DNA of 64,000 nucleotides, from positions 603,549 through 667,548 of the forward strand of contig OZ246416.1 of NCBI GenBank assembly GCA_965231095.1, read 5' to 3'. The first letter of the stretch is position 1; each line of letters opens with the position of its first letter. Origin of the DNA: an uncultured Gammaproteobacteria bacterium (GTDB taxonomy: Bacteria > Patescibacteriota > Patescibacteriia > XYB2-FULL-38-15). The position numbers and the translations under genes are program-made. The notes beneath the pieces are model-generated. The model searched no databases. It was not told where the DNA came from and saw only the letters and a list, made by a program, of their open reading frames with translations. Below are positions 1 to 64,000 of the stretch, piece by piece.

Positions 1-1888
1 TCGGCGTGACCGTTATTTCAAAATTAACTCCCAAATTTTTTACATCAAGGGGCATTCTGTTTAACGTCCAGAAAACCTCCCGCGTGGCTTCGTCAAATTT
101 TAATTCGCCGGCCGTAATTTCACTCTTATTGGACCAATTAATATTCTCCGGCAAAATTGTGCTGATTTTTAAATTTTCTACTTCGTGCAAAGAGTTCGCC
201 ACCGTCCAAAAAATCCTATAGGCGGTAGTTTTTCCCACTTCCGGCGGCAGGGGACCGTTCCCCACGGCGATATTATCATCGTTAAAATACCGCGCTTCTG
301 TTTTTAAACTCAAATCACTGTTTATTTTAAAATTTATCCCATTACTTTGAATTATTTCTTCGGGGGCGTCCGTGCCATTTTTCCCAATTTTTATTTCCGC
401 TAAACTTTTAACTTCAAAATCTTTAATGCCCCAATCCTGAAATTCCGAGAATGGTTTTAACTTCAACTGGAAATTAATTGTTCCTTCCGCGCCGGGCGCC
501 AATTTCAGAAGTCCCGGAATCTGCCTTTTTGTCCAAGTAATTGTTCCCTGCCGCACTTCGGGCATCAGCTGGGTGCCCACCACTACTCCGTTATAATCAT
601 CTTTCAGGGTGGTCCAGTCCAGCATCATTTTATTATTTCGCGAAGTTGATTCAAAAACTATTTTTATTTCAATATCGGACAAATCCGTTTTATCTTTATT
701 TTGATAAACAATCGCGTAATTTAACGTATCGCCAAAATTCAGGGCGCGATCCCTTGGATCACCGTTTAAAATAAGAGTTGAAAGAATCGCTCCGGCCAAA
801 ACATTGGTTTTAAAAGAATTCTCTTTCTGCAGATAAAATTTATCATCCTTCATAAAACCAATCTGCACCCCCAACTCCCTCTCTCCCTCCGAGCTCGCGC
901 CGAACGATCCGGAAAAATTGATTTCTTTTTCCTCGCCAGGAACTGCTTCAAGAATTTCCCAGCTCGTCACCTCTTTTTCCCCCTGTTTTTCCTTGAAAGA
1001 GAAATCCGCGGGAGCAATCACGGAAATTTTTAAACCCTGGAGCGCCTCCTCCCCCGTATTTTTATATTTTATTTTAAAAGATGTTTCTTTATTGGTTAAA
1101 ACTCTCTCCGGCCCGGAAAGGGAAATATCCAAAAGAGAATTTTGTATTTTTGTCACCGCCGTCGCCACTTTTTGAAATTCAGAATTAAAATCCGCCGGCT
1201 TATAAGTCAACACCGCTCGAAGCATTTCTATCGAATCTTCCGCTCCATAAAGCGACCCACTAATTTTTATTTCTCCCCCCTTGCCCGCGGCAATACTCCC
1301 AATCTCCCAAATATTTTCTCCGTCGGAAGGCGCGGGGTCCTCGCTGCTTCGTGCGAAATCATCCGGCAGTCTGACGTTTATCTCCGCCTGGCCCAAGGGC
1401 ACGGTCTCGTTATTTTGATATTTAATTACATATTCAATCCTCTCCCCGCCCGCGGAGGTATCGGGAGAAATTATTTCTAAATTAACATTTTCTCCGCTGA
1501 AAGCCTGGCCTCGCCCAAAAAAGAAAAAACCCGCCCAAGAAAGCGCCGCGGCGGAAACCAAAAATACGAGCACTCCCGCCATAAATCTTTTTATTTTACT
1601 TTTCTTCTTATGATAAATTTTTGACATGTCTGAAATTTTTCCGTCCTGGTCTTCGTAAATTTCCCTCAACTCTTTCTCCAACTCTTTTTTGCTTAAATGT
1701 TTTTCTCTGGGTTTGGAAAGGGCTCCGCGACGAACGCCCTCAATCATCTTTACTTCTTTTCCCGCCGGTAATTCCGCCATTTCTTTCGCCGCGCCGAGCA
1801 TTTTTATCTCCTTGCTTTTCCCGCTCACAGTTTTCCCTATCACCCGACTTTTACTTTCTTTTTTCTTTTTTTCTTTTATCTCTGCCAT
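1..1888 (-). CDS. Large membrane-anchored surface protein, 3'-partial (runs off the window start). About 100 aa of cytoplasmic, Lys-rich N-terminus, one TM helix, then repeated beta-rich Ig-like/DUF11-like modules.
   Basis: Hand translation of the minus strand from the ATG at 1888 gives MAEIKEKKKKESKSRV...MAGVLVFLVSAAALSWAGFFFF(TM)...GENVNLEIISPDTSAGGERIEYVIKYQNNETVPLGQAEINVRLP... with no stop before position 1. The ORF is absent from the supplied track because it is unterminated. Repeated 'EI..A......F.I.YKN.G' modules are present. Confidence 0.55.
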   Translation of the reverse strand, partial: MAEIKEKKKKESKSRVIGKTVSGKSKEIKMLGAAKEMAELPAGKEVKMIEGVRRGALSKPREKHLSKKELEKELREIYEDQDGKISDMSKIYHKKKSKIKRFMAGVLVFLVSAAALSWAGFFFFGRGQAFSGENVNLEIISPDTSAGGERIEYVIKYQNNETVPLGQAEINVRLPDDFARSSEDPAPSDGENIWEIGSIAAGKGGEIKISGSLYGAEDSIEMLRAVLTYKPADFNSEFQKVATAVTKIQNSLLDISLSGPERVLTNKETSFKIKYKNTGEEALQGLKISVIAPADFSFKEKQGEKEVTSWEILEAVPGEEKEINFSGSFGASSEGERELGVQIGFMKDDKFYLQKENSFKTNVLAGAILSTLILNGDPRDRALNFGDTLNYAIVYQNKDKTDLSDIEIKIVFESTSRNNKMMLDWTTLKDDYNGVVVGTQLMPEVRQGTITWTKRQIPGLLKLAPGAEGTINFQLKLKPFSEFQDWGIKDFEVKSLAEIKIGKNGTDAPEEIIQSNGINFKINSDLSLKTEARYFNDDNIAVGNGPLPPEVGKTTAYRIFWTVANSLHEVENLKISTILPENINWSNKSEITAGELKFDEATREVFWTLNRMPLDVKNLGVNFEITVTP

Positions 1889-1918
1889 ATTTAAAATTTA
1901 ATTATTTTTAAAAATTAT

Positions 1919-4255
1919 TTATTTTGCTGAAGTAAAACCAAACAAATAAAATCTGTCTGAATCAAGCGCACTCTCCGATTCTATTGCCGCCGCGCCAACC
2001 TTAACCCCGTTTCCCGACTGCCAGGCCGGCTGCCATCCCTTGGGAAAAGTTAAACTGTTGGTAAAAGTCGACAATACGCCTGACTGCTTTTGCACAAGTA
2101 ATTGATAGGTGGCGGCAGGATTTTTTTTCTCTCCAAACTTTTCTTGAATCCCGTCCAACCAATTTTTTTCCGCCACCGGAAGAGAAATTCTAAAAGGCAA
2201 AATATATTCCAGAGTAACCACCCCCGTCTCGCCCGGATCAACTTGAACCCAATTTCCAAAAACCGTTTTCCCAGATTCATTTGTTATCGTTGTTCCGGTC
2301 GTCGCATCAATTAAGGCATTTTTTTCGCTATTTTCAACATCTAAATCCACCCCAAAATCACTCTCCGGTTTTTCAAACAAATTCTCCGGGGGAGCTTCAA
2401 AGCCCGCGGCGTAAATCAAGGTACTGCCAAGCGGCGCATAAACCCGAAGATAATCAACATTTCTGACGCCCGTAAATAATTCCCTTTTTATTCCTTCGTG
2501 CGCCCTCGTGATTGTCAATTTATTTTTAACATAACCGCCCTCAACAATATTTGTCTCGAGATTGATTGTCTGTTTTATCACCCGATCGGTTTTTTGTCCG
2601 GCGATATTGGTATTAACTACGGCTAGATAATCAGTTTCTTCCGGGACAAATTTCACTTCCCCGCCCCAATCAAAATTTTTAATTTCATGCTCTATTTCCG
2701 GCGAAGTGGAATATAATAAAATATTTTTTTGACCAAGTGCCCGGAGAAGTACCGCTAAAATTTCCCCGAACTGTTTCGGCTCGGCGGCAAATAATTTAGC
2801 CAGGAGCTTCGGCGCCATATCGCTTAAAATTTTCTTTGGCTTATTTTCCACCTTGTCATATTCCATCTCCACCGCTTTTTGAATTTCATCAATAAAATTC
2901 TCTTTACTCAAAATTTTTCCGTATTCCGGCATTTCAATCGGTCCGACAATAGCCAGAAAATCGGCAACCAAATCAGCGTTCAAAGCAATAACTCCATCCA
3001 CGGTTGGCCCGCCGCTTTTTTCATAAAACCATTTTATTTTTTGCGCCGAAGTCGGAAAATCAAAAAACCAATTTGCGTCCTGAAGCTGCCACCTGGCATT
3101 CACGAGCCCAAGCGGTTCGGGCGCCGCGACGCGTTCCCGAAGCGACCCTTGAAAATCATAAGATCCTCCACCCGGCACTTCCATATTTTTTATTTCTCCC
3201 TGCCGGAAATCAACCAGGGCCAAACTTCCAATAAATCCGCCGGTCGGCCGAATTTCCCCCGGATTTTGAAAAACCACCAAATATCTTTTATCCATTTCAT
3301 CTCCTAAAAATTTTACCATCAAATCGGAAACTGAAATTAAATTTTTTATTCCGGAAACAAGTTGCGGCAATTTTCCTTGCAAAATTTGGAAGGCTTCTCG
3401 CTTATCCTCGGGTACAGATAAAATTTTTACGGCATAAATTTTGTCTGAAGAGGCCGCCACCTCCGGCAAGATTGCCGCCAAATCATCTCTTAAAATTTTT
3501 AACTTTTCTGTTAATTTTTTACCTCCTTCTTTCGCGGAAAAATCGGCCAAACTTCTTAAAACTTTTTCTCCGGCTGACGTTAATTTTTCCCCGGCAAAAA
3601 GCAGCGCCTCGCCTGCCTCAAGCTTTTCCCCCTCGCCCGGCATCGCCCTAAGAAGATTTAAAACTGTAGAATTAATTTGATTAATTTCCTCTCCCGAACG
3701 GGAAAAAGCGCGCGCCGCCTGGCCAAATTCATCTGCCGCGCCGGAAAAATCAGCGCTGGAAATTTTAACTCCTCCCGCCGACAAATTCGCGTAGGCTTCC
3801 TCTGCTGTTTGAAGCGTCAATTCTTCGGTTTTTTTCAATGATTCATAATAAGAAAAAGTTTGGAGAGGCAAAATAAAAAGAAAAGCCAAGGCTCCAAAGC
3901 TCAATAATTTTTTACAATCAGCCAGGGCAAACCTTAAAAATTTTAAAAATCTGGGGATCGCTAAAAACGCCAGGCCAATACTTTGAAATATTTTTTTTGG
4001 ACCGTAAAAAAATAAATTTTTAAGAATTTTTGTAAAAGCGATTCTCGCGCGGACAAAAGTCAGCCGGCTGATCCTCGCGCGGGAAACCGGCGGCATAACT
4101 TTCGCGGCCGCTTTCGGCTCCTCGTCTCGCGCCACTAGAACTTTTTTCGCCATCACTTTTTTCAAATCTAAAACGTGCGGCGACGAATGTTCGCCAAGGT
4201 GCGGCGTGCTCCTCGCCTCCAAAACTTTTTCTATTTTTTTATTTTTTGCCAGCAT
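1919..4255 (-). CDS. DUF4012-like envelope-associated protein. N-terminal TM helix, then a large extracytoplasmic domain.
   Basis: 778-aa ORF. It has an N-terminal hydrophobic segment (IGLAFLAIPRFLKFLRF...ALAFLFILPL) and the segment 'DGVIALNADLVADFLAIVGPIEMP', which I recall as characteristic of DUF4012 proteins found beside glycan clusters. It sits directly beside the GT4/sugar-transferase cluster. Confidence 0.55.
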   Translation of the reverse strand: MLAKNKKIEKVLEARSTPHLGEHSSPHVLDLKKVMAKKVLVARDEEPKAAAKVMPPVSRARISRLTFVRARIAFTKILKNLFFYGPKKIFQSIGLAFLAIPRFLKFLRFALADCKKLLSFGALAFLFILPLQTFSYYESLKKTEELTLQTAEEAYANLSAGGVKISSADFSGAADEFGQAARAFSRSGEEINQINSTVLNLLRAMPGEGEKLEAGEALLFAGEKLTSAGEKVLRSLADFSAKEGGKKLTEKLKILRDDLAAILPEVAASSDKIYAVKILSVPEDKREAFQILQGKLPQLVSGIKNLISVSDLMVKFLGDEMDKRYLVVFQNPGEIRPTGGFIGSLALVDFRQGEIKNMEVPGGGSYDFQGSLRERVAAPEPLGLVNARWQLQDANWFFDFPTSAQKIKWFYEKSGGPTVDGVIALNADLVADFLAIVGPIEMPEYGKILSKENFIDEIQKAVEMEYDKVENKPKKILSDMAPKLLAKLFAAEPKQFGEILAVLLRALGQKNILLYSTSPEIEHEIKNFDWGGEVKFVPEETDYLAVVNTNIAGQKTDRVIKQTINLETNIVEGGYVKNKLTITRAHEGIKRELFTGVRNVDYLRVYAPLGSTLIYAAGFEAPPENLFEKPESDFGVDLDVENSEKNALIDATTGTTITNESGKTVFGNWVQVDPGETGVVTLEYILPFRISLPVAEKNWLDGIQEKFGEKKNPAATYQLLVQKQSGVLSTFTNSLTFPKGWQPAWQSGNGVKVGAAAIESESALDSDRFYLFGFTSAK

Positions 4256-5363
4256 CTTGGTAAATTCGTAAAGTTTCTTCTGCTAGCCTCCCCCAATTAT
4301 ATTTTTTAACTTGCTCCAATCCTAATTTTATTAAATTTTCCCGTGTTGGCTCGTCTGTCCAAACAAATTTTATTTTTTCTATCATGTCCCGCTCATCTTT
4401 CGGATCAAAATAAATCGCGGCTTCACCATAAATTTCCGGAAGGCACGATGAGCTTGACGCGACCACCGGCAGGCCATAACTCATGGCTTCAAGGCCAGGC
4501 AGGCCGAATCCTTCCACAAACGACGGAAAAACATAAACCCGAGCATTGCGGTAAAGATCCGCCAAAATCGCTTCGGAAACAAAATCCGTGAAAATTATAT
4601 TTTTACCAATCTCCGTCTCCCATATTTCCTCCTTCATTCTTTTATAGAAATAATCTTCTTTGCCAACTAAAACCAGCTGGCAGTTTAAATTTAATTTAGG
4701 AAAAATTTTTAGCAGTCCTTCCAAATTTTTGTGCGGATAAGCATTGCCGACATAAAGAAGATACGGTTTTGTGATCCCAAATTTAGCTAAGTGCTTCCTC
4801 TCCGGCATTTTCAATTGGCCGTATTCCACTCCGTCACAAGCCTCGCGGGTCACCTCTATTTTTTCCGGATTTATTTTGAAAAATTTTACTAATTCTTTTT
4901 TTGTACATTCGGAAACGGTAATAACTTTTTTCGCCCGCCGGAGACCGAGGCCAATCACTATTCTGTACGCCAGATATTTTATTTTATAAAGTAATGGCCC
5001 AAGCGTTGTCGCCCGCGGTGTAGGAAATTGTAATAAAATCAGATCATGAATTGTCGCGACAAATTTTGTCGGACAAAAAATAGGAATGTTAAAGTGCGGA
5101 AAGTGGACAAGATCTAATTTTTCTTGCCAAATTACGAACGGCATTGCGACTTGTTCTTTTAAACTATACCAGGGATAATCGGCTAAAACTTTTTTGAAAT
5201 TGGAAAGTTTGGGAGTGTAGTAATCCCAGTTTTCTTTTCGTAAAAAAATTATGTATTCATTTTTTTTGTCTAACTTTTCCAGGTTTTCCACTAGCCGCTC
5301 CACATATCTGCCTAAACCCTTCCCAACTGGACCGAAAAAGCGCGCGTCTATTCCAATTCTCAT
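4239..5363 (-). CDS. Glycosyltransferase family 4 (GT-B fold).
   Basis: C-terminal motif EGFGLPGLEAMSYGLPVVASSSSCLPEIYGEAAIYFDP (the GT4 E-x7-E region). The N-terminus is MRIGIDARFF. The track ORF extends to 5429, but the conserved start is the internal Met whose start codon is at 5363. Confidence 0.8.
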   Translation of the reverse strand: MRIGIDARFFGPVGKGLGRYVERLVENLEKLDKKNEYIIFLRKENWDYYTPKLSNFKKVLADYPWYSLKEQVAMPFVIWQEKLDLVHFPHFNIPIFCPTKFVATIHDLILLQFPTPRATTLGPLLYKIKYLAYRIVIGLGLRRAKKVITVSECTKKELVKFFKINPEKIEVTREACDGVEYGQLKMPERKHLAKFGITKPYLLYVGNAYPHKNLEGLLKIFPKLNLNCQLVLVGKEDYFYKRMKEEIWETEIGKNIIFTDFVSEAILADLYRNARVYVFPSFVEGFGLPGLEAMSYGLPVVASSSSCLPEIYGEAAIYFDPKDERDMIEKIKFVWTDEPTRENLIKLGLEQVKKYNWGRLAEETLRIYQDAGKK

Positions 5364-5567
5364 GACGTGATAATTAAATAATAGTCTGCAGTCTGTATAA
5401 CTTTTTTTTCCACGTCTCGCCCCGTACAAAGTAAAGGTGTTTTTCTGTTTTACGCATCGCCTCTCGTTATAGATAATCGCTCCGCCGGAATTATCAATTT
5501 ACTTAAACTTTGTGTGGGGTCAATGCCTATCTTCATATACATTATTATAGCAAAAAAACGTCTACAA

Positions 5568-5590
5568 GTAAAAGAGGGCCGCAATGGCCC
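5568..5590 (-). terminator. Rho-independent terminator-like hairpin between the two GT4 genes.
   Basis: On the minus strand, AGAGGGCC-attgc-GGCCCTCT is a perfect 8-bp stem followed by TTTT. Confidence 0.4.
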
Positions 5591-5619
5591 TCTATCCTAA
5601 AACACTTATGCTAAAAACA

Positions 5620-6774
5620 CTAACTGATTAATAACAAAAATTGACGCGCACAATCCTCCCAATTGAATTTTTCCGCTTGCTTTTTTCCTTTTTCAATCAA
5701 GTTCGCCCGAAAATTTTCATTGGTCAAGCATTGCTCCATGGCTTTTGCCATTTCCGCCGGGTTATTTGGATCAACCAAGAACGCCGCCTCACCCATTACT
5801 TCCGGAAGAGATGAATTCGTGCTGACAACAACCGGTGTCCCGGCTCGGGCGGCCTCAAGCGGGGGAAATCCAAATCCTTCATAAAATGAAGGGTAAACAA
5901 AAAGCCGTGCCAATTTATAAAAATATTTTTTTTCTTCCGGCGCGATGTAATCTATAAATTTTATATCATCGCGCGCCGGACTTTTTTTTGCCCGCGCCAA
6001 AATTTTTTTATAAAGCCAGCCGCGCGGACCGACAATCAATAATTTTAGATTTACGATTTCAGATTTTTGATTTCCCCTCAAAATTTCAAAAGCGCGAACT
6101 AATCCTTCAATATTTTTTCTCGGCTCAAGCGTCCCTAAAAACAAAATAAAATTATTCGGCAAATTATATTTTTTTCTAATTTTATCAATTCCCAATTCAT
6201 CATTCACGATTTCTAATTCCCGTCCCACTCCGGAATAAATAACCCCCACTTTTTCCACCGGCACACCATATAATTTGACCAAATCATTTTTAGTATTTTC
6301 CGAAACAGAAATAATTTTGTCCGCGCCGCAAATTATCTTTTGGGGATTGACAAACCAATGCCACAGTCGCCGTTTCCAGGAAAAAAATCTTGGAAAAAAT
6401 TCAAAAGATAGATCATGAACCGTGATCATTTTTTTAACTCCGCGCGATAAAGCTATAAAATTTAGATTTGGAATAAAAAATAAATCAATTTTATCTTTTA
6501 GTAATATCATCTTATCAACTTTTGGCCACTTCAAAAATTTAAAACAAAAATTCAATAACTTATTTGGCCAACGAAATCCGCAAAGACGAACATTAGAATT
6601 TTTTTTCCACTCCCCCAGAAAGTCTTCCTCAACTTTTTTCCAAGAATTATAAAAAAGGAAATAATTATTTTCTTTATCAATACAAAAAAGAGCGTCGAGA
6701 ATCTGATAAGTATATTCTCCGACGCCGCTTCTTTCTTTTTCTAAAAGCGATCTGATGTCAACGCCGATATTCAT
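5620..6774 (-). CDS. Glycosyltransferase family 4.
   Basis: 384 aa. MNIGVDIRSL..., with C-terminal EGFGFPPLEAARAGTPVVVSTNSSLPEVMGEAAFLVDP. Confidence 0.8.
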   Translation of the reverse strand: MNIGVDIRSLLEKERSGVGEYTYQILDALFCIDKENNYFLFYNSWKKVEEDFLGEWKKNSNVRLCGFRWPNKLLNFCFKFLKWPKVDKMILLKDKIDLFFIPNLNFIALSRGVKKMITVHDLSFEFFPRFFSWKRRLWHWFVNPQKIICGADKIISVSENTKNDLVKLYGVPVEKVGVIYSGVGRELEIVNDELGIDKIRKKYNLPNNFILFLGTLEPRKNIEGLVRAFEILRGNQKSEIVNLKLLIVGPRGWLYKKILARAKKSPARDDIKFIDYIAPEEKKYFYKLARLFVYPSFYEGFGFPPLEAARAGTPVVVSTNSSLPEVMGEAAFLVDPNNPAEMAKAMEQCLTNENFRANLIEKGKKQAEKFNWEDCARQFLLLIS

Positions 6775-6844
6775 AAAAGTCTCTTGTAGCTTTGTATGCG
6801 GTATTTTGTATTTTCAATAAATGCCAGATACAAAACACTATATA

Positions 6845-7948
6845 CTAAACACGCTGCTCTAGCTCTCTCCAGCTATTTTCTATATAATTTTTTATTTTTT
6901 CCTTAAAGGCGCCCACATCAAACTGCGCCGCGTGCGCCCGAATTTCTTCCGGATTATATTCTTCCGGCTTGAATCTGATAATCGTATGCGCGAGCGACTC
7001 CCAGCTCTGATCCGGAAAAAAAGTTCCGGTTTTCCCCTCCACCACCGTTTCCGCCGCCCCACCCTTTGGGTAAGCAATCACCGGCCGCCCGGAAGCCATG
7101 GCCTCAATCACCATTAATCCAAAATCTTCTTCCTGCGGATGGACAAAGGCAATACACTTTCCATATAATTCCCTTTTCTCAACGTCCGAAATTTTTCCCA
7201 AAAATTCAATGTTAGCCTTTGCCATTTCTTTCAATTTTTCAAGTTCCGGACCCTCTCCAAAAATTTTTAAAGGAACGCCAAGTTTATTAAAAGCCTGAAT
7301 TACAAGATCAAATCTCTTATAAGGAACAAGCCGCCCGCCGGCCAAGTAATACCTTTTTTGCGCTTCAGAAATTTTAAATTGTGAAACGTCAACCGGCGGA
7401 TAAATTACGTCGCTGTCCTTTCCATAATATTTAGAAATTCTTTTTTGCACGGTTTTTGAATTGGCGATAAATTTATCAACCCGCTCGGCCGCCATCCTAT
7501 CCCACATTCTAAGGCGCGGCAGCATCAATGACACCGCCCTTTTTACAAGCGACCCATGCGATAATTCTTTTATATAAAGATGCGTGTCGGTCCAAAGATA
7601 TCTTGTCGGCGTATGGCAATAACAAATATGCAGCGCGTCCGGCCGCGTAATTACGCCCTTGGAAAGCGCGCTTGAGTTTGAAAGAACAACATCATAACCG
7701 TCAAGTTCATGCTTTTCCGTAGCAAGCGGCATCAGAGGCAAAAACCATTTAAAATTTTTTACTCCGCCGGGAATTTTTTGAATAAAAGATGTTTTAACAT
7801 TTTTCCCGTCAAACTCCTTGCCCATTTTTTTCTTATCATAAACCAGGGAGTAAAGCGGAGCCTCCGGAAAAATTTCTCGGAAAACCCTAAGCACTCTTTC
7901 CGCCCCTCCGTCTTGCGTCAAGTGATCGTGGACTAAAGCGATTTTCAT
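6845..7948 (-). CDS. Glycosyltransferase family 4.
   Basis: 367 aa. MKIALVHDHL..., with EDFGLMVIEAMASGRPVIAYPKGGAAETVVEGKTGTFF. Confidence 0.8.
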   Translation of the reverse strand: MKIALVHDHLTQDGGAERVLRVFREIFPEAPLYSLVYDKKKMGKEFDGKNVKTSFIQKIPGGVKNFKWFLPLMPLATEKHELDGYDVVLSNSSALSKGVITRPDALHICYCHTPTRYLWTDTHLYIKELSHGSLVKRAVSLMLPRLRMWDRMAAERVDKFIANSKTVQKRISKYYGKDSDVIYPPVDVSQFKISEAQKRYYLAGGRLVPYKRFDLVIQAFNKLGVPLKIFGEGPELEKLKEMAKANIEFLGKISDVEKRELYGKCIAFVHPQEEDFGLMVIEAMASGRPVIAYPKGGAAETVVEGKTGTFFPDQSWESLAHTIIRFKPEEYNPEEIRAHAAQFDVGAFKEKIKNYIENSWRELEQRV

Positions 7949-7965
7949 ACTGAGTCTACTGAATT

Positions 7966-9378
7966 TTATTTTGCTCCTTTCCCAAAAAACACTACGAGCG
8001 GCGTTTTAAACAAAATATATAAATCAAGCTTCAATGACCAATTTTCAATGTAGTACGCGTCAATTTTCACCTCTTCTTCAAAATCAAGATCGGCGCGACC
8101 GGAGATCTGGGCGAGCCCGGTAATGCCCGGCCTCACAATCAAAACTTTTTTATGATGTTTTTTATATCTTGCCACTTCCTCCGGCAAATGCGGCCGCGGA
8201 CCGACCAAGCTCATCTTGCCGGTCAAAACTAAAAAGAATTCCGGCAGTTCATCAATGCTAAAGCGTCGGATAAATTTTCCCACGCGCGTCACCCGCGGAT
8301 CATCTTTAATTTTAACCAACGGCCCTTTTCTAAAATCTTGCTCGGCCAACTCGGTATAGCGCAAATTGTGAGTCCCTGGCTTCATGGACCGAAATTTAAA
8401 ATAATGAAACGGCTCGCCGTGCTGTCCAACTCTTTGAACTGCCGAGCCATCGTCCAATTTACTCCAAAAAATCGGGCCGCGAGAATCCAGCTTGATAGCA
8501 ATGGCCGTAAGGATCATAATCGGCGACGCGAGGATTATTAAAATCAAAGAACCAACAATATCAAAAATCCTTTTATAAACTCTTCCCCATCCTTCAAGCC
8601 GAGTTCTTTTAACTTCCGCCACCGGCACGCCGGCGTAATCGCGGATATCAATTTTTGCCGCTTGCACGGAAAAAATGTCGGCCGAATATTTAAAGACAAG
8701 ATGATGTTCGTTGCAAAAATCTATCAAGCTCAAAGTTTCTTCTCGGCTCGCTCCGCCTTGCGATAGAATTATTTCATCAACTCCAACCGCCCGGCTGATT
8801 TCTTCCAATTCTTTCGCCGCCGCGTCGTCAAATTTTTTATATCGCTTGATAACTTTTAAACCAAGCCCGGAGTTTTTAAAAAATTCATTAACCAAAATGT
8901 CAGCGGCCCGATCTTCGCCGATGATCACAACTCGGTGGACACCAACGCCTCGGCGGAAAAGCGCCCGTTGGATAAAGCGAACTGCCAGCCGGCCAAAACT
9001 CACAAAAATAATCGCGAAAATCCAGGCGGCCAAAATTATAAATCGGGAAGAAAATAATTCTCGGTTAAAAAAAACTAAAACAATGATAGCGGCAAGGCCC
9101 GCGGAACAGGCGACAAAAATTTTTGTGAGTTCATCTAAAATCCGCCGCGTACCGCCAATCGTGTAAAGCCCGGTTAAAGCAAAAATAACAAGCCAAATAA
9201 CAGCCATGCTTGCCGCGATATTCAAAAAATTCCAAAAAGGCATTTCGTAAATTACCGGACTAAATTGCGCCAAGGTTTGGAATCTTAAAAAATAAGCAGC
9301 CAGGGCTGCCAAAATAAGCATTATAAAATCCAGCGGAACTAAAATTACGGAAAAAATTAATTCTGATTTTTTGAGCAT
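7966..9378 (-). CDS. Polyprenyl-phosphate sugar phosphotransferase (WbaP/CpsE-like priming glycosyltransferase, bacterial sugar transferase family).
   Basis: 470 aa. It has N-terminal TM helices and a C-terminal domain with KRIFDIVGSLILIIL...DSRGPIFWSKL...FKFRSM...MSLVGPRPHLPEEV...GITGLAQISGR. Confidence 0.85.
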   Translation of the reverse strand: MLKKSELIFSVILVPLDFIMLILAALAAYFLRFQTLAQFSPVIYEMPFWNFLNIAASMAVIWLVIFALTGLYTIGGTRRILDELTKIFVACSAGLAAIIVLVFFNRELFSSRFIILAAWIFAIIFVSFGRLAVRFIQRALFRRGVGVHRVVIIGEDRAADILVNEFFKNSGLGLKVIKRYKKFDDAAAKELEEISRAVGVDEIILSQGGASREETLSLIDFCNEHHLVFKYSADIFSVQAAKIDIRDYAGVPVAEVKRTRLEGWGRVYKRIFDIVGSLILIILASPIMILTAIAIKLDSRGPIFWSKLDDGSAVQRVGQHGEPFHYFKFRSMKPGTHNLRYTELAEQDFRKGPLVKIKDDPRVTRVGKFIRRFSIDELPEFFLVLTGKMSLVGPRPHLPEEVARYKKHHKKVLIVRPGITGLAQISGRADLDFEEEVKIDAYYIENWSLKLDLYILFKTPLVVFFGKGAK

Positions 9379-9411
9379 ATATATTAGGTAACAAATGTGA
9401 TCCCCTAAAAT

Positions 9412-9846
9412 TTACCCGAGTAACTATAAGCCGGATTCTGTATCTCGCAGTGATGCGAGACGGTAATCATCTATCTAGGATTTTGATTGCTCAAAATCTC
9501 GAGCGGCTATTTTTGGCCTTGCACCGGATAGGTGTTTTCCACGGCGCCTGTCACCAGGCTGTCCCGCGTGAGCTCTTACCTCACGATTTCAACCTTACCT
9601 CCGCCTTTCGGCGGATCGGCGGTGTATTTTCTGTTGCACTGTCCGTGGGCTTCATTAATTGATGTTCGATTAAGCTCTATCCGCCGCGTAAACGGCAAAT
9701 ATAGCACAAACAACAAAACTTACTCCCCGTCGCTGTTAGCGACTATCTCTCTTTCGGCTTTATGCCGAAACGGTGTCCGGACTTTCCTCTCTCTTTTCCC
9801 CGATTTTAAACGGAAAAATGAGAGCGATTACCCATTACTCGGATAA
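9412..9846 (-). ncRNA. rnpB: RNase P RNA, bacterial type.
   Basis: The minus strand carries the universally conserved P4 elements GAGAGGAAAGTCCGGAC (5' region) and ACAGAATCCGGCTTAT (3' region). The 5' and 3' ends can pair as P1 (CCGAGTAA / TTACTCGG). No protein ORF is present. Confidence 0.7.
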
Positions 9847-10045
9847 ATTTTAAGGTACCAAGTTGATATATTAAGATATCATAATTTTCCTATCTTGTCA
9901 ATGCTCATGTGAGCAATAACCTCCCCGCAACCGCTTTAATTTTCAATTATCAATTTACAATTATCAATCAAGTCCTAATTTTCCAATTTCCAGTTTTGAA
10001 CATTAAGTCATTTGAAAATTGATCCTTGGAAATTGAAAATTATTT

Positions 10046-11026
10046 TTACCCCAACCCTGTTTTCTTTTTTACTTCCGCCAGGGTTTCGGCGGCCAACTTT
10101 CTCGCCCGCGCCGCCCCGGCTTCTAAAATTTTTTGAACCTTTTTCGGATTCTTTTCTAGTTCTTTTCTTTTTTTACGGAAGTCTGCAAATTCGTCGGCGA
10201 TATTTTTGGCCAAAATCTTTTTACAATCAAGACAGCCAAACTTCGCATGGCGACAGGAATCCGCGACCATTTTTATCTGTTCGGGTAAGGACATTATTTT
10301 ATGCAAACTGTAGATATTGCAAATTTCTGGCGTACCCGGATCAGTCGCTCGCTTTCTCGCTGGATCTGTCACGGCTGGGGCTAATTTTTTCCAAATTTCC
10401 TCTGGCGTGTCGGAGAGTATTATTCCCCCGCCGCCCGTTTTACTCATTTTTTTTGTCGGATCATCCAAGGACATTATTCTTGCCCCCTCGGAGAGCGCTT
10501 CTTTTGGCAAAGGAAAAGTTTTGCCAAACATTTTGTTAAATCGATTGGCAATTTCTCGCGCCAGTTCAATGTGTGGCAATTGATCCTCGCCAACCGGCAC
10601 AATATTTGATTTATAAATCAAAATATCCGCGGCCATCAAAACCGGATACGATAAAAGTCCAAGATTTACATATTCCGGATGAAGCGCAATTTTTTCTTTG
10701 AAAGTCGGCACGCGCTCCAACCACGACACTGGCGTAATTGTTCCCAAAATCCAGGCGAGTTCGGTGTGCTCGGGCACGTGCGATTGGACAATCAGCGTAC
10801 TTTTTTTCGGATCAATCCCGGCCGCCAAATAATCCAGCACCACCTCGTATTTTTCCTTCATCATTTCTTTCGGATCATAAGGCGTGGTCATGCCATGATA
10901 GTCAACCACGGCAAAAATACAATCAGCTTCATCCTGAAGTTTTAACCAGTTTTCAATCGCGCCAAAATAATTGCCGATGTGCAATCTGCCGCTTGGCCTT
11001 ATGCCTGAAAAAACGCGTGGTTTCAT
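10046..11026 (-). CDS. trpS: Tryptophan--tRNA ligase.
   Basis: 326 aa. Class I HIGH motif (PSGRLHIGNYFGA) and a KMSKS-like KMSKT. Size and N-terminus (MKPRVFSGIRPSG) are typical of TrpRS. Confidence 0.88.
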   Translation of the reverse strand: MKPRVFSGIRPSGRLHIGNYFGAIENWLKLQDEADCIFAVVDYHGMTTPYDPKEMMKEKYEVVLDYLAAGIDPKKSTLIVQSHVPEHTELAWILGTITPVSWLERVPTFKEKIALHPEYVNLGLLSYPVLMAADILIYKSNIVPVGEDQLPHIELAREIANRFNKMFGKTFPLPKEALSEGARIMSLDDPTKKMSKTGGGGIILSDTPEEIWKKLAPAVTDPARKRATDPGTPEICNIYSLHKIMSLPEQIKMVADSCRHAKFGCLDCKKILAKNIADEFADFRKKRKELEKNPKKVQKILEAGAARARKLAAETLAEVKKKTGLG

Positions 11027-11035
11027 ATATTTATA

Positions 11036-12805
11036 TTATACCTCAATTATGACTGGAAGCACCATTGGCCGGCGTTCGGTTTTGGTGAAGAGAAATTGGC
11101 CGATGTTGTCGCGAATTTTATTTTTAATGAAAACATTGTCCGCCGCTGATTTCGGATCGCGGTCGGAAATTAATTTTTTCACCTTGGCGCGAACTTGCTC
11201 AATCAATTCTTTACTCTCGCGCATATAGACAAACCCGCGGGAAATAATATCCGGGCTGCCGATCAAATATCCGGTTTTTGTATCAATGGTCGCGATAATC
11301 ACAATCATTCCGTCTTCAGCCATCATCTTCCGATCGCGAAGCACGACCTGGCTCACATCACCAACGCCAAGACCATCAACCATCACGTAATCCGTCGGAA
11401 CGCGTTGTGGCGTAAGCCGGCCTATTGTGCCGGAGAGATCTTTTCCCGCCGCTTGAAATTCCATCACCTGGCCATTGTCCGCAACAAAAATATTTTTCGG
11501 ATCAAAGCCGATACTCTCGGCGACTTTTCCGTTCAGTCGCAGATGAGAGTGGCTGCCTTCAATCGGAATAAAATATTTTGGATTAACCAAACGAATCATC
11601 AATTTAATATCCTCGGCTTTAGCATGGCCGCCGGCATGAATATCCATCATTTTATAGTGAACCACTTCCGCCCCCTTGCGATAGAGCGTATCTTTTAATC
11701 TTTGAATTGTTCTTTCATTTCCCGGAACAACTGATGAAGAAAAAACAATCGTGTCGCGCGGCTCAATCCTAACAAAACGATGTTCTTCATTGGCAATCCT
11801 CATCAAAACCGCCCGCTCTTCGCCTTGCGCTCCAGTGCAAACAATAATAACTTTTTCTGGAGGATGATTATGAACGTCGGCAATATCTATCAATGTTCCT
11901 TGTTTAACTTTCAGATAACCGAGCGTCTTGATAATTTCCACATTGGTTTTCATGCTGAATCCGTCCACCGCAACTTTCTTGCCCATTTCCTCGGCGATGC
12001 GAATAATCTGTTCAACTCTTGAAAGTAATGAAGAAAAAGTTCCAATAATAATTCTTCCTGAAGCTTTTTCTATTAGGGCGCGCAGATTTTTTCCGATTTC
12101 TTGCTCGGAAATTTGATGGCCCTCCTCCGGCGCGTTCGTGCTATCGCTCATTAAAGCCAAAACACCATTTCTGCCAACCTCGGCGATCTTCGCAAAATCC
12201 GCCGGACGTTCGTCAACCGGCGTATAATCAAACTTCCAATCGCCGGTGTGAATGACTGTTCCGACCGGAGTATGAACCACCACCGCCACGGAATCGGGAA
12301 TATTATGATTCACGTGAATAAATTCCACTTTGAATTTTCCCAAAGTCAGAATATCACTTTCTTTCACAACCGCCGTATTCAACTTTGTGCTCTTGTAATC
12401 TTCCTGGCGTTTTTTAATAATCGCGAGCGTCAACTGCGTTCCGTAAATCGTTGGATTGCCAAGCCGCGGAATAAGATGCGGAATGCCGCCGATATGATCA
12501 TAATGTCCGTGAGTGATTACTACCCCGCGGATATTTTTTTCCTTACCTTTCAAATACGAAATGTTGGGAATAATATAATCAATTCCCGGCATGTCTTCTT
12601 CCGGAAATTGCAAACCCATATCAATTAAAATGATATCATTTTCATATTCCAAAAGAGTCATGTTGCGGCCGACTTCTTCCAGGCCGCCCAGCACAATCAC
12701 TTTCAATTTTGGCGCGCCGGGAGTTTTGGCATAGCTGGAAGTTTTAGTATAAAATTTTCCGGAGCCATGCCCTCTTTGTTTTTTTTCTTTTTTATAATAC
12801 ATCAT
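11036..12805 (-). CDS. rnj: Ribonuclease J (metallo-beta-lactamase/beta-CASP RNase).
   Basis: 589 aa. LKVIVLGGLEEVGRNMTLLEY..., VVITHGHYDHIGGIPHL, and a beta-CASP region. Confidence 0.88.
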   Translation of the reverse strand: MMYYKKEKKQRGHGSGKFYTKTSSYAKTPGAPKLKVIVLGGLEEVGRNMTLLEYENDIILIDMGLQFPEEDMPGIDYIIPNISYLKGKEKNIRGVVITHGHYDHIGGIPHLIPRLGNPTIYGTQLTLAIIKKRQEDYKSTKLNTAVVKESDILTLGKFKVEFIHVNHNIPDSVAVVVHTPVGTVIHTGDWKFDYTPVDERPADFAKIAEVGRNGVLALMSDSTNAPEEGHQISEQEIGKNLRALIEKASGRIIIGTFSSLLSRVEQIIRIAEEMGKKVAVDGFSMKTNVEIIKTLGYLKVKQGTLIDIADVHNHPPEKVIIVCTGAQGEERAVLMRIANEEHRFVRIEPRDTIVFSSSVVPGNERTIQRLKDTLYRKGAEVVHYKMMDIHAGGHAKAEDIKLMIRLVNPKYFIPIEGSHSHLRLNGKVAESIGFDPKNIFVADNGQVMEFQAAGKDLSGTIGRLTPQRVPTDYVMVDGLGVGDVSQVVLRDRKMMAEDGMIVIIATIDTKTGYLIGSPDIISRGFVYMRESKELIEQVRAKVKKLISDRDPKSAADNVFIKNKIRDNIGQFLFTKTERRPMVLPVIIEV

Positions 12806-12843
12806 AAATATAAATTTTTAATTTTATAATTTTTAATTTTCTA

Positions 12844-12927
<84 letters not shown>

Positions 12928-12972
12928 AAAATAAATCCGCTAAGTGTTCATCCTAATTCTCAATTCTCAATT

Positions 12973-14799
12973 CTACTTCCACTGTCTTTTTGTTTCTTTG
13001 TACCAATTAGAAATTCCGGCGAAACGGTCGCTCGGAACACTGATACGCGCGACATCAACCCCCAAAACCTCTGCACTCACAACATATGTGTAGCGGGGAC
13101 TGTAGAGAAAAATGGCTGGGATATCGTCGGCTAAAATATTTTGAAAGTCTAAATATTTTTTGGCTCGCTCTTCCGCCTTGTCCGTTTGCCTTGCTTCTTC
13201 AAGAAGTTTATCAATATTTCTGTTCGCGTAAAGAGATAAATTCAGGCCAGGATCTTCAATCTGCGAAGAATGCCAGAAGGGATATGGGTCAGGATCAAAC
13301 CCCAAAATCGTCCCAAGCATCAATGACTCGTAAGCCCGCGGTTTGATAATTTCTCTCTGAATTTTTGTTGAAGGAATTGTGTTCAATTCGACTTGCACGC
13401 CAATCTCTTCCCAGTTTGTTTTAATAATATCCGCGACCCTATTGTATTCCGGCCGATCAACTGTTGTTAAAACTATTTTTAAGACCTTATCGCCTTTTTT
13501 GCGAAAGGTTTCCCCTTCTGCCAATTTGTATCCCGCCTTTTCCAAATTGTCCTTGGCAAAACCTTGATCAAAGGCGATTTTCTTAAGATCCGGCGAATAA
13601 CCTACATACCCCGGCAGAATCGGCCCATCAATAACTTCCGCTTTTCCGCCAAGCGCTTCATTAACAATTTTATTTTTATCAATTGCCAGGGCCAGCGCCT
13701 TTCTTACCACCGCGTCTTTCAAAAATTCATTATTTTTCTGATCAAAAAAAATTGCGGTGTACTGGGGCAAACTCAAAGAATATTTTATAATTTTTTTGCT
13801 TTGCAAACTGGCTTCCGTCTCTTCGGGCAAAAAACTTATTGCTTCAATATTTTGATTTAAGAGGGCAGTCGCGGCCGAATCGTAATCCGAATAAAATTTA
13901 AAAATCAGTTTTTCCAAATATGGTTTTTTGCCATAAAAATTTTCATTGGAAACCAAAGTGTAAACTTTAATGCCGCCGCTTTTATCTTTGGTTAGGGATT
14001 TGAATTTAAACGGCCCGGAACCGATCGGCTTAATATTGTACTCCGCCAAATTCGCGCTCTGCGCCGGAATATTGTACCAAAGATGTTCCGGCAAAATACC
14101 AAAAGTCAACATGCCCAAAAACGGCGCGTAGGCTTCGTCCAAAGTAAACTTCAAAGTTTTATCATCAACTATCTCTGCCGCCACGCCGCGAAAACCGGCG
14201 TAAAGCGGACTTCGGAAAAATTGATCTTTAATCAAGGAAACCGTGAAAACAACATCCCCCGCCGTTAATTTTTCCCCATCGTGCCAAGTTAAATTATCCT
14301 TGAGGTAAATTGTGTAAACTCTTTTATCGTCACTCACTTCAAATTTTTCCGCGAGGTCGGGAGTCAAAACTTGCGCGGCGTCGTATTTGAAAAGGCCGGA
14401 AAAAATCAGGCGCGATAAATCCATATCCACGTCATTTGTCTGCGCCAAAATGGGATTCACGTATTGCGGCGCGCCAACCAAACCCTCAACATATTCTCCG
14501 CCAAAATCCGGAACTATTTCCATTTTTTCCAAACTTAATTTTACTCCCAAAAATCCAAGGCTTGCCAGGATCACGATCGCAAGCCCCAGCAGAATAAATT
14601 TTTCGGAACGAACAAAATATTTTGGAAGATATTTCAACTGGCTCCAAGTCGGCACCCTTGATTTTGATAACGCAAAAACCAACTTCTTATCAAAATCGGT
14701 TTGCCGCCGAATGGCCAGATGCCCGTTTTTTTCTTCCTTTTTAAAACGATTTAAAAAAAATTTAAACATTAGATTTACTAATCTTAAACCACGACTCAC
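12973..14799 (-). CDS. ABC transporter substrate-binding protein, family 5 (peptide/oligopeptide-type), with an N-terminal membrane anchor.
   Basis: 608 aa. N-terminal TM (FILLGLAIVILASLGFLGV), family-5 SBP features (NPILAQTNDVDMDLSRLIFSGLFKYD), and length. The real start may be an internal Met. Confidence 0.7.
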   Translation of the reverse strand: MSRGLRLVNLMFKFFLNRFKKEEKNGHLAIRRQTDFDKKLVFALSKSRVPTWSQLKYLPKYFVRSEKFILLGLAIVILASLGFLGVKLSLEKMEIVPDFGGEYVEGLVGAPQYVNPILAQTNDVDMDLSRLIFSGLFKYDAAQVLTPDLAEKFEVSDDKRVYTIYLKDNLTWHDGEKLTAGDVVFTVSLIKDQFFRSPLYAGFRGVAAEIVDDKTLKFTLDEAYAPFLGMLTFGILPEHLWYNIPAQSANLAEYNIKPIGSGPFKFKSLTKDKSGGIKVYTLVSNENFYGKKPYLEKLIFKFYSDYDSAATALLNQNIEAISFLPEETEASLQSKKIIKYSLSLPQYTAIFFDQKNNEFLKDAVVRKALALAIDKNKIVNEALGGKAEVIDGPILPGYVGYSPDLKKIAFDQGFAKDNLEKAGYKLAEGETFRKKGDKVLKIVLTTVDRPEYNRVADIIKTNWEEIGVQVELNTIPSTKIQREIIKPRAYESLMLGTILGFDPDPYPFWHSSQIEDPGLNLSLYANRNIDKLLEEARQTDKAEERAKKYLDFQNILADDIPAIFLYSPRYTYVVSAEVLGVDVARISVPSDRFAGISNWYKETKRQWK

Positions 14800-14854
14800 A
14801 CTTTGCTTGTCGTTCCTTTGCGCCTCCTATTTTTAATCTGCCACCCGAATTTTT

Positions 14855-15067
14855 TTACAGAAGAAAATTCGCCAGGGCGGCGCCAAAAAATATCACTGAG
14901 AGAATAATAGTCGCAATATACAGTTTCTTCTCGAGCCCTCTTTTTGTCTGATAAACCGCGTCTCCCCCACCAAAAACTCCGCCCACGCTTGCTCCCCGGC
15001 TTTGGAGAAGAATCACTACCATAAGCAAAACTGCCGCAACGAGTTGGATAATATTGATATATTTCAT
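14855..15067 (-). CDS. secG: Preprotein translocase subunit SecG.
   Basis: 70 aa. Two TM helices separated by LLQSRGASVGGVFGGG, the SecG Gly-rich loop. Confidence 0.72.
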   Translation of the reverse strand: MKYINIIQLVAAVLLMVVILLQSRGASVGGVFGGGDAVYQTKRGLEKKLYIATIILSVIFFGAALANFLL

Positions 15068-15332
15068 ATTAAATTAGAGAAAATAGCTTATTATTGGAAT
15101 AATACCAAACTGGCTCTATTTTGTCAATCACGGCTACCCTTCCTGCTTAAAATCTCCCTCAACTTAAAAACCCCCTTGCCGCTGACTTTGTGGCGGCGGC
15201 GTTTTTTATTTTCTCTATTTTTTCTCTCTTTTTCCAATTTTTTCTCCCATTCTTCGGAATATACCATATTAATATTTTATGATATACTTTTATTGTAGCA
15301 CACTTTGATTATGTATTTAATTATTTTAAAAT

Positions 15333-16076
15333 ATGGAAGAAAATTTCACGGAAGAATTTTCTAAAAAATGGTATAAAAAATGGTGGGGCGTTTTGATTCT
15401 TGTCACGGGCGGACTAATTTTAAGCCTTACGCTTGTGATTGGCGGGCAAGTTTATTTTTATTATCGCCAAATAAAAAACGGAAAACTGCCCCTGCCCAGC
15501 CAAATCTTATTTCAAAGATCAAGTACCGCGGAAGCGGCTGGCGGCGCGCCCGATCTTTCCAAATTAGATTCTCCCGATGAGCCGGCCTCATCAACCAACG
15601 CGCCAATAAAGGTTGTCGGATTTTTTGACTTTGAGTGTCCTTACTCCCGCGAAGCCGCAGACGCGATGCGCCAAACCCAAACCATCTATGGCGACAAAAT
15701 TAATTTTGTTTTTAGAAATTTCCCCTTAACTGATATCCACCAAAACTCCATGCTCGCGGCGAGCTCCGGCGAGTGCGCTCATGCCCAAGGAAAATTTTGG
15801 GAAATGAGTGATAAAATTTTTGGCGGTTCATCTCTTAGCCGGGAAAATTTTGAACTATATGCTTCGGAACTCGGTTTGGACGCGGCGCAATTTAAAAAAT
15901 GTTTGGACGGTTATCAGGGCAAGGGCGCGGTGCTAAAAGATACCGTGGACGGACAAGCTCTGGGAGTTATCGGAACCCCAACCTGGTTTATTAACGGTGA
16001 AAAAATTGAAGGTGTCCTCGCGGTCACAGATTTCAAAAAAATTATTGATTTTTTTTCAGCTAACAAAACTCCCTAA
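15333..16076 (+). CDS. DsbA-like thiol:disulfide oxidoreductase (thioredoxin fold), membrane anchored.
   Basis: 247 aa. N-terminal TM, a CPYS (CxxC) active site in FDFECPYSREA, and the cis-Pro region GTPTWFINGEKIEG. Confidence 0.75.
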   Translation: MEENFTEEFSKKWYKKWWGVLILVTGGLILSLTLVIGGQVYFYYRQIKNGKLPLPSQILFQRSSTAEAAGGAPDLSKLDSPDEPASSTNAPIKVVGFFDFECPYSREAADAMRQTQTIYGDKINFVFRNFPLTDIHQNSMLAASSGECAHAQGKFWEMSDKIFGGSSLSRENFELYASELGLDAAQFKKCLDGYQGKGAVLKDTVDGQALGVIGTPTWFINGEKIEGVLAVTDFKKIIDFFSANKTP

Positions 16077-16080
16077 CTAT

Positions 16081-16698
16081 ATGATAGAAATTCGCCTGCA
16101 TGGCCGCGGGGGGCAAGGGACAGTCACGGCCGCGGAACTAATCGCCCAAGCGGCGTTTCTTGACGAAAAATTTTCTCAAGCTTTTCCTTCTTTTGGGATT
16201 GAACGGCGCGGCGCGCCGGTTGAAGCTTATGCCAGAATTTCCGACAAACCGATAACGCTTCATTCTAAAATTTATGAGCCAGACTATCTTCTCATCCAAG
16301 ACCCCACCCTGTTAAATTTAACCGAGGTGCGCCTGGGCGTCACAAAAAAAACTTTTGTTGTTATAAATACCGAAAAATCTCCCGCCGCTTTTAAAAAAAT
16401 TTTCCCGGGAAATACCATCCAAACAATTCCGGCAACGCAAATCGCCCTCGCGATTTTAGGGAAACCCATCATCAACACAATTTTACTCGGCGCTTTCGCC
16501 GGAGTCTGCGGATTACTTGACCCAAAATCTCTAACCGCAGCCATCACGGCTCGTTTTAAAAAAGAAATTGCCGAAAAAAATCTTAAAGCCATGAACACCG
16601 CTTACTGCCATTGCAGCGCGGATTCAAAATATTGTTTTACCGCGGAAAAATGCAAAATAGCCGTGGACGGCGGACAAAATTTTTCCGTCACTTGTTAA
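16081..16698 (+). CDS. porG: Pyruvate/2-oxoacid:ferredoxin oxidoreductase gamma subunit.
   Basis: MIEIRLHGRGGQGTVTAAELIAQAAF... The track ORF begins at 15997, inside the dsbA-like gene. The conserved start is the Met at 16081. Confidence 0.85.
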   Translation: MIEIRLHGRGGQGTVTAAELIAQAAFLDEKFSQAFPSFGIERRGAPVEAYARISDKPITLHSKIYEPDYLLIQDPTLLNLTEVRLGVTKKTFVVINTEKSPAAFKKIFPGNTIQTIPATQIALAILGKPIINTILLGAFAGVCGLLDPKSLTAAITARFKKEIAEKNLKAMNTAYCHCSADSKYCFTAEKCKIAVDGGQNFSVTC

Positions 16699-16705
16699 AT
16701 CTCCC

Positions 16706-16990
16706 ATGAAAACCGCGAAAAAAATTGAACTATCTTCCCGGCCGGGAACAACCGTCGCCAATAAAACCGGCGCTTGGCGGGTTTATTATCCGATCGTTGA
16801 CCACGAAGTTTGTATTGGCTGCGGCACTTGCGACCGCGTTTGCCCGGAGGGAGTTTGCTTTTCCACCGGCCAAAAAAATTCTAAAGGATTAACTTTCTAC
16901 GACCGCGACCTGGATTTTTGCAAAGGCTGCGGACTTTGTGCCAAAGAATGCCCCGTAAAAGCGATCTCAATGCATTTTGAAGACAAATAA
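16706..16990 (+). CDS. porD: Pyruvate:ferredoxin oxidoreductase delta subunit (2x[4Fe-4S] ferredoxin).
   Basis: 94 aa with two CxxCxxCxxxCP motifs (CIGCGTCDRVCP, CKGCGLCAKECP). Confidence 0.85.
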   Translation: MKTAKKIELSSRPGTTVANKTGAWRVYYPIVDHEVCIGCGTCDRVCPEGVCFSTGQKNSKGLTFYDRDLDFCKGCGLCAKECPVKAISMHFEDK

Positions 16991-16993
16991 TTT

Positions 16994-18139
16994 ATGAAGA
17001 AATTTTTAGAAGGTTCGCGCGCTATTGCCGAAACAATAAAACTTTGCCGCCCCGACGTAATCGCCACCTATCCCATTACTCCCCAAACCCATATCGTGGA
17101 AAATTTGGCGGAAATCAAGGCTCTGGGTTTGGCTAATTTTGAATACGTAAAAACTGAAAGCGAAATGGCCGCGGCTTCGGCGGTACTCGGTGCCTCTGCG
17201 GCGGGGGGAAGAGTTTATACGGCCAGCGCTTCACAGGGAATACTTCTGATGACCGAGGTTTTGTTTAACATCGCCGGGCTAAATTTGCCGGTTGTTATGA
17301 CTTGCGCCAATCGCGCCGTTTCCGCGCCGATAAATATTTGGAACGATCATCAAGACGCCATGACCGTGCGTGACGCCGGCTGGATAATGCTTTTTGCCGA
17401 AGATAACCAAGAGGCGTCCGATCTTCATATCCAAGCGTACAAAATCGCCGAGCAAACTTCTCTCCCGGCTATGGTTTGTATGGATGGATTCAGTTTGACT
17501 CACACTTTTGCGCCCGTTGATCTTCCGAACCAAAAATTGGTGGATAAATTTTTGCCCAAGAGAATTCCTGCCGCCGGCCAATTTCTTGATACTAAAAATC
17601 CCGTGAGCCTCGGCGGAATTTCCTCCCCGGAAAGTTATGTTCATGCTAGAAAAAATCTCCACGAAAAATTAATCGCCAGCAAGGGAATTATTAAAAAAAC
17701 CGCGGCGGAATTTAATAAACTTTTCTCGCGGAAAAAGAAGGATGACGGATTTGTGGAATACATCGGTCCAAAAAATCCAAAACTGATTATTATTGCCATG
17801 GGCTCTGTTTTGGGAACAATTCGGGCGACTCTCCTTCGGGAAAATATCTCTCTTAAAATCGGCATTTTAAAAATTAAATGCTACCGCCCATTTCCCGGCG
17901 AAGAAATTTCTAAAATAATTTTACGGATAAAGCCAAAACACGTCGCCGTTTTAGACCGATCTATTTCTTTGGGCCAGGGCGGCATCCTCGCCGGCGAAAT
18001 AAAAAATCTCTGCCCGATCGGCATGGTTTCTAATTTTATTGTCGGCCTCGGAGGCGAAGACGTCACGCCAAAAGATGTCCTAAAAATTGTAAAACTAAGT
18101 CTTGCCGATAAAACCCGCGCCACAAGATTTTTTACTTAA
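16994..18139 (+). CDS. porA: Pyruvate:ferredoxin oxidoreductase alpha subunit.
   Basis: 381 aa. Its 5' end abuts porD, and the PorA-like N-terminal domain is present (IATYPITPQTHIVENLAE...). Confidence 0.85.
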   Translation: MKKFLEGSRAIAETIKLCRPDVIATYPITPQTHIVENLAEIKALGLANFEYVKTESEMAAASAVLGASAAGGRVYTASASQGILLMTEVLFNIAGLNLPVVMTCANRAVSAPINIWNDHQDAMTVRDAGWIMLFAEDNQEASDLHIQAYKIAEQTSLPAMVCMDGFSLTHTFAPVDLPNQKLVDKFLPKRIPAAGQFLDTKNPVSLGGISSPESYVHARKNLHEKLIASKGIIKKTAAEFNKLFSRKKKDDGFVEYIGPKNPKLIIIAMGSVLGTIRATLLRENISLKIGILKIKCYRPFPGEEISKIILRIKPKHVAVLDRSISLGQGGILAGEIKNLCPIGMVSNFIVGLGGEDVTPKDVLKIVKLSLADKTRATRFFT

Positions 18140-18156
18140 TTAATAATTTTAAACAT

Positions 18157-18285
18157 ATGTCTAAACTCGACACAGTTTTAAAAGTTTTACCAAAAATATT
18201 TTTAGGCGTTTTGGTCACGCTCTTTGTTGTCCAGGTTGTCGGATTTTTTGTAATTTTTTATTTATCAAGTCAAGCCGTAAAATAA
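18157..18285 (+). CDS. Possible 42-aa single-TM small protein (below the ORF-track cut-off).
   Basis: ATG at 18157; MSKLDTVLKVLPKIFLGVLVTLFVVQVVGFFVIFYLSSQAVK; stop at 18283-18285. It lies between porA and the 603-aa gene. Confidence 0.25.
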   Translation: MSKLDTVLKVLPKIFLGVLVTLFVVQVVGFFVIFYLSSQAVK

Positions 18286-18295
18286 TTTTATAGTT

Positions 18296-20107
18296 ATGGC
18301 GCAAAAAATTATTAAAATTTTTCTGCTGGCAACGCTTGCTCTCGCGCTCCTCGTCTCCGCCAGTCCGGCTTTTGCCCAAACAGGTGAAGCCAACGCTCAA
18401 TGCTGGTCTAGTTCAGACTGCATGAAATATACGAAAGATTGCCGGGCTTGTTTTGAAGAGAGAGCGGACATCTGCGGCGAAAACCGCGGTTATTGTTACG
18501 CGAGGCCGGTTCCTGCAACTTTGGAAATTTCTCTTGGAGGATTGACTGATGTCTATGATCCGGCGCAATATATTTCCACTCTTTATCAATGGATGGTTTC
18601 CGTCACGGGAATTCTCGCCGGTATTATGATTATGATTGGCGGCCTTCTCTATCTCACAGCCGGCGGCGCGCCCGATCGCGTCTCTAATGCCAAAGAGTAT
18701 ATCTCGAGCGCTCTTGTTGGTTTGATGTTAGCGTTAACTTCTTATTTTATTTTACAAACCGTAAATCCGGCGCTCCTATCTTTAAAATTTCCCAAGGTTC
18801 CCTTGATTCAGGCCGTCGTTCCTCCTGGGGAATTTTGCGAAGATCTCGCAGAAAATCCTGACATACAAATTACCTCCTCAACTGGCGGAACAAAATGCGG
18901 TGATGTTGGAATTCCAAAAAGTATTTCCGGCGAATCAAATGTTCCCACAAAATGCGCTTACGGAAATTGTTCCAATCCAGAAGAAAGTTGCGAAATTAAC
19001 CCCGAATCGCTCGGTCCGGTAGCGGAATGCAAAAAAGTCGCGGGGACAAGATTGGATGTTTTTTTGGCAGAACGCCGGCAAAAATTTAACTACGCACCGA
19101 CCGCTACAACAAACCCGGCGGCCTGGGCCGCGGATCCCGCGATTCTTGCCGAAAAAGAAGAGATTACAAAAGTTTGCCAACAATGGACGCCTCGATCTCA
19201 AAATGGGATAATCTACCGCACTTACGCTACGGCCTCTTGTAATTTAATTTCTGGAATTGGCGGAGCGGATTTTTTAAAAAATTCCGGAATGCAAGTCGCC
19301 ATTTTCACGGGAGCGAGCAGTTTGTATAGCGGCGCAATTAGAGGCGCCCAGGCCAGGGCAGCGGGATCGACGGTCGGACAGGTTGTGGGCGGCGCCGAGG
19401 TTGGCCTCGGAGCCTGGGGAGTAAAATCGGCCGTTAGAGCCGTTATGAAGCACCCGGCCGTGGCTACTGTCTTAACGGCAATAATTGGTTCTGTTGCTAT
19501 TTCTGAAGAAGTAAATTGCGGCGCAAATTCCGCCCTGCGTGGAAACGCCGCTTGCGGTCTGGTCACCCTTGATTGTAACAGAATAACCAAATGTTCGGAT
19601 TATCCTAATGTTCAGATTAAAGCGGAGGAGGGGCCAATACCTTTGATTGAAATTGACCCCCGCGATTATTTAGGAATGAGTGGCAATGAAATAATTTCTG
19701 ATGTTTGCAAAGATAACCCTTGCGGTCTGCCATTTTCCTGCACAACTGGCGGCGGAGAAGATTTTAGTTTGGGGTGCACGGCTGGAAGCGAGGCAAAATG
19801 TCCGGCCGACGCACACAATGATATTTACAATGGCTTTATTCAGGGCCGTCAACAAAAAGGGCAACTATGCGAGAAAGACGCGGACTGCCAATTTGGAACG
19901 TGCAGCGGCAGTTCCGTCACTATAAATGATCTTCTTACCCCATGCGATCCGGAACATCCCGATTTTCGCAGTCGATATAACGAATCGACTGGCTGCACTT
20001 ATGGCATCTCACCCACACTTTTAGATTGCGGGATCCCTACCGAACAATATCGCCGTCAGGCAAATTTTTACAAGAGAGAAAATGTAACTCTTAGACATTG
20101 TCAATAA
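18296..20107 (+). CDS. Secreted or membrane protein. N-terminal pilin-like two-TM domain (same family as the 58.7-63.4 kb array) fused to a roughly 440-aa Cys-rich C-terminal region.
   Basis: 603 aa. Signal peptide ...SASPAFAQT. The core YQWMVSVTGILAGIMIMIGGLLYLTAGGAPDRVSNAKEYISSALVGLMLALTSYFIL matches the array consensus. It is followed by many Cys pairs (CAYGNCSNPEESCE, CSDYPNV, CTTGGGEDFSLGCTAGSEAKC...). The gene sits between porA and porB. Confidence 0.6.
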   Translation: MAQKIIKIFLLATLALALLVSASPAFAQTGEANAQCWSSSDCMKYTKDCRACFEERADICGENRGYCYARPVPATLEISLGGLTDVYDPAQYISTLYQWMVSVTGILAGIMIMIGGLLYLTAGGAPDRVSNAKEYISSALVGLMLALTSYFILQTVNPALLSLKFPKVPLIQAVVPPGEFCEDLAENPDIQITSSTGGTKCGDVGIPKSISGESNVPTKCAYGNCSNPEESCEINPESLGPVAECKKVAGTRLDVFLAERRQKFNYAPTATTNPAAWAADPAILAEKEEITKVCQQWTPRSQNGIIYRTYATASCNLISGIGGADFLKNSGMQVAIFTGASSLYSGAIRGAQARAAGSTVGQVVGGAEVGLGAWGVKSAVRAVMKHPAVATVLTAIIGSVAISEEVNCGANSALRGNAACGLVTLDCNRITKCSDYPNVQIKAEEGPIPLIEIDPRDYLGMSGNEIISDVCKDNPCGLPFSCTTGGGEDFSLGCTAGSEAKCPADAHNDIYNGFIQGRQQKGQLCEKDADCQFGTCSGSSVTINDLLTPCDPEHPDFRSRYNESTGCTYGISPTLLDCGIPTEQYRRQANFYKRENVTLRHCQ

Positions 20108-20110
20108 TTT

Positions 20111-21010
20111 ATGCCTCAAAAATATAAAAATCCATTTAATCATCTTCTCGCTCCGGGACATCGGGGCTGCGCCGGCTGCGGCGAACTTTTGGCCGCGCGG
20201 CACGTGATTAACGCGCTCGGAAAAGATACGGTTGTCGTTTGCGCCACCGGCTGTCTTGAAGTAACAACCACTCCGACGCCAGAATCTTCCTGGATGGTCC
20301 CCTGGATTCATTCTCTTTTTGAAAACGCGCCGTCAGTCGCCTCCGGGGTTTTGGCGGCTCTTCGCGCAAAAGGCGATAACAAAACTACGGTCGCGGTTTT
20401 TGCCGGCGATGGGTCAACTTTTGATATTGGTTTTGGCGGCCTTTCAGGCTTATGGACACGACACGAGAACATAATTTATATATGCTTTGACAACGAAGCC
20501 TACATGAATACCGGCAACCAATATTCCGGGGCAACACCCTTTGGCGCAGCCACGATGACCACTCCGCCCGACACAACTGTTTTTGGTAATGAATTTATTA
20601 AAAAAGATCTTCCCGCGATTGCCGCGGCGCACGGCGTTTCCTATATCGCCACTTCCACTATTGGTTTTCCTGAAGACATCACGGCAAAAATAAAAAAAGC
20701 TCTAACTTTTTCCGGCCCGAAATATATCCAAATTTTAGTCGGCTGCGTGCCGGGCTGGGGATATGAATCGGAACTCACCGTTTCCCTTTGCCGGCTGGCA
20801 GCGCAGTCCGGCCATTATCCAATTTTTGAAATGGAAAACGGAAAAATAACCAAAGCAATGAAAGCACCAACAACGCCTCCCCGAGTTGAGGAGTATCTGC
20901 GACCGCAAAAAAGATTTGCCCATCTTTTTAAAAACGATGAAGGTAAAAAACGGATTGCCGCGCTGCAGAGAATGGCAGAAGAAAATATTAAAAAATACAA
21001 TCTTCAATAA
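20111..21010 (+). CDS. porB: Pyruvate:ferredoxin oxidoreductase beta subunit (TPP-binding).
   Basis: 299 aa. GCAGCG...TGC... and a TPP-binding-like fold (GDG...N). It starts 3 nt after the preceding stop. Confidence 0.85.
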   Translation: MPQKYKNPFNHLLAPGHRGCAGCGELLAARHVINALGKDTVVVCATGCLEVTTTPTPESSWMVPWIHSLFENAPSVASGVLAALRAKGDNKTTVAVFAGDGSTFDIGFGGLSGLWTRHENIIYICFDNEAYMNTGNQYSGATPFGAATMTTPPDTTVFGNEFIKKDLPAIAAAHGVSYIATSTIGFPEDITAKIKKALTFSGPKYIQILVGCVPGWGYESELTVSLCRLAAQSGHYPIFEMENGKITKAMKAPTTPPRVEEYLRPQKRFAHLFKNDEGKKRIAALQRMAEENIKKYNLQ

Positions 21011-21035
21011 TTTTAATTACCAGTTACTAATTACC

Positions 21036-21058
21036 GACGGGCTCTGCCCGTCTTTTTT
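21036..21058 (+). terminator. Rho-independent terminator after porB.
   Basis: GACGGGC-tct-GCCCGTC followed by TTTTTT. Confidence 0.6.
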
Positions 21059-21076
21059 ATCCCCAATCGCGGGCAC

Positions 21077-21105
21077 TTGACCGCTTTTCTGATTTGATGT
21101 ATACT
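21077..21105 (+). promoter_or_regulatory. Sigma70-like promoter upstream of uvrA.
   Basis: TTGACC (21077-21082), a 17-nt spacer, then TATACT (21100-21105). It lies 55 nt upstream of the uvrA ATG. Confidence 0.45.
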
Positions 21106-21158
21106 GACTTTTAATGATTTAATAAATCCCAACTTCCAACTTTCTATTTTTAAAAACT

Positions 21159-23936
21159 ATGCCAAACAAAATTGTAATAACCGGCGCGCGGGTCCACAAT
21201 TTAAAAAATGTTAGTGTGGAAATTCCCAAAAATAAATTTGTCGTTATCACCGGCCTCTCCGGCTCGGGAAAATCTTCTCTGGCTTTTGATACAATCTACG
21301 CCGAAGGCCAACGCCGTTACGCGGAAAGCCTTTCTTCTTACGCCCGGCAATTTTTAGGCGTGATGGACAAACCCGCGGTGGATGAAATCACCGGGCTTTC
21401 TCCAACAATCGCCATTGATCAGCGCACCGTTTCCCACAATCCCCGCTCCACGGTCGGCACCATCACGGAAATTTATGATTATCTCCGGCTTCTCTATTCC
21501 ACCGCCGGCATTCCGCACTGCCCAAAATGCGGCGTGCCCTTGGTTAAACAAACTTCCAAACAAATTTCCGAAAAAATTATAAAACTTTTCCCGGGAAAAG
21601 AAATTATTATCATCGCCCCGCTAAAAGACAGCCAAAATAATTTAGGGCGCGCTCTGGAAAAAATAGAAAGGGCGGGATATTCCCGCGTTAGAATCGATGG
21701 AGCCATTTATGATCTTGCCGCGGTTAAACATCAAAATTTTGGAGATAAAAAAATAAATTTGGAAGTGGTAATTGATAGAATTGTTGTTGACTCCAACCAA
21801 AAACAACTGACCAATATGGTTCTTACCGCCCTCGAACTCGGGGATGGCGTTGTCACTATTTTTGAACCATCTGCGGAGCGCGATTTAGTTTTCAGCCAAA
21901 TTTTTGTTTGTCCGAAATGCGGCTATGAACTTAAAGAACTGGAACTCCGAAGTTTTTCTTTTAACAGTCCTTACGGCGCCTGCCCAACTTGCTCTGGTTT
22001 GGGCACAACTTCAAAAATTGACCCGACGCTTGTTATCCCAAACCCTCGACTGACCCTGGCCGAAGGAGCTGTGAAACCCTGGGTTAAAATTTCCGGCGGG
22101 GCTTCAGGACAATTAAAATCTCTTGGCCTCTTGGCTCCAAAATACGGATTTTCTCTTGACACGCCCGTTAAAGATTTTAAAAAAGAACAACTAAACTACG
22201 TTCTCTATGGCATCCCAGAAACAGACTACGAGGGCGTTATTCCAAATCTTGAAAAAAAATATAAAGAAACAGATTCTGATTACGTCAGAAAAGAAATTGA
22301 AAATTACATGCGAACGGAAGTCTGCCCGAGCTGCCGCGGGGCGAGATTAAAACCGGAAGTGCTGGCTGTAACTTTTAATGGAAAATCCATTGCGGAACTT
22401 GCAGCAATGTCGGTCGGACAAATTGAAGAATTTTTGGGAAGCCTTGGCAGCAGGAAATCACCGCTTTCGGCCCGTGATCTTAAAATTTCTTCTTCAATCA
22501 CAAAAGAAATTTTAAACCGCATAAAAAATATTAATAATGTCGGCTTGGGGTATTTAACTTTGGACCGAGCCGTCGCGACACTTTCTGGCGGCGAGGCGCA
22601 ACGGCTGCGCTTGGCGAGCCAAATCGGTTCGTCGCTTTCCGGAATTATTTATGTTTTAGACGAACCGTCAATCGGCCTGCACTCACGCGATAACACAAAA
22701 CTTATTGAAACATTACAAAAATTAAAATCTCTTGATAACACCATTATTGTTGTTGAGCATGACGAGGCGACAATTCTCGCGGCTGATTATGTTTTGGATA
22801 TCGGGCCCGGCGCCGGAGAGTACGGCGGCGAAGTTGTAGGCCGCGGCACTCCGGCGGAAATTAAAAAAAATAAAAAATCTTTGACCGGACTTTATCTTTC
22901 CGGAAAACAAAAAATTGATGTTCCCAAAAATTATCGCAAAGGAAACGGAAAATTTTTAACCATCACGGGCGCCGCGGAACACAATTTGAAAAATATTGAT
23001 GTTAAAATTCCTCTGGGCAAATTTGTCTGCGTCACGGGCGTCTCCGGTTCGGGAAAATCAACTTTGATAACCGATATTTTGGGAAAATCTCTGACTCGCG
23101 CTTTTTATCACACAAAGGACTTACCCGGAAAACACAAAGAAATCAGGGGTATAAATTTATTGGACAAGGTGATTACGATTGACCAATCACCCATCGGCCG
23201 CACCCCGCGTTCAAACCCGGCAACCTATACCGGCGTTTTCACCTACATTCGCGATCTCTTCACGGAAAACCAGGAAGCAAAAATGAAAGGCTATGACGCG
23301 GGAAAATTCAGTTTTAATGTTAAGGGCGGCGGGCGGTGCGAAACCTGCGGCGGCGAAGGAGCGGTAAAAATTGAAATGCAATTTCTGCCCGATGTTTATG
23401 TTGAATGCGAAGAATGCCACGGCGCGCGCTATAATGCCGAGGCCCTAGAAATTCATTATAAAGGGAAAAACATCGCTGACATTTTAAACATGACCGTGCT
23501 TGAAGCAAGACAGTTTTTTAAAGACGTCCCGGCGGTTTATGAAAAGCTTCAAATTCTGGCAAATGTCGGGTTGGGTTATATGCGCCTCGGCCAGGCGGCG
23601 ACAACTCTCTCCGGCGGTGAAGCGCAAAGAATTAAACTGGCAACGGAACTCTCACGCCGCGCGACCGGAAAAACCCTTTATATTTTAGACGAACCTACGA
23701 CCGGCCTGCACTTTGATGATATCAAAAAACTCCTGGCGGTCTTAAATCAACTGGTTGACAAGGGAAATAGCGTTTTGATTATTGAACATAATCTTGATGT
23801 TATAAAATGCGCCGACTGGGTTTTGGATCTGGGGCCCGAAGGCGGAGAAGGCGGCGGATATCTTGTAGCAGAAGGCACGCCAAAAGATATCGCTAAATCC
23901 AAAAAATCTTACACCGGACAATATCTGAAAAAATGA
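21159..23936 (+). CDS. uvrA: Excinuclease ABC subunit A.
   Basis: 925 aa. Two ABC ATPase modules ([23 protein letters not shown]; [10 protein letters not shown]), ABC signature LSGGEAQR twice, and zinc-finger Cys clusters. Confidence 0.95.
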
Positions 23937-24003
23937 AAATTTAAATTTGCAAAAACAAAAAGACACCGAATTACTCGGTGTCTTTTAAATTTTTCTAAAT
24001 CAC

Positions 24004-24393
24004 TTACGCCGCAACTTCTTTTAACCGCTTATTATACCCGCGGAGAAAATAAAGTTTAGCTCTCTTAACTTTGGCTTTTTTTACCACCTCAATTTTAACA
24101 ATCGTCGGCAAATTCACTGGAAATATTTTTTCTACGCCGACACCATTGGAAATTTTTCGCACGGTAATTGTAGCCCCCGCTCCCTTGCTCCCCTTGGCGA
24201 TAATAATTCCCTCAAAAATCTGGACTCTTTTCCTTTCCTTGGTTTTTGATTTTCCTTTTTCCTCGGTCATTTCAAGTTCCTTAATTTGCTGATGGACACG
24301 GATAGTCTGGCCCGGCTTTAATTCGGGCAATTCAACTTTTTTTAACTCTTCTTTCGGCGCTTCTTGCGCTCCGTCTTTTTTTTGTTCTTCCAT
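24004..24393 (-). CDS. rplS: 50S ribosomal protein L19 (bL19) with an N-terminal Lys/Glu-rich extension.
   Basis: ...GQTIRVHQQIKE...RVQIFEGIIIAKGSKGAGATITVRKISNGVGVEKIFPVNLPTIVKIEVV...RAKLYFLR, the conserved bL19 core. Confidence 0.88.
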   Translation of the reverse strand: MEEQKKDGAQEAPKEELKKVELPELKPGQTIRVHQQIKELEMTEEKGKSKTKERKRVQIFEGIIIAKGSKGAGATITVRKISNGVGVEKIFPVNLPTIVKIEVVKKAKVKRAKLYFLRGYNKRLKEVAA

Positions 24394-24923
24394 ATTTTTA
24401 GTTCAGTGATGATTTTTGATACCACCTGCCTGATTGTTAGATTAGTTGTATTAATGACCAAATCATAGCATTCCTCGCAAAAACAGTCAACCCCATAATA
24501 CTTTTTATACCTTTTTTGGCTTTCCGCCATTCTCTTTTGAACCATAGACAAAACGCCCCCGACGGTCTTTTTAACCTCTTCATCCGGCCTTTGGTTTTTG
24601 AAAATCCTTCTTGCCGCGGCCTCTGGACCAACATCCAAAAAGATTTTAAAAGAATGGGGAATGAAATGAAAAGAAAGCCACCCCTCTATAATAAAATTAT
24701 TTTCCTTTTTTCCCAACTTTTTTTGAAACTCATCGACCTCTTTGTCCGTCCAACTTTCTTTTTTCCCTATTTCATTAAGCTCATCAATTGTCATCCCGCG
24801 CTCCATCGCCATTTTCCCGCGCAAATCCCCCATTGAGTAAAATTTATACCCCAATCTCCTGGCCAGAGCGCGAGCAGTTGAAGTTTTTCCGGCTCCGGAG
24901 CGGCCGCCGATCGTAATAATCAT
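24342..24923 (-). CDS. cmk: Cytidylate kinase-like (CMP/dCMP kinase, archaeal/short type).
   Basis: MIITIGGRSGAGKTSTARALARRLGYKFYSMGD... (P-loop plus NMP-kinase fold), about 190 aa. The Lys-rich C-terminal tail overlaps the rplS start by about 50 nt. Confidence 0.65.
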   Translation of the reverse strand: MIITIGGRSGAGKTSTARALARRLGYKFYSMGDLRGKMAMERGMTIDELNEIGKKESWTDKEVDEFQKKLGKKENNFIIEGWLSFHFIPHSFKIFLDVGPEAAARRIFKNQRPDEEVKKTVGGVLSMVQKRMAESQKRYKKYYGVDCFCEECYDLVINTTNLTIRQVVSKIITELKIWKNKKKTERKKRRKKS

Positions 24924-25615
24924 AAACTCTCTAAAAAAATTTTTAATTCTTCCGGCAAATCACTTTTAAATTCTTTTGGCTGCCCATCCAAATCAATAAA
25001 AGAAATTTTTGAAGCATGCAAAAATAATCTCGGCATTATCGGCTCCTTTGTTTTTTTTGACCGATAAAGTTTATCGCCGACCACGGGATATCCGAGCGCG
25101 AAAAGATGCACTCTGATTTGATGCGTTCGCCCGGTTTTAATTTTTACTTTCAGCAAAGTAAATTTTTTAAATCTCTCAGCGACTTCGTACTCTGTAATTG
25201 CCATCCGCCCAGCCTCTGACCCAAGCGGCAGGGCGGCAAACCGTCCGGAATTGGCGCGAGCGATGGGAAATTCTATCGTTCCCTCTTCTTGCGTCAAATT
25301 TCCTTCCACTAAAACCGTGTATTCTTTTTTTATTGTCCTTTCTTTAAATTGTTTGGTGAGTAATTCAAACGCCGCTTCGGTTTTCGCCACGACTAAAAGT
25401 CCCGAAGCGTTTTTATCCAAACGATGAACAATTCCGGGCCGCGCCGGATCCGGGCCGACTTTTGCCACAGCCGGATATTTTTTTATCAGCCAATCCACGA
25501 GCGTCAGTTCTTCTTTTTCTTTCTCTCTTTCTTTGGCAACCTCAAGACCAGCGGGTTTATCAACCACCAAAACATCTTCGTCTTCGTAAATTATTTTTGG
25601 TTCTTGCTCTAACAT
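24920..25615 (-). CDS. RluA-family pseudouridine synthase.
   Basis: 231 aa. Catalytic HRLDKNASGLLVVAKT motif, VDKPAGL..., and conserved family spacing. Confidence 0.85.
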   Translation of the reverse strand: MLEQEPKIIYEDEDVLVVDKPAGLEVAKEREKEKEELTLVDWLIKKYPAVAKVGPDPARPGIVHRLDKNASGLLVVAKTEAAFELLTKQFKERTIKKEYTVLVEGNLTQEEGTIEFPIARANSGRFAALPLGSEAGRMAITEYEVAERFKKFTLLKVKIKTGRTHQIRVHLFALGYPVVGDKLYRSKKTKEPIMPRLFLHASKISFIDLDGQPKEFKSDLPEELKIFLESL

Positions 25616-25622
25616 TAATTAT

Positions 25623-27212
25623 TTATTTTCTTCTAAATATTTTTTTTAAAACCTCAAATCCTCTTTTTTTTCTCTCCTCAAGGGGCTCTTCTTCCGTGCC
25701 GACCTCGCCTGAAAGTTGGGCCTCGCGCAAAACCGTGATTAACTCTCCAACTTTTTTTCCCGGCTTGATTTTAAATCTTTTCATTATTTCATCTCCATTC
25801 AAAATCGGCTTGGGCAACCTGTCTCTTTCTTTTACCAAAGATCTCAATTCTTCAATTCTTTTTTTCATCGCATAAAAATTTTCCAAATCCGGTTCGCCAT
25901 CTTTAGGAATTGTTGCCAGGGCATCGGCAAAAGTTAACTGCAACAAACTATCCCCGGGAAAATTGGGATTAAAAAAATATTTTTCAATTGTACTTGGCTT
26001 CATCTCTTCAATCTTCCCTTGCAAGAGCAACATATGCTTACTAATCATCTGCCCGACTTTTTTTGGTTCAACTCTAAGCGCCGAGTCTTCTGGCAAACTG
26101 TCCAATTTCATCCGCCGACAAATTTCTTCCGCCGCTTCCGCTCCGGCAACATCATGCCCGTCAAAACGAATGCGGTCCGTGCCATCTCGCTCCGGCGTCT
26201 TTTTGGTCAAAGGCTTGCCCAAATCATGAAATAAAACCGCCATGACCACCTCCGCGCTCGGCCGCTCTTCGCCAAATTCTTTTTTAAATTTTTCCAAGTA
26301 GAGATTTGCCAGAGCCATTCTCGTGTGCGTCCAAACATCTCCCTCTGAATGAAAATCCGGGGGCTGCTCGCAACCGCGCATAGAAAATAATTCCGGCATA
26401 AGTTCGTAAAGCGCGCCGCTTCGTTCATATAAATCCAACGCCCGAACCGGGTCGCGCCAAAACGCTTTCAATAATTCCTTCGCCATGGTTTCATGCGGGA
26501 CAACCCTTTCCTTTTTCCCGGCACGTACTCGTTCATCATTAATATGTTTCATCATATCCTGAATCGCCAAAAAAGTTTTTCCTTCAATTTCAAAACCAAA
26601 CTGCGAGGCAAAACGCAGTGCCCGAAGCATTCTGGAATAATCTTCCTTAAATCTCGCTTCCGGTTCGCCCACGGCTCGCAACACTTTTGCTTCCAAATCC
26701 TCCAATCCGCCAAAGGGATCAACTATTTTTCCGTTTTTCAAATCCAAGGCCATGGCATTGATTGTGAAATCACGCCGCGCCAAATCTTTTTGAACATCCA
26801 TCGCCGGATCAGATTGAACTTTGAAATCACGATAGCCGCCGCCGGCGCCGAGCGAATGTTCTGTTCGTGGAAGAGCAACATCAACCGCTTCCTCAAGTTT
26901 CACGCCAGCCGGCATAAATTTATAAACTCCAAAATTTCTCCCAACTAAAACCACTTCCCCGCGCTCCGATAAAAATTTTTCCAATTCTTCTGCCGGGACA
27001 TTTCGCACGACAAAATCAAAATCTTTTTGTTTGCCCGCGCCAGAGGCCGCGTCGCGCACCGCTCCGCCCACAAGATATATTTCACTTTTAGGAAAAGCTG
27101 CTAGCAATTCTTTGGCAAAACCAAGACCGGGCTCCTGTTCCAATTTAGCGCGGAACTCCGCGAGCCTTGTTTCATAAATTGCTGTTCTATTTTTTTCCAT
27201 ATTTTCTAACAT
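25623..27212 (-). CDS. cca: CCA-adding tRNA nucleotidyltransferase / poly(A) polymerase family with an HD domain.
   Basis: 529 aa. YLVGGAVRDAASGAGKQKDFDFVV (PolB-type nucleotidyltransferase head) and HDLGKP (HD motif). Confidence 0.8.
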   Translation of the reverse strand: MLENMEKNRTAIYETRLAEFRAKLEQEPGLGFAKELLAAFPKSEIYLVGGAVRDAASGAGKQKDFDFVVRNVPAEELEKFLSERGEVVLVGRNFGVYKFMPAGVKLEEAVDVALPRTEHSLGAGGGYRDFKVQSDPAMDVQKDLARRDFTINAMALDLKNGKIVDPFGGLEDLEAKVLRAVGEPEARFKEDYSRMLRALRFASQFGFEIEGKTFLAIQDMMKHINDERVRAGKKERVVPHETMAKELLKAFWRDPVRALDLYERSGALYELMPELFSMRGCEQPPDFHSEGDVWTHTRMALANLYLEKFKKEFGEERPSAEVVMAVLFHDLGKPLTKKTPERDGTDRIRFDGHDVAGAEAAEEICRRMKLDSLPEDSALRVEPKKVGQMISKHMLLLQGKIEEMKPSTIEKYFFNPNFPGDSLLQLTFADALATIPKDGEPDLENFYAMKKRIEELRSLVKERDRLPKPILNGDEIMKRFKIKPGKKVGELITVLREAQLSGEVGTEEEPLEERKKRGFEVLKKIFRRK

Positions 27213-27242
27213 AGTTTTCGTTATAGAATACTATCCCTCGTA

Positions 27243-27282
27243 TGGGCGTGGATGGACTCGAACCATCGACCCCGGCTTTATA
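27243..27282 (-). repeat. Exact 40-nt duplicate of the 3' half of tRNA-Ile(UAU), from the anticodon loop to the 3' end.
   Basis: 27243-27282 is identical to 27359-27398, the intact tRNA 115 bp away. It diverges exactly at the anticodon loop. Confidence 0.6.
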
Positions 27283-27358
27283 GCGGCAACCTTCATCTTA
27301 AAAAAATTTAGGTAGTTGCCGATATATCAATGACTACATTATAATCTTATTCCTCGGG

Positions 27359-27432
27359 TGGGCGTGGATGGACTCGAACCATCGACCCCGGCTTTATAAG
27401 AGCCGTGCTCTAACCGGCTGAGCTACACGCCC
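27359..27432 (-). tRNA. tRNA-Ile (anticodon UAU).
   Basis: Minus strand: GGGCGTG-TA-GCTC-AGCCGGTTA-GAGC-A-CGGCT-CTTATAA-AGCCG-GGGTC-GATGG-TTCGAGT-CCATC-CACGCCC-A. The anticodon loop reads cuUAUaa. Confidence 0.8.
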
Positions 27433-27465
27433 CCCCGAGAAATATATTCATTTTTGAAAAGTCAT

Positions 27466-27548
27466 CGCTATAAGAACCGTGCTCTAACCCGCCTCGATGA
27501 GCCGAAGCCCATCTTCGGCGAGGCGGGCCGACTCTAAGCTAGCCACCC
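27466..27548 (-). repeat. tRNA-derived 5' fragment or pseudo-tRNA. Acceptor and D-arm-like sequence interrupted by a 40-nt hairpin, ending at a cuUAUa anticodon-like loop.
   Basis: Minus strand: GGGTGGCTAGCTTAGAGTCGG-[CCCGCCTCGCCGAAGATGGGCTTCGGCTCATCGAGGCGG]-GTTAGAGCACGGTTCTTATAGCG. It is similar to the 5' half of tRNA-Ile, but no matching 3' half is present. Confidence 0.4.
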
Positions 27549-27751
27549 ACAATTTATTTAAATCATAGCGGAAAAGGGATATTTTTTCAAGCCTAAAATC
27601 CCAGGCCGACTCGGCGAGTTTTTTATTTTCAAATTACCAATTACCCTTTACCATTTACCAATTACCAATTTTTTGTAATTGACTTTTTTATCTTTTTAAA
27701 ATAAACTCATACGAGGGCTATATTCCCGAAATCATGGAAGGAGGAAGAGGG

Positions 27752-28222
27752 ATGGAAGAGGGAAAACCAAAAAAAACGTGCAGCGATGCTCCGGTTTGGT
27801 GGCACCCGAACGGAATGATGATGCGACCGATGTCGGGATACCAAGAGCACAAGCTCCAAATCTTTAGCGACAGAGCCGTTCTTACGATCAGCCCCGCCGA
27901 AGATCCCCGCGAACACAACATCTGGCTTCTCGACTGGAAAATCACCCGCATCTCGGCTTTCACTATCAGCGTCAAGCTCAAAATCCCGGAAAAAATTCTC
28001 CGCCATGCCTTCGCTCTTGATGACGGACCATACGAATCCGATGAATGGCTACTCAAACACTACGGCGCCGATGCGGCAGAGCGAGGATATTACGTCCGCG
28101 CCGGAAATTACCTGAATATTCCCGGCCCGGGCACCGGCCACGACGGAGATTCAAATATCTCCATCTTCCTGCGCCCCGATATCAAGGAGGCAGTACGCCA
28201 GCTCCTCGAGCTGCTTCGGTAA
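27752..28222 (+). CDS. Hypothetical protein, encoded in a GC-rich islet.
   Basis: 156-162 aa ORF with locally elevated GC. A strong SD (GGAAGGAGGAAGAGGG) lies 7 nt before the ATG at 27752; the alternative ATG is at 27734. It is followed by a terminator. Confidence 0.5.
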   Translation: MEEGKPKKTCSDAPVWWHPNGMMMRPMSGYQEHKLQIFSDRAVLTISPAEDPREHNIWLLDWKITRISAFTISVKLKIPEKILRHAFALDDGPYESDEWLLKHYGADAAERGYYVRAGNYLNIPGPGTGHDGDSNISIFLRPDIKEAVRQLLELLR

Positions 28223-28261
28223 ACTTTCCCGCCCGGCTGGCTTCGGCCGACTCGGACGGCT

Positions 28262-28296
28262 CCCACACTCTTCACTGAAGTGTGGGATTTTTTTTA
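28262..28296 (+). terminator. Rho-independent terminator.
   Basis: CCCACACTCTTCACTGAAGTGTGGG followed by TTTTTTTT. Confidence 0.6.
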
Positions 28297-28386
28297 ATTA
28301 CCATTTACTGATTACTAGTTACTTAAATATCTTACTCTTGACATAAAAATAAAATTATTGTTTTATTACTTTATAAGGAGGAACAA

Positions 28387-28656
28387 ATGAGCGCTCGCCA
28401 AAAAAAGAAGCAGGCGCTAAAGAGTGCCCGTCCGGAGTGGTGGGAACGTCCCACTTTTTACATTTCCTCCTCCGGCTCCTGGGAAAACGCCACGAAGAAA
28501 TCACGCGTGGAGTTGGTCCTCCCCGATGCCACGAAAGTTGATCTCGGCTATTTCTCTGCGGCGGTAAATTCCGACGAACTCCGTCGCGAGGTGGCGGAAA
28601 AATTCAGAGAAATCTGGGACCCGACAAAACGCTGCCGGCGGACACCGAAACCTTAG
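28387..28656 (+). CDS. Hypothetical 89-aa protein (GC-rich islet).
   Basis: A strong SD (TAAGGAGGAACAA) precedes the ATG. Moderately GC-rich. Followed by a terminator. Confidence 0.5.
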   Translation: MSARQKKKQALKSARPEWWERPTFYISSSGSWENATKKSRVELVLPDATKVDLGYFSAAVNSDELRREVAEKFREIWDPTKRCRRTPKP

Positions 28657-28696
28657 CCCGCGTTTGTTTTTTAAAGAAACAACGCGGGATTTTTTA
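28657..28696 (+). terminator. Rho-independent terminator.
   Basis: CCCGCGTTTGTTT...AAACAACGCGGG hairpin followed by TTTTTT. Confidence 0.55.
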
Positions 28697-29009
28697 TTTA
28701 TTTGTTTAAATTTTCTAGGCTTTTGCCGTTGAAAATTTATCTACAAATAATTAACCCCTTCACTAATTTTATTTTATGTTTTTCCGACAATTAATATTTT
28801 AAAATGAAAAAAATATTTTTTCTATTAACAATATTTTCTAAAATTAGTGAAGGGGTTCTCGATTTTCCAAATTCGCTGCGCTCACGGAAAATCGGAAGTT
28901 ATCCACATCTTTGCCCTTTTTTCCTTGTTGACAACAAAAAAGTGCTGTATAATAAAGTTATATTTAAAAAATTTTCATTTTATCTTTTCCAAGAAGGAGG
29001 TGAACCAAC

Positions 29010-29093
29010 ATGGCAAAAAAGAAAGCAAAAAAGAAAGTCGCGAAAAGAAAACCAGCAAAAAAACGAAAAGCGACTAAGAAAAAACGAAGATAA
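29010..29093 (+). CDS. Candidate 27-aa Lys-rich peptide (MAKKKAKKKVAKRKPAKKRKATKKKRR).
   Basis: A perfect SD (GAAGGAGGTG) lies 8 nt upstream of the ATG at 29010, and a strong terminator follows immediately. The ORF is below the 60-aa track cut-off. Confidence 0.4.
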   Translation: MAKKKAKKKVAKRKPAKKRKATKKKRR

Positions 29094-29104
29094 CGTTTAA
29101 AAAA

Positions 29105-29137
29105 CTTCTCCTGCGTGCGCACGGAGAAGTTTTTTTT
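29105..29137 (+). terminator. Rho-independent terminator.
   Basis: CTTCTCC-tgcgtgcgca-GGAGAAG followed by TTTTTTTT. Confidence 0.6.
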
Positions 29138-29225
29138 ATTAATTTTCCCGCGAAGACGAGTCGGGAACGAAGTCCGAGCGGCTGAAAATTAATAACCCCG
29201 CATTCATTGCGGGGTTTTCTCTTTT

Positions 29226-30497
29226 TTAAAAAAGTGTTTCCTGTTTTATTTTTTCTTTTTCTTTATCATTAAATAATCTCACTGTTCCATAAACTCCGTC
29301 GTAGCCCGGCTCAATTTTTACTTTTCCTTCTCGATTTCGGCGGATAGCTTCCACAATTTCCGGCAAGGTAATTTTGGCTAATTCTTCATAAGATAAATCC
29401 AGAAGTACCCGAAATTCACTGCCGCCTTTACTGATTAAATTTTCATATTCACGCGTTACGGCTTTCGTGCGCCGGCCAAAAACTCCTAGCGCTTCGGCAA
29501 TCGCGTCGTCCAACCCCACCAAACTTTTATAATCAATGGCATTCTCCGGTCTTTCGCCTTCCGGCCGATCAGCTAATTCTTCCACTCGATTTAATACACC
29601 AACCGTCACTGGCCGCCCGCAAACCGGACAAATTCCTTTTCGTTTTTTTGTTTCTTGCGGCGTCATTTTAACTTTGCAGGCCCGGTGCCCGTCAACATGG
29701 TACATTCCTTCTTCCGGATAAAATTCCACGGTGTATAAAAATTTTTTTTTATCTTTTTTCCGGATGATCCGGCAAATTTCATCATAAAAATTTTTTACTT
29801 TATCACCGATTTCAAAAACGTCCGCTTCGCGTCCAATATTTTCCGGCGAATGCGCGTCCGAATGCGAGACTAAAGTTATCTTATCCAACTTTTTTAATCT
29901 CCAATTCATCGCCGGATCCGAAGAGAGCCCGGTTTCTATCGCGTAAATTTTTGGGGTCAATTCATCAAAACATTCTTCCATTGAATCAAATCCCGACTTG
30001 GATCCAAAAATAGCAAACCACGGCGTCCAAGCGTGCGCCGGAATTATCATACATCGCTCATCAATTTCAAAAATAATTTCCGCAAGTTTTTTTGCGTCCA
30101 ATCCCAAAATCGGCCGACCGTCAGAAGCCAATTTCCCGAGTGTCCCCAACTTCGCATTAATTTTTGCCGCGACTTCAAGCGTTGGCGCGAAAATAATAAT
30201 ATGCAGCCGCCGACATTTTCCACCCTTTGAATAAATACAACTTACTTCCGTGGAAATAAAAAAATAAACCGGCCGCACAGCCTGATTTTTATCTTCCACT
30301 AATTCATACAAACCATTCGGCGCCAATTTCAATTTGCTTTTTAATTCAGCAAACCATCTTGGGTGAGTAAAGTCCGCGCACGAAACAATGTCCACGCCTT
30401 TTTTCCGGCACCATTCCGCAATAATTTCCGGAATAAGCCGCGGCGAACAAGCGCGAGAATATTTTGAGTGAATATGCAAGTCGCTGATGTAACGCAT
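29226..30497 (-). CDS. PHP-domain protein with a C-terminal zinc ribbon, endonuclease Q-like (TIGR00375-type).
   Basis: 423 aa. The N-terminus MRYISDLHIHSKYSRACSP is a PHP metal-binding start. The C-terminus CPVCGRPVTVGVLNRVEEL is Zn-finger-like. Size and architecture match EndoQ as I recall it. Confidence 0.45.
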   Translation of the reverse strand: MRYISDLHIHSKYSRACSPRLIPEIIAEWCRKKGVDIVSCADFTHPRWFAELKSKLKLAPNGLYELVEDKNQAVRPVYFFISTEVSCIYSKGGKCRRLHIIIFAPTLEVAAKINAKLGTLGKLASDGRPILGLDAKKLAEIIFEIDERCMIIPAHAWTPWFAIFGSKSGFDSMEECFDELTPKIYAIETGLSSDPAMNWRLKKLDKITLVSHSDAHSPENIGREADVFEIGDKVKNFYDEICRIIRKKDKKKFLYTVEFYPEEGMYHVDGHRACKVKMTPQETKKRKGICPVCGRPVTVGVLNRVEELADRPEGERPENAIDYKSLVGLDDAIAEALGVFGRRTKAVTREYENLISKGGSEFRVLLDLSYEELAKITLPEIVEAIRRNREGKVKIEPGYDGVYGTVRLFNDKEKEKIKQETLF

Positions 30498-30501
30498 ATT
30501 T

Positions 30502-31245
30502 TTATTTTTCTATTAACGATTGCGCTAAGCCCAGTTGCTCCGGTGTGTTGACCCCCACGGCTTCGGTCGGATCATCGGTTACCAAAGTTTCAACTTTAAA
30601 ATTTTCTGAAATGGCCATCTTTACAAGATCGGTAATATAAAATTCTCCTTGAGCATTATCGCAATTTATTTTTGCTAAATTTTCCCAAAGCCAATCCGCC
30701 CTAAAACAAAAAAATGACGGATTAACTTCCGCTGTTTCCAGCTGTTCGGGCGTCGCGTCTTTTTTTTCCACAATGGCAGCCACCTCCCCCGACGAATTTC
30801 TAACTATCCTGCCAAAATCATAAAAAGTATTCCGCCACTCTCCAAAGTCCGGAAGGCGAAGCGTCACCATTGTAAGCGCCGCCTGATTTTTTTCGTGCGC
30901 CGCGGCGAGTTTTACCAAAGTTTCCGGACGTAAAAATGGGACGTCCCCATTTATCACAATAATATTATCTACTCCGACCAAATAACTCTCCGCCGAAGAA
31001 ACCGCGTGAGCCGTTCCCAGCTGCTCTGCTTGCAAAACATAACTGCAACTTGTCCCTAAATATTTTTTAATAATTTCCGTTCCATATCCAACCACAACCA
31101 CCGGCCGCCCCGTCACGCCCGATTTCAAAACCGAATCCACGACTCGCTCAATCATGGTTTTGCCTCCGACTTCACGTAAAACTTTTGGCAGGCCCACTCC
31201 CATTCTTTTTCCCTTGCCCGCCGCTAAAATAACAACTTGAGTCAT
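30502..31245 (-). CDS. Sugar-phosphate nucleotidyltransferase (GlmU N-terminal-domain-like).
   Basis: 247 aa. MTQVVILAAGKGKRMGVGLPKVL... nucleotidyltransferase fold. No acetyltransferase hexapeptide domain. Confidence 0.7.
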   Translation of the reverse strand: MTQVVILAAGKGKRMGVGLPKVLREVGGKTMIERVVDSVLKSGVTGRPVVVVGYGTEIIKKYLGTSCSYVLQAEQLGTAHAVSSAESYLVGVDNIIVINGDVPFLRPETLVKLAAAHEKNQAALTMVTLRLPDFGEWRNTFYDFGRIVRNSSGEVAAIVEKKDATPEQLETAEVNPSFFCFRADWLWENLAKINCDNAQGEFYITDLVKMAISENFKVETLVTDDPTEAVGVNTPEQLGLAQSLIEK

Positions 31246-31387
31246 ATATTTTTAAAAAATATTTTAAGGCTCCCTCGGCGCTTGTTTTACTCACTTACAT
31301 GTAAGATTACCTGATTCACAAAATATTTTCAAGACTAAAAAACCGCCCGAAGCAATCTCGGACGATTTTTTTGTTTTTAACTTGAAA

Positions 31388-31497
<110 letters not shown>

Positions 31498-31548
31498 TCA
31501 AGCTAAAAACGCTTGAAATTTATTTTTGTATGTTTGCACAATTCTTGT

Positions 31549-34555
<3,007 letters not shown>

Positions 34556-34916
34556 ACAAGAATTGTTAAAACATACATTTTACAATTCTCATTTACTTTT
34601 TTGGTTCTCTTTCTTATGTTGGGTATTAAGATGCTCTTTTATTCAATTGTCAACGAACAATTTTTTTCTGTTTCTCGCCTCTCGTTTTATTTAGAGACCA
34701 GAGGCGGGAGCAAAAAATAATTTTAAATTTTTGGAAAAAGGACTAAAAAACCGCTCTTTCCGAGCGGCTTGGTACGACCAAAAAATAGGTTAGCCACTCG
34801 GGAACTTATAAGTTAAAACTTGTTTTACCATATTTTGCCCAATATCAGAGAAAAATTGTCAGGTGTAACTCTGGATAAAATGTGGACAACTTCCTCCGTT
34901 TTCTTAGTACATTAGT

Positions 34917-34945
34917 ATTTTAATACTACTCAAAAAAGATGTCAA
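34917..34945 (-). promoter_or_regulatory. Sigma70-like promoter upstream of the 23S-5S operon.
   Basis: Minus strand: TTGACA (34940-34945), a 17-nt spacer, then TAAAAT (34917-34922). It lies about 350 nt upstream of the 23S 5' end. Confidence 0.4.
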
Positions 34946-35058
34946 GGGGAATTTTTTATTTTCTCTCCCTTGCGGTCTTTCGCGTTTTTGCGTAATAAAA
35001 AAGTGGGTTGCCCGAAAGCTTCCCACTTGTCCCTCCATATTTTTCTAACGGCTCGCCG

Positions 35059-35271
35059 TCAGCTCCGCAGACTCTTGAACCAGCGGGCGATTCGCCCCAA
35101 GACGACCACGGCCACGAGAGCGACCATGACTGTGAGGCCGAACCGGAGTGCGATCCAGTCCTCTGTCCCGCAGATGAGCGCGAAGACAATCGCGGCCGCT
35201 CCTCCGAGCAACGCGACGGTCAGCTCCTTGCCGAGCACCGACCGTTCCTCCCAAAACTCTTTGATCCCCAT
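35059..35271 (-). CDS. Small two-TM membrane protein (70 aa), GC-rich islet.
   Basis: MGIKEFWEERSVLGKELTVALLGGAAAIVFALICGTEDWIALRFGLTVMVALVAVVVLGRIARWFKSLRS. High GC. It is last in the minus-strand islet operon. Confidence 0.45.
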   Translation of the reverse strand: MGIKEFWEERSVLGKELTVALLGGAAAIVFALICGTEDWIALRFGLTVMVALVAVVVLGRIARWFKSLRS

Positions 35272-35287
35272 CCAATCCTCCTCCCTC

Positions 35288-35497
35288 TCAACGCAGGTTG
35301 CGCAACTCCTCGCCGCGCTTCCTCTTCTCGAGCCAGGCCAAAAAGATCGTCAACGCGAGAAGAACGAAGAACCCGATGACGAACGGAACGACGCCTGGCT
35401 GTTTGAGCTTCAACCGGTACAGCCCGATCGCGAGCGAAACGTCCGAGAGAACCGCGGAGATCGTCGCGGCGATAACGAGTCCCCAATTGGGGTTCAT
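35288..35497 (-). CDS. Small two-TM membrane protein (69 aa), GC-rich islet.
   Basis: Internal Met of track ORF 35288..35707: MNPNWGLVIAATISAVLSDVSLAIGLYRLKLKQPGVVPFVIGFFVLLALTIFLAWLEKRKRGEELRNLR. Its start overlaps the upstream stop as ATGA, indicating translational coupling. Confidence 0.45.
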   Translation of the reverse strand: MNPNWGLVIAATISAVLSDVSLAIGLYRLKLKQPGVVPFVIGFFVLLALTIFLAWLEKRKRGEELRNLR

Positions 35498-35799
35498 GTG
35501 CACGTCCTTTCCTCGCCGGCCTGCCGCCGCTTGCCATACCACACCTTGAGATCCGCGCCGTGTTCCCAGTGCTTGGCCAAAGCAACGACCGCCTGGCAGA
35601 GCTGGATGTCCGTGAGGCGAAGGTTGGTCTCGTCCTTCGTCTCCAGGGCGATGTCTCCCATCGCCTCGAATCCGCTCGCGAGCCGCGCTTCCATCCGCAA
35701 AGCCCAACGCTCGGCGAAACGGAGAATCCGCCCCCCGTAACTATCCTCGGGGTTTGCCTCGAGTACCCGCTCCCACTCTCCCTGATTTTTGACTTTCAT
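35494..35799 (-). CDS. Hypothetical 101-aa protein, GC-rich islet.
   Basis: MKVKNQGEWERVLEANPEDSYGGRILRFAERWALRMEARLASGFEAMGDIALE... No recognisable domain. It is coupled to the downstream small membrane proteins. Confidence 0.45.
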   Translation of the reverse strand: MKVKNQGEWERVLEANPEDSYGGRILRFAERWALRMEARLASGFEAMGDIALETKDETNLRLTDIQLCQAVVALAKHWEHGADLKVWYGKRRQAGEERTCT

Positions 35800-35820
35800 T
35801 TTTCTCCTCCCTCCGCCGCG

Positions 35821-36189
35821 CTAACCGCCGGCGAGCAGACGCCTGACTTCCTCCGGCAATTTTTCCTTGCCGTTGATTTCAAAAGTACAACCGGCCTCCA
35901 CCATCATGTGCCGGAATTTCCCGTCGCTCGACATAGCAATCACCGTACCGCCGAAGGTCAAACGAAGCTCGTCAATGAGCGGCAATGTGTCGGGCTTGTT
36001 GCCCGGGACACGACGCAAGCAACCATCCAGAGCAACAATCCGAACGTCGGGATGTTCCGAGAAGAGCCGCCTTGCTTCTTCGACCGTACGAGCCTGCAGA
36101 AGCGTAGCCCAACCCGCAAACTCGCGGACAAAGTACGACTGCCACGCCGAATGATCCTCTACCACGAGTACTTTTGGAAGCCCACTCAT
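35821..36189 (-). CDS. Receiver (REC/CheY)-like domain protein, atypical (ED instead of DD acidic pair).
   Basis: MSGLPKVLVVEDHSAWQ...ARTVEEARRLFSEHPDVRIVALDGCL...TVIAMSSDGK... has a receiver-like alpha/beta pattern. A strong SD (GGGGAGGAAGAAGGAGGG) precedes the ATG, and a promoter-like TTGACA/TATAAT region lies at 36243-36258. GC-rich. Confidence 0.45.
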   Translation of the reverse strand: MSGLPKVLVVEDHSAWQSYFVREFAGWATLLQARTVEEARRLFSEHPDVRIVALDGCLRRVPGNKPDTLPLIDELRLTFGGTVIAMSSDGKFRHMMVEAGCTFEINGKEKLPEEVRRLLAGG

Positions 36190-36290
36190 CCTAACCCTCC
36201 TTCTTCCTCCCCATTACAACCTGACATATTAAATTATATCAAAATTATATTTTTGTCAACCCCGTCAGCCGAAATATTTTGTATCAAAAA

Positions 36291-36319
36291 ATGCCCGGGG
36301 TGGGACTCGAAGCGCCCTG
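36291..36319 (-). repeat. tRNA-like 3' fragment (T-loop/acceptor-like ...CTTCGAGTCCCACCCCGGGCA).
   Basis: Its acceptor 3' strand CCCGGGC is exactly complementary to the 5' fragment at 36533-36553. No intact cloverleaf. Confidence 0.3.
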
Positions 36320-36401
36320 GCGCCATCCCTAGCCGTGCATTTTACGGTGTACGGGCAAAGCCCGCGATCTCTTGCAAGAACCCTCACTTCTTATTTTCTA
36401 A

Positions 36402-36485
36402 ATGGGCAGGGAGGGAGTTGAACCCTCAAGCTCTTTCGAGCACAAGCTCCTAAGGCTTGCGTGTCTGCCAGTTTCACCACCTGCC
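36402..36485 (-). tRNA. tRNA-Leu (anticodon UAG).
   Basis: Minus strand: GGGCAGG-TG-GTGAAACTGGCAGACAC-GCAAGC-CTTAGGA-GCTTG-T-GCTCGAAAGAGC-TTGAGGGTTCAACTCCCTC-CCTGCCC-A. Long variable arm; anticodon loop cuUAGga. Confidence 0.8.
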
Positions 36486-36532
36486 CAAAATGAGTAGAGT
36501 CGGGGCGCGCTTGCCCCGTCGGATGACGGGGT

Positions 36533-36553
36533 ATACCAGTTCCGCCACCCGGG
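36533..36553 (-). repeat. tRNA-Leu-like 5' fragment (GCCCGGGTGGCGGAACTGGTA).
   Basis: 21 nt matching the acceptor/D-arm of a class II Leu tRNA. Hairpins follow instead of the remaining tRNA. Confidence 0.35.
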
Positions 36554-36639
36554 CATAAATTTTATTTCGGCAAAAAATTTGCTAAAATTAAACTGTAGTA
36601 TAATCTTAATTTATTTTTAACCAAAAATCAAGGAGGGCT

Positions 36640-39600
36640 ATGCGAGGGAAAATTTTGCGTTCTTTTTTAATTATCCTAATCGTTGCAGGGGGATTTTTTA
36701 TTTTTGGAAAAAATTCTTTGGCGGCAAGCGGCGATATTGTTATCAACGAAATAATGTGGATGGGGTCAACCGCATCAACTGCCGACGAATGGATTGAACT
36801 AAAAAATACGACTGATGCCGACATAGATTTGTCCGGCTGGACAATTGAAGGTGCTGCCACAAGTGGAGGCGCGATTACAATTGCTGCTTCTTATACAATA
36901 ATACCAGCTCACGGTTATTTTCTAATCTCCAACTATTTAGAAACTGACTCAAGTTCTAAATTAAATATTGCGCCGAATTTGGTAACCACAAGCGTCTCGC
37001 TTCCCAACACTCAGCTTTTATTAATTTTAAAAGATTCAACCAACGCGGAAATTGATCGGGCTGACGATGGGAGCGGCGTTCCACTAGCGGGCGATAACAC
37101 AAATAAATATTCTATGGAAAGAAACGATGTGCCCGGCGATGGTTCGCTCGCAATTAACTGGCACACCGCCACCTCTTCAAGTGGTTTTGATGCGGGTGCA
37201 ACAGAAAAAGGAACACCGTCCTCAGCTACTCCGCCACCTTCCGGACCAATTTGCGGAAATCTTGTTTGTGAAGCTGGAGAAGATTATTTAAGTTGCCCGG
37301 CTGACTGTGCCGCTCCGCCGCCGCCGACAGAAATAAATCCCGGCGACGTTGTGATTAACGAATTTGTTTCCGACCCGGCCGAAGGCGAAGAATGGATTGA
37401 AATTTTTAACAACAAAGATTCTGATATTGATTTAACTGGCTGGAAAGTGGAAGATGGGGTTGGAACAATCGTGACGCTCGGCACCACCATAACGGCCGAC
37501 GGATTTCAAACCATTGATTTTACTTCAAGCAAACTGAATAATTCCGGCGACATTATTATTTTAAAAAAATCCGACGGGACAATTATTGACCAAGTCGCTT
37601 ACGGAAATTGGAATGATGGAGATGTTGCCGACAACGCACCAAAGGCCAGCGACCCAAATTCCGTGGCAAGAAAAATTGACGGCGGAGATACTAATAATGA
37701 TCTTGCTGATTTTTCCGTGACCACAACTTTAACAAAAAATTCCGCGAATACCATCACGACTCCGCCATCCGAAGAAACCGGCGGGGTGAGTACTCCAGAG
37801 GAAACCACTCCTTCGTCTCCCCCTTCCTGGCCGGTCGGGGCACTTTTGATAAATGAACTTGTCGCCGATCCAACTGATGGCGAAGTGGAATGGATTGAAT
37901 TTTATAATCCCGGAAGCGCGACCATAAATTTAAATAATTGGAAAGTCGAAGACGGCGGAGAAACCGCGACCACTCTTTCCGGCTCAATCGGCCCGCTTGG
38001 ATTTTTTGTTTTGGAAAGGCCCAAGGGCCTCTTAAATAATTCTGGAGACACGATTGTTCTAAAAGACCCTGCCGGCATTATCATTGACCAAATCGCTTAT
38101 GGAAATTGGGACGACGGCGACGCGGGAGACAACGCTCCGGCCGCTCCCGATCCAAATTCCACGGCCAGAAAAACCGACGGACAAAATTCCACTAATGATT
38201 TTAATGATTTTTCTGTCACAACTCCGACCCGAGGATCTTCAAACGCCGGAGGGCTGCAACAAAATCCGAACGGCGCTTATTCGCACGATATTATTATCAA
38301 CGAAGTTTTGCCGAACCCCAAAGGCGACGACACCCAGGGAGAATTTATTGAATTAAAAAATGTTGGCGCGACAGACATTGATTTGACCGGCTGGAAAATC
38401 GGCGACGCGAGTTCTAAAAGATATACTATCAAAGCCAGCGACTTCACTTCCATAATTTTAAAACCAAAAGAATTTTTTGTTCTCTACCGAAAGACAACTG
38501 GCATTGCCTTAAATAATTCCGGCGCGGAATCGGCAAAAATATTTTCTCCCGACGGCGCGCTTGTCGGAACGCTTGAATACTCCGGCGCGGCGGCGGAAGA
38601 CGAATCTTTTGCCCGTGAAACGGAAAATTATTTTTGGACTTCAACTCCAACTCCAGGAAAAGAAAACATCATCACTCGTAAAAATCAAACTCCGGCCGCG
38701 GCCATCTCCGCTCCCGAGGGCGCGGAAATCGGCGAGGCAATAAATTTTGACGGATCTGATTCCACCGATCCGGACGGCGATGAATTAATTTTTTCTTGGA
38801 ATTTTGGCGACGGAGGCGAGGCCGCGGGTGCGAATGCAAACTACATTTATTCCACGCCAGGAAAATACAAAATAATTTTAACTGTTAAAGACGCGGCGGG
38901 TGCCGTGGACACGGCCGAACAATTTATCATCGTCACGAATCACGACGGCGCGGCCGACATTCTTCCGCCCGACGAACAATTAATTTTTATCAATGAAGTT
39001 CTGCCAAATCCTAAAGGTTCTGACGATGCCGAGTGGCTTGAAATTAAAAATATTGACATTGAACCAATTGATCTTTCCGGCTGGAAACTTGACGACGACG
39101 AGGGCGGTAGCCGGCCATACAAAATTCCCGAAGGGACAATAATTTCACCCGGGCAATTTTTAATTTTTAAAAAATCCGAGACAAAATTGGCGTTCAATAA
39201 CACCTACGACGCGGCGCGGCTCTTGGACCCGGACGGCGAAATATTTTTTGAAACAAGTTACGACGAAGTTCCTGAGGGTGCGTCATGGGCGCGGGGCGAT
39301 GACGGAAATTTTAAGTGGACAACACGGCTGACACCGGCCGCGGAAAATATTTTTCAATTTCAAGAAAAAGCCGCGAAAAAATCCAGCTCAACCTCTGCCA
39401 AAAAATCTACAACTTTTACAGAAACAACTCTTGAAGATATCAGAAATCTTGATTTGAATGACGGCGCGCGAGTCACGGGCCAAGTGATTGTCGAACCGGG
39501 AATTTTGGGCAGCCAAATTTTCTATATTGCCACCCCCACTGGCTGTCCCGGAATACAGATATATATGTATAGCAAAAATTTTCCGGAATTAAAACTCGGC

Positions 39601-40146
39601 GACCTTGTGGAAATCACCGGAATTTTATCGGAATCGGGCGGTGAGAAGCGTGTTAAAGTTTCCGAGCAATCTGATATCAAGGTTTTGGAAAACCAAGCAC
39701 CAGCCTCACGAATTCCAATTAAGCTTTCTGAAGTTGAGGAGGGGTTGGAAGGATGTTTGATCTCGGCCACCGGCGAACTTACAGAAAAAAGCGGCAGCAA
39801 TTTATATTTTGCCGATGACGATGGAGAATTAAAAATTTATTTCAAATCAACTTTGAGTTTTCCCAAACCAAAAATTGATATTGGCGACGAAATCGAAACT
39901 GTAGGAATTGTGAGCCAAACCAAAACCGGCTTCCGGCTTTTACCGCGCTACGAAACGGATTTAATAATCAAGGCGCCGTCCGGGGAAATTAATTTATCAA
40001 TTGCTAACGCTTCAACAAAAGACGGAAAAAACGACATCAATTTATATCTCGGCGCGGCCACGGGTCTGCTTGGCCTAACTTTAGTCGGTCTCGGAATCAA
40101 ATCCGGAACTTTGGGAAACTGGTGGAAAAAGATAAAAGGAATATAA
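36640..40146 (+). CDS. Giant cell-surface protein. Signal peptide, five lamin-tail-domain (LTD) repeats, a PKD domain, a Thr/Ser-rich linker and a C-terminal TM anchor.
   Basis: 1168 aa. There are five LTD-type repeats: IVINEIMWMGS...DEWIELKNTTDADIDLSGW; VVINEFVSDPAEGEEWIEIFNNKDSDIDLTGW; LLINELVADPTDGEVEWIEFYNPGSATINLNNW; IIINEVLPNPKGDDTQGEFIELKNVGATDIDLTGW; IFINEVLPNPKGSDDAEWLEIKNIDIEPIDLSGW. The PKD-like segment is DGSDSTDPDGDELIFSWNFGDGGEA...GKYKIILTVKDAAG. The C-terminus is LYLGAATGLLGLTLVGLGIK. A strong SD (AAGGAGGG) lies upstream. Confidence 0.75.
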   Translation: MRGKILRSFLIILIVAGGFFIFGKNSLAASGDIVINEIMWMGSTASTADEWIELKNTTDADIDLSGWTIEGAATSGGAITIAASYTIIPAHGYFLISNYLETDSSSKLNIAPNLVTTSVSLPNTQLLLILKDSTNAEIDRADDGSGVPLAGDNTNKYSMERNDVPGDGSLAINWHTATSSSGFDAGATEKGTPSSATPPPSGPICGNLVCEAGEDYLSCPADCAAPPPPTEINPGDVVINEFVSDPAEGEEWIEIFNNKDSDIDLTGWKVEDGVGTIVTLGTTITADGFQTIDFTSSKLNNSGDIIILKKSDGTIIDQVAYGNWNDGDVADNAPKASDPNSVARKIDGGDTNNDLADFSVTTTLTKNSANTITTPPSEETGGVSTPEETTPSSPPSWPVGALLINELVADPTDGEVEWIEFYNPGSATINLNNWKVEDGGETATTLSGSIGPLGFFVLERPKGLLNNSGDTIVLKDPAGIIIDQIAYGNWDDGDAGDNAPAAPDPNSTARKTDGQNSTNDFNDFSVTTPTRGSSNAGGLQQNPNGAYSHDIIINEVLPNPKGDDTQGEFIELKNVGATDIDLTGWKIGDASSKRYTIKASDFTSIILKPKEFFVLYRKTTGIALNNSGAESAKIFSPDGALVGTLEYSGAAAEDESFARETENYFWTSTPTPGKENIITRKNQTPAAAISAPEGAEIGEAINFDGSDSTDPDGDELIFSWNFGDGGEAAGANANYIYSTPGKYKIILTVKDAAGAVDTAEQFIIVTNHDGAADILPPDEQLIFINEVLPNPKGSDDAEWLEIKNIDIEPIDLSGWKLDDDEGGSRPYKIPEGTIISPGQFLIFKKSETKLAFNNTYDAARLLDPDGEIFFETSYDEVPEGASWARGDDGNFKWTTRLTPAAENIFQFQEKAAKKSSSTSAKKSTTFTETTLEDIRNLDLNDGARVTGQVIVEPGILGSQIFYIATPTGCPGIQIYMYSKNFPELKLGDLVEITGILSESGGEKRVKVSEQSDIKVLENQAPASRIPIKLSEVEEGLEGCLISATGELTEKSGSNLYFADDDGELKIYFKSTLSFPKPKIDIGDEIETVGIVSQTKTGFRLLPRYETDLIIKAPSGEINLSIANASTKDGKNDINLYLGAATGLLGLTLVGLGIKSGTLGNWWKKIKGI

Positions 40147-40150
40147 AAAA

Positions 40151-40178
40151 AGAGGGCCTTGATCTTTGGCCCTCATTA
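40151..40178. terminator. Hairpin serving as terminator, clearly for the minus-strand Cys-rich gene and possibly bidirectional.
   Basis: AGAGGGCC-ttgatctttg-GGCCCTCT, with an A-run on the plus side and a T-run on the minus side. Confidence 0.5.
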
Positions 40179-40196
40179 CTACTGGCTATGTCAGAA

Positions 40197-40508
40197 TTAC
40201 CAATCGGGTTTGGACGATCCGCCGCAGCGATCGCACTTGCTTCCACTCCCTCGCCCCATATCCACCCTGCAATCGTCGCAGAAGGCGTGAATTTCCACCT
40301 TGTAACCCTTGCCGTCGCAGGCGGAACACTCAATGTACACCGAACCCCCACGACCCGAACCATCACATCGACCGCAGACCTTTTCCCCACCGAAAAAACC
40401 TTGCTTCCAACCCTTGCCGTCGCAGGCGGAACAACGCCCGTCGTGAGAAAATTTCTGCCCGCTTCCTCCGCAATTCTCGCACTCTACACGCGCCGTGTCC
40501 TTTGACAT
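40197..40508 (-). CDS. Small Cys-rich protein with DnaJ-type CxxCxGxG zinc-finger repeats (103 aa), GC-rich islet.
   Basis: CENCGGSG, CSACDGKG, CGRCDGSG, CSACDGKG, CDDC, CDRCGGS. A strong SD (GGGGAGGATACAAAGC) precedes the ATG. High GC. A terminator hairpin lies downstream. Confidence 0.5.
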   Translation of the reverse strand: MSKDTARVECENCGGSGQKFSHDGRCSACDGKGWKQGFFGGEKVCGRCDGSGRGGSVYIECSACDGKGYKVEIHAFCDDCRVDMGRGSGSKCDRCGGSSKPDW

Positions 40509-40622
40509 GCTTTGTATCCTCCCCTATAAAGAGGATAGGGCTAAAGCATAAAAAAGTCAAACAAATTATTGACATCAAAAAAAGTTGTTGCTATATTTGT
40601 AGAATAAATTTCCGGTCAGCAA

Positions 40623-40694
40623 GCGGGCGTCGTATAGTGGCTATTATGTGTCCTTGCCAAGGACAAGACGGCAGTTCGATTCTGCTCGCCCGCT
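40623..40694 (+). tRNA. tRNA-Gly (anticodon GCC).
   Basis: GCGGGCG...TGTCC-TTGCCAA-GGACA...GGCAG-TTCGATT-CTGCT-CGCCCGC-T, closely similar to canonical bacterial tRNA-Gly(GCC). Confidence 0.8.
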
Positions 40695-40864
40695 TATTGG
40701 TCGGAACTTTCATCAAGGTCTCAACGGCTTTTCTAAATTCAATTTTTTAACAAAAGCAGAAGCGAACTGGGAAGGGGTCGGGAAACGGGAGTTTCCCGAT
40801 TTGCGGAAATATTAAAACCGCAGGGTTTTAAAACGCAGTCCTGCCGAGGCAGGACGAGTAGTGA

Positions 40865-40893
40865 GATTCTCTCCGCCCGCTTATTGTTCGGAA
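40865..40893 (+). repeat. Degenerate direct repeat of the tRNA-Gly 3' end plus its downstream flank (GATTCTCTCCGCCCGCTTATTGTTCGGAA vs GATTCTGCTCGCCCGCTTATTGGTCGGAA).
   Basis: About 25/29 identity to 40677-40705, which is 170 bp upstream. This is an att-site-like scar. Confidence 0.4.
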
Positions 40894-40937
40894 ATCATTA
40901 AAGACCTTCGGGTCTTTTTTTGGTATAATAAGATAAT

Positions 40938-42674
40938 ATGACCAATTTAGAGATCGCCAAAATTTTCCGAGAGATTGCCATTCTCTATGAAATTCAAGAG
41001 GTGCCCTTTAAGCCGCGCGCTTACGAACGAGTCGCGGCGAGTTTGGAATCGCTCGGACGAAACGTGGCTGAGATTTATGAAACCGGCGGGCTTGGGGCCT
41101 TGGAAAAAATTCCCGGGGTAGGAAAAAATACGGCGTTCCACATTGAGGAACTTTTAAAAACCGGCCAACTGAAACTTTACAAACAGTTAAAAAAATCTTT
41201 GCCTATTGATATTGACGAGCTGACTTCGGTTTTGGGGGTTGGGCCAAAAACTATCCAGGTCTTGTATAAAAAATTAAAAATAAAAAACGTGGCCGATTTG
41301 GAAAAAGCGGCTCTCGCGGGAAAAATCGCCGCCCTGCCGCACTTTGGCGCCCAAAGCCAGGAGAAAATTTTGCGCGGTCTTGAATTTCATAAAAAAAATA
41401 CCGGAAGATTTTTACTTGGTCATGTTCTGCCAATGGCGCGAGAGATTGAAGCGCGGCTTCGGAAAATTCCCGGCGTGGATAAAGTTCAAACCGCTGGCTC
41501 AATTCGCCGCCGCCAAGAAACGATTGGCGACATTGACACGTTAATCACCGCGAAACATCCGGAAAAAGTTATGAAAATTTTTACGCGAATGCCCGAGGTC
41601 GCGGAAATTCTTGCCCGCGGTCCGACAAAAACTACTGTTAGATTAAGATCCGGCATCCAAGCCGACGTTCGAATTCTCCCGCCCGAAGATTATGGTTCGG
41701 CTCTACAATATTTTACCGGTGACAAAAATCATAATATTGAAATCAGAAAAATTGCCATCAAAAAAGGTTTGAAACTTAATGAATACGGAATTTTTCGCGG
41801 CAAGAAAAACTTGGGAGGAAAAACCGAGGAAGAAATTTATAAAATTTTAGGAATGGAATGGATGGAGCCGGAACTTAGAACAGCGAGCGGAGAAATTGAA
41901 GCGGCACAAAAAAATACTCTGCCAAAAATAATTGGCTACAACGATATCCGCGGCGATTTGCATGTTCACACAAAAGGGAGCGATGGGCTAAACACCATAG
42001 AAGAAATGGCGCTGGCCGGAAAAAAATTGGGCTATGAATATATTTCCATTTCTGATCATGTCGGAACTCTGCGTATCGCGAACGCCATGGATGAAAAAAA
42101 AGTTTTGCGGCAAATTAAAGAAATTGATAAAATCAACGCCGAGTTTGCCAAGAAAAAAATTGGGATAAAAATTTTGAAAAGCGCCGAGACAAATATTTCC
42201 GCCGGTGGGGACATTGATTTACCGCACAATATTTTGGAAAAAATGGATATTGTTTTGGCCGCGGTGCATGATCATTTTAATTTGTCCAAAGAAAAAATGA
42301 CCGCGCGAATTATCCGCGCCATGAAACATAAAAATGTTAATGTTATTGCTCATCCTACCGGCCGGGTCATTTTTGGAAGGCCGGCATATGAAATTAATTT
42401 GGACAAAATTTTAAAAGCCGCGAAGGAATTTGGCGTGGCTATGGAAATCAACGCATTTTTTGATCGCCTAGATTTACGCGATGAAGATATTAGAAAGGCC
42501 GTTGGCCTCGGCGTAAAAATGGTAATCAATACCGACGCGCACAACAAAAATCAACTTGATCTAATGGAGTACGGCGTTGCTCAAGCGCGCCGCGGCTGGG
42601 CAACAAGGAAGGATATCTTGAACACGCAACCCCTTGATGTTTTGCTAAAATTTTTCCATTCGAAAAAAAAGTAG
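40938..42674 (+). CDS. polX: Family X DNA polymerase (PolX) with a C-terminal PHP phosphoesterase domain.
   Basis: 578 aa. MTNLEIAKIFREIAILYEIQEVPFKPRAYERVAASLE (8-kDa/HhH Pol beta-like N-terminus), GVGKNTAFHIEELL, and a C-terminal PHP with DLHVHTKGSDG. Confidence 0.85.
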   Translation: MTNLEIAKIFREIAILYEIQEVPFKPRAYERVAASLESLGRNVAEIYETGGLGALEKIPGVGKNTAFHIEELLKTGQLKLYKQLKKSLPIDIDELTSVLGVGPKTIQVLYKKLKIKNVADLEKAALAGKIAALPHFGAQSQEKILRGLEFHKKNTGRFLLGHVLPMAREIEARLRKIPGVDKVQTAGSIRRRQETIGDIDTLITAKHPEKVMKIFTRMPEVAEILARGPTKTTVRLRSGIQADVRILPPEDYGSALQYFTGDKNHNIEIRKIAIKKGLKLNEYGIFRGKKNLGGKTEEEIYKILGMEWMEPELRTASGEIEAAQKNTLPKIIGYNDIRGDLHVHTKGSDGLNTIEEMALAGKKLGYEYISISDHVGTLRIANAMDEKKVLRQIKEIDKINAEFAKKKIGIKILKSAETNISAGGDIDLPHNILEKMDIVLAAVHDHFNLSKEKMTARIIRAMKHKNVNVIAHPTGRVIFGRPAYEINLDKILKAAKEFGVAMEINAFFDRLDLRDEDIRKAVGLGVKMVINTDAHNKNQLDLMEYGVAQARRGWATRKDILNTQPLDVLLKFFHSKKK

Positions 42675-42797
42675 TTGTTCGCTCGGCACCAATACATAGG
42701 TGTGTCAATTTTAATTTAAAAGGGGCTTCCGCCCCCTTGGCCACTAGAAAAATTACTTGATTGGTTTAAAAAGAAGTGATAGGATAAAAAATAATTT

Positions 42798-42880
42798 GCC
42801 CGGGTGGTGAAATGGTATACACGCAAGACTTAAAATCTTGTGACCGAAAGGTCGTGAGGGTTCGAGTCCCTCCCCGGGCA
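42798..42880 (+). tRNA. tRNA-Leu (anticodon UAA).
   Basis: GCCCGGG-TG-GTGAAATGGTATACAC-GCAAGA-CTTAAAA-TCTTG-T-GACCGAAAGGTCG-TGAGGGTTCGAGTCCCTC-CCCGGGC-A. Confidence 0.85.
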
Positions 42881-43001
42881 TTTAGAAAACTATAAATTTT
42901 ATTTTGACTCTGCCCCTCTTATGGGGTTGCTTTTTTTATTATTATCTTTTAATATATAAAGTCGCCATAAAAACATCCTCGTCAAAAGAAAGGAGGAGCC
43001 A

Positions 43002-43214
43002 ATGAGCGACTCACGAGAACTTTCGGTTGAAGAAGCTCAGGGCCCCTGCGGCGATAGTCGTCACCGTTGGCGATTCGCTAACCCTCCGCAATACCGATGG
43101 AATACGCGCCAGGTTCTTGCCGAATGTACAAATTGCCACGGCACCTACTGGGCTCAACTCTCACCCGAAAAATGGCAACGGTTTCTGATGTATCTGGGAG
43201 CAAGCAGAAAATAG
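43002..43214 (+). CDS. Hypothetical 70-aa protein with Cys/His zinc-ribbon-like spacing (GC-rich islet).
   Basis: SD AAAGGAGGAG lies 6 nt upstream. ...GPCGDSRHRW...CTNCHGTYW. High GC. Confidence 0.45.
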   Translation: MSDSRELSVEEAQGPCGDSRHRWRFANPPQYRWNTRQVLAECTNCHGTYWAQLSPEKWQRFLMYLGASRK

Positions 43215-43232
43215 GCGGCAGAGGAGGGCTGT

Positions 43233-43484
43233 ATGGAGAACGAAACGCTGACCTTTTCTGACCTCGAACCAGGACAGAACTTCGCTGTTCTGCCTGGCAA
43301 GGGATATAGTCGCCGGCGGGACGGCGACTGGCTCCGGGCGAGTAACCTCTTCTTGAGAGTCGCGAATCCGAACGGCAACGCCTTGCGAACCTGCGACAAC
43401 GAGATCTTCAAGATTCCCGACTCCGTACCCGTGATCCGAGTGAACATCAGCGGCAAAGCCGCTAGAAGAAGGAGGGGGAGATGA
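43233..43484 (+). CDS. Hypothetical 83-aa protein (GC-rich islet).
   Basis: SD GAGGAGGG lies upstream. Its stop overlaps the next start (ATGA). Confidence 0.45.
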   Translation: MENETLTFSDLEPGQNFAVLPGKGYSRRRDGDWLRASNLFLRVANPNGNALRTCDNEIFKIPDSVPVIRVNISGKAARRRRGR

Positions 43485-43963
43485 GTGCTAGTGAACCCGT
43501 GAAGCCAGAACAGACGGTCTGCGAGAAGAACGTAGACGTCCCGACTCTTCTGGTCGAACCTCTCTCGGCATCGAGTCGGCCGATCCGAGAAACTTTCGTC
43601 CAATGGTTTGGCCGGGCGAACGGCGCGGATCTCGGAGAAAGACAGTTCCGTTTCCCTGTGCCGCTACACCACGCAGACCGGCACTGGGAGGGGAATCCTC
43701 TGTTTTGGAAGGTTACTTTTCTCGGTACATTCCAAAAGTTTCCTTGGAATCCCCGGTCCAGGGAAATATACCGTGAAATCGCACCGTTTAGAGATAACCC
43801 TGACGCCGAAATCTTGGTCGCTCACCTTCGCGAACCAAGACACCCCGAAGATCCTGAACTGGACTCTTTCGGCCTCATGATCCCGATGACGACTCACCTG
43901 ACAGACTCCGCGTACGGGATCATCGCGCCACGAGAGTACCGCGACAGGACTATTTTTCCATAG
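43481..43963 (+). CDS. Hypothetical 160-aa protein (GC-rich islet).
   Basis: SD AGGAGGGGGAG lies upstream, and the gene is translationally coupled to the preceding one. No recognisable domain. Confidence 0.45.
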   Translation: MSASEPVKPEQTVCEKNVDVPTLLVEPLSASSRPIRETFVQWFGRANGADLGERQFRFPVPLHHADRHWEGNPLFWKVTFLGTFQKFPWNPRSREIYREIAPFRDNPDAEILVAHLREPRHPEDPELDSFGLMIPMTTHLTDSAYGIIAPREYRDRTIFP

Positions 43964-44084
43964 AGGAGGTTCGACAAAAAACAACAGAGCACGACCTGCG
44001 GGTACGGCTCTTTTTTATTGCTTTTTTATTCTACTTCTTCTAAGATAGCCAGATCGTTCCTTGAAAAAAGGAGGAAAGATAAAA

Positions 44085-45152
44085 ATGGATCACGAACTTG
44101 CTTCGTGCCAGAATGTCCTAGCCGATCGCGCAACGCGAGACGAAGACGCCAGACGGCGTTATCCCGAGTCCGAGGACGATGATGGTTGGCTCATGGATCC
44201 CTCGAACGTTGTCTCGCCCTATCTAATTGATGTTTCAAAGATCATGAACTGCCGGGCGCTACGGCGAGGGGGCGACAAAACCCAGGTCCGACCACTTGAG
44301 CCGAACACACACATCCGGCGGCGCCTTTCCCATTCGCTCGGCGTAGCGGGACTTGCTGTGCCGGTCGCCAAATTACTTGGTCTCCACCCCGATCTCACGC
44401 ACGCCGCGGGTCTTGGCCATGACATAGGCCACACCCCTTTCGGTCACACGGGCGAAGTCACCCTCTCTCGGCTTTCCGGAAAAAAAATCTGCCACGAAAT
44501 TCTAGGTGTCGTCATCGCTCAAAAAGTGGAACGCCGCGGCCGCGGTTTAAACCTCACACACCAGACACTTCTCTGTCTCCGGGATCACTCGCGCGGCGAC
44601 GGCCAGTTTGGCACCGAAACGTGCGAGTCGGAAGAGAGCGCCCTCGCCATGCACACCGACAAGATTGACTACTTCTGGGCCGACTATCACGACGTCTTTG
44701 AACGGGGTGATTGTTTGAACCCATCGGACTATCCCGAACTGGTCGGACTAGCCCAGTGGTTCGGCAAGGGATATCGCTCACGTACGGCAAAATGCCTTCG
44801 GGCGCTCTGTCTTGAATCAAAGGCGGCCGGCCGGATTTCTTTCGGGCTGTGCGAAGAGGCGATGCGGCTCACTCGAGTCAAGGAAATCATGTACGGAAAA
44901 ATCTACAACGTCGTGAACCGCCGGACGGAAATCATTTCCTTGATCGAGAGAGTCTATCGGGCGCTTGAGAAAATCGCACCCCACCTCGATCCCGTGTTCT
45001 TCATCGCGCTCTTGGGTGACCAAGAACTTCTTGGTCTCGCAAAAAAAGACAACCTTTCGCCTGCCGACCTTGCCGGCCTCTCGGCCACGGAGATTCTTGC
45101 GAACCTCAAGGAGACGAAGCTCGACCTCACGAACCCTGACTTGGGGTGGTGA
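44085..45152 (+). CDS. dGTPase-like deoxynucleoside triphosphate triphosphohydrolase (HD-domain phosphohydrolase).
   Basis: SD AAAGGAGGAAAG lies upstream of the ATG at 44085. HD-domain motifs: IRRRLSHSLGVAGLA (LTHSLEV-like) and HDIGHTPFGHTGE (HDxGHxPFGH). GC-rich. Confidence 0.6.
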   Translation: MDHELASCQNVLADRATRDEDARRRYPESEDDDGWLMDPSNVVSPYLIDVSKIMNCRALRRGGDKTQVRPLEPNTHIRRRLSHSLGVAGLAVPVAKLLGLHPDLTHAAGLGHDIGHTPFGHTGEVTLSRLSGKKICHEILGVVIAQKVERRGRGLNLTHQTLLCLRDHSRGDGQFGTETCESEESALAMHTDKIDYFWADYHDVFERGDCLNPSDYPELVGLAQWFGKGYRSRTAKCLRALCLESKAAGRISFGLCEEAMRLTRVKEIMYGKIYNVVNRRTEIISLIERVYRALEKIAPHLDPVFFIALLGDQELLGLAKKDNLSPADLAGLSATEILANLKETKLDLTNPDLGW

Positions 45153-45243
45153 GTAGCCTTGGTCCATAACCGTCCCAGGAGAAATGGGGCGGTTTTTTTA
45201 TTGCCAAAAAGGGAGAAATAAGATAAAATTGGAGAATAAAAAT

Positions 45244-46266
45244 ATGCCTGACGAAAGAATTGTCACCCCAAAAGAACAAAATGAAGACCAAGCGTTTGAC
45301 GCGACGCTCCGGCCGAAAGTTTTGGCTGAATATATTGGCCAAGAACAGATTAAAAAAAATCTGGAAATTTTTATTTCCGCGGCGAAAAAAAGAAAAGAGC
45401 CGATTGAACATGTCCTGCTTTACGGCTGTCCCGGCCTTGGGAAAACAACTTTGGCCCACGTCATCTCAAATGAAATGGGCGCCCAGATCCGCATCACTTC
45501 CGGTCCGGCGATTGAGCGCGCCGGCGACCTGGCGGCAATTCTCACCAATCTCGGTGAAGGCGATATTTTGTTTATTGATGAAATCCATCGTCTGAATAAA
45601 GTGATCGAAGAAGTTTTATACCCGGCCATGGAAGAATACGCATTGGATCTGGTAATTGGAAAAGGGCCGGGGGCGAGAACCGTGCGGCTCGATTTACCGC
45701 GCTTCACAATTATCGGCGCCACGACAAAAGTCAGCATGATTTCCTCGCCGCTCCGCGACCGCTTTGGCGCGACCTATCATTTAAACTTTTATGAAGACGC
45801 GGACATTGGAAAAATTATTAACCGTAGCGCCAAAATTTTAAATATAAAAATTGATGAGGGCGCCATAGAGCTTCTCGCGAGCCGCGCCCGAAAAACTCCG
45901 CGCGTCGCAAACCGTATTTTAAAACGCGTCCGCGATTACGCTGAAGTGAAAGCTGATGGTATAATAACAATAGAGCTCGCTGAAGTTGCCTTAAAAAACT
46001 TGGGGGTTGACCAATTCGGCTTGGATCAAATTGACCGCCGAATCCTTGAATCAATTATTAAAAAATTCCAGGGCGGCCCGGTCGGCCTGAACACCCTTTC
46101 GGCGGCAACCGGCGAAGAACAAGCCACGATTGAAGAAGTTTATGAGCCATATCTTTTGCAACTTGGATTTTTAAACCGCACCCCGCGAGGCCGAGTGGCG
46201 ACCGAGACGGCGTACAAACATCTCGGGATTGCTCCGCCGCAAAATTTACAAGAAAAATTAGTTTAA
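45244..46266 (+). CDS. ruvB: Holliday junction branch-migration helicase RuvB.
   Basis: [54 protein letters not shown]... (AAA+ Walker A), sensor and winged-helix C-terminus. The start was chosen at MPDERIV (45244) rather than the track start at 45184. Confidence 0.9.
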
Positions 46267-46270
46267 ATTT

Positions 46271-46501
46271 ATGACCCTCTCTGTCTTCCTCATCGCCTAC
46301 TACATCTTTCTCGGTCTTTTTATTTTATTTTCCCTTTTCGCCATTTATCATTTGATACGCTTTATTCCGCCGACTTCCGCCGCCTTTTTCACTTTATATA
46401 TTTTCCTCGCGGGCGCAGCCATAATTATTTTTGCCACCTGGCAGGAGATACAAACAATTGACTGGACGCAAATCTTTTTCACCTTAAATTTTTCTCTATG
46501 A
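46271..46501 (+). CDS. Small two-TM membrane protein (76 aa).
   Basis: MTLSVFLIAYYIFLGLFILFSLFAIYHLIRF...FLAGAAIIIFATW. It overlaps the next ORF by 4 nt. Confidence 0.4.
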   Translation: MTLSVFLIAYYIFLGLFILFSLFAIYHLIRFIPPTSAAFFTLYIFLAGAAIIIFATWQEIQTIDWTQIFFTLNFSL

Positions 46502-47064
46502 GTATTTACGTAAAAAGATTCATCGCCCAAAAATCATACGAAAAAATAGTTTATTTTTTGCGGCGTGATACTATTGTTTATCTAAAACAATTAATTCTTT
46601 TTATTTTTCTCTTGGCCATTCCGGTCGGACTTTATTTTTTCTTTCAAAACGCTTTTCCCTCACTTTTCCAAAATTCCATCTTCTATCCTCTGCTCATGCT
46701 TCTCGCGAGTATTTATTATCTGACTGTTTGGCTCGTCGCTTTCACCGCTTTTATTGATTACTATCTTGATTTTTGGGTTGTGACGAATGACAGAATTATC
46801 AATGTTGAGCAACGCCTCTTTTCCCGGACAATTTCTGAACTTGAATTATATAAAATCCAAGATGTCACCGGTGAAAGCAAGGGCTTTTTGCAAACAATGT
46901 TTAATTATGGCAATGTCTATGTGCAAACCGCCGGTGCGACTGGCCGATTTACTTTTGAAGAAGTCCCAAATCCCCGCGAAGTGGCAAGTAAAATTATCGC
47001 CCTAGCTGAAGAAGATAGAAAATATCATATTAAAGAATCAAATCCTTCCGGCGGAACGGTTTAG
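46498..47064 (+). CDS. Membrane-flanked bacterial PH (bPH_2/YdbS-like) domain protein.
   Basis: 188 aa. Two TM helices, then WVVTNDRIINVEQRLFSRTISELELYKIQDVTGESKGFLQTMFNYGNVYVQTAG (bPH_2-like). Confidence 0.5.
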   Translation: MSIYVKRFIAQKSYEKIVYFLRRDTIVYLKQLILFIFLLAIPVGLYFFFQNAFPSLFQNSIFYPLLMLLASIYYLTVWLVAFTAFIDYYLDFWVVTNDRIINVEQRLFSRTISELELYKIQDVTGESKGFLQTMFNYGNVYVQTAGATGRFTFEEVPNPREVASKIIALAEEDRKYHIKESNPSGGTV

Positions 47065-47131
47065 AAAAATAATTATCAAAAAAATCACCTCATCTCGGGG
47101 TGATTTTTTATATCTTTTATTATTTCACACA

Positions 47132-48961
47132 CTAATAAATCTTTTTCACTTCTACTCCCGTGTAATAATGTTTTAAAATTTGCTCAAAGGTACTTCCTTC
47201 TAATGCCATGCCGCGCGCCCCACGAGCCGAAAGTCCAACGCCATGTCCAAAAAGATTCATCCCGGCACAATTCGGATCTGGCCGCGAAACAAGCCACGGT
47301 TTCCCCGTTCCCCACCAAACTTCTTCCCAGGCTCTCGTTCGCCCATCACTTTGAGAAAAATATGGAGTGACTACGATTTCATTATTATAAATTACCACTA
47401 TACCGCGCGTATCTTCCACGGCTTTCACAAAATTTGGCAAACGAATTTCCGCATTGTAACCGCGATAAACTTGGTCGTAGGAGCTAGCGTTCAAATGAAA
47501 ATTTCCAGCCGGATGTTTTCCGCCGATATTAATGTTGTATTGGGCAAAAGTGCGAGCGGCAATGGCCAGCGCCCGATGATATTCCGCCGGATTATTATTT
47601 GATGATTCAGCCAAACCTTTCAAATATGTTTCAAGCGGCAGCTCGTTTATCATATATAATTTTTCCCGATCCTCGCTCCAGCGCAACTCTAAATTTCCGC
47701 GAAATTTGTTGTCATTCAACGAAGTATTCCAAGCCGGACGGTCTTCAAAACTTGTAATTTCAAAAATCGTGTTCAAATCCGGCGGGATAAATTTTAGATA
47801 AGATAAATTATCTCTCACTACTCCTTCCAACGCCGCGGAATAAGTTTTGGCCGTGAAATTAAAAGCGGCAGTGACTGTTACTCCGGCCGGAACGGAAAAA
47901 ATTAAATTATTTTCCGCGTCGCGAAGTTCAAAAGCGGCGTTGGCGCGAATGGTTTCCGCGGTTGTGGTGTTATAAAGCCCAACCCGCATAGTTGTTTCGG
48001 GAACGGCCGGAGCCGGCGCGATAATCGGTATTTCAACCGTTCCGGAAATTTTTATCGGCAGCGCCACTTCTCCGCCAGTGATTGTTTTATCATTATTCAT
48101 CAAAACAAAGGTTGGCGTAAAATCCCCGCCCAAATTTCCCGTGAGAGAAAAACTGAAATAGCCGATCTGCCCGGGTAAAGTCGTGGACGAAACCGCTGCT
48201 GGGCAACCTGTCGCGAGCCAACTTGAATCACGGTAGGCCTCAGTCGCAGTGTTTGCCGCAACGCAAAGTTTAACAAGATTTCCGCCGCTTGTCTCCCAAG
48301 CTGTTTGTCCAATATTTTTAAAACCTACGTTAAAATTAATTTTAGCGCCCCCCGCGAGAGCCACCGATGCGCTGCTTTGAATTAATTTTGTCGCTCCAAA
48401 ATTTTCTGCCGTAGCCGTCGCCGCGGAGGTCGGATTACTCGCGACCGGAGTTTGCGTCACAGTCGTTCCATTTGTCACATTGATTGGCAAATCAATCACT
48501 CCGCCCGAAATCCATGTCAAGTTTTCCGCCGCCAATTTTAATTTAATGGTGTAAAGTCCCAAAAGTTCCGGGGCCTTGAGAGCAAAACGGAAATGAGCCA
48601 CCCCGCCGGGCGCGACTTTTGTTTCCAACATTTTTGCCGGCTGTTCAATTGTATACCAATATGAATGGCGAAATTGCCGGCCGAGACTGTCAACATAAAG
48701 AGAATTATAATTACTCCCGGAATTTATCCAGGTCACCGTGCCGGTGTTTTTAAAGGCCGCTTCAAAAGTAATGGCTTTGCCCGGAGCCAAAGCCAGCGAG
48801 CCGTAACTTTGAGAAACTTTTTGCGCCGTGTATCCCGCCACTGCCGCTTCCGCGTTTTGCGGCGTAAAACCAAAAACAAAAGCCAGGATTGCCGCAAACA
48901 CAAATCCTGACAAAAATTTTCGCCCCCGACCAATTTTTTTATTTTTATTTATAATTTTCAT
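47132..48961 (-). CDS. SpoIID/LytB-domain protein with N-terminal signal/TM and Ig-like repeats.
   Basis: 609 aa. The C-terminal about 250 aa (ELRWSEDREKLYMINELPLETYLKGLAESSNNNPAEYHRALAIAARTFA...YFSQSDGRTRAWEEVWWG...HGVGLSARGARGMA) matches the SpoIID/LytB amidase-enhancer domain. Confidence 0.7.
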   Translation of the reverse strand: MKIINKNKKIGRGRKFLSGFVFAAILAFVFGFTPQNAEAAVAGYTAQKVSQSYGSLALAPGKAITFEAAFKNTGTVTWINSGSNYNSLYVDSLGRQFRHSYWYTIEQPAKMLETKVAPGGVAHFRFALKAPELLGLYTIKLKLAAENLTWISGGVIDLPINVTNGTTVTQTPVASNPTSAATATAENFGATKLIQSSASVALAGGAKINFNVGFKNIGQTAWETSGGNLVKLCVAANTATEAYRDSSWLATGCPAAVSSTTLPGQIGYFSFSLTGNLGGDFTPTFVLMNNDKTITGGEVALPIKISGTVEIPIIAPAPAVPETTMRVGLYNTTTAETIRANAAFELRDAENNLIFSVPAGVTVTAAFNFTAKTYSAALEGVVRDNLSYLKFIPPDLNTIFEITSFEDRPAWNTSLNDNKFRGNLELRWSEDREKLYMINELPLETYLKGLAESSNNNPAEYHRALAIAARTFAQYNINIGGKHPAGNFHLNASSYDQVYRGYNAEIRLPNFVKAVEDTRGIVVIYNNEIVVTPYFSQSDGRTRAWEEVWWGTGKPWLVSRPDPNCAGMNLFGHGVGLSARGARGMALEGSTFEQILKHYYTGVEVKKIY

Positions 48962-49143
48962 CGCGGGCTTTAAAAATTATTTATATTAATATTATATCAA
49001 AAAATAAACCACGGGTCAATTTACCTCTCCCATTATTTAAGACGAATATCTGGCCAATAAATTACAATCTATCACGCACGGTCTTAAAATGATATAATAA
49101 AAATAATTCAAAAAGTCAACTGTTAATTGTTAACTGTCAACTG

Positions 49144-50571
49144 TTGCCTGCTATGTCTCTCACCCGTCAAGTCGCGCACAACATGATTTATCAAGTCGGT
49201 GGAAAAATTCTTTCCACTATTTTAGGTTTGGCGGCGCTCGCTATGATGACGAGATATCTGGGCCAAGACGGCTACGGCGGATACACCACTATAATTTCTT
49301 TTTTGCAATTTTTCGGAATTTTGGTTGATTTCGGTTTGACCTTGACCACGGTGCAGATGATTTCCGAACCAAACGCCAACCTCAATAAAATCACCAGCAA
49401 CATTTTTACTTTAAGATTTTTTTCCGCAATAATTTTTTTGGGCCTGGCCCCGCTCGTCGTTTTATTTTTTCCCTATGATGCGACTTTAAAGCTTGGCGTA
49501 GCCATTACCGCCTTTTCGTTTTTGTTCATCGCCTTGAACCAAGTTTTAATCGGCCTTTTCCAAAAAAATCTTCGCATGGAAAAAGTTGCGATCGCGGAAA
49601 ATCTTGGCCGAGTCGTCCTTGTCGCCGGAATCGCCATCGTCACATATCTCAAGGCCGGACTGCTCGCCGTCTTGCTCGCGGTAATTTTGGGAAGTTTCGC
49701 AAATTTTTTGATGAATTTTATTTTCTCCCTGAAATATGTCCGAATCAGATTTGTTTTTGACTGGCCGATTTGGAAAGAAATTTACCGCCGCTCCTGGCCG
49801 ATCGGACTTTCCATTATTTTCAATCTTGTATATTTAAAAGCTGACGTGATTGTTTTATCTCTTTTCCAAAGCCAAGCCACGGTCGGACTTTACGGCGCTT
49901 CTTACCGGGTTTTAGACGTCTTGACCACTCTGCCGATGATGTTTACGGGGCTTGTTCTGCCAATCCTCACCGCCGCGTGGGCGGAAAAAAATTTGGAAAG
50001 ATTCTCGCGGCTGGTAAAAAAATCTTTTGATTTTTTAATGATGATAATCGTCCCGATAATTTTTGGCGCGATGATACTTGGCGAACGAATTATGAGCGCG
50101 GTAGCCGGAGCTGATTTTTATCTTTCCGGAACAATTTTAAAAATTTTGATTTTGGCGGCCGGGGCGATTTTTGTCGGCACGCTTTTTGGCCACGTGATAG
50201 TCGCGATCCAAAAACAAAAACAAATGATCTGGGCCTACGCGACAGTTGCAATTATTTCTCTCCTCGCTTATATTATTTTAATCCCTCGCTACAGTTTTTG
50301 GGCGGCGGCCTGGATTACCGTCGCCTCGGAAGGAGCTATCGCCCTTGTTTCATTTCTGGTTGTCTTCAAAAATACCCGCCTGCTTCCTTCGGGAATGGTT
50401 TTAGGAAAATCAATCATCGCGAGCATTTTAATGAGCGCGGGAATTTATTTTCTAATTGGGATGAATATTTTATTTTTGATTTTACTCGGCGCGGCAATTT
50501 ATTTTTCCCTTCTTTATTTACTTCGGGGATTTAGCAAGGAAACCGTTTTGGAAATTATAAAATTAAAATGA
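49144..50571 (+). CDS. Wzx-like polysaccharide/oligosaccharide flippase (MOP superfamily).
   Basis: 475 aa, about 14 predicted TM helices. The N-terminus MPAMSLTRQVAHNMIYQVGGKILSTILGLAALAMMTRYLGQDGYGGYTTI is typical of polysaccharide-biosynthesis/flippase family proteins. Confidence 0.7.
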   Translation: MPAMSLTRQVAHNMIYQVGGKILSTILGLAALAMMTRYLGQDGYGGYTTIISFLQFFGILVDFGLTLTTVQMISEPNANLNKITSNIFTLRFFSAIIFLGLAPLVVLFFPYDATLKLGVAITAFSFLFIALNQVLIGLFQKNLRMEKVAIAENLGRVVLVAGIAIVTYLKAGLLAVLLAVILGSFANFLMNFIFSLKYVRIRFVFDWPIWKEIYRRSWPIGLSIIFNLVYLKADVIVLSLFQSQATVGLYGASYRVLDVLTTLPMMFTGLVLPILTAAWAEKNLERFSRLVKKSFDFLMMIIVPIIFGAMILGERIMSAVAGADFYLSGTILKILILAAGAIFVGTLFGHVIVAIQKQKQMIWAYATVAIISLLAYIILIPRYSFWAAAWITVASEGAIALVSFLVVFKNTRLLPSGMVLGKSIIASILMSAGIYFLIGMNILFLILLGAAIYFSLLYLLRGFSKETVLEIIKLK

Positions 50572-51878
50572 TTATACTTTTACCAATTTTATTAATTTTA
50601 TTCTTCTGCGGCTTTGCCTATTTGGCTTGGCGTAATTTACTTTGGGCCACCGCCGCGCTTCTCGCCCTCCTCCCATCTTATTTAATCAGATTTTCCCTTG
50701 GTTCAATGCCCATGACCTTGCTTGAAACAATGATTCTGATTCTCTTCGCGGTTTGGTTTTTAAAACTAAAATTAAAAAAAGAAAAATTCAGCTCGTCCCT
50801 CAAAATTTTAGAAAAGAAAAATTGGACGTGGCTGATTTTCGCCTGGCTGATTTTTGCCATGGTTTCTCTTCTCATTTCTCCGGACCTGCGCGCCGCCGCG
50901 GGAATTTTTAAAGCCTATTTTTTTGAACCTGTTCTTTTCTTGCTCGTTTTTTTGAGCGTCGTCAAAACAAAAAAAGATTTGGATATAGTTTTTTACGCCC
51001 TGGGAATTTCCGCGCTCGCTGTTTCCGCCTTCGCCATTTACCAAAAATTTACCGGCTTTGCCATTCCCAATCCAATCTGGCAAGCGGCGGCGACAAGACG
51101 TGTCACAAGTTTCTATGGATACCCAAACGCCATCGGACTTTATCTCGCCCCGATTGTTGTATTCTACGTCGGCTGGCTGATCTCAAAATTTCAAGCTTTA
51201 AGTTTTAAATTTCAAAAAACTTTAATTACAAATTTTAAACCATTAATTTTTCAACTCTTTGTTATTGTTCTCTCCCTCGTGGCCATCATCTTCGCCCGCT
51301 CCGAAGGTGCCTATGTTGGAGTTTTGGCCGGGTTATTTTTTCTTGGATTAATGACAAAAAAACTGCGCTGGCCAACGGTTGCCCTCGCGATTATTTTTGT
51401 TACGGTTATCGCGCTTGTCCCGCAATTTAGGCATTACGCCGTAGAGCAAATAACTTTTCAAAACGATTCGGGAAAAGTTCGCCAAATTATGTGGCGGGAA
51501 ACTTGGCGAATGCTTCACGATCGAATTTTTTCCGGCGCGGGCTTAGCGGGATATCAAGAAAATTTTGCCCCGTACCACAAGGCACTGCATATTGAAATTT
51601 ACCTCTACCCTCATAATTTATTTTTAAATTTTTGGAGTGAATTGGGCCTCGGCGGTTTGATTGTTTTTTTATTAATGATGATAAAATTTTTCAAAGACAG
51701 TATCAAAAACTTATTCGTTATTCGTTACTCGTTACTCGTTACTCTAATGGCCGCCATGATCACAATTCTTGTCCACGGCCTGGTTGACGTTCCCTATTTT
51801 AAAAATGACCTGGCGATTTTGTTTTGGCTAATAATTGGCTTGTCTCTTTTGGAATTAAAAAAGATGGCGAAAAAATAA
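50568..51878 (+). CDS. O-antigen ligase / Wzy-like polymerase family membrane protein.
   Basis: 436 aa, multi-TM, with a large loop between helices. It is translationally coupled to the flippase (4-nt overlap). Confidence 0.5.
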   Translation: MIILLPILLILFFCGFAYLAWRNLLWATAALLALLPSYLIRFSLGSMPMTLLETMILILFAVWFLKLKLKKEKFSSSLKILEKKNWTWLIFAWLIFAMVSLLISPDLRAAAGIFKAYFFEPVLFLLVFLSVVKTKKDLDIVFYALGISALAVSAFAIYQKFTGFAIPNPIWQAAATRRVTSFYGYPNAIGLYLAPIVVFYVGWLISKFQALSFKFQKTLITNFKPLIFQLFVIVLSLVAIIFARSEGAYVGVLAGLFFLGLMTKKLRWPTVALAIIFVTVIALVPQFRHYAVEQITFQNDSGKVRQIMWRETWRMLHDRIFSGAGLAGYQENFAPYHKALHIEIYLYPHNLFLNFWSELGLGGLIVFLLMMIKFFKDSIKNLFVIRYSLLVTLMAAMITILVHGLVDVPYFKNDLAILFWLIIGLSLLELKKMAKK

Positions 51879-52013
51879 TTTTAAATTACAACAGAAAAAC
51901 CTCCCCCGCGAAAAGCGGGTTTTTGTTTTATTTTGAACGGGATTGACATTTTTCTTATTTTATGTAAGAATATATTGTTTGGGACGTTCCAACTAAACGG
52001 AAGGAGGGGTTAG

Positions 52014-52769
52014 ATGGAAACCAAGCTGATGGCGATCGTAATCGCCCTTTTCGTGGCGAGCTGCGGACTGGACACCGAAGGCCTGGGCGAACCCGACGAA
52101 GGGACTCTGCCCGAAGCGTCCGACGATACGGAGCCCGACATCGGCCCGGACGAAATCGTGGCCGACGTTCCCGGAGAAGACGCGGCCGAGGAAGACAGCG
52201 GGCATGACGAAGCGACGCCCGAAGAGACGACTGAAGACACCGTTGACTCCACCGAAGATGCTGAGCCGGAAGACGCGGACGACGCCGAAGACGTAGTCGA
52301 CGACGCGGCCGACGAAGGCAGCGAAGCTGACGCGGAAGACGCAGGAACCGAAGATGGCGATGCCGAAGACGGAGCAATCGATCCCTGCGCTCTGCCGGAA
52401 ATTCCGACAACAGGAATCTTCATCTTCTACTGCTTTGACTACGATCTCCTCTCCCCATTCGCGCTGGAATTTCAAATCGAACAAGGGGGCCTTCCGGTTG
52501 TCAGCTGGCGAGGATCGCCCGAGTGCACGTTCACCTCTCGCTCTCGCCGATTCGAATGCACTCTCACCCCGCTCGTCTGGGATGCGACCTACGTCTGGAA
52601 CATCCGGCTTGACCCTGGGGTCGGGATCGGTTGGTCGTGCGGACCAGAACTCCTTGAGATCTGGGGCACGCCACGAGCCTGGCTCAATGGAGTCGAACTG
52701 GCCGTCGACCCGGTGACAAACGGCGACGGCGGCTGCAACCACAGCTTCACGACGCCACCTCCTCCCTAA
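52014..52769 (+). CDS. Acidic putative lipoprotein (GC-rich islet).
   Basis: SD GGAAGGAGGGG lies upstream. Signal peptide with lipobox-like VASC. The Asp/Glu-rich N-terminal half and a Cys-containing C-terminal domain follow. High GC. Confidence 0.5.
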   Translation: METKLMAIVIALFVASCGLDTEGLGEPDEGTLPEASDDTEPDIGPDEIVADVPGEDAAEEDSGHDEATPEETTEDTVDSTEDAEPEDADDAEDVVDDAADEGSEADAEDAGTEDGDAEDGAIDPCALPEIPTTGIFIFYCFDYDLLSPFALEFQIEQGGLPVVSWRGSPECTFTSRSRRFECTLTPLVWDATYVWNIRLDPGVGIGWSCGPELLEIWGTPRAWLNGVELAVDPVTNGDGGCNHSFTTPPPP

Positions 52770-52824
52770 CTGGGAAACGGGCGCCCGAGTTAATCACTCC
52801 GGCGCCCAATTTTTTACTAAAAAC

Positions 52825-52853
52825 TGGACAAAATCAGCGAAACGTGCTATAAT
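52825..52853 (+). promoter_or_regulatory. Sigma70-like promoter (TGGACA-17-TATAAT).
   Basis: TGGACA (52825-52830), a 17-nt spacer, then TATAAT (52848-52853). It may drive tRNA-Ser about 240 nt downstream, or a small RNA. Confidence 0.4.
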
Positions 52854-53093
52854 ATAATAATGTAAAAGAAAAATCGGCTTTTTTATTTTTGTCTGCTGAA
52901 ATTATAAAGTAAACAAATTAAAAAAGAGGGGGATCTTTTGCTAAATTCGTTCTTTTTTAAAATTTGCCCGCCGTCCAGGCGGGGTAAAAATCAAAACAAA
53001 AACAAAAATAAGGAGCCGTCGCGCTCTTTATTTTATTTTTCCTTTATTTTATTATAAAAAAATGTTAAATTAATATCATAACTTGCTCAGAGC

Positions 53094-53180
53094 GGAGGAG
53101 TGGCCGAGCGGTTGAAGGCGCGGGTCTCGAAAACCCGTATACTTGAAAGAGTATCGTGAGTTCGAATCTCACCTCCTCCG
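53094..53180 (+). tRNA. tRNA-Ser (anticodon CGA).
   Basis: GGAGGAG-TG-GCCGAGCGGTTGAAGGCG-CGGGT-CTCGAAA-ACCCG-TATACTTGAAAGAGTATCG-TGAGTTCGAATCTCAC-CTCCTCC-G. Long variable arm. Confidence 0.85.
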
Positions 53181-53216
53181 TTTTGGGTAAGTTTATTAAC
53201 TCCTAAGACTCCTTTT

Positions 53217-53837
53217 ATGAAACTTCGCGGCACAAAACTTAAATACTATTTTCTCCAAGACATTAATCCCGTCGTCCGCTTTTTAATAATTTCCGATACT
53301 GTCATTATGGGAGCGGCCGGTTTGCTTGGCCCGATTTTCGCACTTTTTATTACTGATTTCATCCGCGGCGGAAACGAAGCAGTCGCGGGTCTCGCCGCCG
53401 GAATTTATCTTTTAACAAAGAGTGTCTTTCAAGTCCCCATCGCCCACTTAATAGACAGAATCCGCGGAGAAAAAGATGATTTTTGGCTTATGTTTATTTT
53501 TTCGGCCTTAATCGCCGTTATCCCCCTTTTGTATCTTGTAATCAACGAGCCATGGGAACTTTATGCCGTACAATTTATTTTAGGCCTCTTCACTGCCTTT
53601 ACTTTTCCAACTTATATGGCGATATTTACCCGCCATATTGATAAAGAAAAAGAAGGAACCGAATGGGGCGTTTATTTCACCTTGACTGATTTAACTGGGG
53701 CGGCGCTAGCAGCCCTCGGCGGATACATCGCGGCTATCAGCGGTTTTCCCATTCTTATTATTACGGTTGTCGTCGTTTCTTTTCTTGGCTCGCTCTTACT
53801 TTTACCAATAAAATCTTACATTAAAAAACCTAGTTAA
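53217..53837 (+). CDS. Six-TM membrane protein resembling half of an MFS transporter, possibly truncated.
   Basis: 206 aa with six hydrophobic segments. About half the size of a full MFS transporter. Confidence 0.4.
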   Translation: MKLRGTKLKYYFLQDINPVVRFLIISDTVIMGAAGLLGPIFALFITDFIRGGNEAVAGLAAGIYLLTKSVFQVPIAHLIDRIRGEKDDFWLMFIFSALIAVIPLLYLVINEPWELYAVQFILGLFTAFTFPTYMAIFTRHIDKEKEGTEWGVYFTLTDLTGAALAALGGYIAAISGFPILIITVVVVSFLGSLLLLPIKSYIKKPS

Positions 53838-53943
53838 AATTTAACCCGCCCTGGCGCGCAGTTGACAAAATAGTTTTTCTATATTATAATTCAAGATTGA
53901 AGAAATTAACTTTCTGCTTTCCGGCGGATTTTTTATTTAAATT

Positions 53944-55758
53944 ATGAACAACATCAGAAACATTGCTATTATCGCGCACGTTGACCACGGCAAAACTACC
54001 CTGGTCGACGCCTTACTCCATCAATCGTCCACCAATGTCGGTAAAGATAATATCGGCAGGATTTGTATTATGGATTCAAATGAATTGGAGCGCGAACGCG
54101 GCATTACCATTTTTTCCAAAAATGCGTCAGTGCAGTGGAATGATACAAAAATAAATATTATTGACACTCCCGGCCACGCTGATTTTGGCGGCGAGGTGGA
54201 ACGAGTTTTAAATATGGCCGACGGCTGTTTGCTTTTGGTTGATGCCAAAGAAGGGCCGATGCCGCAAACGAGATTTGTTTTAAAAAAAGCTCTGGAACTT
54301 GGACATAAAATTATTGTGGTAATTAATAAAATTGACAAACCGCACGCCCGGCCGGATTTTGCTTTGGACAAAACTTTTGATTTATTTGTGGAACTGGGCG
54401 CTTCGGACGACGCTCTGGATTTTCCCGTGATTTACGCTTCGGCCAAACTCGGCCTCGCGGGAACCGAACCGGACATTTCTAAAATGAAAGATATCACGCC
54501 AATTTTTGAAACAATTTTAAAACACGTGCCGGCCCCCATCGGCGACGCGAATGCACCCCTGCAAATGTTAGTGGCAAATATTTCCGGCGATACTTTCAGG
54601 GGGAGAATAGGCATTGGCCGAGTTTATAACGGGACATTAAAAGTCGGCCAAGATGTTGCCCATATCAATCGTGAAGGACAAATGGCAAAATACCGTTTGG
54701 TTTCTTTGATGACTTTTTGCGGCCTGGAAAGAGTTGAAGCAAAAGAAGTCGCCGCCGGAGACATCGCGGCAATTTCCGGCGTACCAAATCTCACGATCGG
54801 CGAAACAATCGCCGACGCGATAAATCCAAAAGCTCTGCCGGTTTTGAGTATTGAAGAACCAACCGTCAAAATGACTTTTATGATTAACGATTCTCCGTTT
54901 GCCGGAACCGAAGGCCAGTTCACTACCTCGCGGCAAATTCAAGAACGTCTGCAAAAAGAATTGGAAAATGATATGGCTCTCAAAGTTTCTGACGCAGCCG
55001 AAGGCGGATGGATTGTTTCCGGACGCGGCGAATTACATTTATCAATTTTAATTGAAAGAATGCGCCGCGAAGGTTTTGAACTCCAAGTTTCCCGTCCAAA
55101 AGTTATTGAAAAAGAAATTGATGGAAAAAGAATGACGCCATACGAACGCGTTTTTGTTGAAGTGCCTGAAACGCACTCCGGAATTGTAATTCAAAAATTG
55201 GGCGGACGAAAAGGCGAATTAAAAGACATGAAAACGGTTGACGGCATTACTTTTTTAGAATTTTTAATTCCTACCCGCGGACTTTTTGGTTATCGCAGTG
55301 AATTTTTAACTGATACCCGCGGCCTGGGAATTATGAATACAAATTTCGCCGAGTATCTTCCCGACCCGGGCAATTGGCGCGAACGCGATCAGGGTTCACT
55401 TGTGGCGCATGAATCCGGAACAACAAATCTTTACGGCATGTTGAATGTTCAAGACCGCGGCGTATTTTTTATTGGCCCGGCTGTTAAAGTTTACGAGGGA
55501 CAAGTTGTCGGACAAAACGCGCGAACTGGCGACATCCGTGTGAACGTTTGCAAAGCCAAAGAACTTTCTAACATGCGTTCCAAGGGCGACGGTTCGGCTG
55601 AACACTTTAACGCGCCAAAAGAAATGAACCTTGAAGCCGCGCTGGAATATATTGGCGATGACGAACTGGTTGAAGTAACGCCAAAAAGTACTCGCATCAG
55701 AAAAATTTATTTGGATGAAATCACGGCGAAGAGAATGTCGAGAACAAATCGAGAGTAA
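53944..55758 (+). CDS. typA: Translational GTPase TypA/BipA.
   Basis: 604 aa. MNNIRNIAIIAHVDHGKTTLVDALL..., G-domain motifs (DTPGHADF, NKID), EF-G-like domains. Confidence 0.9.
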   Translation: MNNIRNIAIIAHVDHGKTTLVDALLHQSSTNVGKDNIGRICIMDSNELERERGITIFSKNASVQWNDTKINIIDTPGHADFGGEVERVLNMADGCLLLVDAKEGPMPQTRFVLKKALELGHKIIVVINKIDKPHARPDFALDKTFDLFVELGASDDALDFPVIYASAKLGLAGTEPDISKMKDITPIFETILKHVPAPIGDANAPLQMLVANISGDTFRGRIGIGRVYNGTLKVGQDVAHINREGQMAKYRLVSLMTFCGLERVEAKEVAAGDIAAISGVPNLTIGETIADAINPKALPVLSIEEPTVKMTFMINDSPFAGTEGQFTTSRQIQERLQKELENDMALKVSDAAEGGWIVSGRGELHLSILIERMRREGFELQVSRPKVIEKEIDGKRMTPYERVFVEVPETHSGIVIQKLGGRKGELKDMKTVDGITFLEFLIPTRGLFGYRSEFLTDTRGLGIMNTNFAEYLPDPGNWRERDQGSLVAHESGTTNLYGMLNVQDRGVFFIGPAVKVYEGQVVGQNARTGDIRVNVCKAKELSNMRSKGDGSAEHFNAPKEMNLEAALEYIGDDELVEVTPKSTRIRKIYLDEITAKRMSRTNRE

Positions 55759-55831
55759 TTAATAACAAAAAAGACAGCCCCAGAAAGGACTGTCTTTTTT
55801 GTTATTAATACCAACTTCCGCGGTTTCGCGT

Positions 55832-56203
55832 CTAGAACTTAAACATATCAGCAAATTTTCCAACCACCGGTACTGGTTCTTGTTTTCCGCCCGCGGCGTT
55901 AACAATTCCCAAAATCATGAGCACCAAAAGTCCGAGCTGCAACAATCTCACCACCCAATAAAAACTAAACCACCAATACCACGGAATCATCATCCCAATA
56001 ATCCAAATAATCACGCCTATACAAAAAAGAACCAACCCCTGCTTTACGTGATATTTAACAAACGGGTCTTTGTGCGCGCCAGTCAAAAGCGGAATAAAAA
56101 ACAAGATGTAGGCAACAATTGCCATGCCCGTGTTTTTCTCCGACCCGCCAGATTGCGCCTTCGGCGGCTCTATCGCCGGCATTTGCGGTTTTTGCTCTTC
56201 CAT
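55832..56203 (-). CDS. Small membrane protein, DUF4870-like.
   Basis: 123 aa. AYILFFIPLLTGAHKDPFVKYHVKQGLVLF... motif and TM helices. The N-terminus is Pro/Gln-rich. Confidence 0.45.
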   Translation of the reverse strand: MEEQKPQMPAIEPPKAQSGGSEKNTGMAIVAYILFFIPLLTGAHKDPFVKYHVKQGLVLFCIGVIIWIIGMMIPWYWWFSFYWVVRLLQLGLLVLMILGIVNAAGGKQEPVPVVGKFADMFKF

Positions 56204-56342
56204 AAGAATTTTTGTTAAATTAATAATCTTTATATTATTATATCAAACTTTCAGTTTTATTGACAGAAAAATTATGCTATAATGAATCAAAGTTCACGGC
56301 TGACTGTTAACCGCGAACTGCCAACTGTTAACTATTTTATTT

Positions 56343-57215
56343 ATGACTCAAAAAATTCGTAAGGTTATTATCCCAGTTGCTGGTTATGGTACGAGGTTTT
56401 TGCCAGCGACCAAAGCTCAGCCGAAAGAAATGCTCCCGATTGTTGATAAACCGGTCATTCAATATATTGTTGAAGAAGCCGTAGCTTCGGGAATCACTGA
56501 TGTGATTTTGGTGACCGGCGCTTCAAAACGCGCCGTGGAAGATCATTTTGATTACAATTTTGAATTGCAAAGTTGGCTTAAAAAACAAGGCAAAGAAGTA
56601 ATTCGCCAAGAATTAAAAAATATCGCGGACATGGCGAATTTTATTTATATCAGACAAAAAGGTCCGTACGGCAACGCCACGCCGGTGATGAATTGCCGAC
56701 AGGTTGTGGGAAACGAACCGTTTGCCGTGCTTTCTGGCGATGATTTGATTTTAAACGGTATAAAACCTCGTCTCAAACAGTTAATAGAAGCTTACGAAAA
56801 ATATTCCGACCCGGTAATCACGGCCATCAAGGTCACCAAAGAAGAAACAAAAAAACACGGCATGCTTGACGCGCAAAAAATTGAAAAAAATATTTATCAA
56901 GTCAAAAAAATTGTAGAAAAACCCGGACCAGAAAAAACACCGTCACTTCTGGCTACGCTTTATGGCTATGTTTTAACACCTGATATTTTTGATGAACTGG
57001 AAAAATTAAAACCCGGAGCGGGCGGAGAGCTCTGGCTCCCGGAAGCTATTGATAATTTACTTAAGAAACGGCCGATTTATGCCTGTGAAGTTGATGGCAC
57101 TTATTACGATTGCGGTTCAAAAATCGGCTGGCTCAAGGCCAATGTTGATTTAGCTTTAGCGCGCCCGGAATTAAAACCAAGTTTTTCCAAATATTTGAAA
57201 AAATTAAAAGTATAG
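56343..57215 (+). CDS. galU: UTP--glucose-1-phosphate uridylyltransferase.
   Basis: 290 aa. KVIIPVAGYGTRFLPATKAQPKEMLPIVDKPVIQYIVEEA is the GalU signature. Confidence 0.85.
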   Translation: MTQKIRKVIIPVAGYGTRFLPATKAQPKEMLPIVDKPVIQYIVEEAVASGITDVILVTGASKRAVEDHFDYNFELQSWLKKQGKEVIRQELKNIADMANFIYIRQKGPYGNATPVMNCRQVVGNEPFAVLSGDDLILNGIKPRLKQLIEAYEKYSDPVITAIKVTKEETKKHGMLDAQKIEKNIYQVKKIVEKPGPEKTPSLLATLYGYVLTPDIFDELEKLKPGAGGELWLPEAIDNLLKKRPIYACEVDGTYYDCGSKIGWLKANVDLALARPELKPSFSKYLKKLKV

Positions 57216-57219
57216 TTTT

Positions 57220-58611
57220 ATGAAAAAACTCCTACCGCTTTTTTTACTTTTATCCTTCATCATTACCGCCGGACCAATCTGCAAGGGAACGCCGCAAGCG
57301 GCGCTTGAGGCAACAAAACCGGTCAACCTTGTTTATTGGCGGGTTTTTGACGACCAAGACGCTTTTGACGAAATCGTCACCGCCTACAAGGCAATTCATC
57401 CAAACGTTTCCATCACTTATCGCAAACTCCGCATGGAAGAATATGAAGAAACTCTTCTCGACGCCCTGGCTGAAGACCGCGGACCGGATTTATTTTCTAT
57501 TCCCAATACTTGGGTGCGGGAATATCAGACAAAAATTTTACCCCTGCCAAAATCCATCACTCTGCCGTATCAAGTGACGACCGGAACCATAAAAAAGGAA
57601 ACCACCATACAATTACAAACCGTGCCAACTCTTTCTCTTAGAGCCCTGAAAACAGATTTTATGGATCAGGTGGCAAAAGACGTTGTCCTAAAACATCAAG
57701 CAACTCCGGAGACCGCGGCCGAAGACAGAATTTTCGGTTTGCCTCTTTATCTTGATACCTTGGCGCTTTTTTATAACCGCGACATTTTAAATGCTTCAGC
57801 TATTCCCGAACCGCCCCGAACCTGGTCGGAATTTTCCGAAGACGTTAAAAAAATAGCGAAAATTGATAAACAAGGAAATATTTTACAATCGGGCGCGGCG
57901 TTTGGCACAGCCAAAAACGTTGAGCGCGCCGCAGACATTATTTCACTTTTAATGATGCAAAACGGAACAGCGATGACCGATGAGAACGGCAACGCGACTT
58001 TTGCCGCCATTCCCCCGGGATCATCTCTACCAAATCCGCCCGGAGAAGACGCCCTTGGTTTTTATACTGATTTTGCTTCGCCCTACAAAGAGGTTTACAC
58101 CTGGAACGGCAACCTGCCGAATTCGCTTGAAGCGTTTTCGACCGGCCGCGCCGCTTTTTTCTTTGGCTATTCTTATCATATCCCGCAAATCAGAAATCTC
58201 GCGCCAAAATTGAATTTTGCCATCTCCAAAATGCCGCAAATTGAAGGCAACCAAGAAATAAATTTTACCAATTACTGGGTGGAAACGGTTTCCACCAAAA
58301 CTAAAAATCAAAATGAGGCTTGGGATTTTTTACAGTTCGCCGCCAAAGCCGAGAATGCCGAAAAATTTTTGGCCAAAACAAAAAAACCGACCGCTCTCCG
58401 CTCGCTTGTCGCCAGCCAAATTGAAGACCTTGATTTGGCCGTCTTCGCTTCTGAACTTTTGACCGCCAAATCGTGGTATCAAGGAATGGACGCGCCGGCC
58501 ATGGAAAAAATATTTAGTGAAATGATAGAAAATGTGGTTGCCGGCACGCAAACCCTGAAGGAAGCGATCGGCTTGGCGCAAGGAAGAGTTAACCAGACAA
58601 TACGACAATAA
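57220..58611 (+). CDS. Extracellular solute-binding protein (family 1, sugar-type) with signal peptide.
   Basis: 463 aa. N-terminal signal MKKLLPLFLLLSFIITAG and family-1 SBP-like composition. No adjacent permease genes. Confidence 0.55.
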   Translation: MKKLLPLFLLLSFIITAGPICKGTPQAALEATKPVNLVYWRVFDDQDAFDEIVTAYKAIHPNVSITYRKLRMEEYEETLLDALAEDRGPDLFSIPNTWVREYQTKILPLPKSITLPYQVTTGTIKKETTIQLQTVPTLSLRALKTDFMDQVAKDVVLKHQATPETAAEDRIFGLPLYLDTLALFYNRDILNASAIPEPPRTWSEFSEDVKKIAKIDKQGNILQSGAAFGTAKNVERAADIISLLMMQNGTAMTDENGNATFAAIPPGSSLPNPPGEDALGFYTDFASPYKEVYTWNGNLPNSLEAFSTGRAAFFFGYSYHIPQIRNLAPKLNFAISKMPQIEGNQEINFTNYWVETVSTKTKNQNEAWDFLQFAAKAENAEKFLAKTKKPTALRSLVASQIEDLDLAVFASELLTAKSWYQGMDAPAMEKIFSEMIENVVAGTQTLKEAIGLAQGRVNQTIRQ

Positions 58612-58718
58612 AATTCCCGATTTCCAATTACTAATTTCCAATGAAATTTAAAAAATTAAATAATTTGTCATTAAACATTTATTAGAAATTGGAAATTAGA
58701 TATTAGAAATTTAAAAAT

Positions 58719-59147
58719 ATGCTTTTAAAACACAAAACCTTAATCACAATTATAATTGTTGGGTTTGGATTACTTGTCGCCCCCCCAACTTTTGCTTCCT
58801 GGCCGGCCACCCCGCTTTTGCCACCATGCACCACGGATGGCAATTGCGGTTTTAATGATTTTATTTTGCTCGGCGTCAATTTCACCAAAATGATTTTGGG
58901 TCTGGTCGGATCATTAGCTCTGCTTTTCTTTATTTATGGCGGCGTGATGTTTTTACTGGCCGGGGGAAAATCGGAAATGATTGAAAAGGGGAAAAAGATT
59001 ATTACCAATGCCGTGATTGGCGTCGCCATCGTGCTCGGCGCCTGGATAATCGTGAACTTTGCTATTGCCGCGCTTACCGGCACGCCGGTTAGTGATGTTA
59101 AAATTTTTGGCACGCAAGATTGGTGGCGAACTCCAGGGGAAGAATAA
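58719..59147 (+). CDS. Pilin-like paralog 1 (signal peptide + conserved two-TM C-terminal domain).
   Basis: 142 aa. Conserved core ...ILGLVGSLALLFFIYGGVMFLLAGGKSEMIEKGKKIITNAVIGVAIVLGAWIIVNFAI. Confidence 0.6.
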   Translation: MLLKHKTLITIIIVGFGLLVAPPTFASWPATPLLPPCTTDGNCGFNDFILLGVNFTKMILGLVGSLALLFFIYGGVMFLLAGGKSEMIEKGKKIITNAVIGVAIVLGAWIIVNFAIAALTGTPVSDVKIFGTQDWWRTPGEE

Positions 59148-59170
59148 TCTGAATTTCTAAAAAATAAAAT

Positions 59171-59797
59171 ATGAAAATCTTTAAAATTTTAGTTTTGGGT
59201 TTATTTGTTTTTTCGAGCTTCGCCTTTTTAATTCCAACAGCGCTGGCCTTGCGAACCTGCAGTTCCGGAACCGGCTGCGGACCGGGTGAAACTTGTGCCG
59301 AATTGCCCGCCGCAGACCAATGCGTTGACTCTTCAGGAGATAGAATTTACTACATTACCGGACGTTGTAGCGGCTATCCTTCTGTCGCTTGCCCCTCTGG
59401 ATTTACCTGTCAAACTATTCCTACCAGAGGATCTTATTGCATCACAAATGAAGCGGGAATGGCGTCTACAAGTTGTCCGGCAGGACAAGAGCTGGTAAAT
59501 GGTTCTTGCCAAGCAGCAAGCCAAGCCACCACCGGTCCGGTGGAATTTACCTCACCAATCGACGCCGTTTCCCCGACTCAAATTCTTGGTACGGTCATAA
59601 AAACCGTTTTGGGAATTCTCGGCGCGATTGCTCTCGCGATGTTTGTCTACGGCGGTTTTGTTTGGATGACTTCCGGCGGCAGCCCGGAGAAAATAAAAAC
59701 GGCGCGCACGACGCTCGTCTGGGCGGTGATTGGTATGGTTGTAATATTTTTAAGTTACGCCGCGGTTGATTTTGTCCTTTCAGCTTTTGGCGTTTAA
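59171..59797 (+). CDS. Pilin-like paralog 2 with a Cys-rich N-terminal ectodomain.
   Basis: 208 aa. Signal peptide; ten Cys in the variable region. Core ILGAIALAMFVYGGFVWMTSGGSPEKIKTARTTLVWAVIGMVVIFLSYAAVDFVL. Confidence 0.65.
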   Translation: MKIFKILVLGLFVFSSFAFLIPTALALRTCSSGTGCGPGETCAELPAADQCVDSSGDRIYYITGRCSGYPSVACPSGFTCQTIPTRGSYCITNEAGMASTSCPAGQELVNGSCQAASQATTGPVEFTSPIDAVSPTQILGTVIKTVLGILGAIALAMFVYGGFVWMTSGGSPEKIKTARTTLVWAVIGMVVIFLSYAAVDFVLSAFGV

Positions 59798-59800
59798 ACA

Positions 59801-60313
59801 ATGAAAAAAAATTTAACAAAAAGGAGTACGACTTTTTCCATCTGCTTGTTTTTAATTTTAAGCAGCTGGATTTTTATTTTTAGCAGCTCGCTAGCCGAGG
59901 CGACTTGCATTACAGGCGCTGAATGTCCCGCCGGACAAGTTCGCGGCGCCGGCCCTTGCCCTGATGCCGGACAAATAAATTGCGTTTCCGAGCCAACTTC
60001 TTCAACCTCTGAAACGACCGGTACTCCAGAAAAAGTAAAGTTAGAAAATCCCCTCGGCGGTACGGGAACAATCGGCGAGGTCACTTCCCCCACCAAACTT
60101 ATCGGAAATATTATAAAAACTATTTTAACGATTGTCGGCGCCTTGGCCCTCGCGATGTTTGTCTACGGCGGGTTCACCTGGCTCACCTCCTCCGGAAGTC
60201 CGGAGAAAGTTAAAAAAGGAAAGGATATTTTAATTTGGGCGGTCATTGGCCTGATAGTAATTTTTACAAGCTACACAGCGGTAGATTTTGTCTTAACCGC
60301 CTTGGGGGTTTAA
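59801..60313 (+). CDS. Pilin-like paralog 3 with a Cys-containing N-domain.
   Basis: 170 aa. Core IVGALALAMFVYGGFTWLTSSGSPEKVKKGKDILIWAVIGLIVIFTSYTAVDFVL. It starts 3 nt after the previous stop. Confidence 0.65.
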   Translation: MKKNLTKRSTTFSICLFLILSSWIFIFSSSLAEATCITGAECPAGQVRGAGPCPDAGQINCVSEPTSSTSETTGTPEKVKLENPLGGTGTIGEVTSPTKLIGNIIKTILTIVGALALAMFVYGGFTWLTSSGSPEKVKKGKDILIWAVIGLIVIFTSYTAVDFVLTALGV

Positions 60314-61183
60314 ATGAAAAAAAACTTTACGAAAATTTTTATCTGTCTCTTCGCGCTCTCTCTCGCTGGACTCATTACCGCACGCAATGCGGCGGCGGAA
60401 GAATTCGGAGCCTGCGAGTGCGTAGAAGATACCTCCATCACTGTCGGGGCTTGCAGCGAGTGCGCGACGGCCTGCGCAACTTCTTTTGAAGCTGAGGGCA
60501 GACCTTTTACCGTAAAGTCTTGTGAAAATTCCTCTGTCCCCGGCGCGAAAGAGTGTTTTTGTCATTTAATAACAGCTTCTATACGCCGCGAAGAATGCCG
60601 TATCGGCTGTGTTGGTTATACTTATAATTTTACTCCCGCGGCAGAGCCCGTGCCCGTTGACGAAAGAGATGCTTGCACCCGTCAAGAAGATTGCGTTGGG
60701 ACAGCCGGTGACTGCGGCGCGACTCGCTGTTTTTGTGACACCACGGCTAGTATTTGTCGATTTAAAAAAGACAGCGGCTCGGTTTGTTCGGGAAACTTTG
60801 AATGCAACTCAAATATTTGCACGTCTGTTCCTGGCAGAGAAGGAAAAACTTGTAAAGTCGGCGGGCTCACTCCTCCGGGCGAAGAGACTCCTGCGCCCAC
60901 CGGCGAAGAAGACGTTTTTCCGACTTATCAAATAAATTCTCCTATCGGCGAAGTTACTGGACCGCAACTTATCGGCCGAATTATTAAAGCAATCCTTGGC
61001 CTGGTCGGCGCCTTAGCGCTCGGAATGTTTGTCTACGGAGGGTTTACTTGGTTGACCTCGGCCGGCAGCCCTGATAAAATAAAGAAGGGCAAAGACATTT
61101 TAATCTGGGCGACAATTGGCCTCATCGTAATTTTTACAAGTTATACCTTGGTGGATTTTCTCCTGCGATCGTTTGGATTATAA
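60314..61183 (+). CDS. Pilin-like paralog 4 with a large Cys-rich N-terminal domain (more than 30 Cys).
   Basis: 289 aa. Core LVGALALGMFVYGGFTWLTSAGSPDKIKKGKDILIWATIGLIVIFTSYTLVDFLL. Confidence 0.65.
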   Translation: MKKNFTKIFICLFALSLAGLITARNAAAEEFGACECVEDTSITVGACSECATACATSFEAEGRPFTVKSCENSSVPGAKECFCHLITASIRREECRIGCVGYTYNFTPAAEPVPVDERDACTRQEDCVGTAGDCGATRCFCDTTASICRFKKDSGSVCSGNFECNSNICTSVPGREGKTCKVGGLTPPGEETPAPTGEEDVFPTYQINSPIGEVTGPQLIGRIIKAILGLVGALALGMFVYGGFTWLTSAGSPDKIKKGKDILIWATIGLIVIFTSYTLVDFLLRSFGL

Positions 61184-61223
61184 CCTTCCATTTTAAATGG
61201 AATCCCGAAAGGGGGTGAAGAAA

Positions 61224-61589
61224 ATGTTAAAAAAAGTATTTTTCTGTTTAACCATCTTGAGTCTTTTGACTCCAGTTGTGGTCTCCGCACAAAATGACAT
61301 CTTGGGCCTGAATGTCATTAACAATGCGAACATCGGCTTGCAAGCTTCAGATCCGAGAGCCGTGGCCGCGAGAATCATTAACGTGGCGTTGGGTTTCTTG
61401 GGTATTATCGCCGTGGTCATCGTCTTGTACGGTGGCTTCATGTGGATGACAGCAGCTGGTAATGAGGAAAGAATTTCCAAAGCAAAACAGATCTTGACCG
61501 CCGGTGTTATCGGCTTGGTCATTATCGTTATGGCTTGGGCAATCGCCTCTTATGTTGTGAAGACTTTGATGAACGTTACAAACACCTAA
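61224..61589 (+). CDS. Pilin-like paralog 5 (short form; codon usage and GC differ from its neighbours).
   Basis: Core FLGIIAVVIVLYGGFMWMTAAGNEERISKAKQILTAGVIGLVIIVMAWAIASYVV. The likely start is MLKKVFF at 61224, with a GGGGGTG SD-like element upstream; the track start is 61197. Confidence 0.6.
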   Translation: MLKKVFFCLTILSLLTPVVVSAQNDILGLNVINNANIGLQASDPRAVAARIINVALGFLGIIAVVIVLYGGFMWMTAAGNEERISKAKQILTAGVIGLVIIVMAWAIASYVVKTLMNVTNT

Positions 61590-61633
61590 AGATTATAATG
61601 GGGTGGGGTTAACTCCCCACCCCATTCTCGATT

Positions 61634-62056
61634 ATGTTAAAAATAGAAAAAGTAAAAATTTTAAAATTTTTTTGCGTCGCGGCAATACTCTTTATAATTT
61701 TTGGCGCAAACTTTGCTCTCGCCCAACCCGCGGATGAGGATACAAGTGACACAAGCGGCGTTCGCTCCGGACTTGGCGAAGCGGCAAATATCGGGGGGAT
61801 CCCCCAGACCGGCGGCGAAGAAGCTATCCCAAACTTGATTGGCAATATTATTATGGGTGCGCTTGGTTCGGTCGGCATTATCTTTTTAATTTTAATGATT
61901 GTCGGCGGAGTAATGTGGATGACCGCCTCGGGAAATGAAGAGCGGGTGACTAAAGCCAAAAGCTTGATTACAAACGCCGTGATTGGCATGGTCATTGTTT
62001 TTTCCGCTTACGCCATCACTTATTTTGTCACGGAAACTTTACTTAACACGAGATGA
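61634..62056 (+). CDS. Pilin-like paralog 6.
   Basis: 140 aa. Core ALGSVGIIFLILMIVGGVMWMTASGNEERVTKAKSLITNAVIGMVIVFSAYAITYFV. Confidence 0.65.
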   Translation: MLKIEKVKILKFFCVAAILFIIFGANFALAQPADEDTSDTSGVRSGLGEAANIGGIPQTGGEEAIPNLIGNIIMGALGSVGIIFLILMIVGGVMWMTASGNEERVTKAKSLITNAVIGMVIVFSAYAITYFVTETLLNTR

Positions 62057-62544
62057 AAAATTATAAAAAAATCTTGGCTGTTTTTCTTTTTCTGCTTGTC
62101 GGATTTTTTATTTTTTACGGAACAGCCTCTGCCTCCATTTTTGGCGGCCTTGATACGGCGCGCGAAACTGCCGGCTATTCAGAAGACACTAATATTTATT
62201 CCACCATCAGTCTGATAATTTCCGTCGCCCTTGGCTTTGTTGGCGTGGCTTTTTTAGGGCTCACGCTTTATGGCGGATTAATTTGGATGCTGGCCCGCGG
62301 CAATGAACAAGAAATTGAAAAAGCAAAAAGATTAATTGAAGCGGCGGTGATCGGTCTGGCGATTGTTTTTGCCGCTTACGCCATCACTTATTTTGTCACT
62401 GAAAAAATTCTTTCTTCTACCTCCGGCGGGGGAGAAGGATTCACTTGCGCTGAAGGTGAGGTTTCGTGTTCTTGCTCTGGTGACTCTTACCCCGAATCCC
62501 TTTGTGCTCCGCGCGCTGAAGATTGTGTTTGTACTTCTTTTTAA
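62053..62544 (+). CDS. Pilin-like paralog 7 with a C-terminal Cys-rich tail.
   Basis: 163 aa. Core ALGFVGVAFLGLTLYGGLIWMLARGNEQEIEKAKRLIEAAVIGLAIVFAAYAITYFV, then ...GFTCAEGEVSCSCSGDSYPESLCAPRAEDCVCTSF. Confidence 0.65.
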   Translation: MKNYKKILAVFLFLLVGFFIFYGTASASIFGGLDTARETAGYSEDTNIYSTISLIISVALGFVGVAFLGLTLYGGLIWMLARGNEQEIEKAKRLIEAAVIGLAIVFAAYAITYFVTEKILSSTSGGGEGFTCAEGEVSCSCSGDSYPESLCAPRAEDCVCTSF

Positions 62545-62568
62545 ATTAAATTTTCAAAAATAATTACT

Positions 62569-63006
62569 ATGAAATCTTTTAAAAAAAATTTTATTTTTGC
62601 CTGTTTTACTTTAGCGCTTCTCACCCTGGCTATGCCCCTTATTACGAATGCCGTGGCCGCCCCCGGCGACACTTTGAATAGATTGAAAGAAGTCGGCGGC
62701 GAAGCTTACGGCACCGGCGAGGAGCCGCCAAAAGATGTGACGGAAATTGTCGGTGGAGTAATTAAAACCGGCTTGAGTATTATGGGCGTAGTCGCCGCGA
62801 TTTTAATAATTTATGCCGGCTATCTTTGGATGACAGGTCGCGGGAAAGAAGAAAGAATCAACAAGGCCAAAGAAACTTTGGAGGCGGCAATTATTGGTTT
62901 AATTATTATTCTGGCGGCCTACGCCATTACTTATTTTGTGGTGGATAGATTGATGCAGGCCTCCTCGGGCTCGCCATCCGGCGCTACACCGCCCCCTACC
63001 CCATAA
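62569..63006 (+). CDS. Pilin-like paralog 8.
   Basis: 145 aa. Core GLSIMGVVAAILIIYAGYLWMTGRGKEERINKAKETLEAAIIGLIIILAAYAITYFV. Confidence 0.65.
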   Translation: MKSFKKNFIFACFTLALLTLAMPLITNAVAAPGDTLNRLKEVGGEAYGTGEEPPKDVTEIVGGVIKTGLSIMGVVAAILIIYAGYLWMTGRGKEERINKAKETLEAAIIGLIIILAAYAITYFVVDRLMQASSGSPSGATPPPTP

Positions 63007-63018
63007 TTTAACAAAACT

Positions 63019-63423
63019 ATGAAGACTATTTCTAAAAAAATTTTCGTCTCTGCTCTGCTAAGTCTAATTCTCGTCATTTTTGCTCTGCCGGTCTTTGCTC
63101 AAGTAGGAGAATTACAAAATTTTGGTCGAGCGGCTTATGGCGAAGCTGAAGCGCAATATCAGGAAACCCAAGGACCCCTCGTCATTGCTGGCAAAGTTAT
63201 CAACATCGCCCTGGGAGCTGTCGGGGTAATTGTAGTTATCTTATTTGTTTACAGCGGATTTCTCTGGATGACCGCCGCGGGCAACACGGAAAAAATTGAA
63301 AAAGCAAAAAAAATTCTTGGTAACGCAATTGTTGGGACAATGATTGTCATTATGGCTTACGCCATTTCCTATTTTGTTATCAATCAATTATTAAAAGCTG
63401 CCGGCACACCAGTCACGCCGTAA
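63019..63423 (+). CDS. Pilin-like paralog 9.
   Basis: 134 aa. Core ALGAVGVIVVILFVYSGFLWMTAAGNTEKIEKAKKILGNAIVGTMIVIMAYAISYFV. Confidence 0.65.
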   Translation: MKTISKKIFVSALLSLILVIFALPVFAQVGELQNFGRAAYGEAEAQYQETQGPLVIAGKVINIALGAVGVIVVILFVYSGFLWMTAAGNTEKIEKAKKILGNAIVGTMIVIMAYAISYFVINQLLKAAGTPVTP

Positions 63424-63439
63424 ATCATAATTTAAAGAT

Positions 63440-63475
63440 TTTAAAATCCTCCAAGTAATTGGGGGATTTTTTGTG
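63440..63475 (+). terminator. Terminator-like hairpin after the pilin array.
   Basis: ATCCTCC-aagtaatt-GGGGGAT (one G-U pair) followed by TTTTTT. Confidence 0.35.
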
Positions 63476-63520
63476 TAAAAAAACGGGCGTTCCAGTTTGA
63501 ACTGAAACGCCCTTCCCTCC

Positions 63521-64000
63521 TTACCACGGGTTCCCGATGTTAACCCTTTGTTCCTCCCACCCGACACAGAACAGGTGTTCCGTATCGGACCTCGTGACTG
63601 GCCGATCGAAGTTCGGGGCGAGGTACTCCTCGAACTCGAAGTGGTGCCGCTCACAACCGGTCCGGAGATCGGTCTCGGCGAGCGGGGCGTAGAACTGCCC
63701 CTCGGTGTGCGGCGGCAGAAGTGGCAGACCGGCGTAGAGGTCAGTAAAGGACAGGTCTGCCCCGTCCATCCTGACCCTGACGTACCGATCCTTGTTGTTC
63801 ACGACCCGCACGAGATGCGGACCGCGCCACTGGTTCGGATAACCGTGGCCTTCCACGAAGGCCAAGTCCGGCGGCGGGGGCGGCGGAACGAAGTATCCGC
63901 CGCCGAAGCCGCCACCGTATCCCGAAGCGCCGTAGGCCGCGGGCGGAGTGTAGTTCGGGTAGCCGTAGGCTTGCCCGCCCCAGATGCCGCAGCCAAGCGA
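63521..64000 (-). CDS. Hypothetical GC-rich protein, 5'-partial (continues beyond the window end), with a Gly/Tyr/Pro-rich low-complexity N-terminal region.
   Basis: The minus-strand frame is open from 64000 down to the stop at 63521. It reads ...AYGYPNYTPPAAYGASGYGGGFGGGYFVPPPPPPDLAFVEGHGYPNQWRGPH...HHFEFEEYLAPNFDRPVTRSDTEHLF... GC is about 60%. Confidence 0.4.
   Translation of the reverse strand, partial: SLGCGIWGGQAYGYPNYTPPAAYGASGYGGGFGGGYFVPPPPPPDLAFVEGHGYPNQWRGPHLVRVVNNKDRYVRVRMDGADLSFTDLYAGLPLLPPHTEGQFYAPLAETDLRTGCERHHFEFEEYLAPNFDRPVTRSDTEHLFCVGWEEQRVNIGNPW

Follow-up and report, generated by a model that had tools for sequence, protein, structure and literature searches.

A binding-protein gene followed by nine VirB2-like PF18895 pilin genes in an operon of a Falkowbacteria-like Patescibacterium

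Introduction

Tandem arrays of pilin genes of the kind described here have already been published (2023-2025). In the available text of Quinonero-Coronel et al. (2025, PMC12102498), 441 VirB2-like arrays of 2-11 genes are reported from 383 Patescibacteria assemblies, most abundantly from Microgenomatia and Saccharimonadia. These arrays consist of tandem, same-strand and highly divergent PF18895 paralogs with a mean identity of 25%; they are chromosomal, have no relaxase nearby and are often far from virB4. A pilin gene lies near virB4 in only 1,135 of 1,948 assemblies, which shows that T4SS genes are often scattered in Patescibacteria. The same available text makes no mention of a solute-binding protein, cysteine-rich ectodomains, a conserved gene order or a hairpin within the array.

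In Ca. Southlakia epibionticum ML1, the pilin array is essential and belongs to the T4SS cluster SEML1_0006-0019 (Wang et al. 2023, PMC10633639). Arrays of Saccharibacteria comprise six (plus one) undecorated pilins, at about 5-10 kb from VirB4; that each lineage keeps a set number of them implies that the subunits are not redundant. In two Paceibacterales genomes, those of Ca. Minisyncoccus and Ca. Microsyncoccus, pilins of this kind rank with the most strongly expressed genes of unknown function (PMC10936435). A pilus made of PF18895-type proteins has not been seen in any Patescibacterium, and reviews still treat it as a possibility. T4SS pilin genes have also multiplied in tandem and diverged in the host-associated Bartonella and Anaplasma, where the VirB2 arrays sit in canonical diderm VirB operons and are read, in the available text, as antigenic variation (PMC12102498).

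Here we describe, in a stretch of 64,000 nucleotides (the window), an operon of an ultrasmall, Falkowbacteria-like Patescibacterium (CPR) in which a binding-protein gene is followed by nine VirB2-like PF18895 pilin genes. An earlier note on this DNA had pointed out the pilin genes, but missed both the published arrays and the fact that the upstream binding-protein gene is part of the unit.

Results

Nine consecutive ORFs on the forward strand, separated by -4 to 44 nt, fill positions 58719-63423 (Table 1). All nine proteins exceed the gathering threshold of PF18895 (T4SS_pilin), with E-values of 4e-7 to 8e-14 and bit scores above the cutoff of 26.6, and the matches cover the full length of the model. 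The family named in the earlier note was thus the right one, and 'pilin' is also the NCBI name of orthologs and close relatives of these proteins. Each protein shows an N-terminal hydrophobic segment with A-x-A-type sites, followed by two hydrophobic segments about 20 residues apart, which AlphaFold models as a helical hairpin. This bears out the earlier description of nine same-strand tandem paralogs with a signal peptide and a two-helix core. In the AF2 model of the third protein, the hairpin spans residues 97-129 and 134-167 (pLDDT about 88); in that of the fourth, the disulfide-rich ectodomain is folded. Paralogs are on average 42% identical in the core (range 30-79%) and 32% over their full length. 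Their cores align with four invariant glycines. The motif typed out in the earlier note runs off register in the loop.

Table 1. Features of the locus and of the tenth family member (positions in the window).
Feature	Position	Strand	Product or basis	PF18895 (bits)
Tenth PF18895 member	18296..20107	+	603 aa	37.3
GalU-like nucleotidyltransferase	56343..57215	+	290 aa; Pfam NTP_transferase	
MalE-like (SBP_bac_1) solute-binding protein homolog	57220..58611	+	463 aa; Pfam SBP_bac_1, 90 bits	
AT-rich intergenic region	58620..58718	+	23-nt inverted repeat, 19-nt direct repeat, promoter-like site (pattern matches)	
Pilin gene 1	58719..59147	+	142 aa	39.8
Pilin gene 2	59171..59797	+	208 aa	41.6
Pilin gene 3	59801..60313	+	170 aa	52
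Pilin gene 4	60314..61183	+	289 aa	49.1
Pilin gene 5	61224..61589	+	121 aa	37
Stem-loop directly 3' of gene 5	61597..61626	+	perfect 12-bp, GC-rich, without U-tract	
Pilin gene 6	61634..62056	+	140 aa, short type	38.9
Pilin gene 7	62053..62544	+	163 aa	32.3
Pilin gene 8	62569..63006	+	145 aa, short type	32.7
Pilin gene 9	63019..63423	+	134 aa, short type	30.6
Terminator-like hairpin with T-run, closing the operon	63443..63475	+	read from sequence	
Convergent terminator-like hairpin	63485-63512	minus-strand downstream genes	scan	

The likeness to TrbC/VirB2 pilins such as Agrobacterium VirB2 and RP4 TrbC, also raised in the earlier note, is remote. Both groups have a long signal peptide and a short loop between two hydrophobic helices, and the short members are likewise small when mature; hhalign places both helices in register with annotated VirB2 (49% probability, E 1.7e-4). 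In contrast, matches to PF04956 (TrbC/VirB2) remain below threshold (12-20 bits against 27.9, with gene 8 the highest of the nine at 20 bits), the loop exceeds theirs by about 8 residues, the array is not flanked by VirB1 and VirB3, nothing points to cyclisation machinery, the host is monoderm and some ectodomains reach 100-450 aa. Matches to NF045849, the pilin-like family of Mycoplasma ICEs (Mbov_0395, MMCAP2_0565), are stronger than those to TrbC/VirB2: all nine proteins cover nearly the whole 80-position model at E 1e-2 to 2e-9, with 15.6-37.2 bits against a cutoff of 40. They link the family to monoderm (MPF-FATA-type) systems, although the Mycoplasma protein is encoded by a single gene in a mobile element and not by a chromosomal array. 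Fold searches returned generic helical hairpins only, and no solved pilin was found by sequence search.

The paralogs fall into two uninterrupted blocks, one of genes 2-4 and one of genes 5-9, with gene 1 as an outlier, and not two alternating subfamilies as first proposed. Gene 1 has a divergent core, 2 Cys in a short N-terminal segment and a C-terminal tail of 22 aa; its orthologs occupy the first position in three related genomes (L002, L003 and L004) with 87-99% core identity. Sizeable ectodomains are found only in genes 2-4: a Cys-rich N-terminal one of about 105 aa (10 Cys) in gene 2, a small domain with 5 Cys in gene 3 and, in gene 4, residues 30-180 with 21 Cys, followed by a Pro/Glu-rich linker and then the hairpin. 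The proteins of genes 5-9 expose only about 25-40 residues. Gene 7, which overlaps gene 6 by 4 nt, has a short N-segment and carries its 6 Cys in a C-terminal tail, while the tail of gene 8 is rich in Ser, Pro and Thr. Among 357 relatives, extensions are N-terminal in 76 proteins and C-terminal in 59; they contain 6-8 Cys per 100 aa, whereas the core has 0.13. A DsbA-like gene is also present within the window.

Gene 5 is short and, against L003 and L004, the most conserved paralog (83%, 90% and 95% identical to its orthologs in L002, L003 and L004 in the best BLAST alignments). Its start at 61224 is favoured by ortholog lengths, as in the earlier note, over an upstream ATG at 61197 that would give 130 aa. 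A deviant codon usage and GC had first been ascribed to it; its GC is ordinary (0.45), but its GC3 is the highest of the array (0.57 against 0.38-0.49).

The order of the nine genes is kept gene for gene in the three related genomes. Across them, orthologous cores have dN/dS values of 0.02-0.2, whereas identity in the ectodomains of genes 2-4 drops to 25-44%. Purifying selection on the hairpin cores is thus strong, whereas the Cys-rich ectodomains of these three genes have diverged or been exchanged. The gene 2 ectodomain is 25% identical to that of L002 against 92% for the core and appears to have been replaced between close relatives. The ortholog alignment of gene 4 shows hardly any change in the last 90 aa, while its ectodomain varies on a conserved Cys framework. 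Gene 9, the last of the array, has the fastest-evolving core (59-60% identity to L003 and L004).

The dN/dS values also show that the ORFs are translated genes. Two-helix hydrophobic proteins yield many weak matches to unrelated membrane families, and the ORFs might be non-coding or decayed repeats, or small membrane proteins of another class, for instance holins or bacteriocin-immunity proteins, matching the pilin model by composition. All matches pass the curated threshold at full model coverage, however, 86,925 cluster representatives match the core profile, and holins do not fit the signal peptides and Cys-rich exported domains. This reading is extremely improbable and refuted for practical purposes.

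The array is preceded by a gene for a MalE-like protein whose PDB relatives are sugar-binding proteins. Its N-terminal signal sequence and near-invariant Cys21 suggest that it is lipoprotein-like. This gene is a conserved leader: it lies directly before the pilin array in 39 of 40 testable genome loci and, in metagenome loci seeded on the binding protein, a pilin gene directly follows in 66 of 68, often with a 4-nt overlap. We found no earlier report of such coupling between a sugar-binding lipoprotein gene and a pilin array. No ABC permease or ATPase was found near array-linked binding-protein genes. The GalU-like gene, which ends 4 nt upstream, is a frequent but not universal operon partner: 30 genome loci and 29 of 56 metagenome loci have a homolog immediately before the binding-protein gene. 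Other neighbours also relate to the cell envelope and glycans (Wzx, Wzy_C, DUF2079, MGDG synthase).

The AT-rich region before gene 1 may serve as a regulatory region for the pilin genes. Behind gene 5, the stem-loop has a folding energy of -24.6 kcal/mol (z = -4.3), and none of 200 shuffled sequences folds as well. A strong hairpin is conserved at the equivalent position, after the gene-5-type pilin, in 27 of the 35 arrays having one, with sequences unrelated between lineages. It may mark an mRNA 3' end or a place where the transcript is processed or stabilised.

VirB4, VirB6 and VirB3 were not found within 58 kb upstream or 5 kb downstream of the array, nor within 6-10 kb of any binding-protein-linked locus. 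The window holds no VirD4 either, in line with the earlier note, which had reported neither VirB4 nor VirD4. VirB4 is present in 2,417 of 3,035 Patescibacteria assemblies.

Discussion

The locus shares with the Southlakia and related Saccharibacteria arrays homologous hairpin pilins in tandem, divergent paralogs, and a monoderm episymbiont as the organism that carries them. It differs in having nine genes, three of them with Cys-rich ectodomains, a binding-protein leader, absent from all 19 Saccharibacteria loci, and no VirB4 within reach. We favour, with a probability of about 0.55, a T4SS-related surface filament of Sec-exported hairpin pilins with decorated minor subunits and a glycan-binding partner; that these proteins assemble into a pilus is inferred. 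The pilins would be exported by Sec, lose their signal peptide and sit in the membrane as hairpins, with their two termini facing outwards and the short Lys-rich loop facing inwards. Such an orientation would account for the fact that either terminus, but never the core, can carry disulfide-rich domains. A T4SS ATPase of the VirB4 type, with its gene at another place in the genome, would extract the hairpins and stack them into a filament or stalk touching the host cell. The gene-5-type pilin is a candidate major subunit, given its conservation and one RNA hairpin, which might keep its transcripts more abundant than those of the genes downstream. Genes 6-9 would encode further structural subunits with fixed, non-redundant roles, and genes 2-4 minor subunits presenting fast-evolving disulfide-rich ectodomains for host-surface binding. 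Alongside them, the binding protein would recognise or capture a host glycan, a role suggested by gene order alone. If the proteins that carry ectodomains of 100-190 residues were major subunits, packing them in a filament would be difficult.

The hairpin could instead be a mere membrane anchor or oligomerisation module, the nine pilins and the binding protein forming a surface complex embedded in the membrane, where it would capture or import sugars from the host, or present binding domains, with neither a T4SS ATPase nor an extended filament. Binding-protein-linked arrays are never near VirB4 as those of Saccharibacteria are, the coupling to a solute-binding protein lacking a nearby ABC permease or ATPase is near-obligate, the neighbours are envelope and glycan genes, and display suits large ectodomains better than helical packing. 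However, the proteins of genes 5-9 would offer little for display, homologs of the family are encoded within bona fide T4SS clusters, and the scattering of T4SS genes weakens the argument from distance. To our knowledge, no transporter pairs two-helix subunits with a binding protein. We consider this arrangement doubtful and less probable than the filament.

The earlier note had proposed a surface-display or adhesin-variation system. In a surface-antigen or adhesin variation system, interchangeable paralogs would be exchanged, or expressed at different times or levels, so that the N-terminal domain on show changes. The Bartonella and Anaplasma arrays are discussed in this way in the available text of PMC12102498, and the ectodomains of genes 2-4 do evolve far faster than their cores. 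Yet the three relatives have the same nine genes in the same order, so that the array is not a shuffling variation cassette. Unlike in Bartonella and Anaplasma, there is no substrate for recombination: paralogs share merely 60-81% DNA identity over short stretches, and the array DNA holds no long identical tracts, silent cassettes or invertible elements. All nine genes lie in one co-oriented operon and six have almost no variable domain. Variation of this type thus seems improbable. Nothing at the locus speaks for DNA uptake, which had also been suggested.

N-domains with up to more than 30 Cys had been announced for the array, but only a separate paralog, the tenth PF18895 member, has as many as 30, counted over the whole protein. 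Its gene lies inside a 2-oxoacid:ferredoxin oxidoreductase operon, and its pilin hairpin is near the N-terminus (aa 92-155), with a Cys-rich domain of about 450 aa on the C-terminal side.

Family and architecture of the array proteins

The array consists of nine consecutive forward-strand ORFs spaced by -4 to 44 nt, whose products are 121-289 aa long. By hydropathy and site inspection, all nine N-termini start Lys-rich and continue with a hydrophobic stretch and A-x-A-type sites; near each C-terminus, hydropathy placed a pair of strongly hydrophobic segments spaced by about 20 residues. This region is a helix-loop-helix in AF2 models (residues 97-129/134-167 in gene 3 and 217-248/253-286 in gene 4). 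Taken together, hydropathy, A-x-A sites and AF2 reproduce the layout of Pfam family PF18895, namely a predicted signal peptide and a pair of hydrophobic helices with a short polar loop between them. In the AlphaFold model of gene 4, a confidently folded, disulfide-rich ectodomain is followed by a disordered Pro/Glu linker and then by the hairpin. Alignment of these C-terminal cores gave the consensus LG.VG..AL..F.YGGF.WMT..G..E.I.KAK.IL..AVIGL.IIF..Y.....FV, including four invariant glycines. The literal motif proposed in the earlier note does not match as typed, because its register slips in the loop. The mean identity among the paralogs is 42% (30-79%) in the core and 32% over the full length.

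The first description of the array was thus correct in substance, with details to amend. The two subfamilies, said to alternate, are each contiguous: genes 2-4 make up one block and genes 5-9 the other, with gene 1 as an outlier. The N-domains credited with 10 to more than 30 cysteines contain 10, 5 and 21 in genes 2-4, while the cysteines of gene 7 are located in its C-terminal tail. Gene 5, thought to differ in both codon usage and GC, does so in codon usage (GC3 raised, 0.57), but its GC is normal.

All nine proteins score above the gathering threshold of PF18895 (T4SS_pilin), the family that the earlier note had named: an HMM search gave 30.6-52.0 bits against a required 26.6, with near full-length coverage of the model. 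Precomputed Pfam data for an independent assembly contain the same assignment, and close relatives are named 'pilin' at NCBI. The resemblance to TrbC/VirB2 is a weak likeness that stays under the gathering score of PF04956 (27.9 bits): gene 8 scored best at 20.0, four other proteins reached 12-18, and the profile search gave no match at all for the remaining four of the nine. Some close homologs do have a precomputed PF04956 match. With four annotated VirB2/TrbC proteins, hhalign aligned the core profile in register over 58 columns across both helices, at a probability of only 49% (48.9%, E 1.7e-4). The NCBIfam model NF045849, which describes the Mbov_0395 pilin-like conjugal transfer protein of Mycoplasma ICEs, aligned over most of its 80 positions with all nine proteins at 15.6-37.2 bits, below its 40-bit cutoff. 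A PDB sequence search with the core profile returned nothing relevant, so that no solved structure was detectable by sequence, and fold searches were uninformative because the query is a bare hairpin.

Searched against a library of 1.84 billion proteins, the core profile hits 86,925 cluster representatives. The top matches (P0089-P0093 and others) are single chains with 2-17 pilin cores (17 in one of 1,775 aa). These chains represent either naturally fused 'polypilins' or, in recoded lineages, gene calls extended through stop codons. The window also encodes a tenth PF18895 member (37.3 bits) with 30 cysteines, in which the hairpin lies near the N-terminus (residues 92-155) and the roughly 450 aa behind it form a Cys-rich C-terminal domain; its gene stands between two oxidoreductase subunit genes. 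Solo pilin genes occur in relatives (L007, L009, L011, L012, L013, L016, L021, L025, L028), with cores 55-65% identical to that of gene 3 and in housekeeping settings (Band_7, Fpg, AI-2E transporter). Neither VirB4 nor the binding protein described below was found near them.

A sugar-binding protein gene leads the array

The gene directly upstream of gene 1 encodes a MalE-like, lipoprotein-like product that matches PF01547 (SBP_bac_1) with 90.3 bits (gathering score 26). Among proteins in the PDB it is related to sugar ABC binding proteins (best E 2e-11), and its Cys21 is near-invariant. The cognate ABC permease and ATPase of SBP_bac_1 proteins do not accompany it: none adjoins the gene in the window, and no such family recurs near arrays. 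In 39 of 40 testable non-Saccharibacteria loci the binding-protein gene adjoins the array or sits inside it, in many cases sharing 4 nt with the first pilin gene, as against 0 of 19 Saccharibacteria loci. A metagenome scan seeded on the binding protein rather than on the pilin found a pilin gene directly after it in 66 of 68 loci. About half of the loci have a GalU-like gene 5' of the binding-protein gene. In the literature searched, which comprised papers readable without subscription, we found no link between a solute-binding protein and these pilins.

Gene order and selection

In three relatives that match the array gene for gene (L002, with the first eight genes only, L003 and L004), each window gene present there finds its best match in the gene of equal rank. 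The gene order is therefore older than these species. Between these orthologs the cores evolve at a dN/dS of 0.02-0.2, in the purifying range, whereas the ectodomains of genes 2-4 fall to 25-44% identity with many gaps. The ectodomain of gene 2 looks as if it had been replaced between close relatives, since it is 25% identical to its counterpart while the core is 92% identical. In the ectodomains dS is saturated (>1) and several pairs can scarcely be aligned; because of this saturation we make no claim of positive selection there.

To the earlier note the array suggested a surface-display or adhesin-variation system. The apparent replacement of the gene 2 ectodomain might recall such a system. 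However, the order of the genes is fixed across relatives, and a search for recombination substrates among the paralogs found only short stretches of 60-81% DNA identity. For these two reasons a variation system is unlikely.

Decorated members and the stem-loop behind gene 5

We counted extensions in 357 pilins from 46 non-Saccharibacteria arrays. Long N-terminal regions are present in 76 and long C-terminal tails in 59 of them, and cysteines number 6-8 per 100 aa in these extensions but 0.13 in the core. Decorated pilins are concentrated in the 5' part of the arrays (62/96 in the first quartile, 7/65 in the last). Saccharibacteria arrays have essentially no decoration. The Cys-rich domains occur at either end and never in the loop, and on this distribution we argue for a topology with both termini external.

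Gene 5 is followed by a perfect 12-bp GC-rich stem-loop (z = -4.3). A strong intergenic hairpin was present in 35 of the 43 arrays examined, in 27 of these 35 after a gene-5-type pilin. The hairpins at this position lack a U-tract and are unrelated in sequence between lineages. Of all the paralogs, gene 5 is moreover the one best conserved in L003 and L004, the two more distant relatives.

Two kinds of arrays and their possible function

Tandem arrays of this kind have been described recently. A study based on PF18895 counted 441 pilin arrays, each of 2-11 genes, among 383 Patescibacteria assemblies, with a mean identity of 25% and with a pilin gene near virB4 in 1,135 of 1,948 assemblies (Quinonero-Coronel et al. 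2025, PMC12102498). VirB4 is present in 2,417 of 3,035 Patescibacteria assemblies (80%). The genetics to date come from one study, in which the T4SS of Southlakia and the pilin series in its cluster were essential for epibiotic growth (Wang et al. 2023, PMC10633639). In the genomes of two Paceibacterales, Ca. Minisyncoccus and Ca. Microsyncoccus, such pilins rank with the genes of unknown function that have the highest expression (PMC10936435). For a 2025 review, a pilus in Patescibacteria is an attractive possibility that is still unproven. The window array is real, was correctly identified and belongs to this kind; as the phenomenon had already been published, its finding is a correct rediscovery.

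The array shares with the Southlakia type a tandem series of divergent VirB2-like pilin genes (nine, mean identity 32%). In contrast to that type, it does not lie within a T4SS cluster beside VirB4, VirB6 and VirB3: none of these three was found among the scanned ORFs of the window or in the 5 kb downstream, in agreement with the first reading that the window has no VirB4/VirD4-type ATPase. In ten Saccharibacteria loci a gene for a VirB4-like ATPase stands some 5-10 kb away from the array, as it does at the sole non-Saccharibacteria array without a binding protein. No VirB4-like ORF was found near binding-protein-linked arrays. A Saccharibacteria VirB4 query gave, among the matches listed, close Saccharibacteria relatives only. 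Saccharibacteria arrays thus stand in a T4SS cluster, undecorated and without a binding protein, whereas Falkowbacteria-type arrays have a binding-protein leader and decorated members and are far from VirB4. With two distinct architectures, results from Saccharibacteria may not hold for the rest of the phylum. In the searched literature we found no description of the four features combined here, namely the binding-protein leader, the 5' Cys-rich members, the stem-loop behind gene 5 and the remoteness from VirB4.

These features suggest how the array might work. The pilins would be exported by Sec, their signal peptides cleaved and their hairpins inserted with both termini outside, and a VirB4-type ATPase encoded elsewhere would stack them into a surface filament or stalk. 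The gene-5 type would be the major subunit, genes 6-9 further fixed subunits, and genes 2-4 minor subunits presenting host-binding ectodomains, with the binding protein as a putative glycan-recognising partner. The main rival explanation keeps the hairpin as an anchor only and regards the operon as a T4SS-independent membrane complex around the binding protein. The tight coupling to the binding-protein gene and the distance from VirB4 would suit such a complex; the membership of all nine proteins in the T4SS_pilin family would suit a filament. The boldest form of this rival, to which we give roughly one chance in five, is a distinct, hitherto undescribed surface apparatus in which the lipid-anchored binding protein and a fixed set of VirB2-like hairpins act directly together. 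Here the binding protein may form the tip or gate of a filament or pore for the capture of host material, and recognise glycans there. The apparatus would have no genetic coupling to the T4SS ATPase cluster, might even be independent of it, and may operate in Falkowbacteria, Magasanikbacteria, Uhrbacteria and related Parcubacteria.

Patescibacteria account for much of bacterial diversity, and the question at stake is how they attach to host cells and feed. As first described the array was one further example; the comparative results are more useful, being testable. They provide a candidate major subunit (the gene-5 type with its stem-loop), candidate host-binding minor subunits (those with disulfide-rich ectodomains at either terminus) and, in the conserved sugar-binding partner, a hint at the target of the structure.

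Genomic setting

The window is chromosomal housekeeping DNA, with 23S and 5S rRNA, RNase P, tRNAs, UvrA, RuvB, TrpRS and RNase J. An independent assembly carries the same locus, with rpoB about 1.6 kb past the array, and the exact array proteins are also present on an 886,192-bp NCBI contig. A search with the three closest cores as query placed the closest related loci in Patescibacteria-group and Falkowbacteria MAGs, followed by Magasanikbacteria and Uhrbacteria; occurrence in Patescibacteria (CPR) genomes is as expected for PF18895.

Features of the window and of loci L001 and L050 (window coordinates unless a locus is named)
Feature	Coordinates	Strand	Remarks
DsbA-like gene	15333-16076		just upstream of the 2-oxoacid:ferredoxin oxidoreductase operon
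Oxidoreductase alpha subunit gene	16994-18139		flanks the tenth member
Tenth member, PF18895	18296-20107	+	603 aa; within the 2-oxoacid:ferredoxin oxidoreductase operon
Oxidoreductase beta/TPP subunit gene	20111-21010		flanks the tenth member
tRNA-Ile	27357-27432	-	anticodon UAU
23S rRNA gene	31545-34557	-	
High-GC block	35001-36201		1.2 kb, 0.60 GC; beside the 23S gene, where 16S might be expected
Receiver-domain-like ORF	35821-36189	-	in the high-GC block
Surface-protein candidate	36640-40146	+	1,168 aa; five lamin-tail domains, one PKD domain
High-GC island	43151-44951		
HD-domain protein gene	44061-45152		within one of the two further islands
Wzx and Wzy_C genes	49144-51878		about 7 kb upstream of the array
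High-GC island	52001-52851		
Acidic lipoprotein-like ORF	52014-52769		lipobox VASC; in the other island; homolog in L010
Binding-protein gene	57220-58611	+	directly upstream of gene 1
Array, genes 1-9	58719-63423	+	
Two small lipoprotein-like genes	63521-64000; L001, 10503-11416	-	171 and 133 aa; Gly/Tyr/Pro-rich
588-aa protein gene (example)	L050, 14165-15931		3' of an array

Convergent with the array are two small lipoprotein-like genes that gave no Pfam match and have a GC of 0.60-0.62 (up to 0.65 per 500-nt window, GC3 about 0.8), versus 0.44 for the genome. Misassembly was ruled out, as the independent assembly has them too. Recent transfer was also considered; L003, L004 and L006 have high-GC genes at the equivalent place beyond the array, barely similar in sequence. 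Two more high-GC islands in the window are unrelated to each other. Neither the 23S nor the 5S gene has an adjoining 16S gene; the high-GC block beside the 23S gene gave no Rfam match and has ORFs on both strands.

A 588-aa protein with at least eight transmembrane segments is encoded 3' of the array in 13 related loci and gave no Pfam match. Genes for a Wzx flippase, Wzy_C, DUF2079 and MGDG-synthase recur near arrays. The Wzy_C family includes pilin O-glycosylases. Several pilins have Ser/Thr/Pro-rich tails at their C-terminal end, so that, with Wzx and Wzy_C near arrays, glycosylation of the pilins is possible. The lamin-tail/PKD protein could be an additional host-attachment protein.
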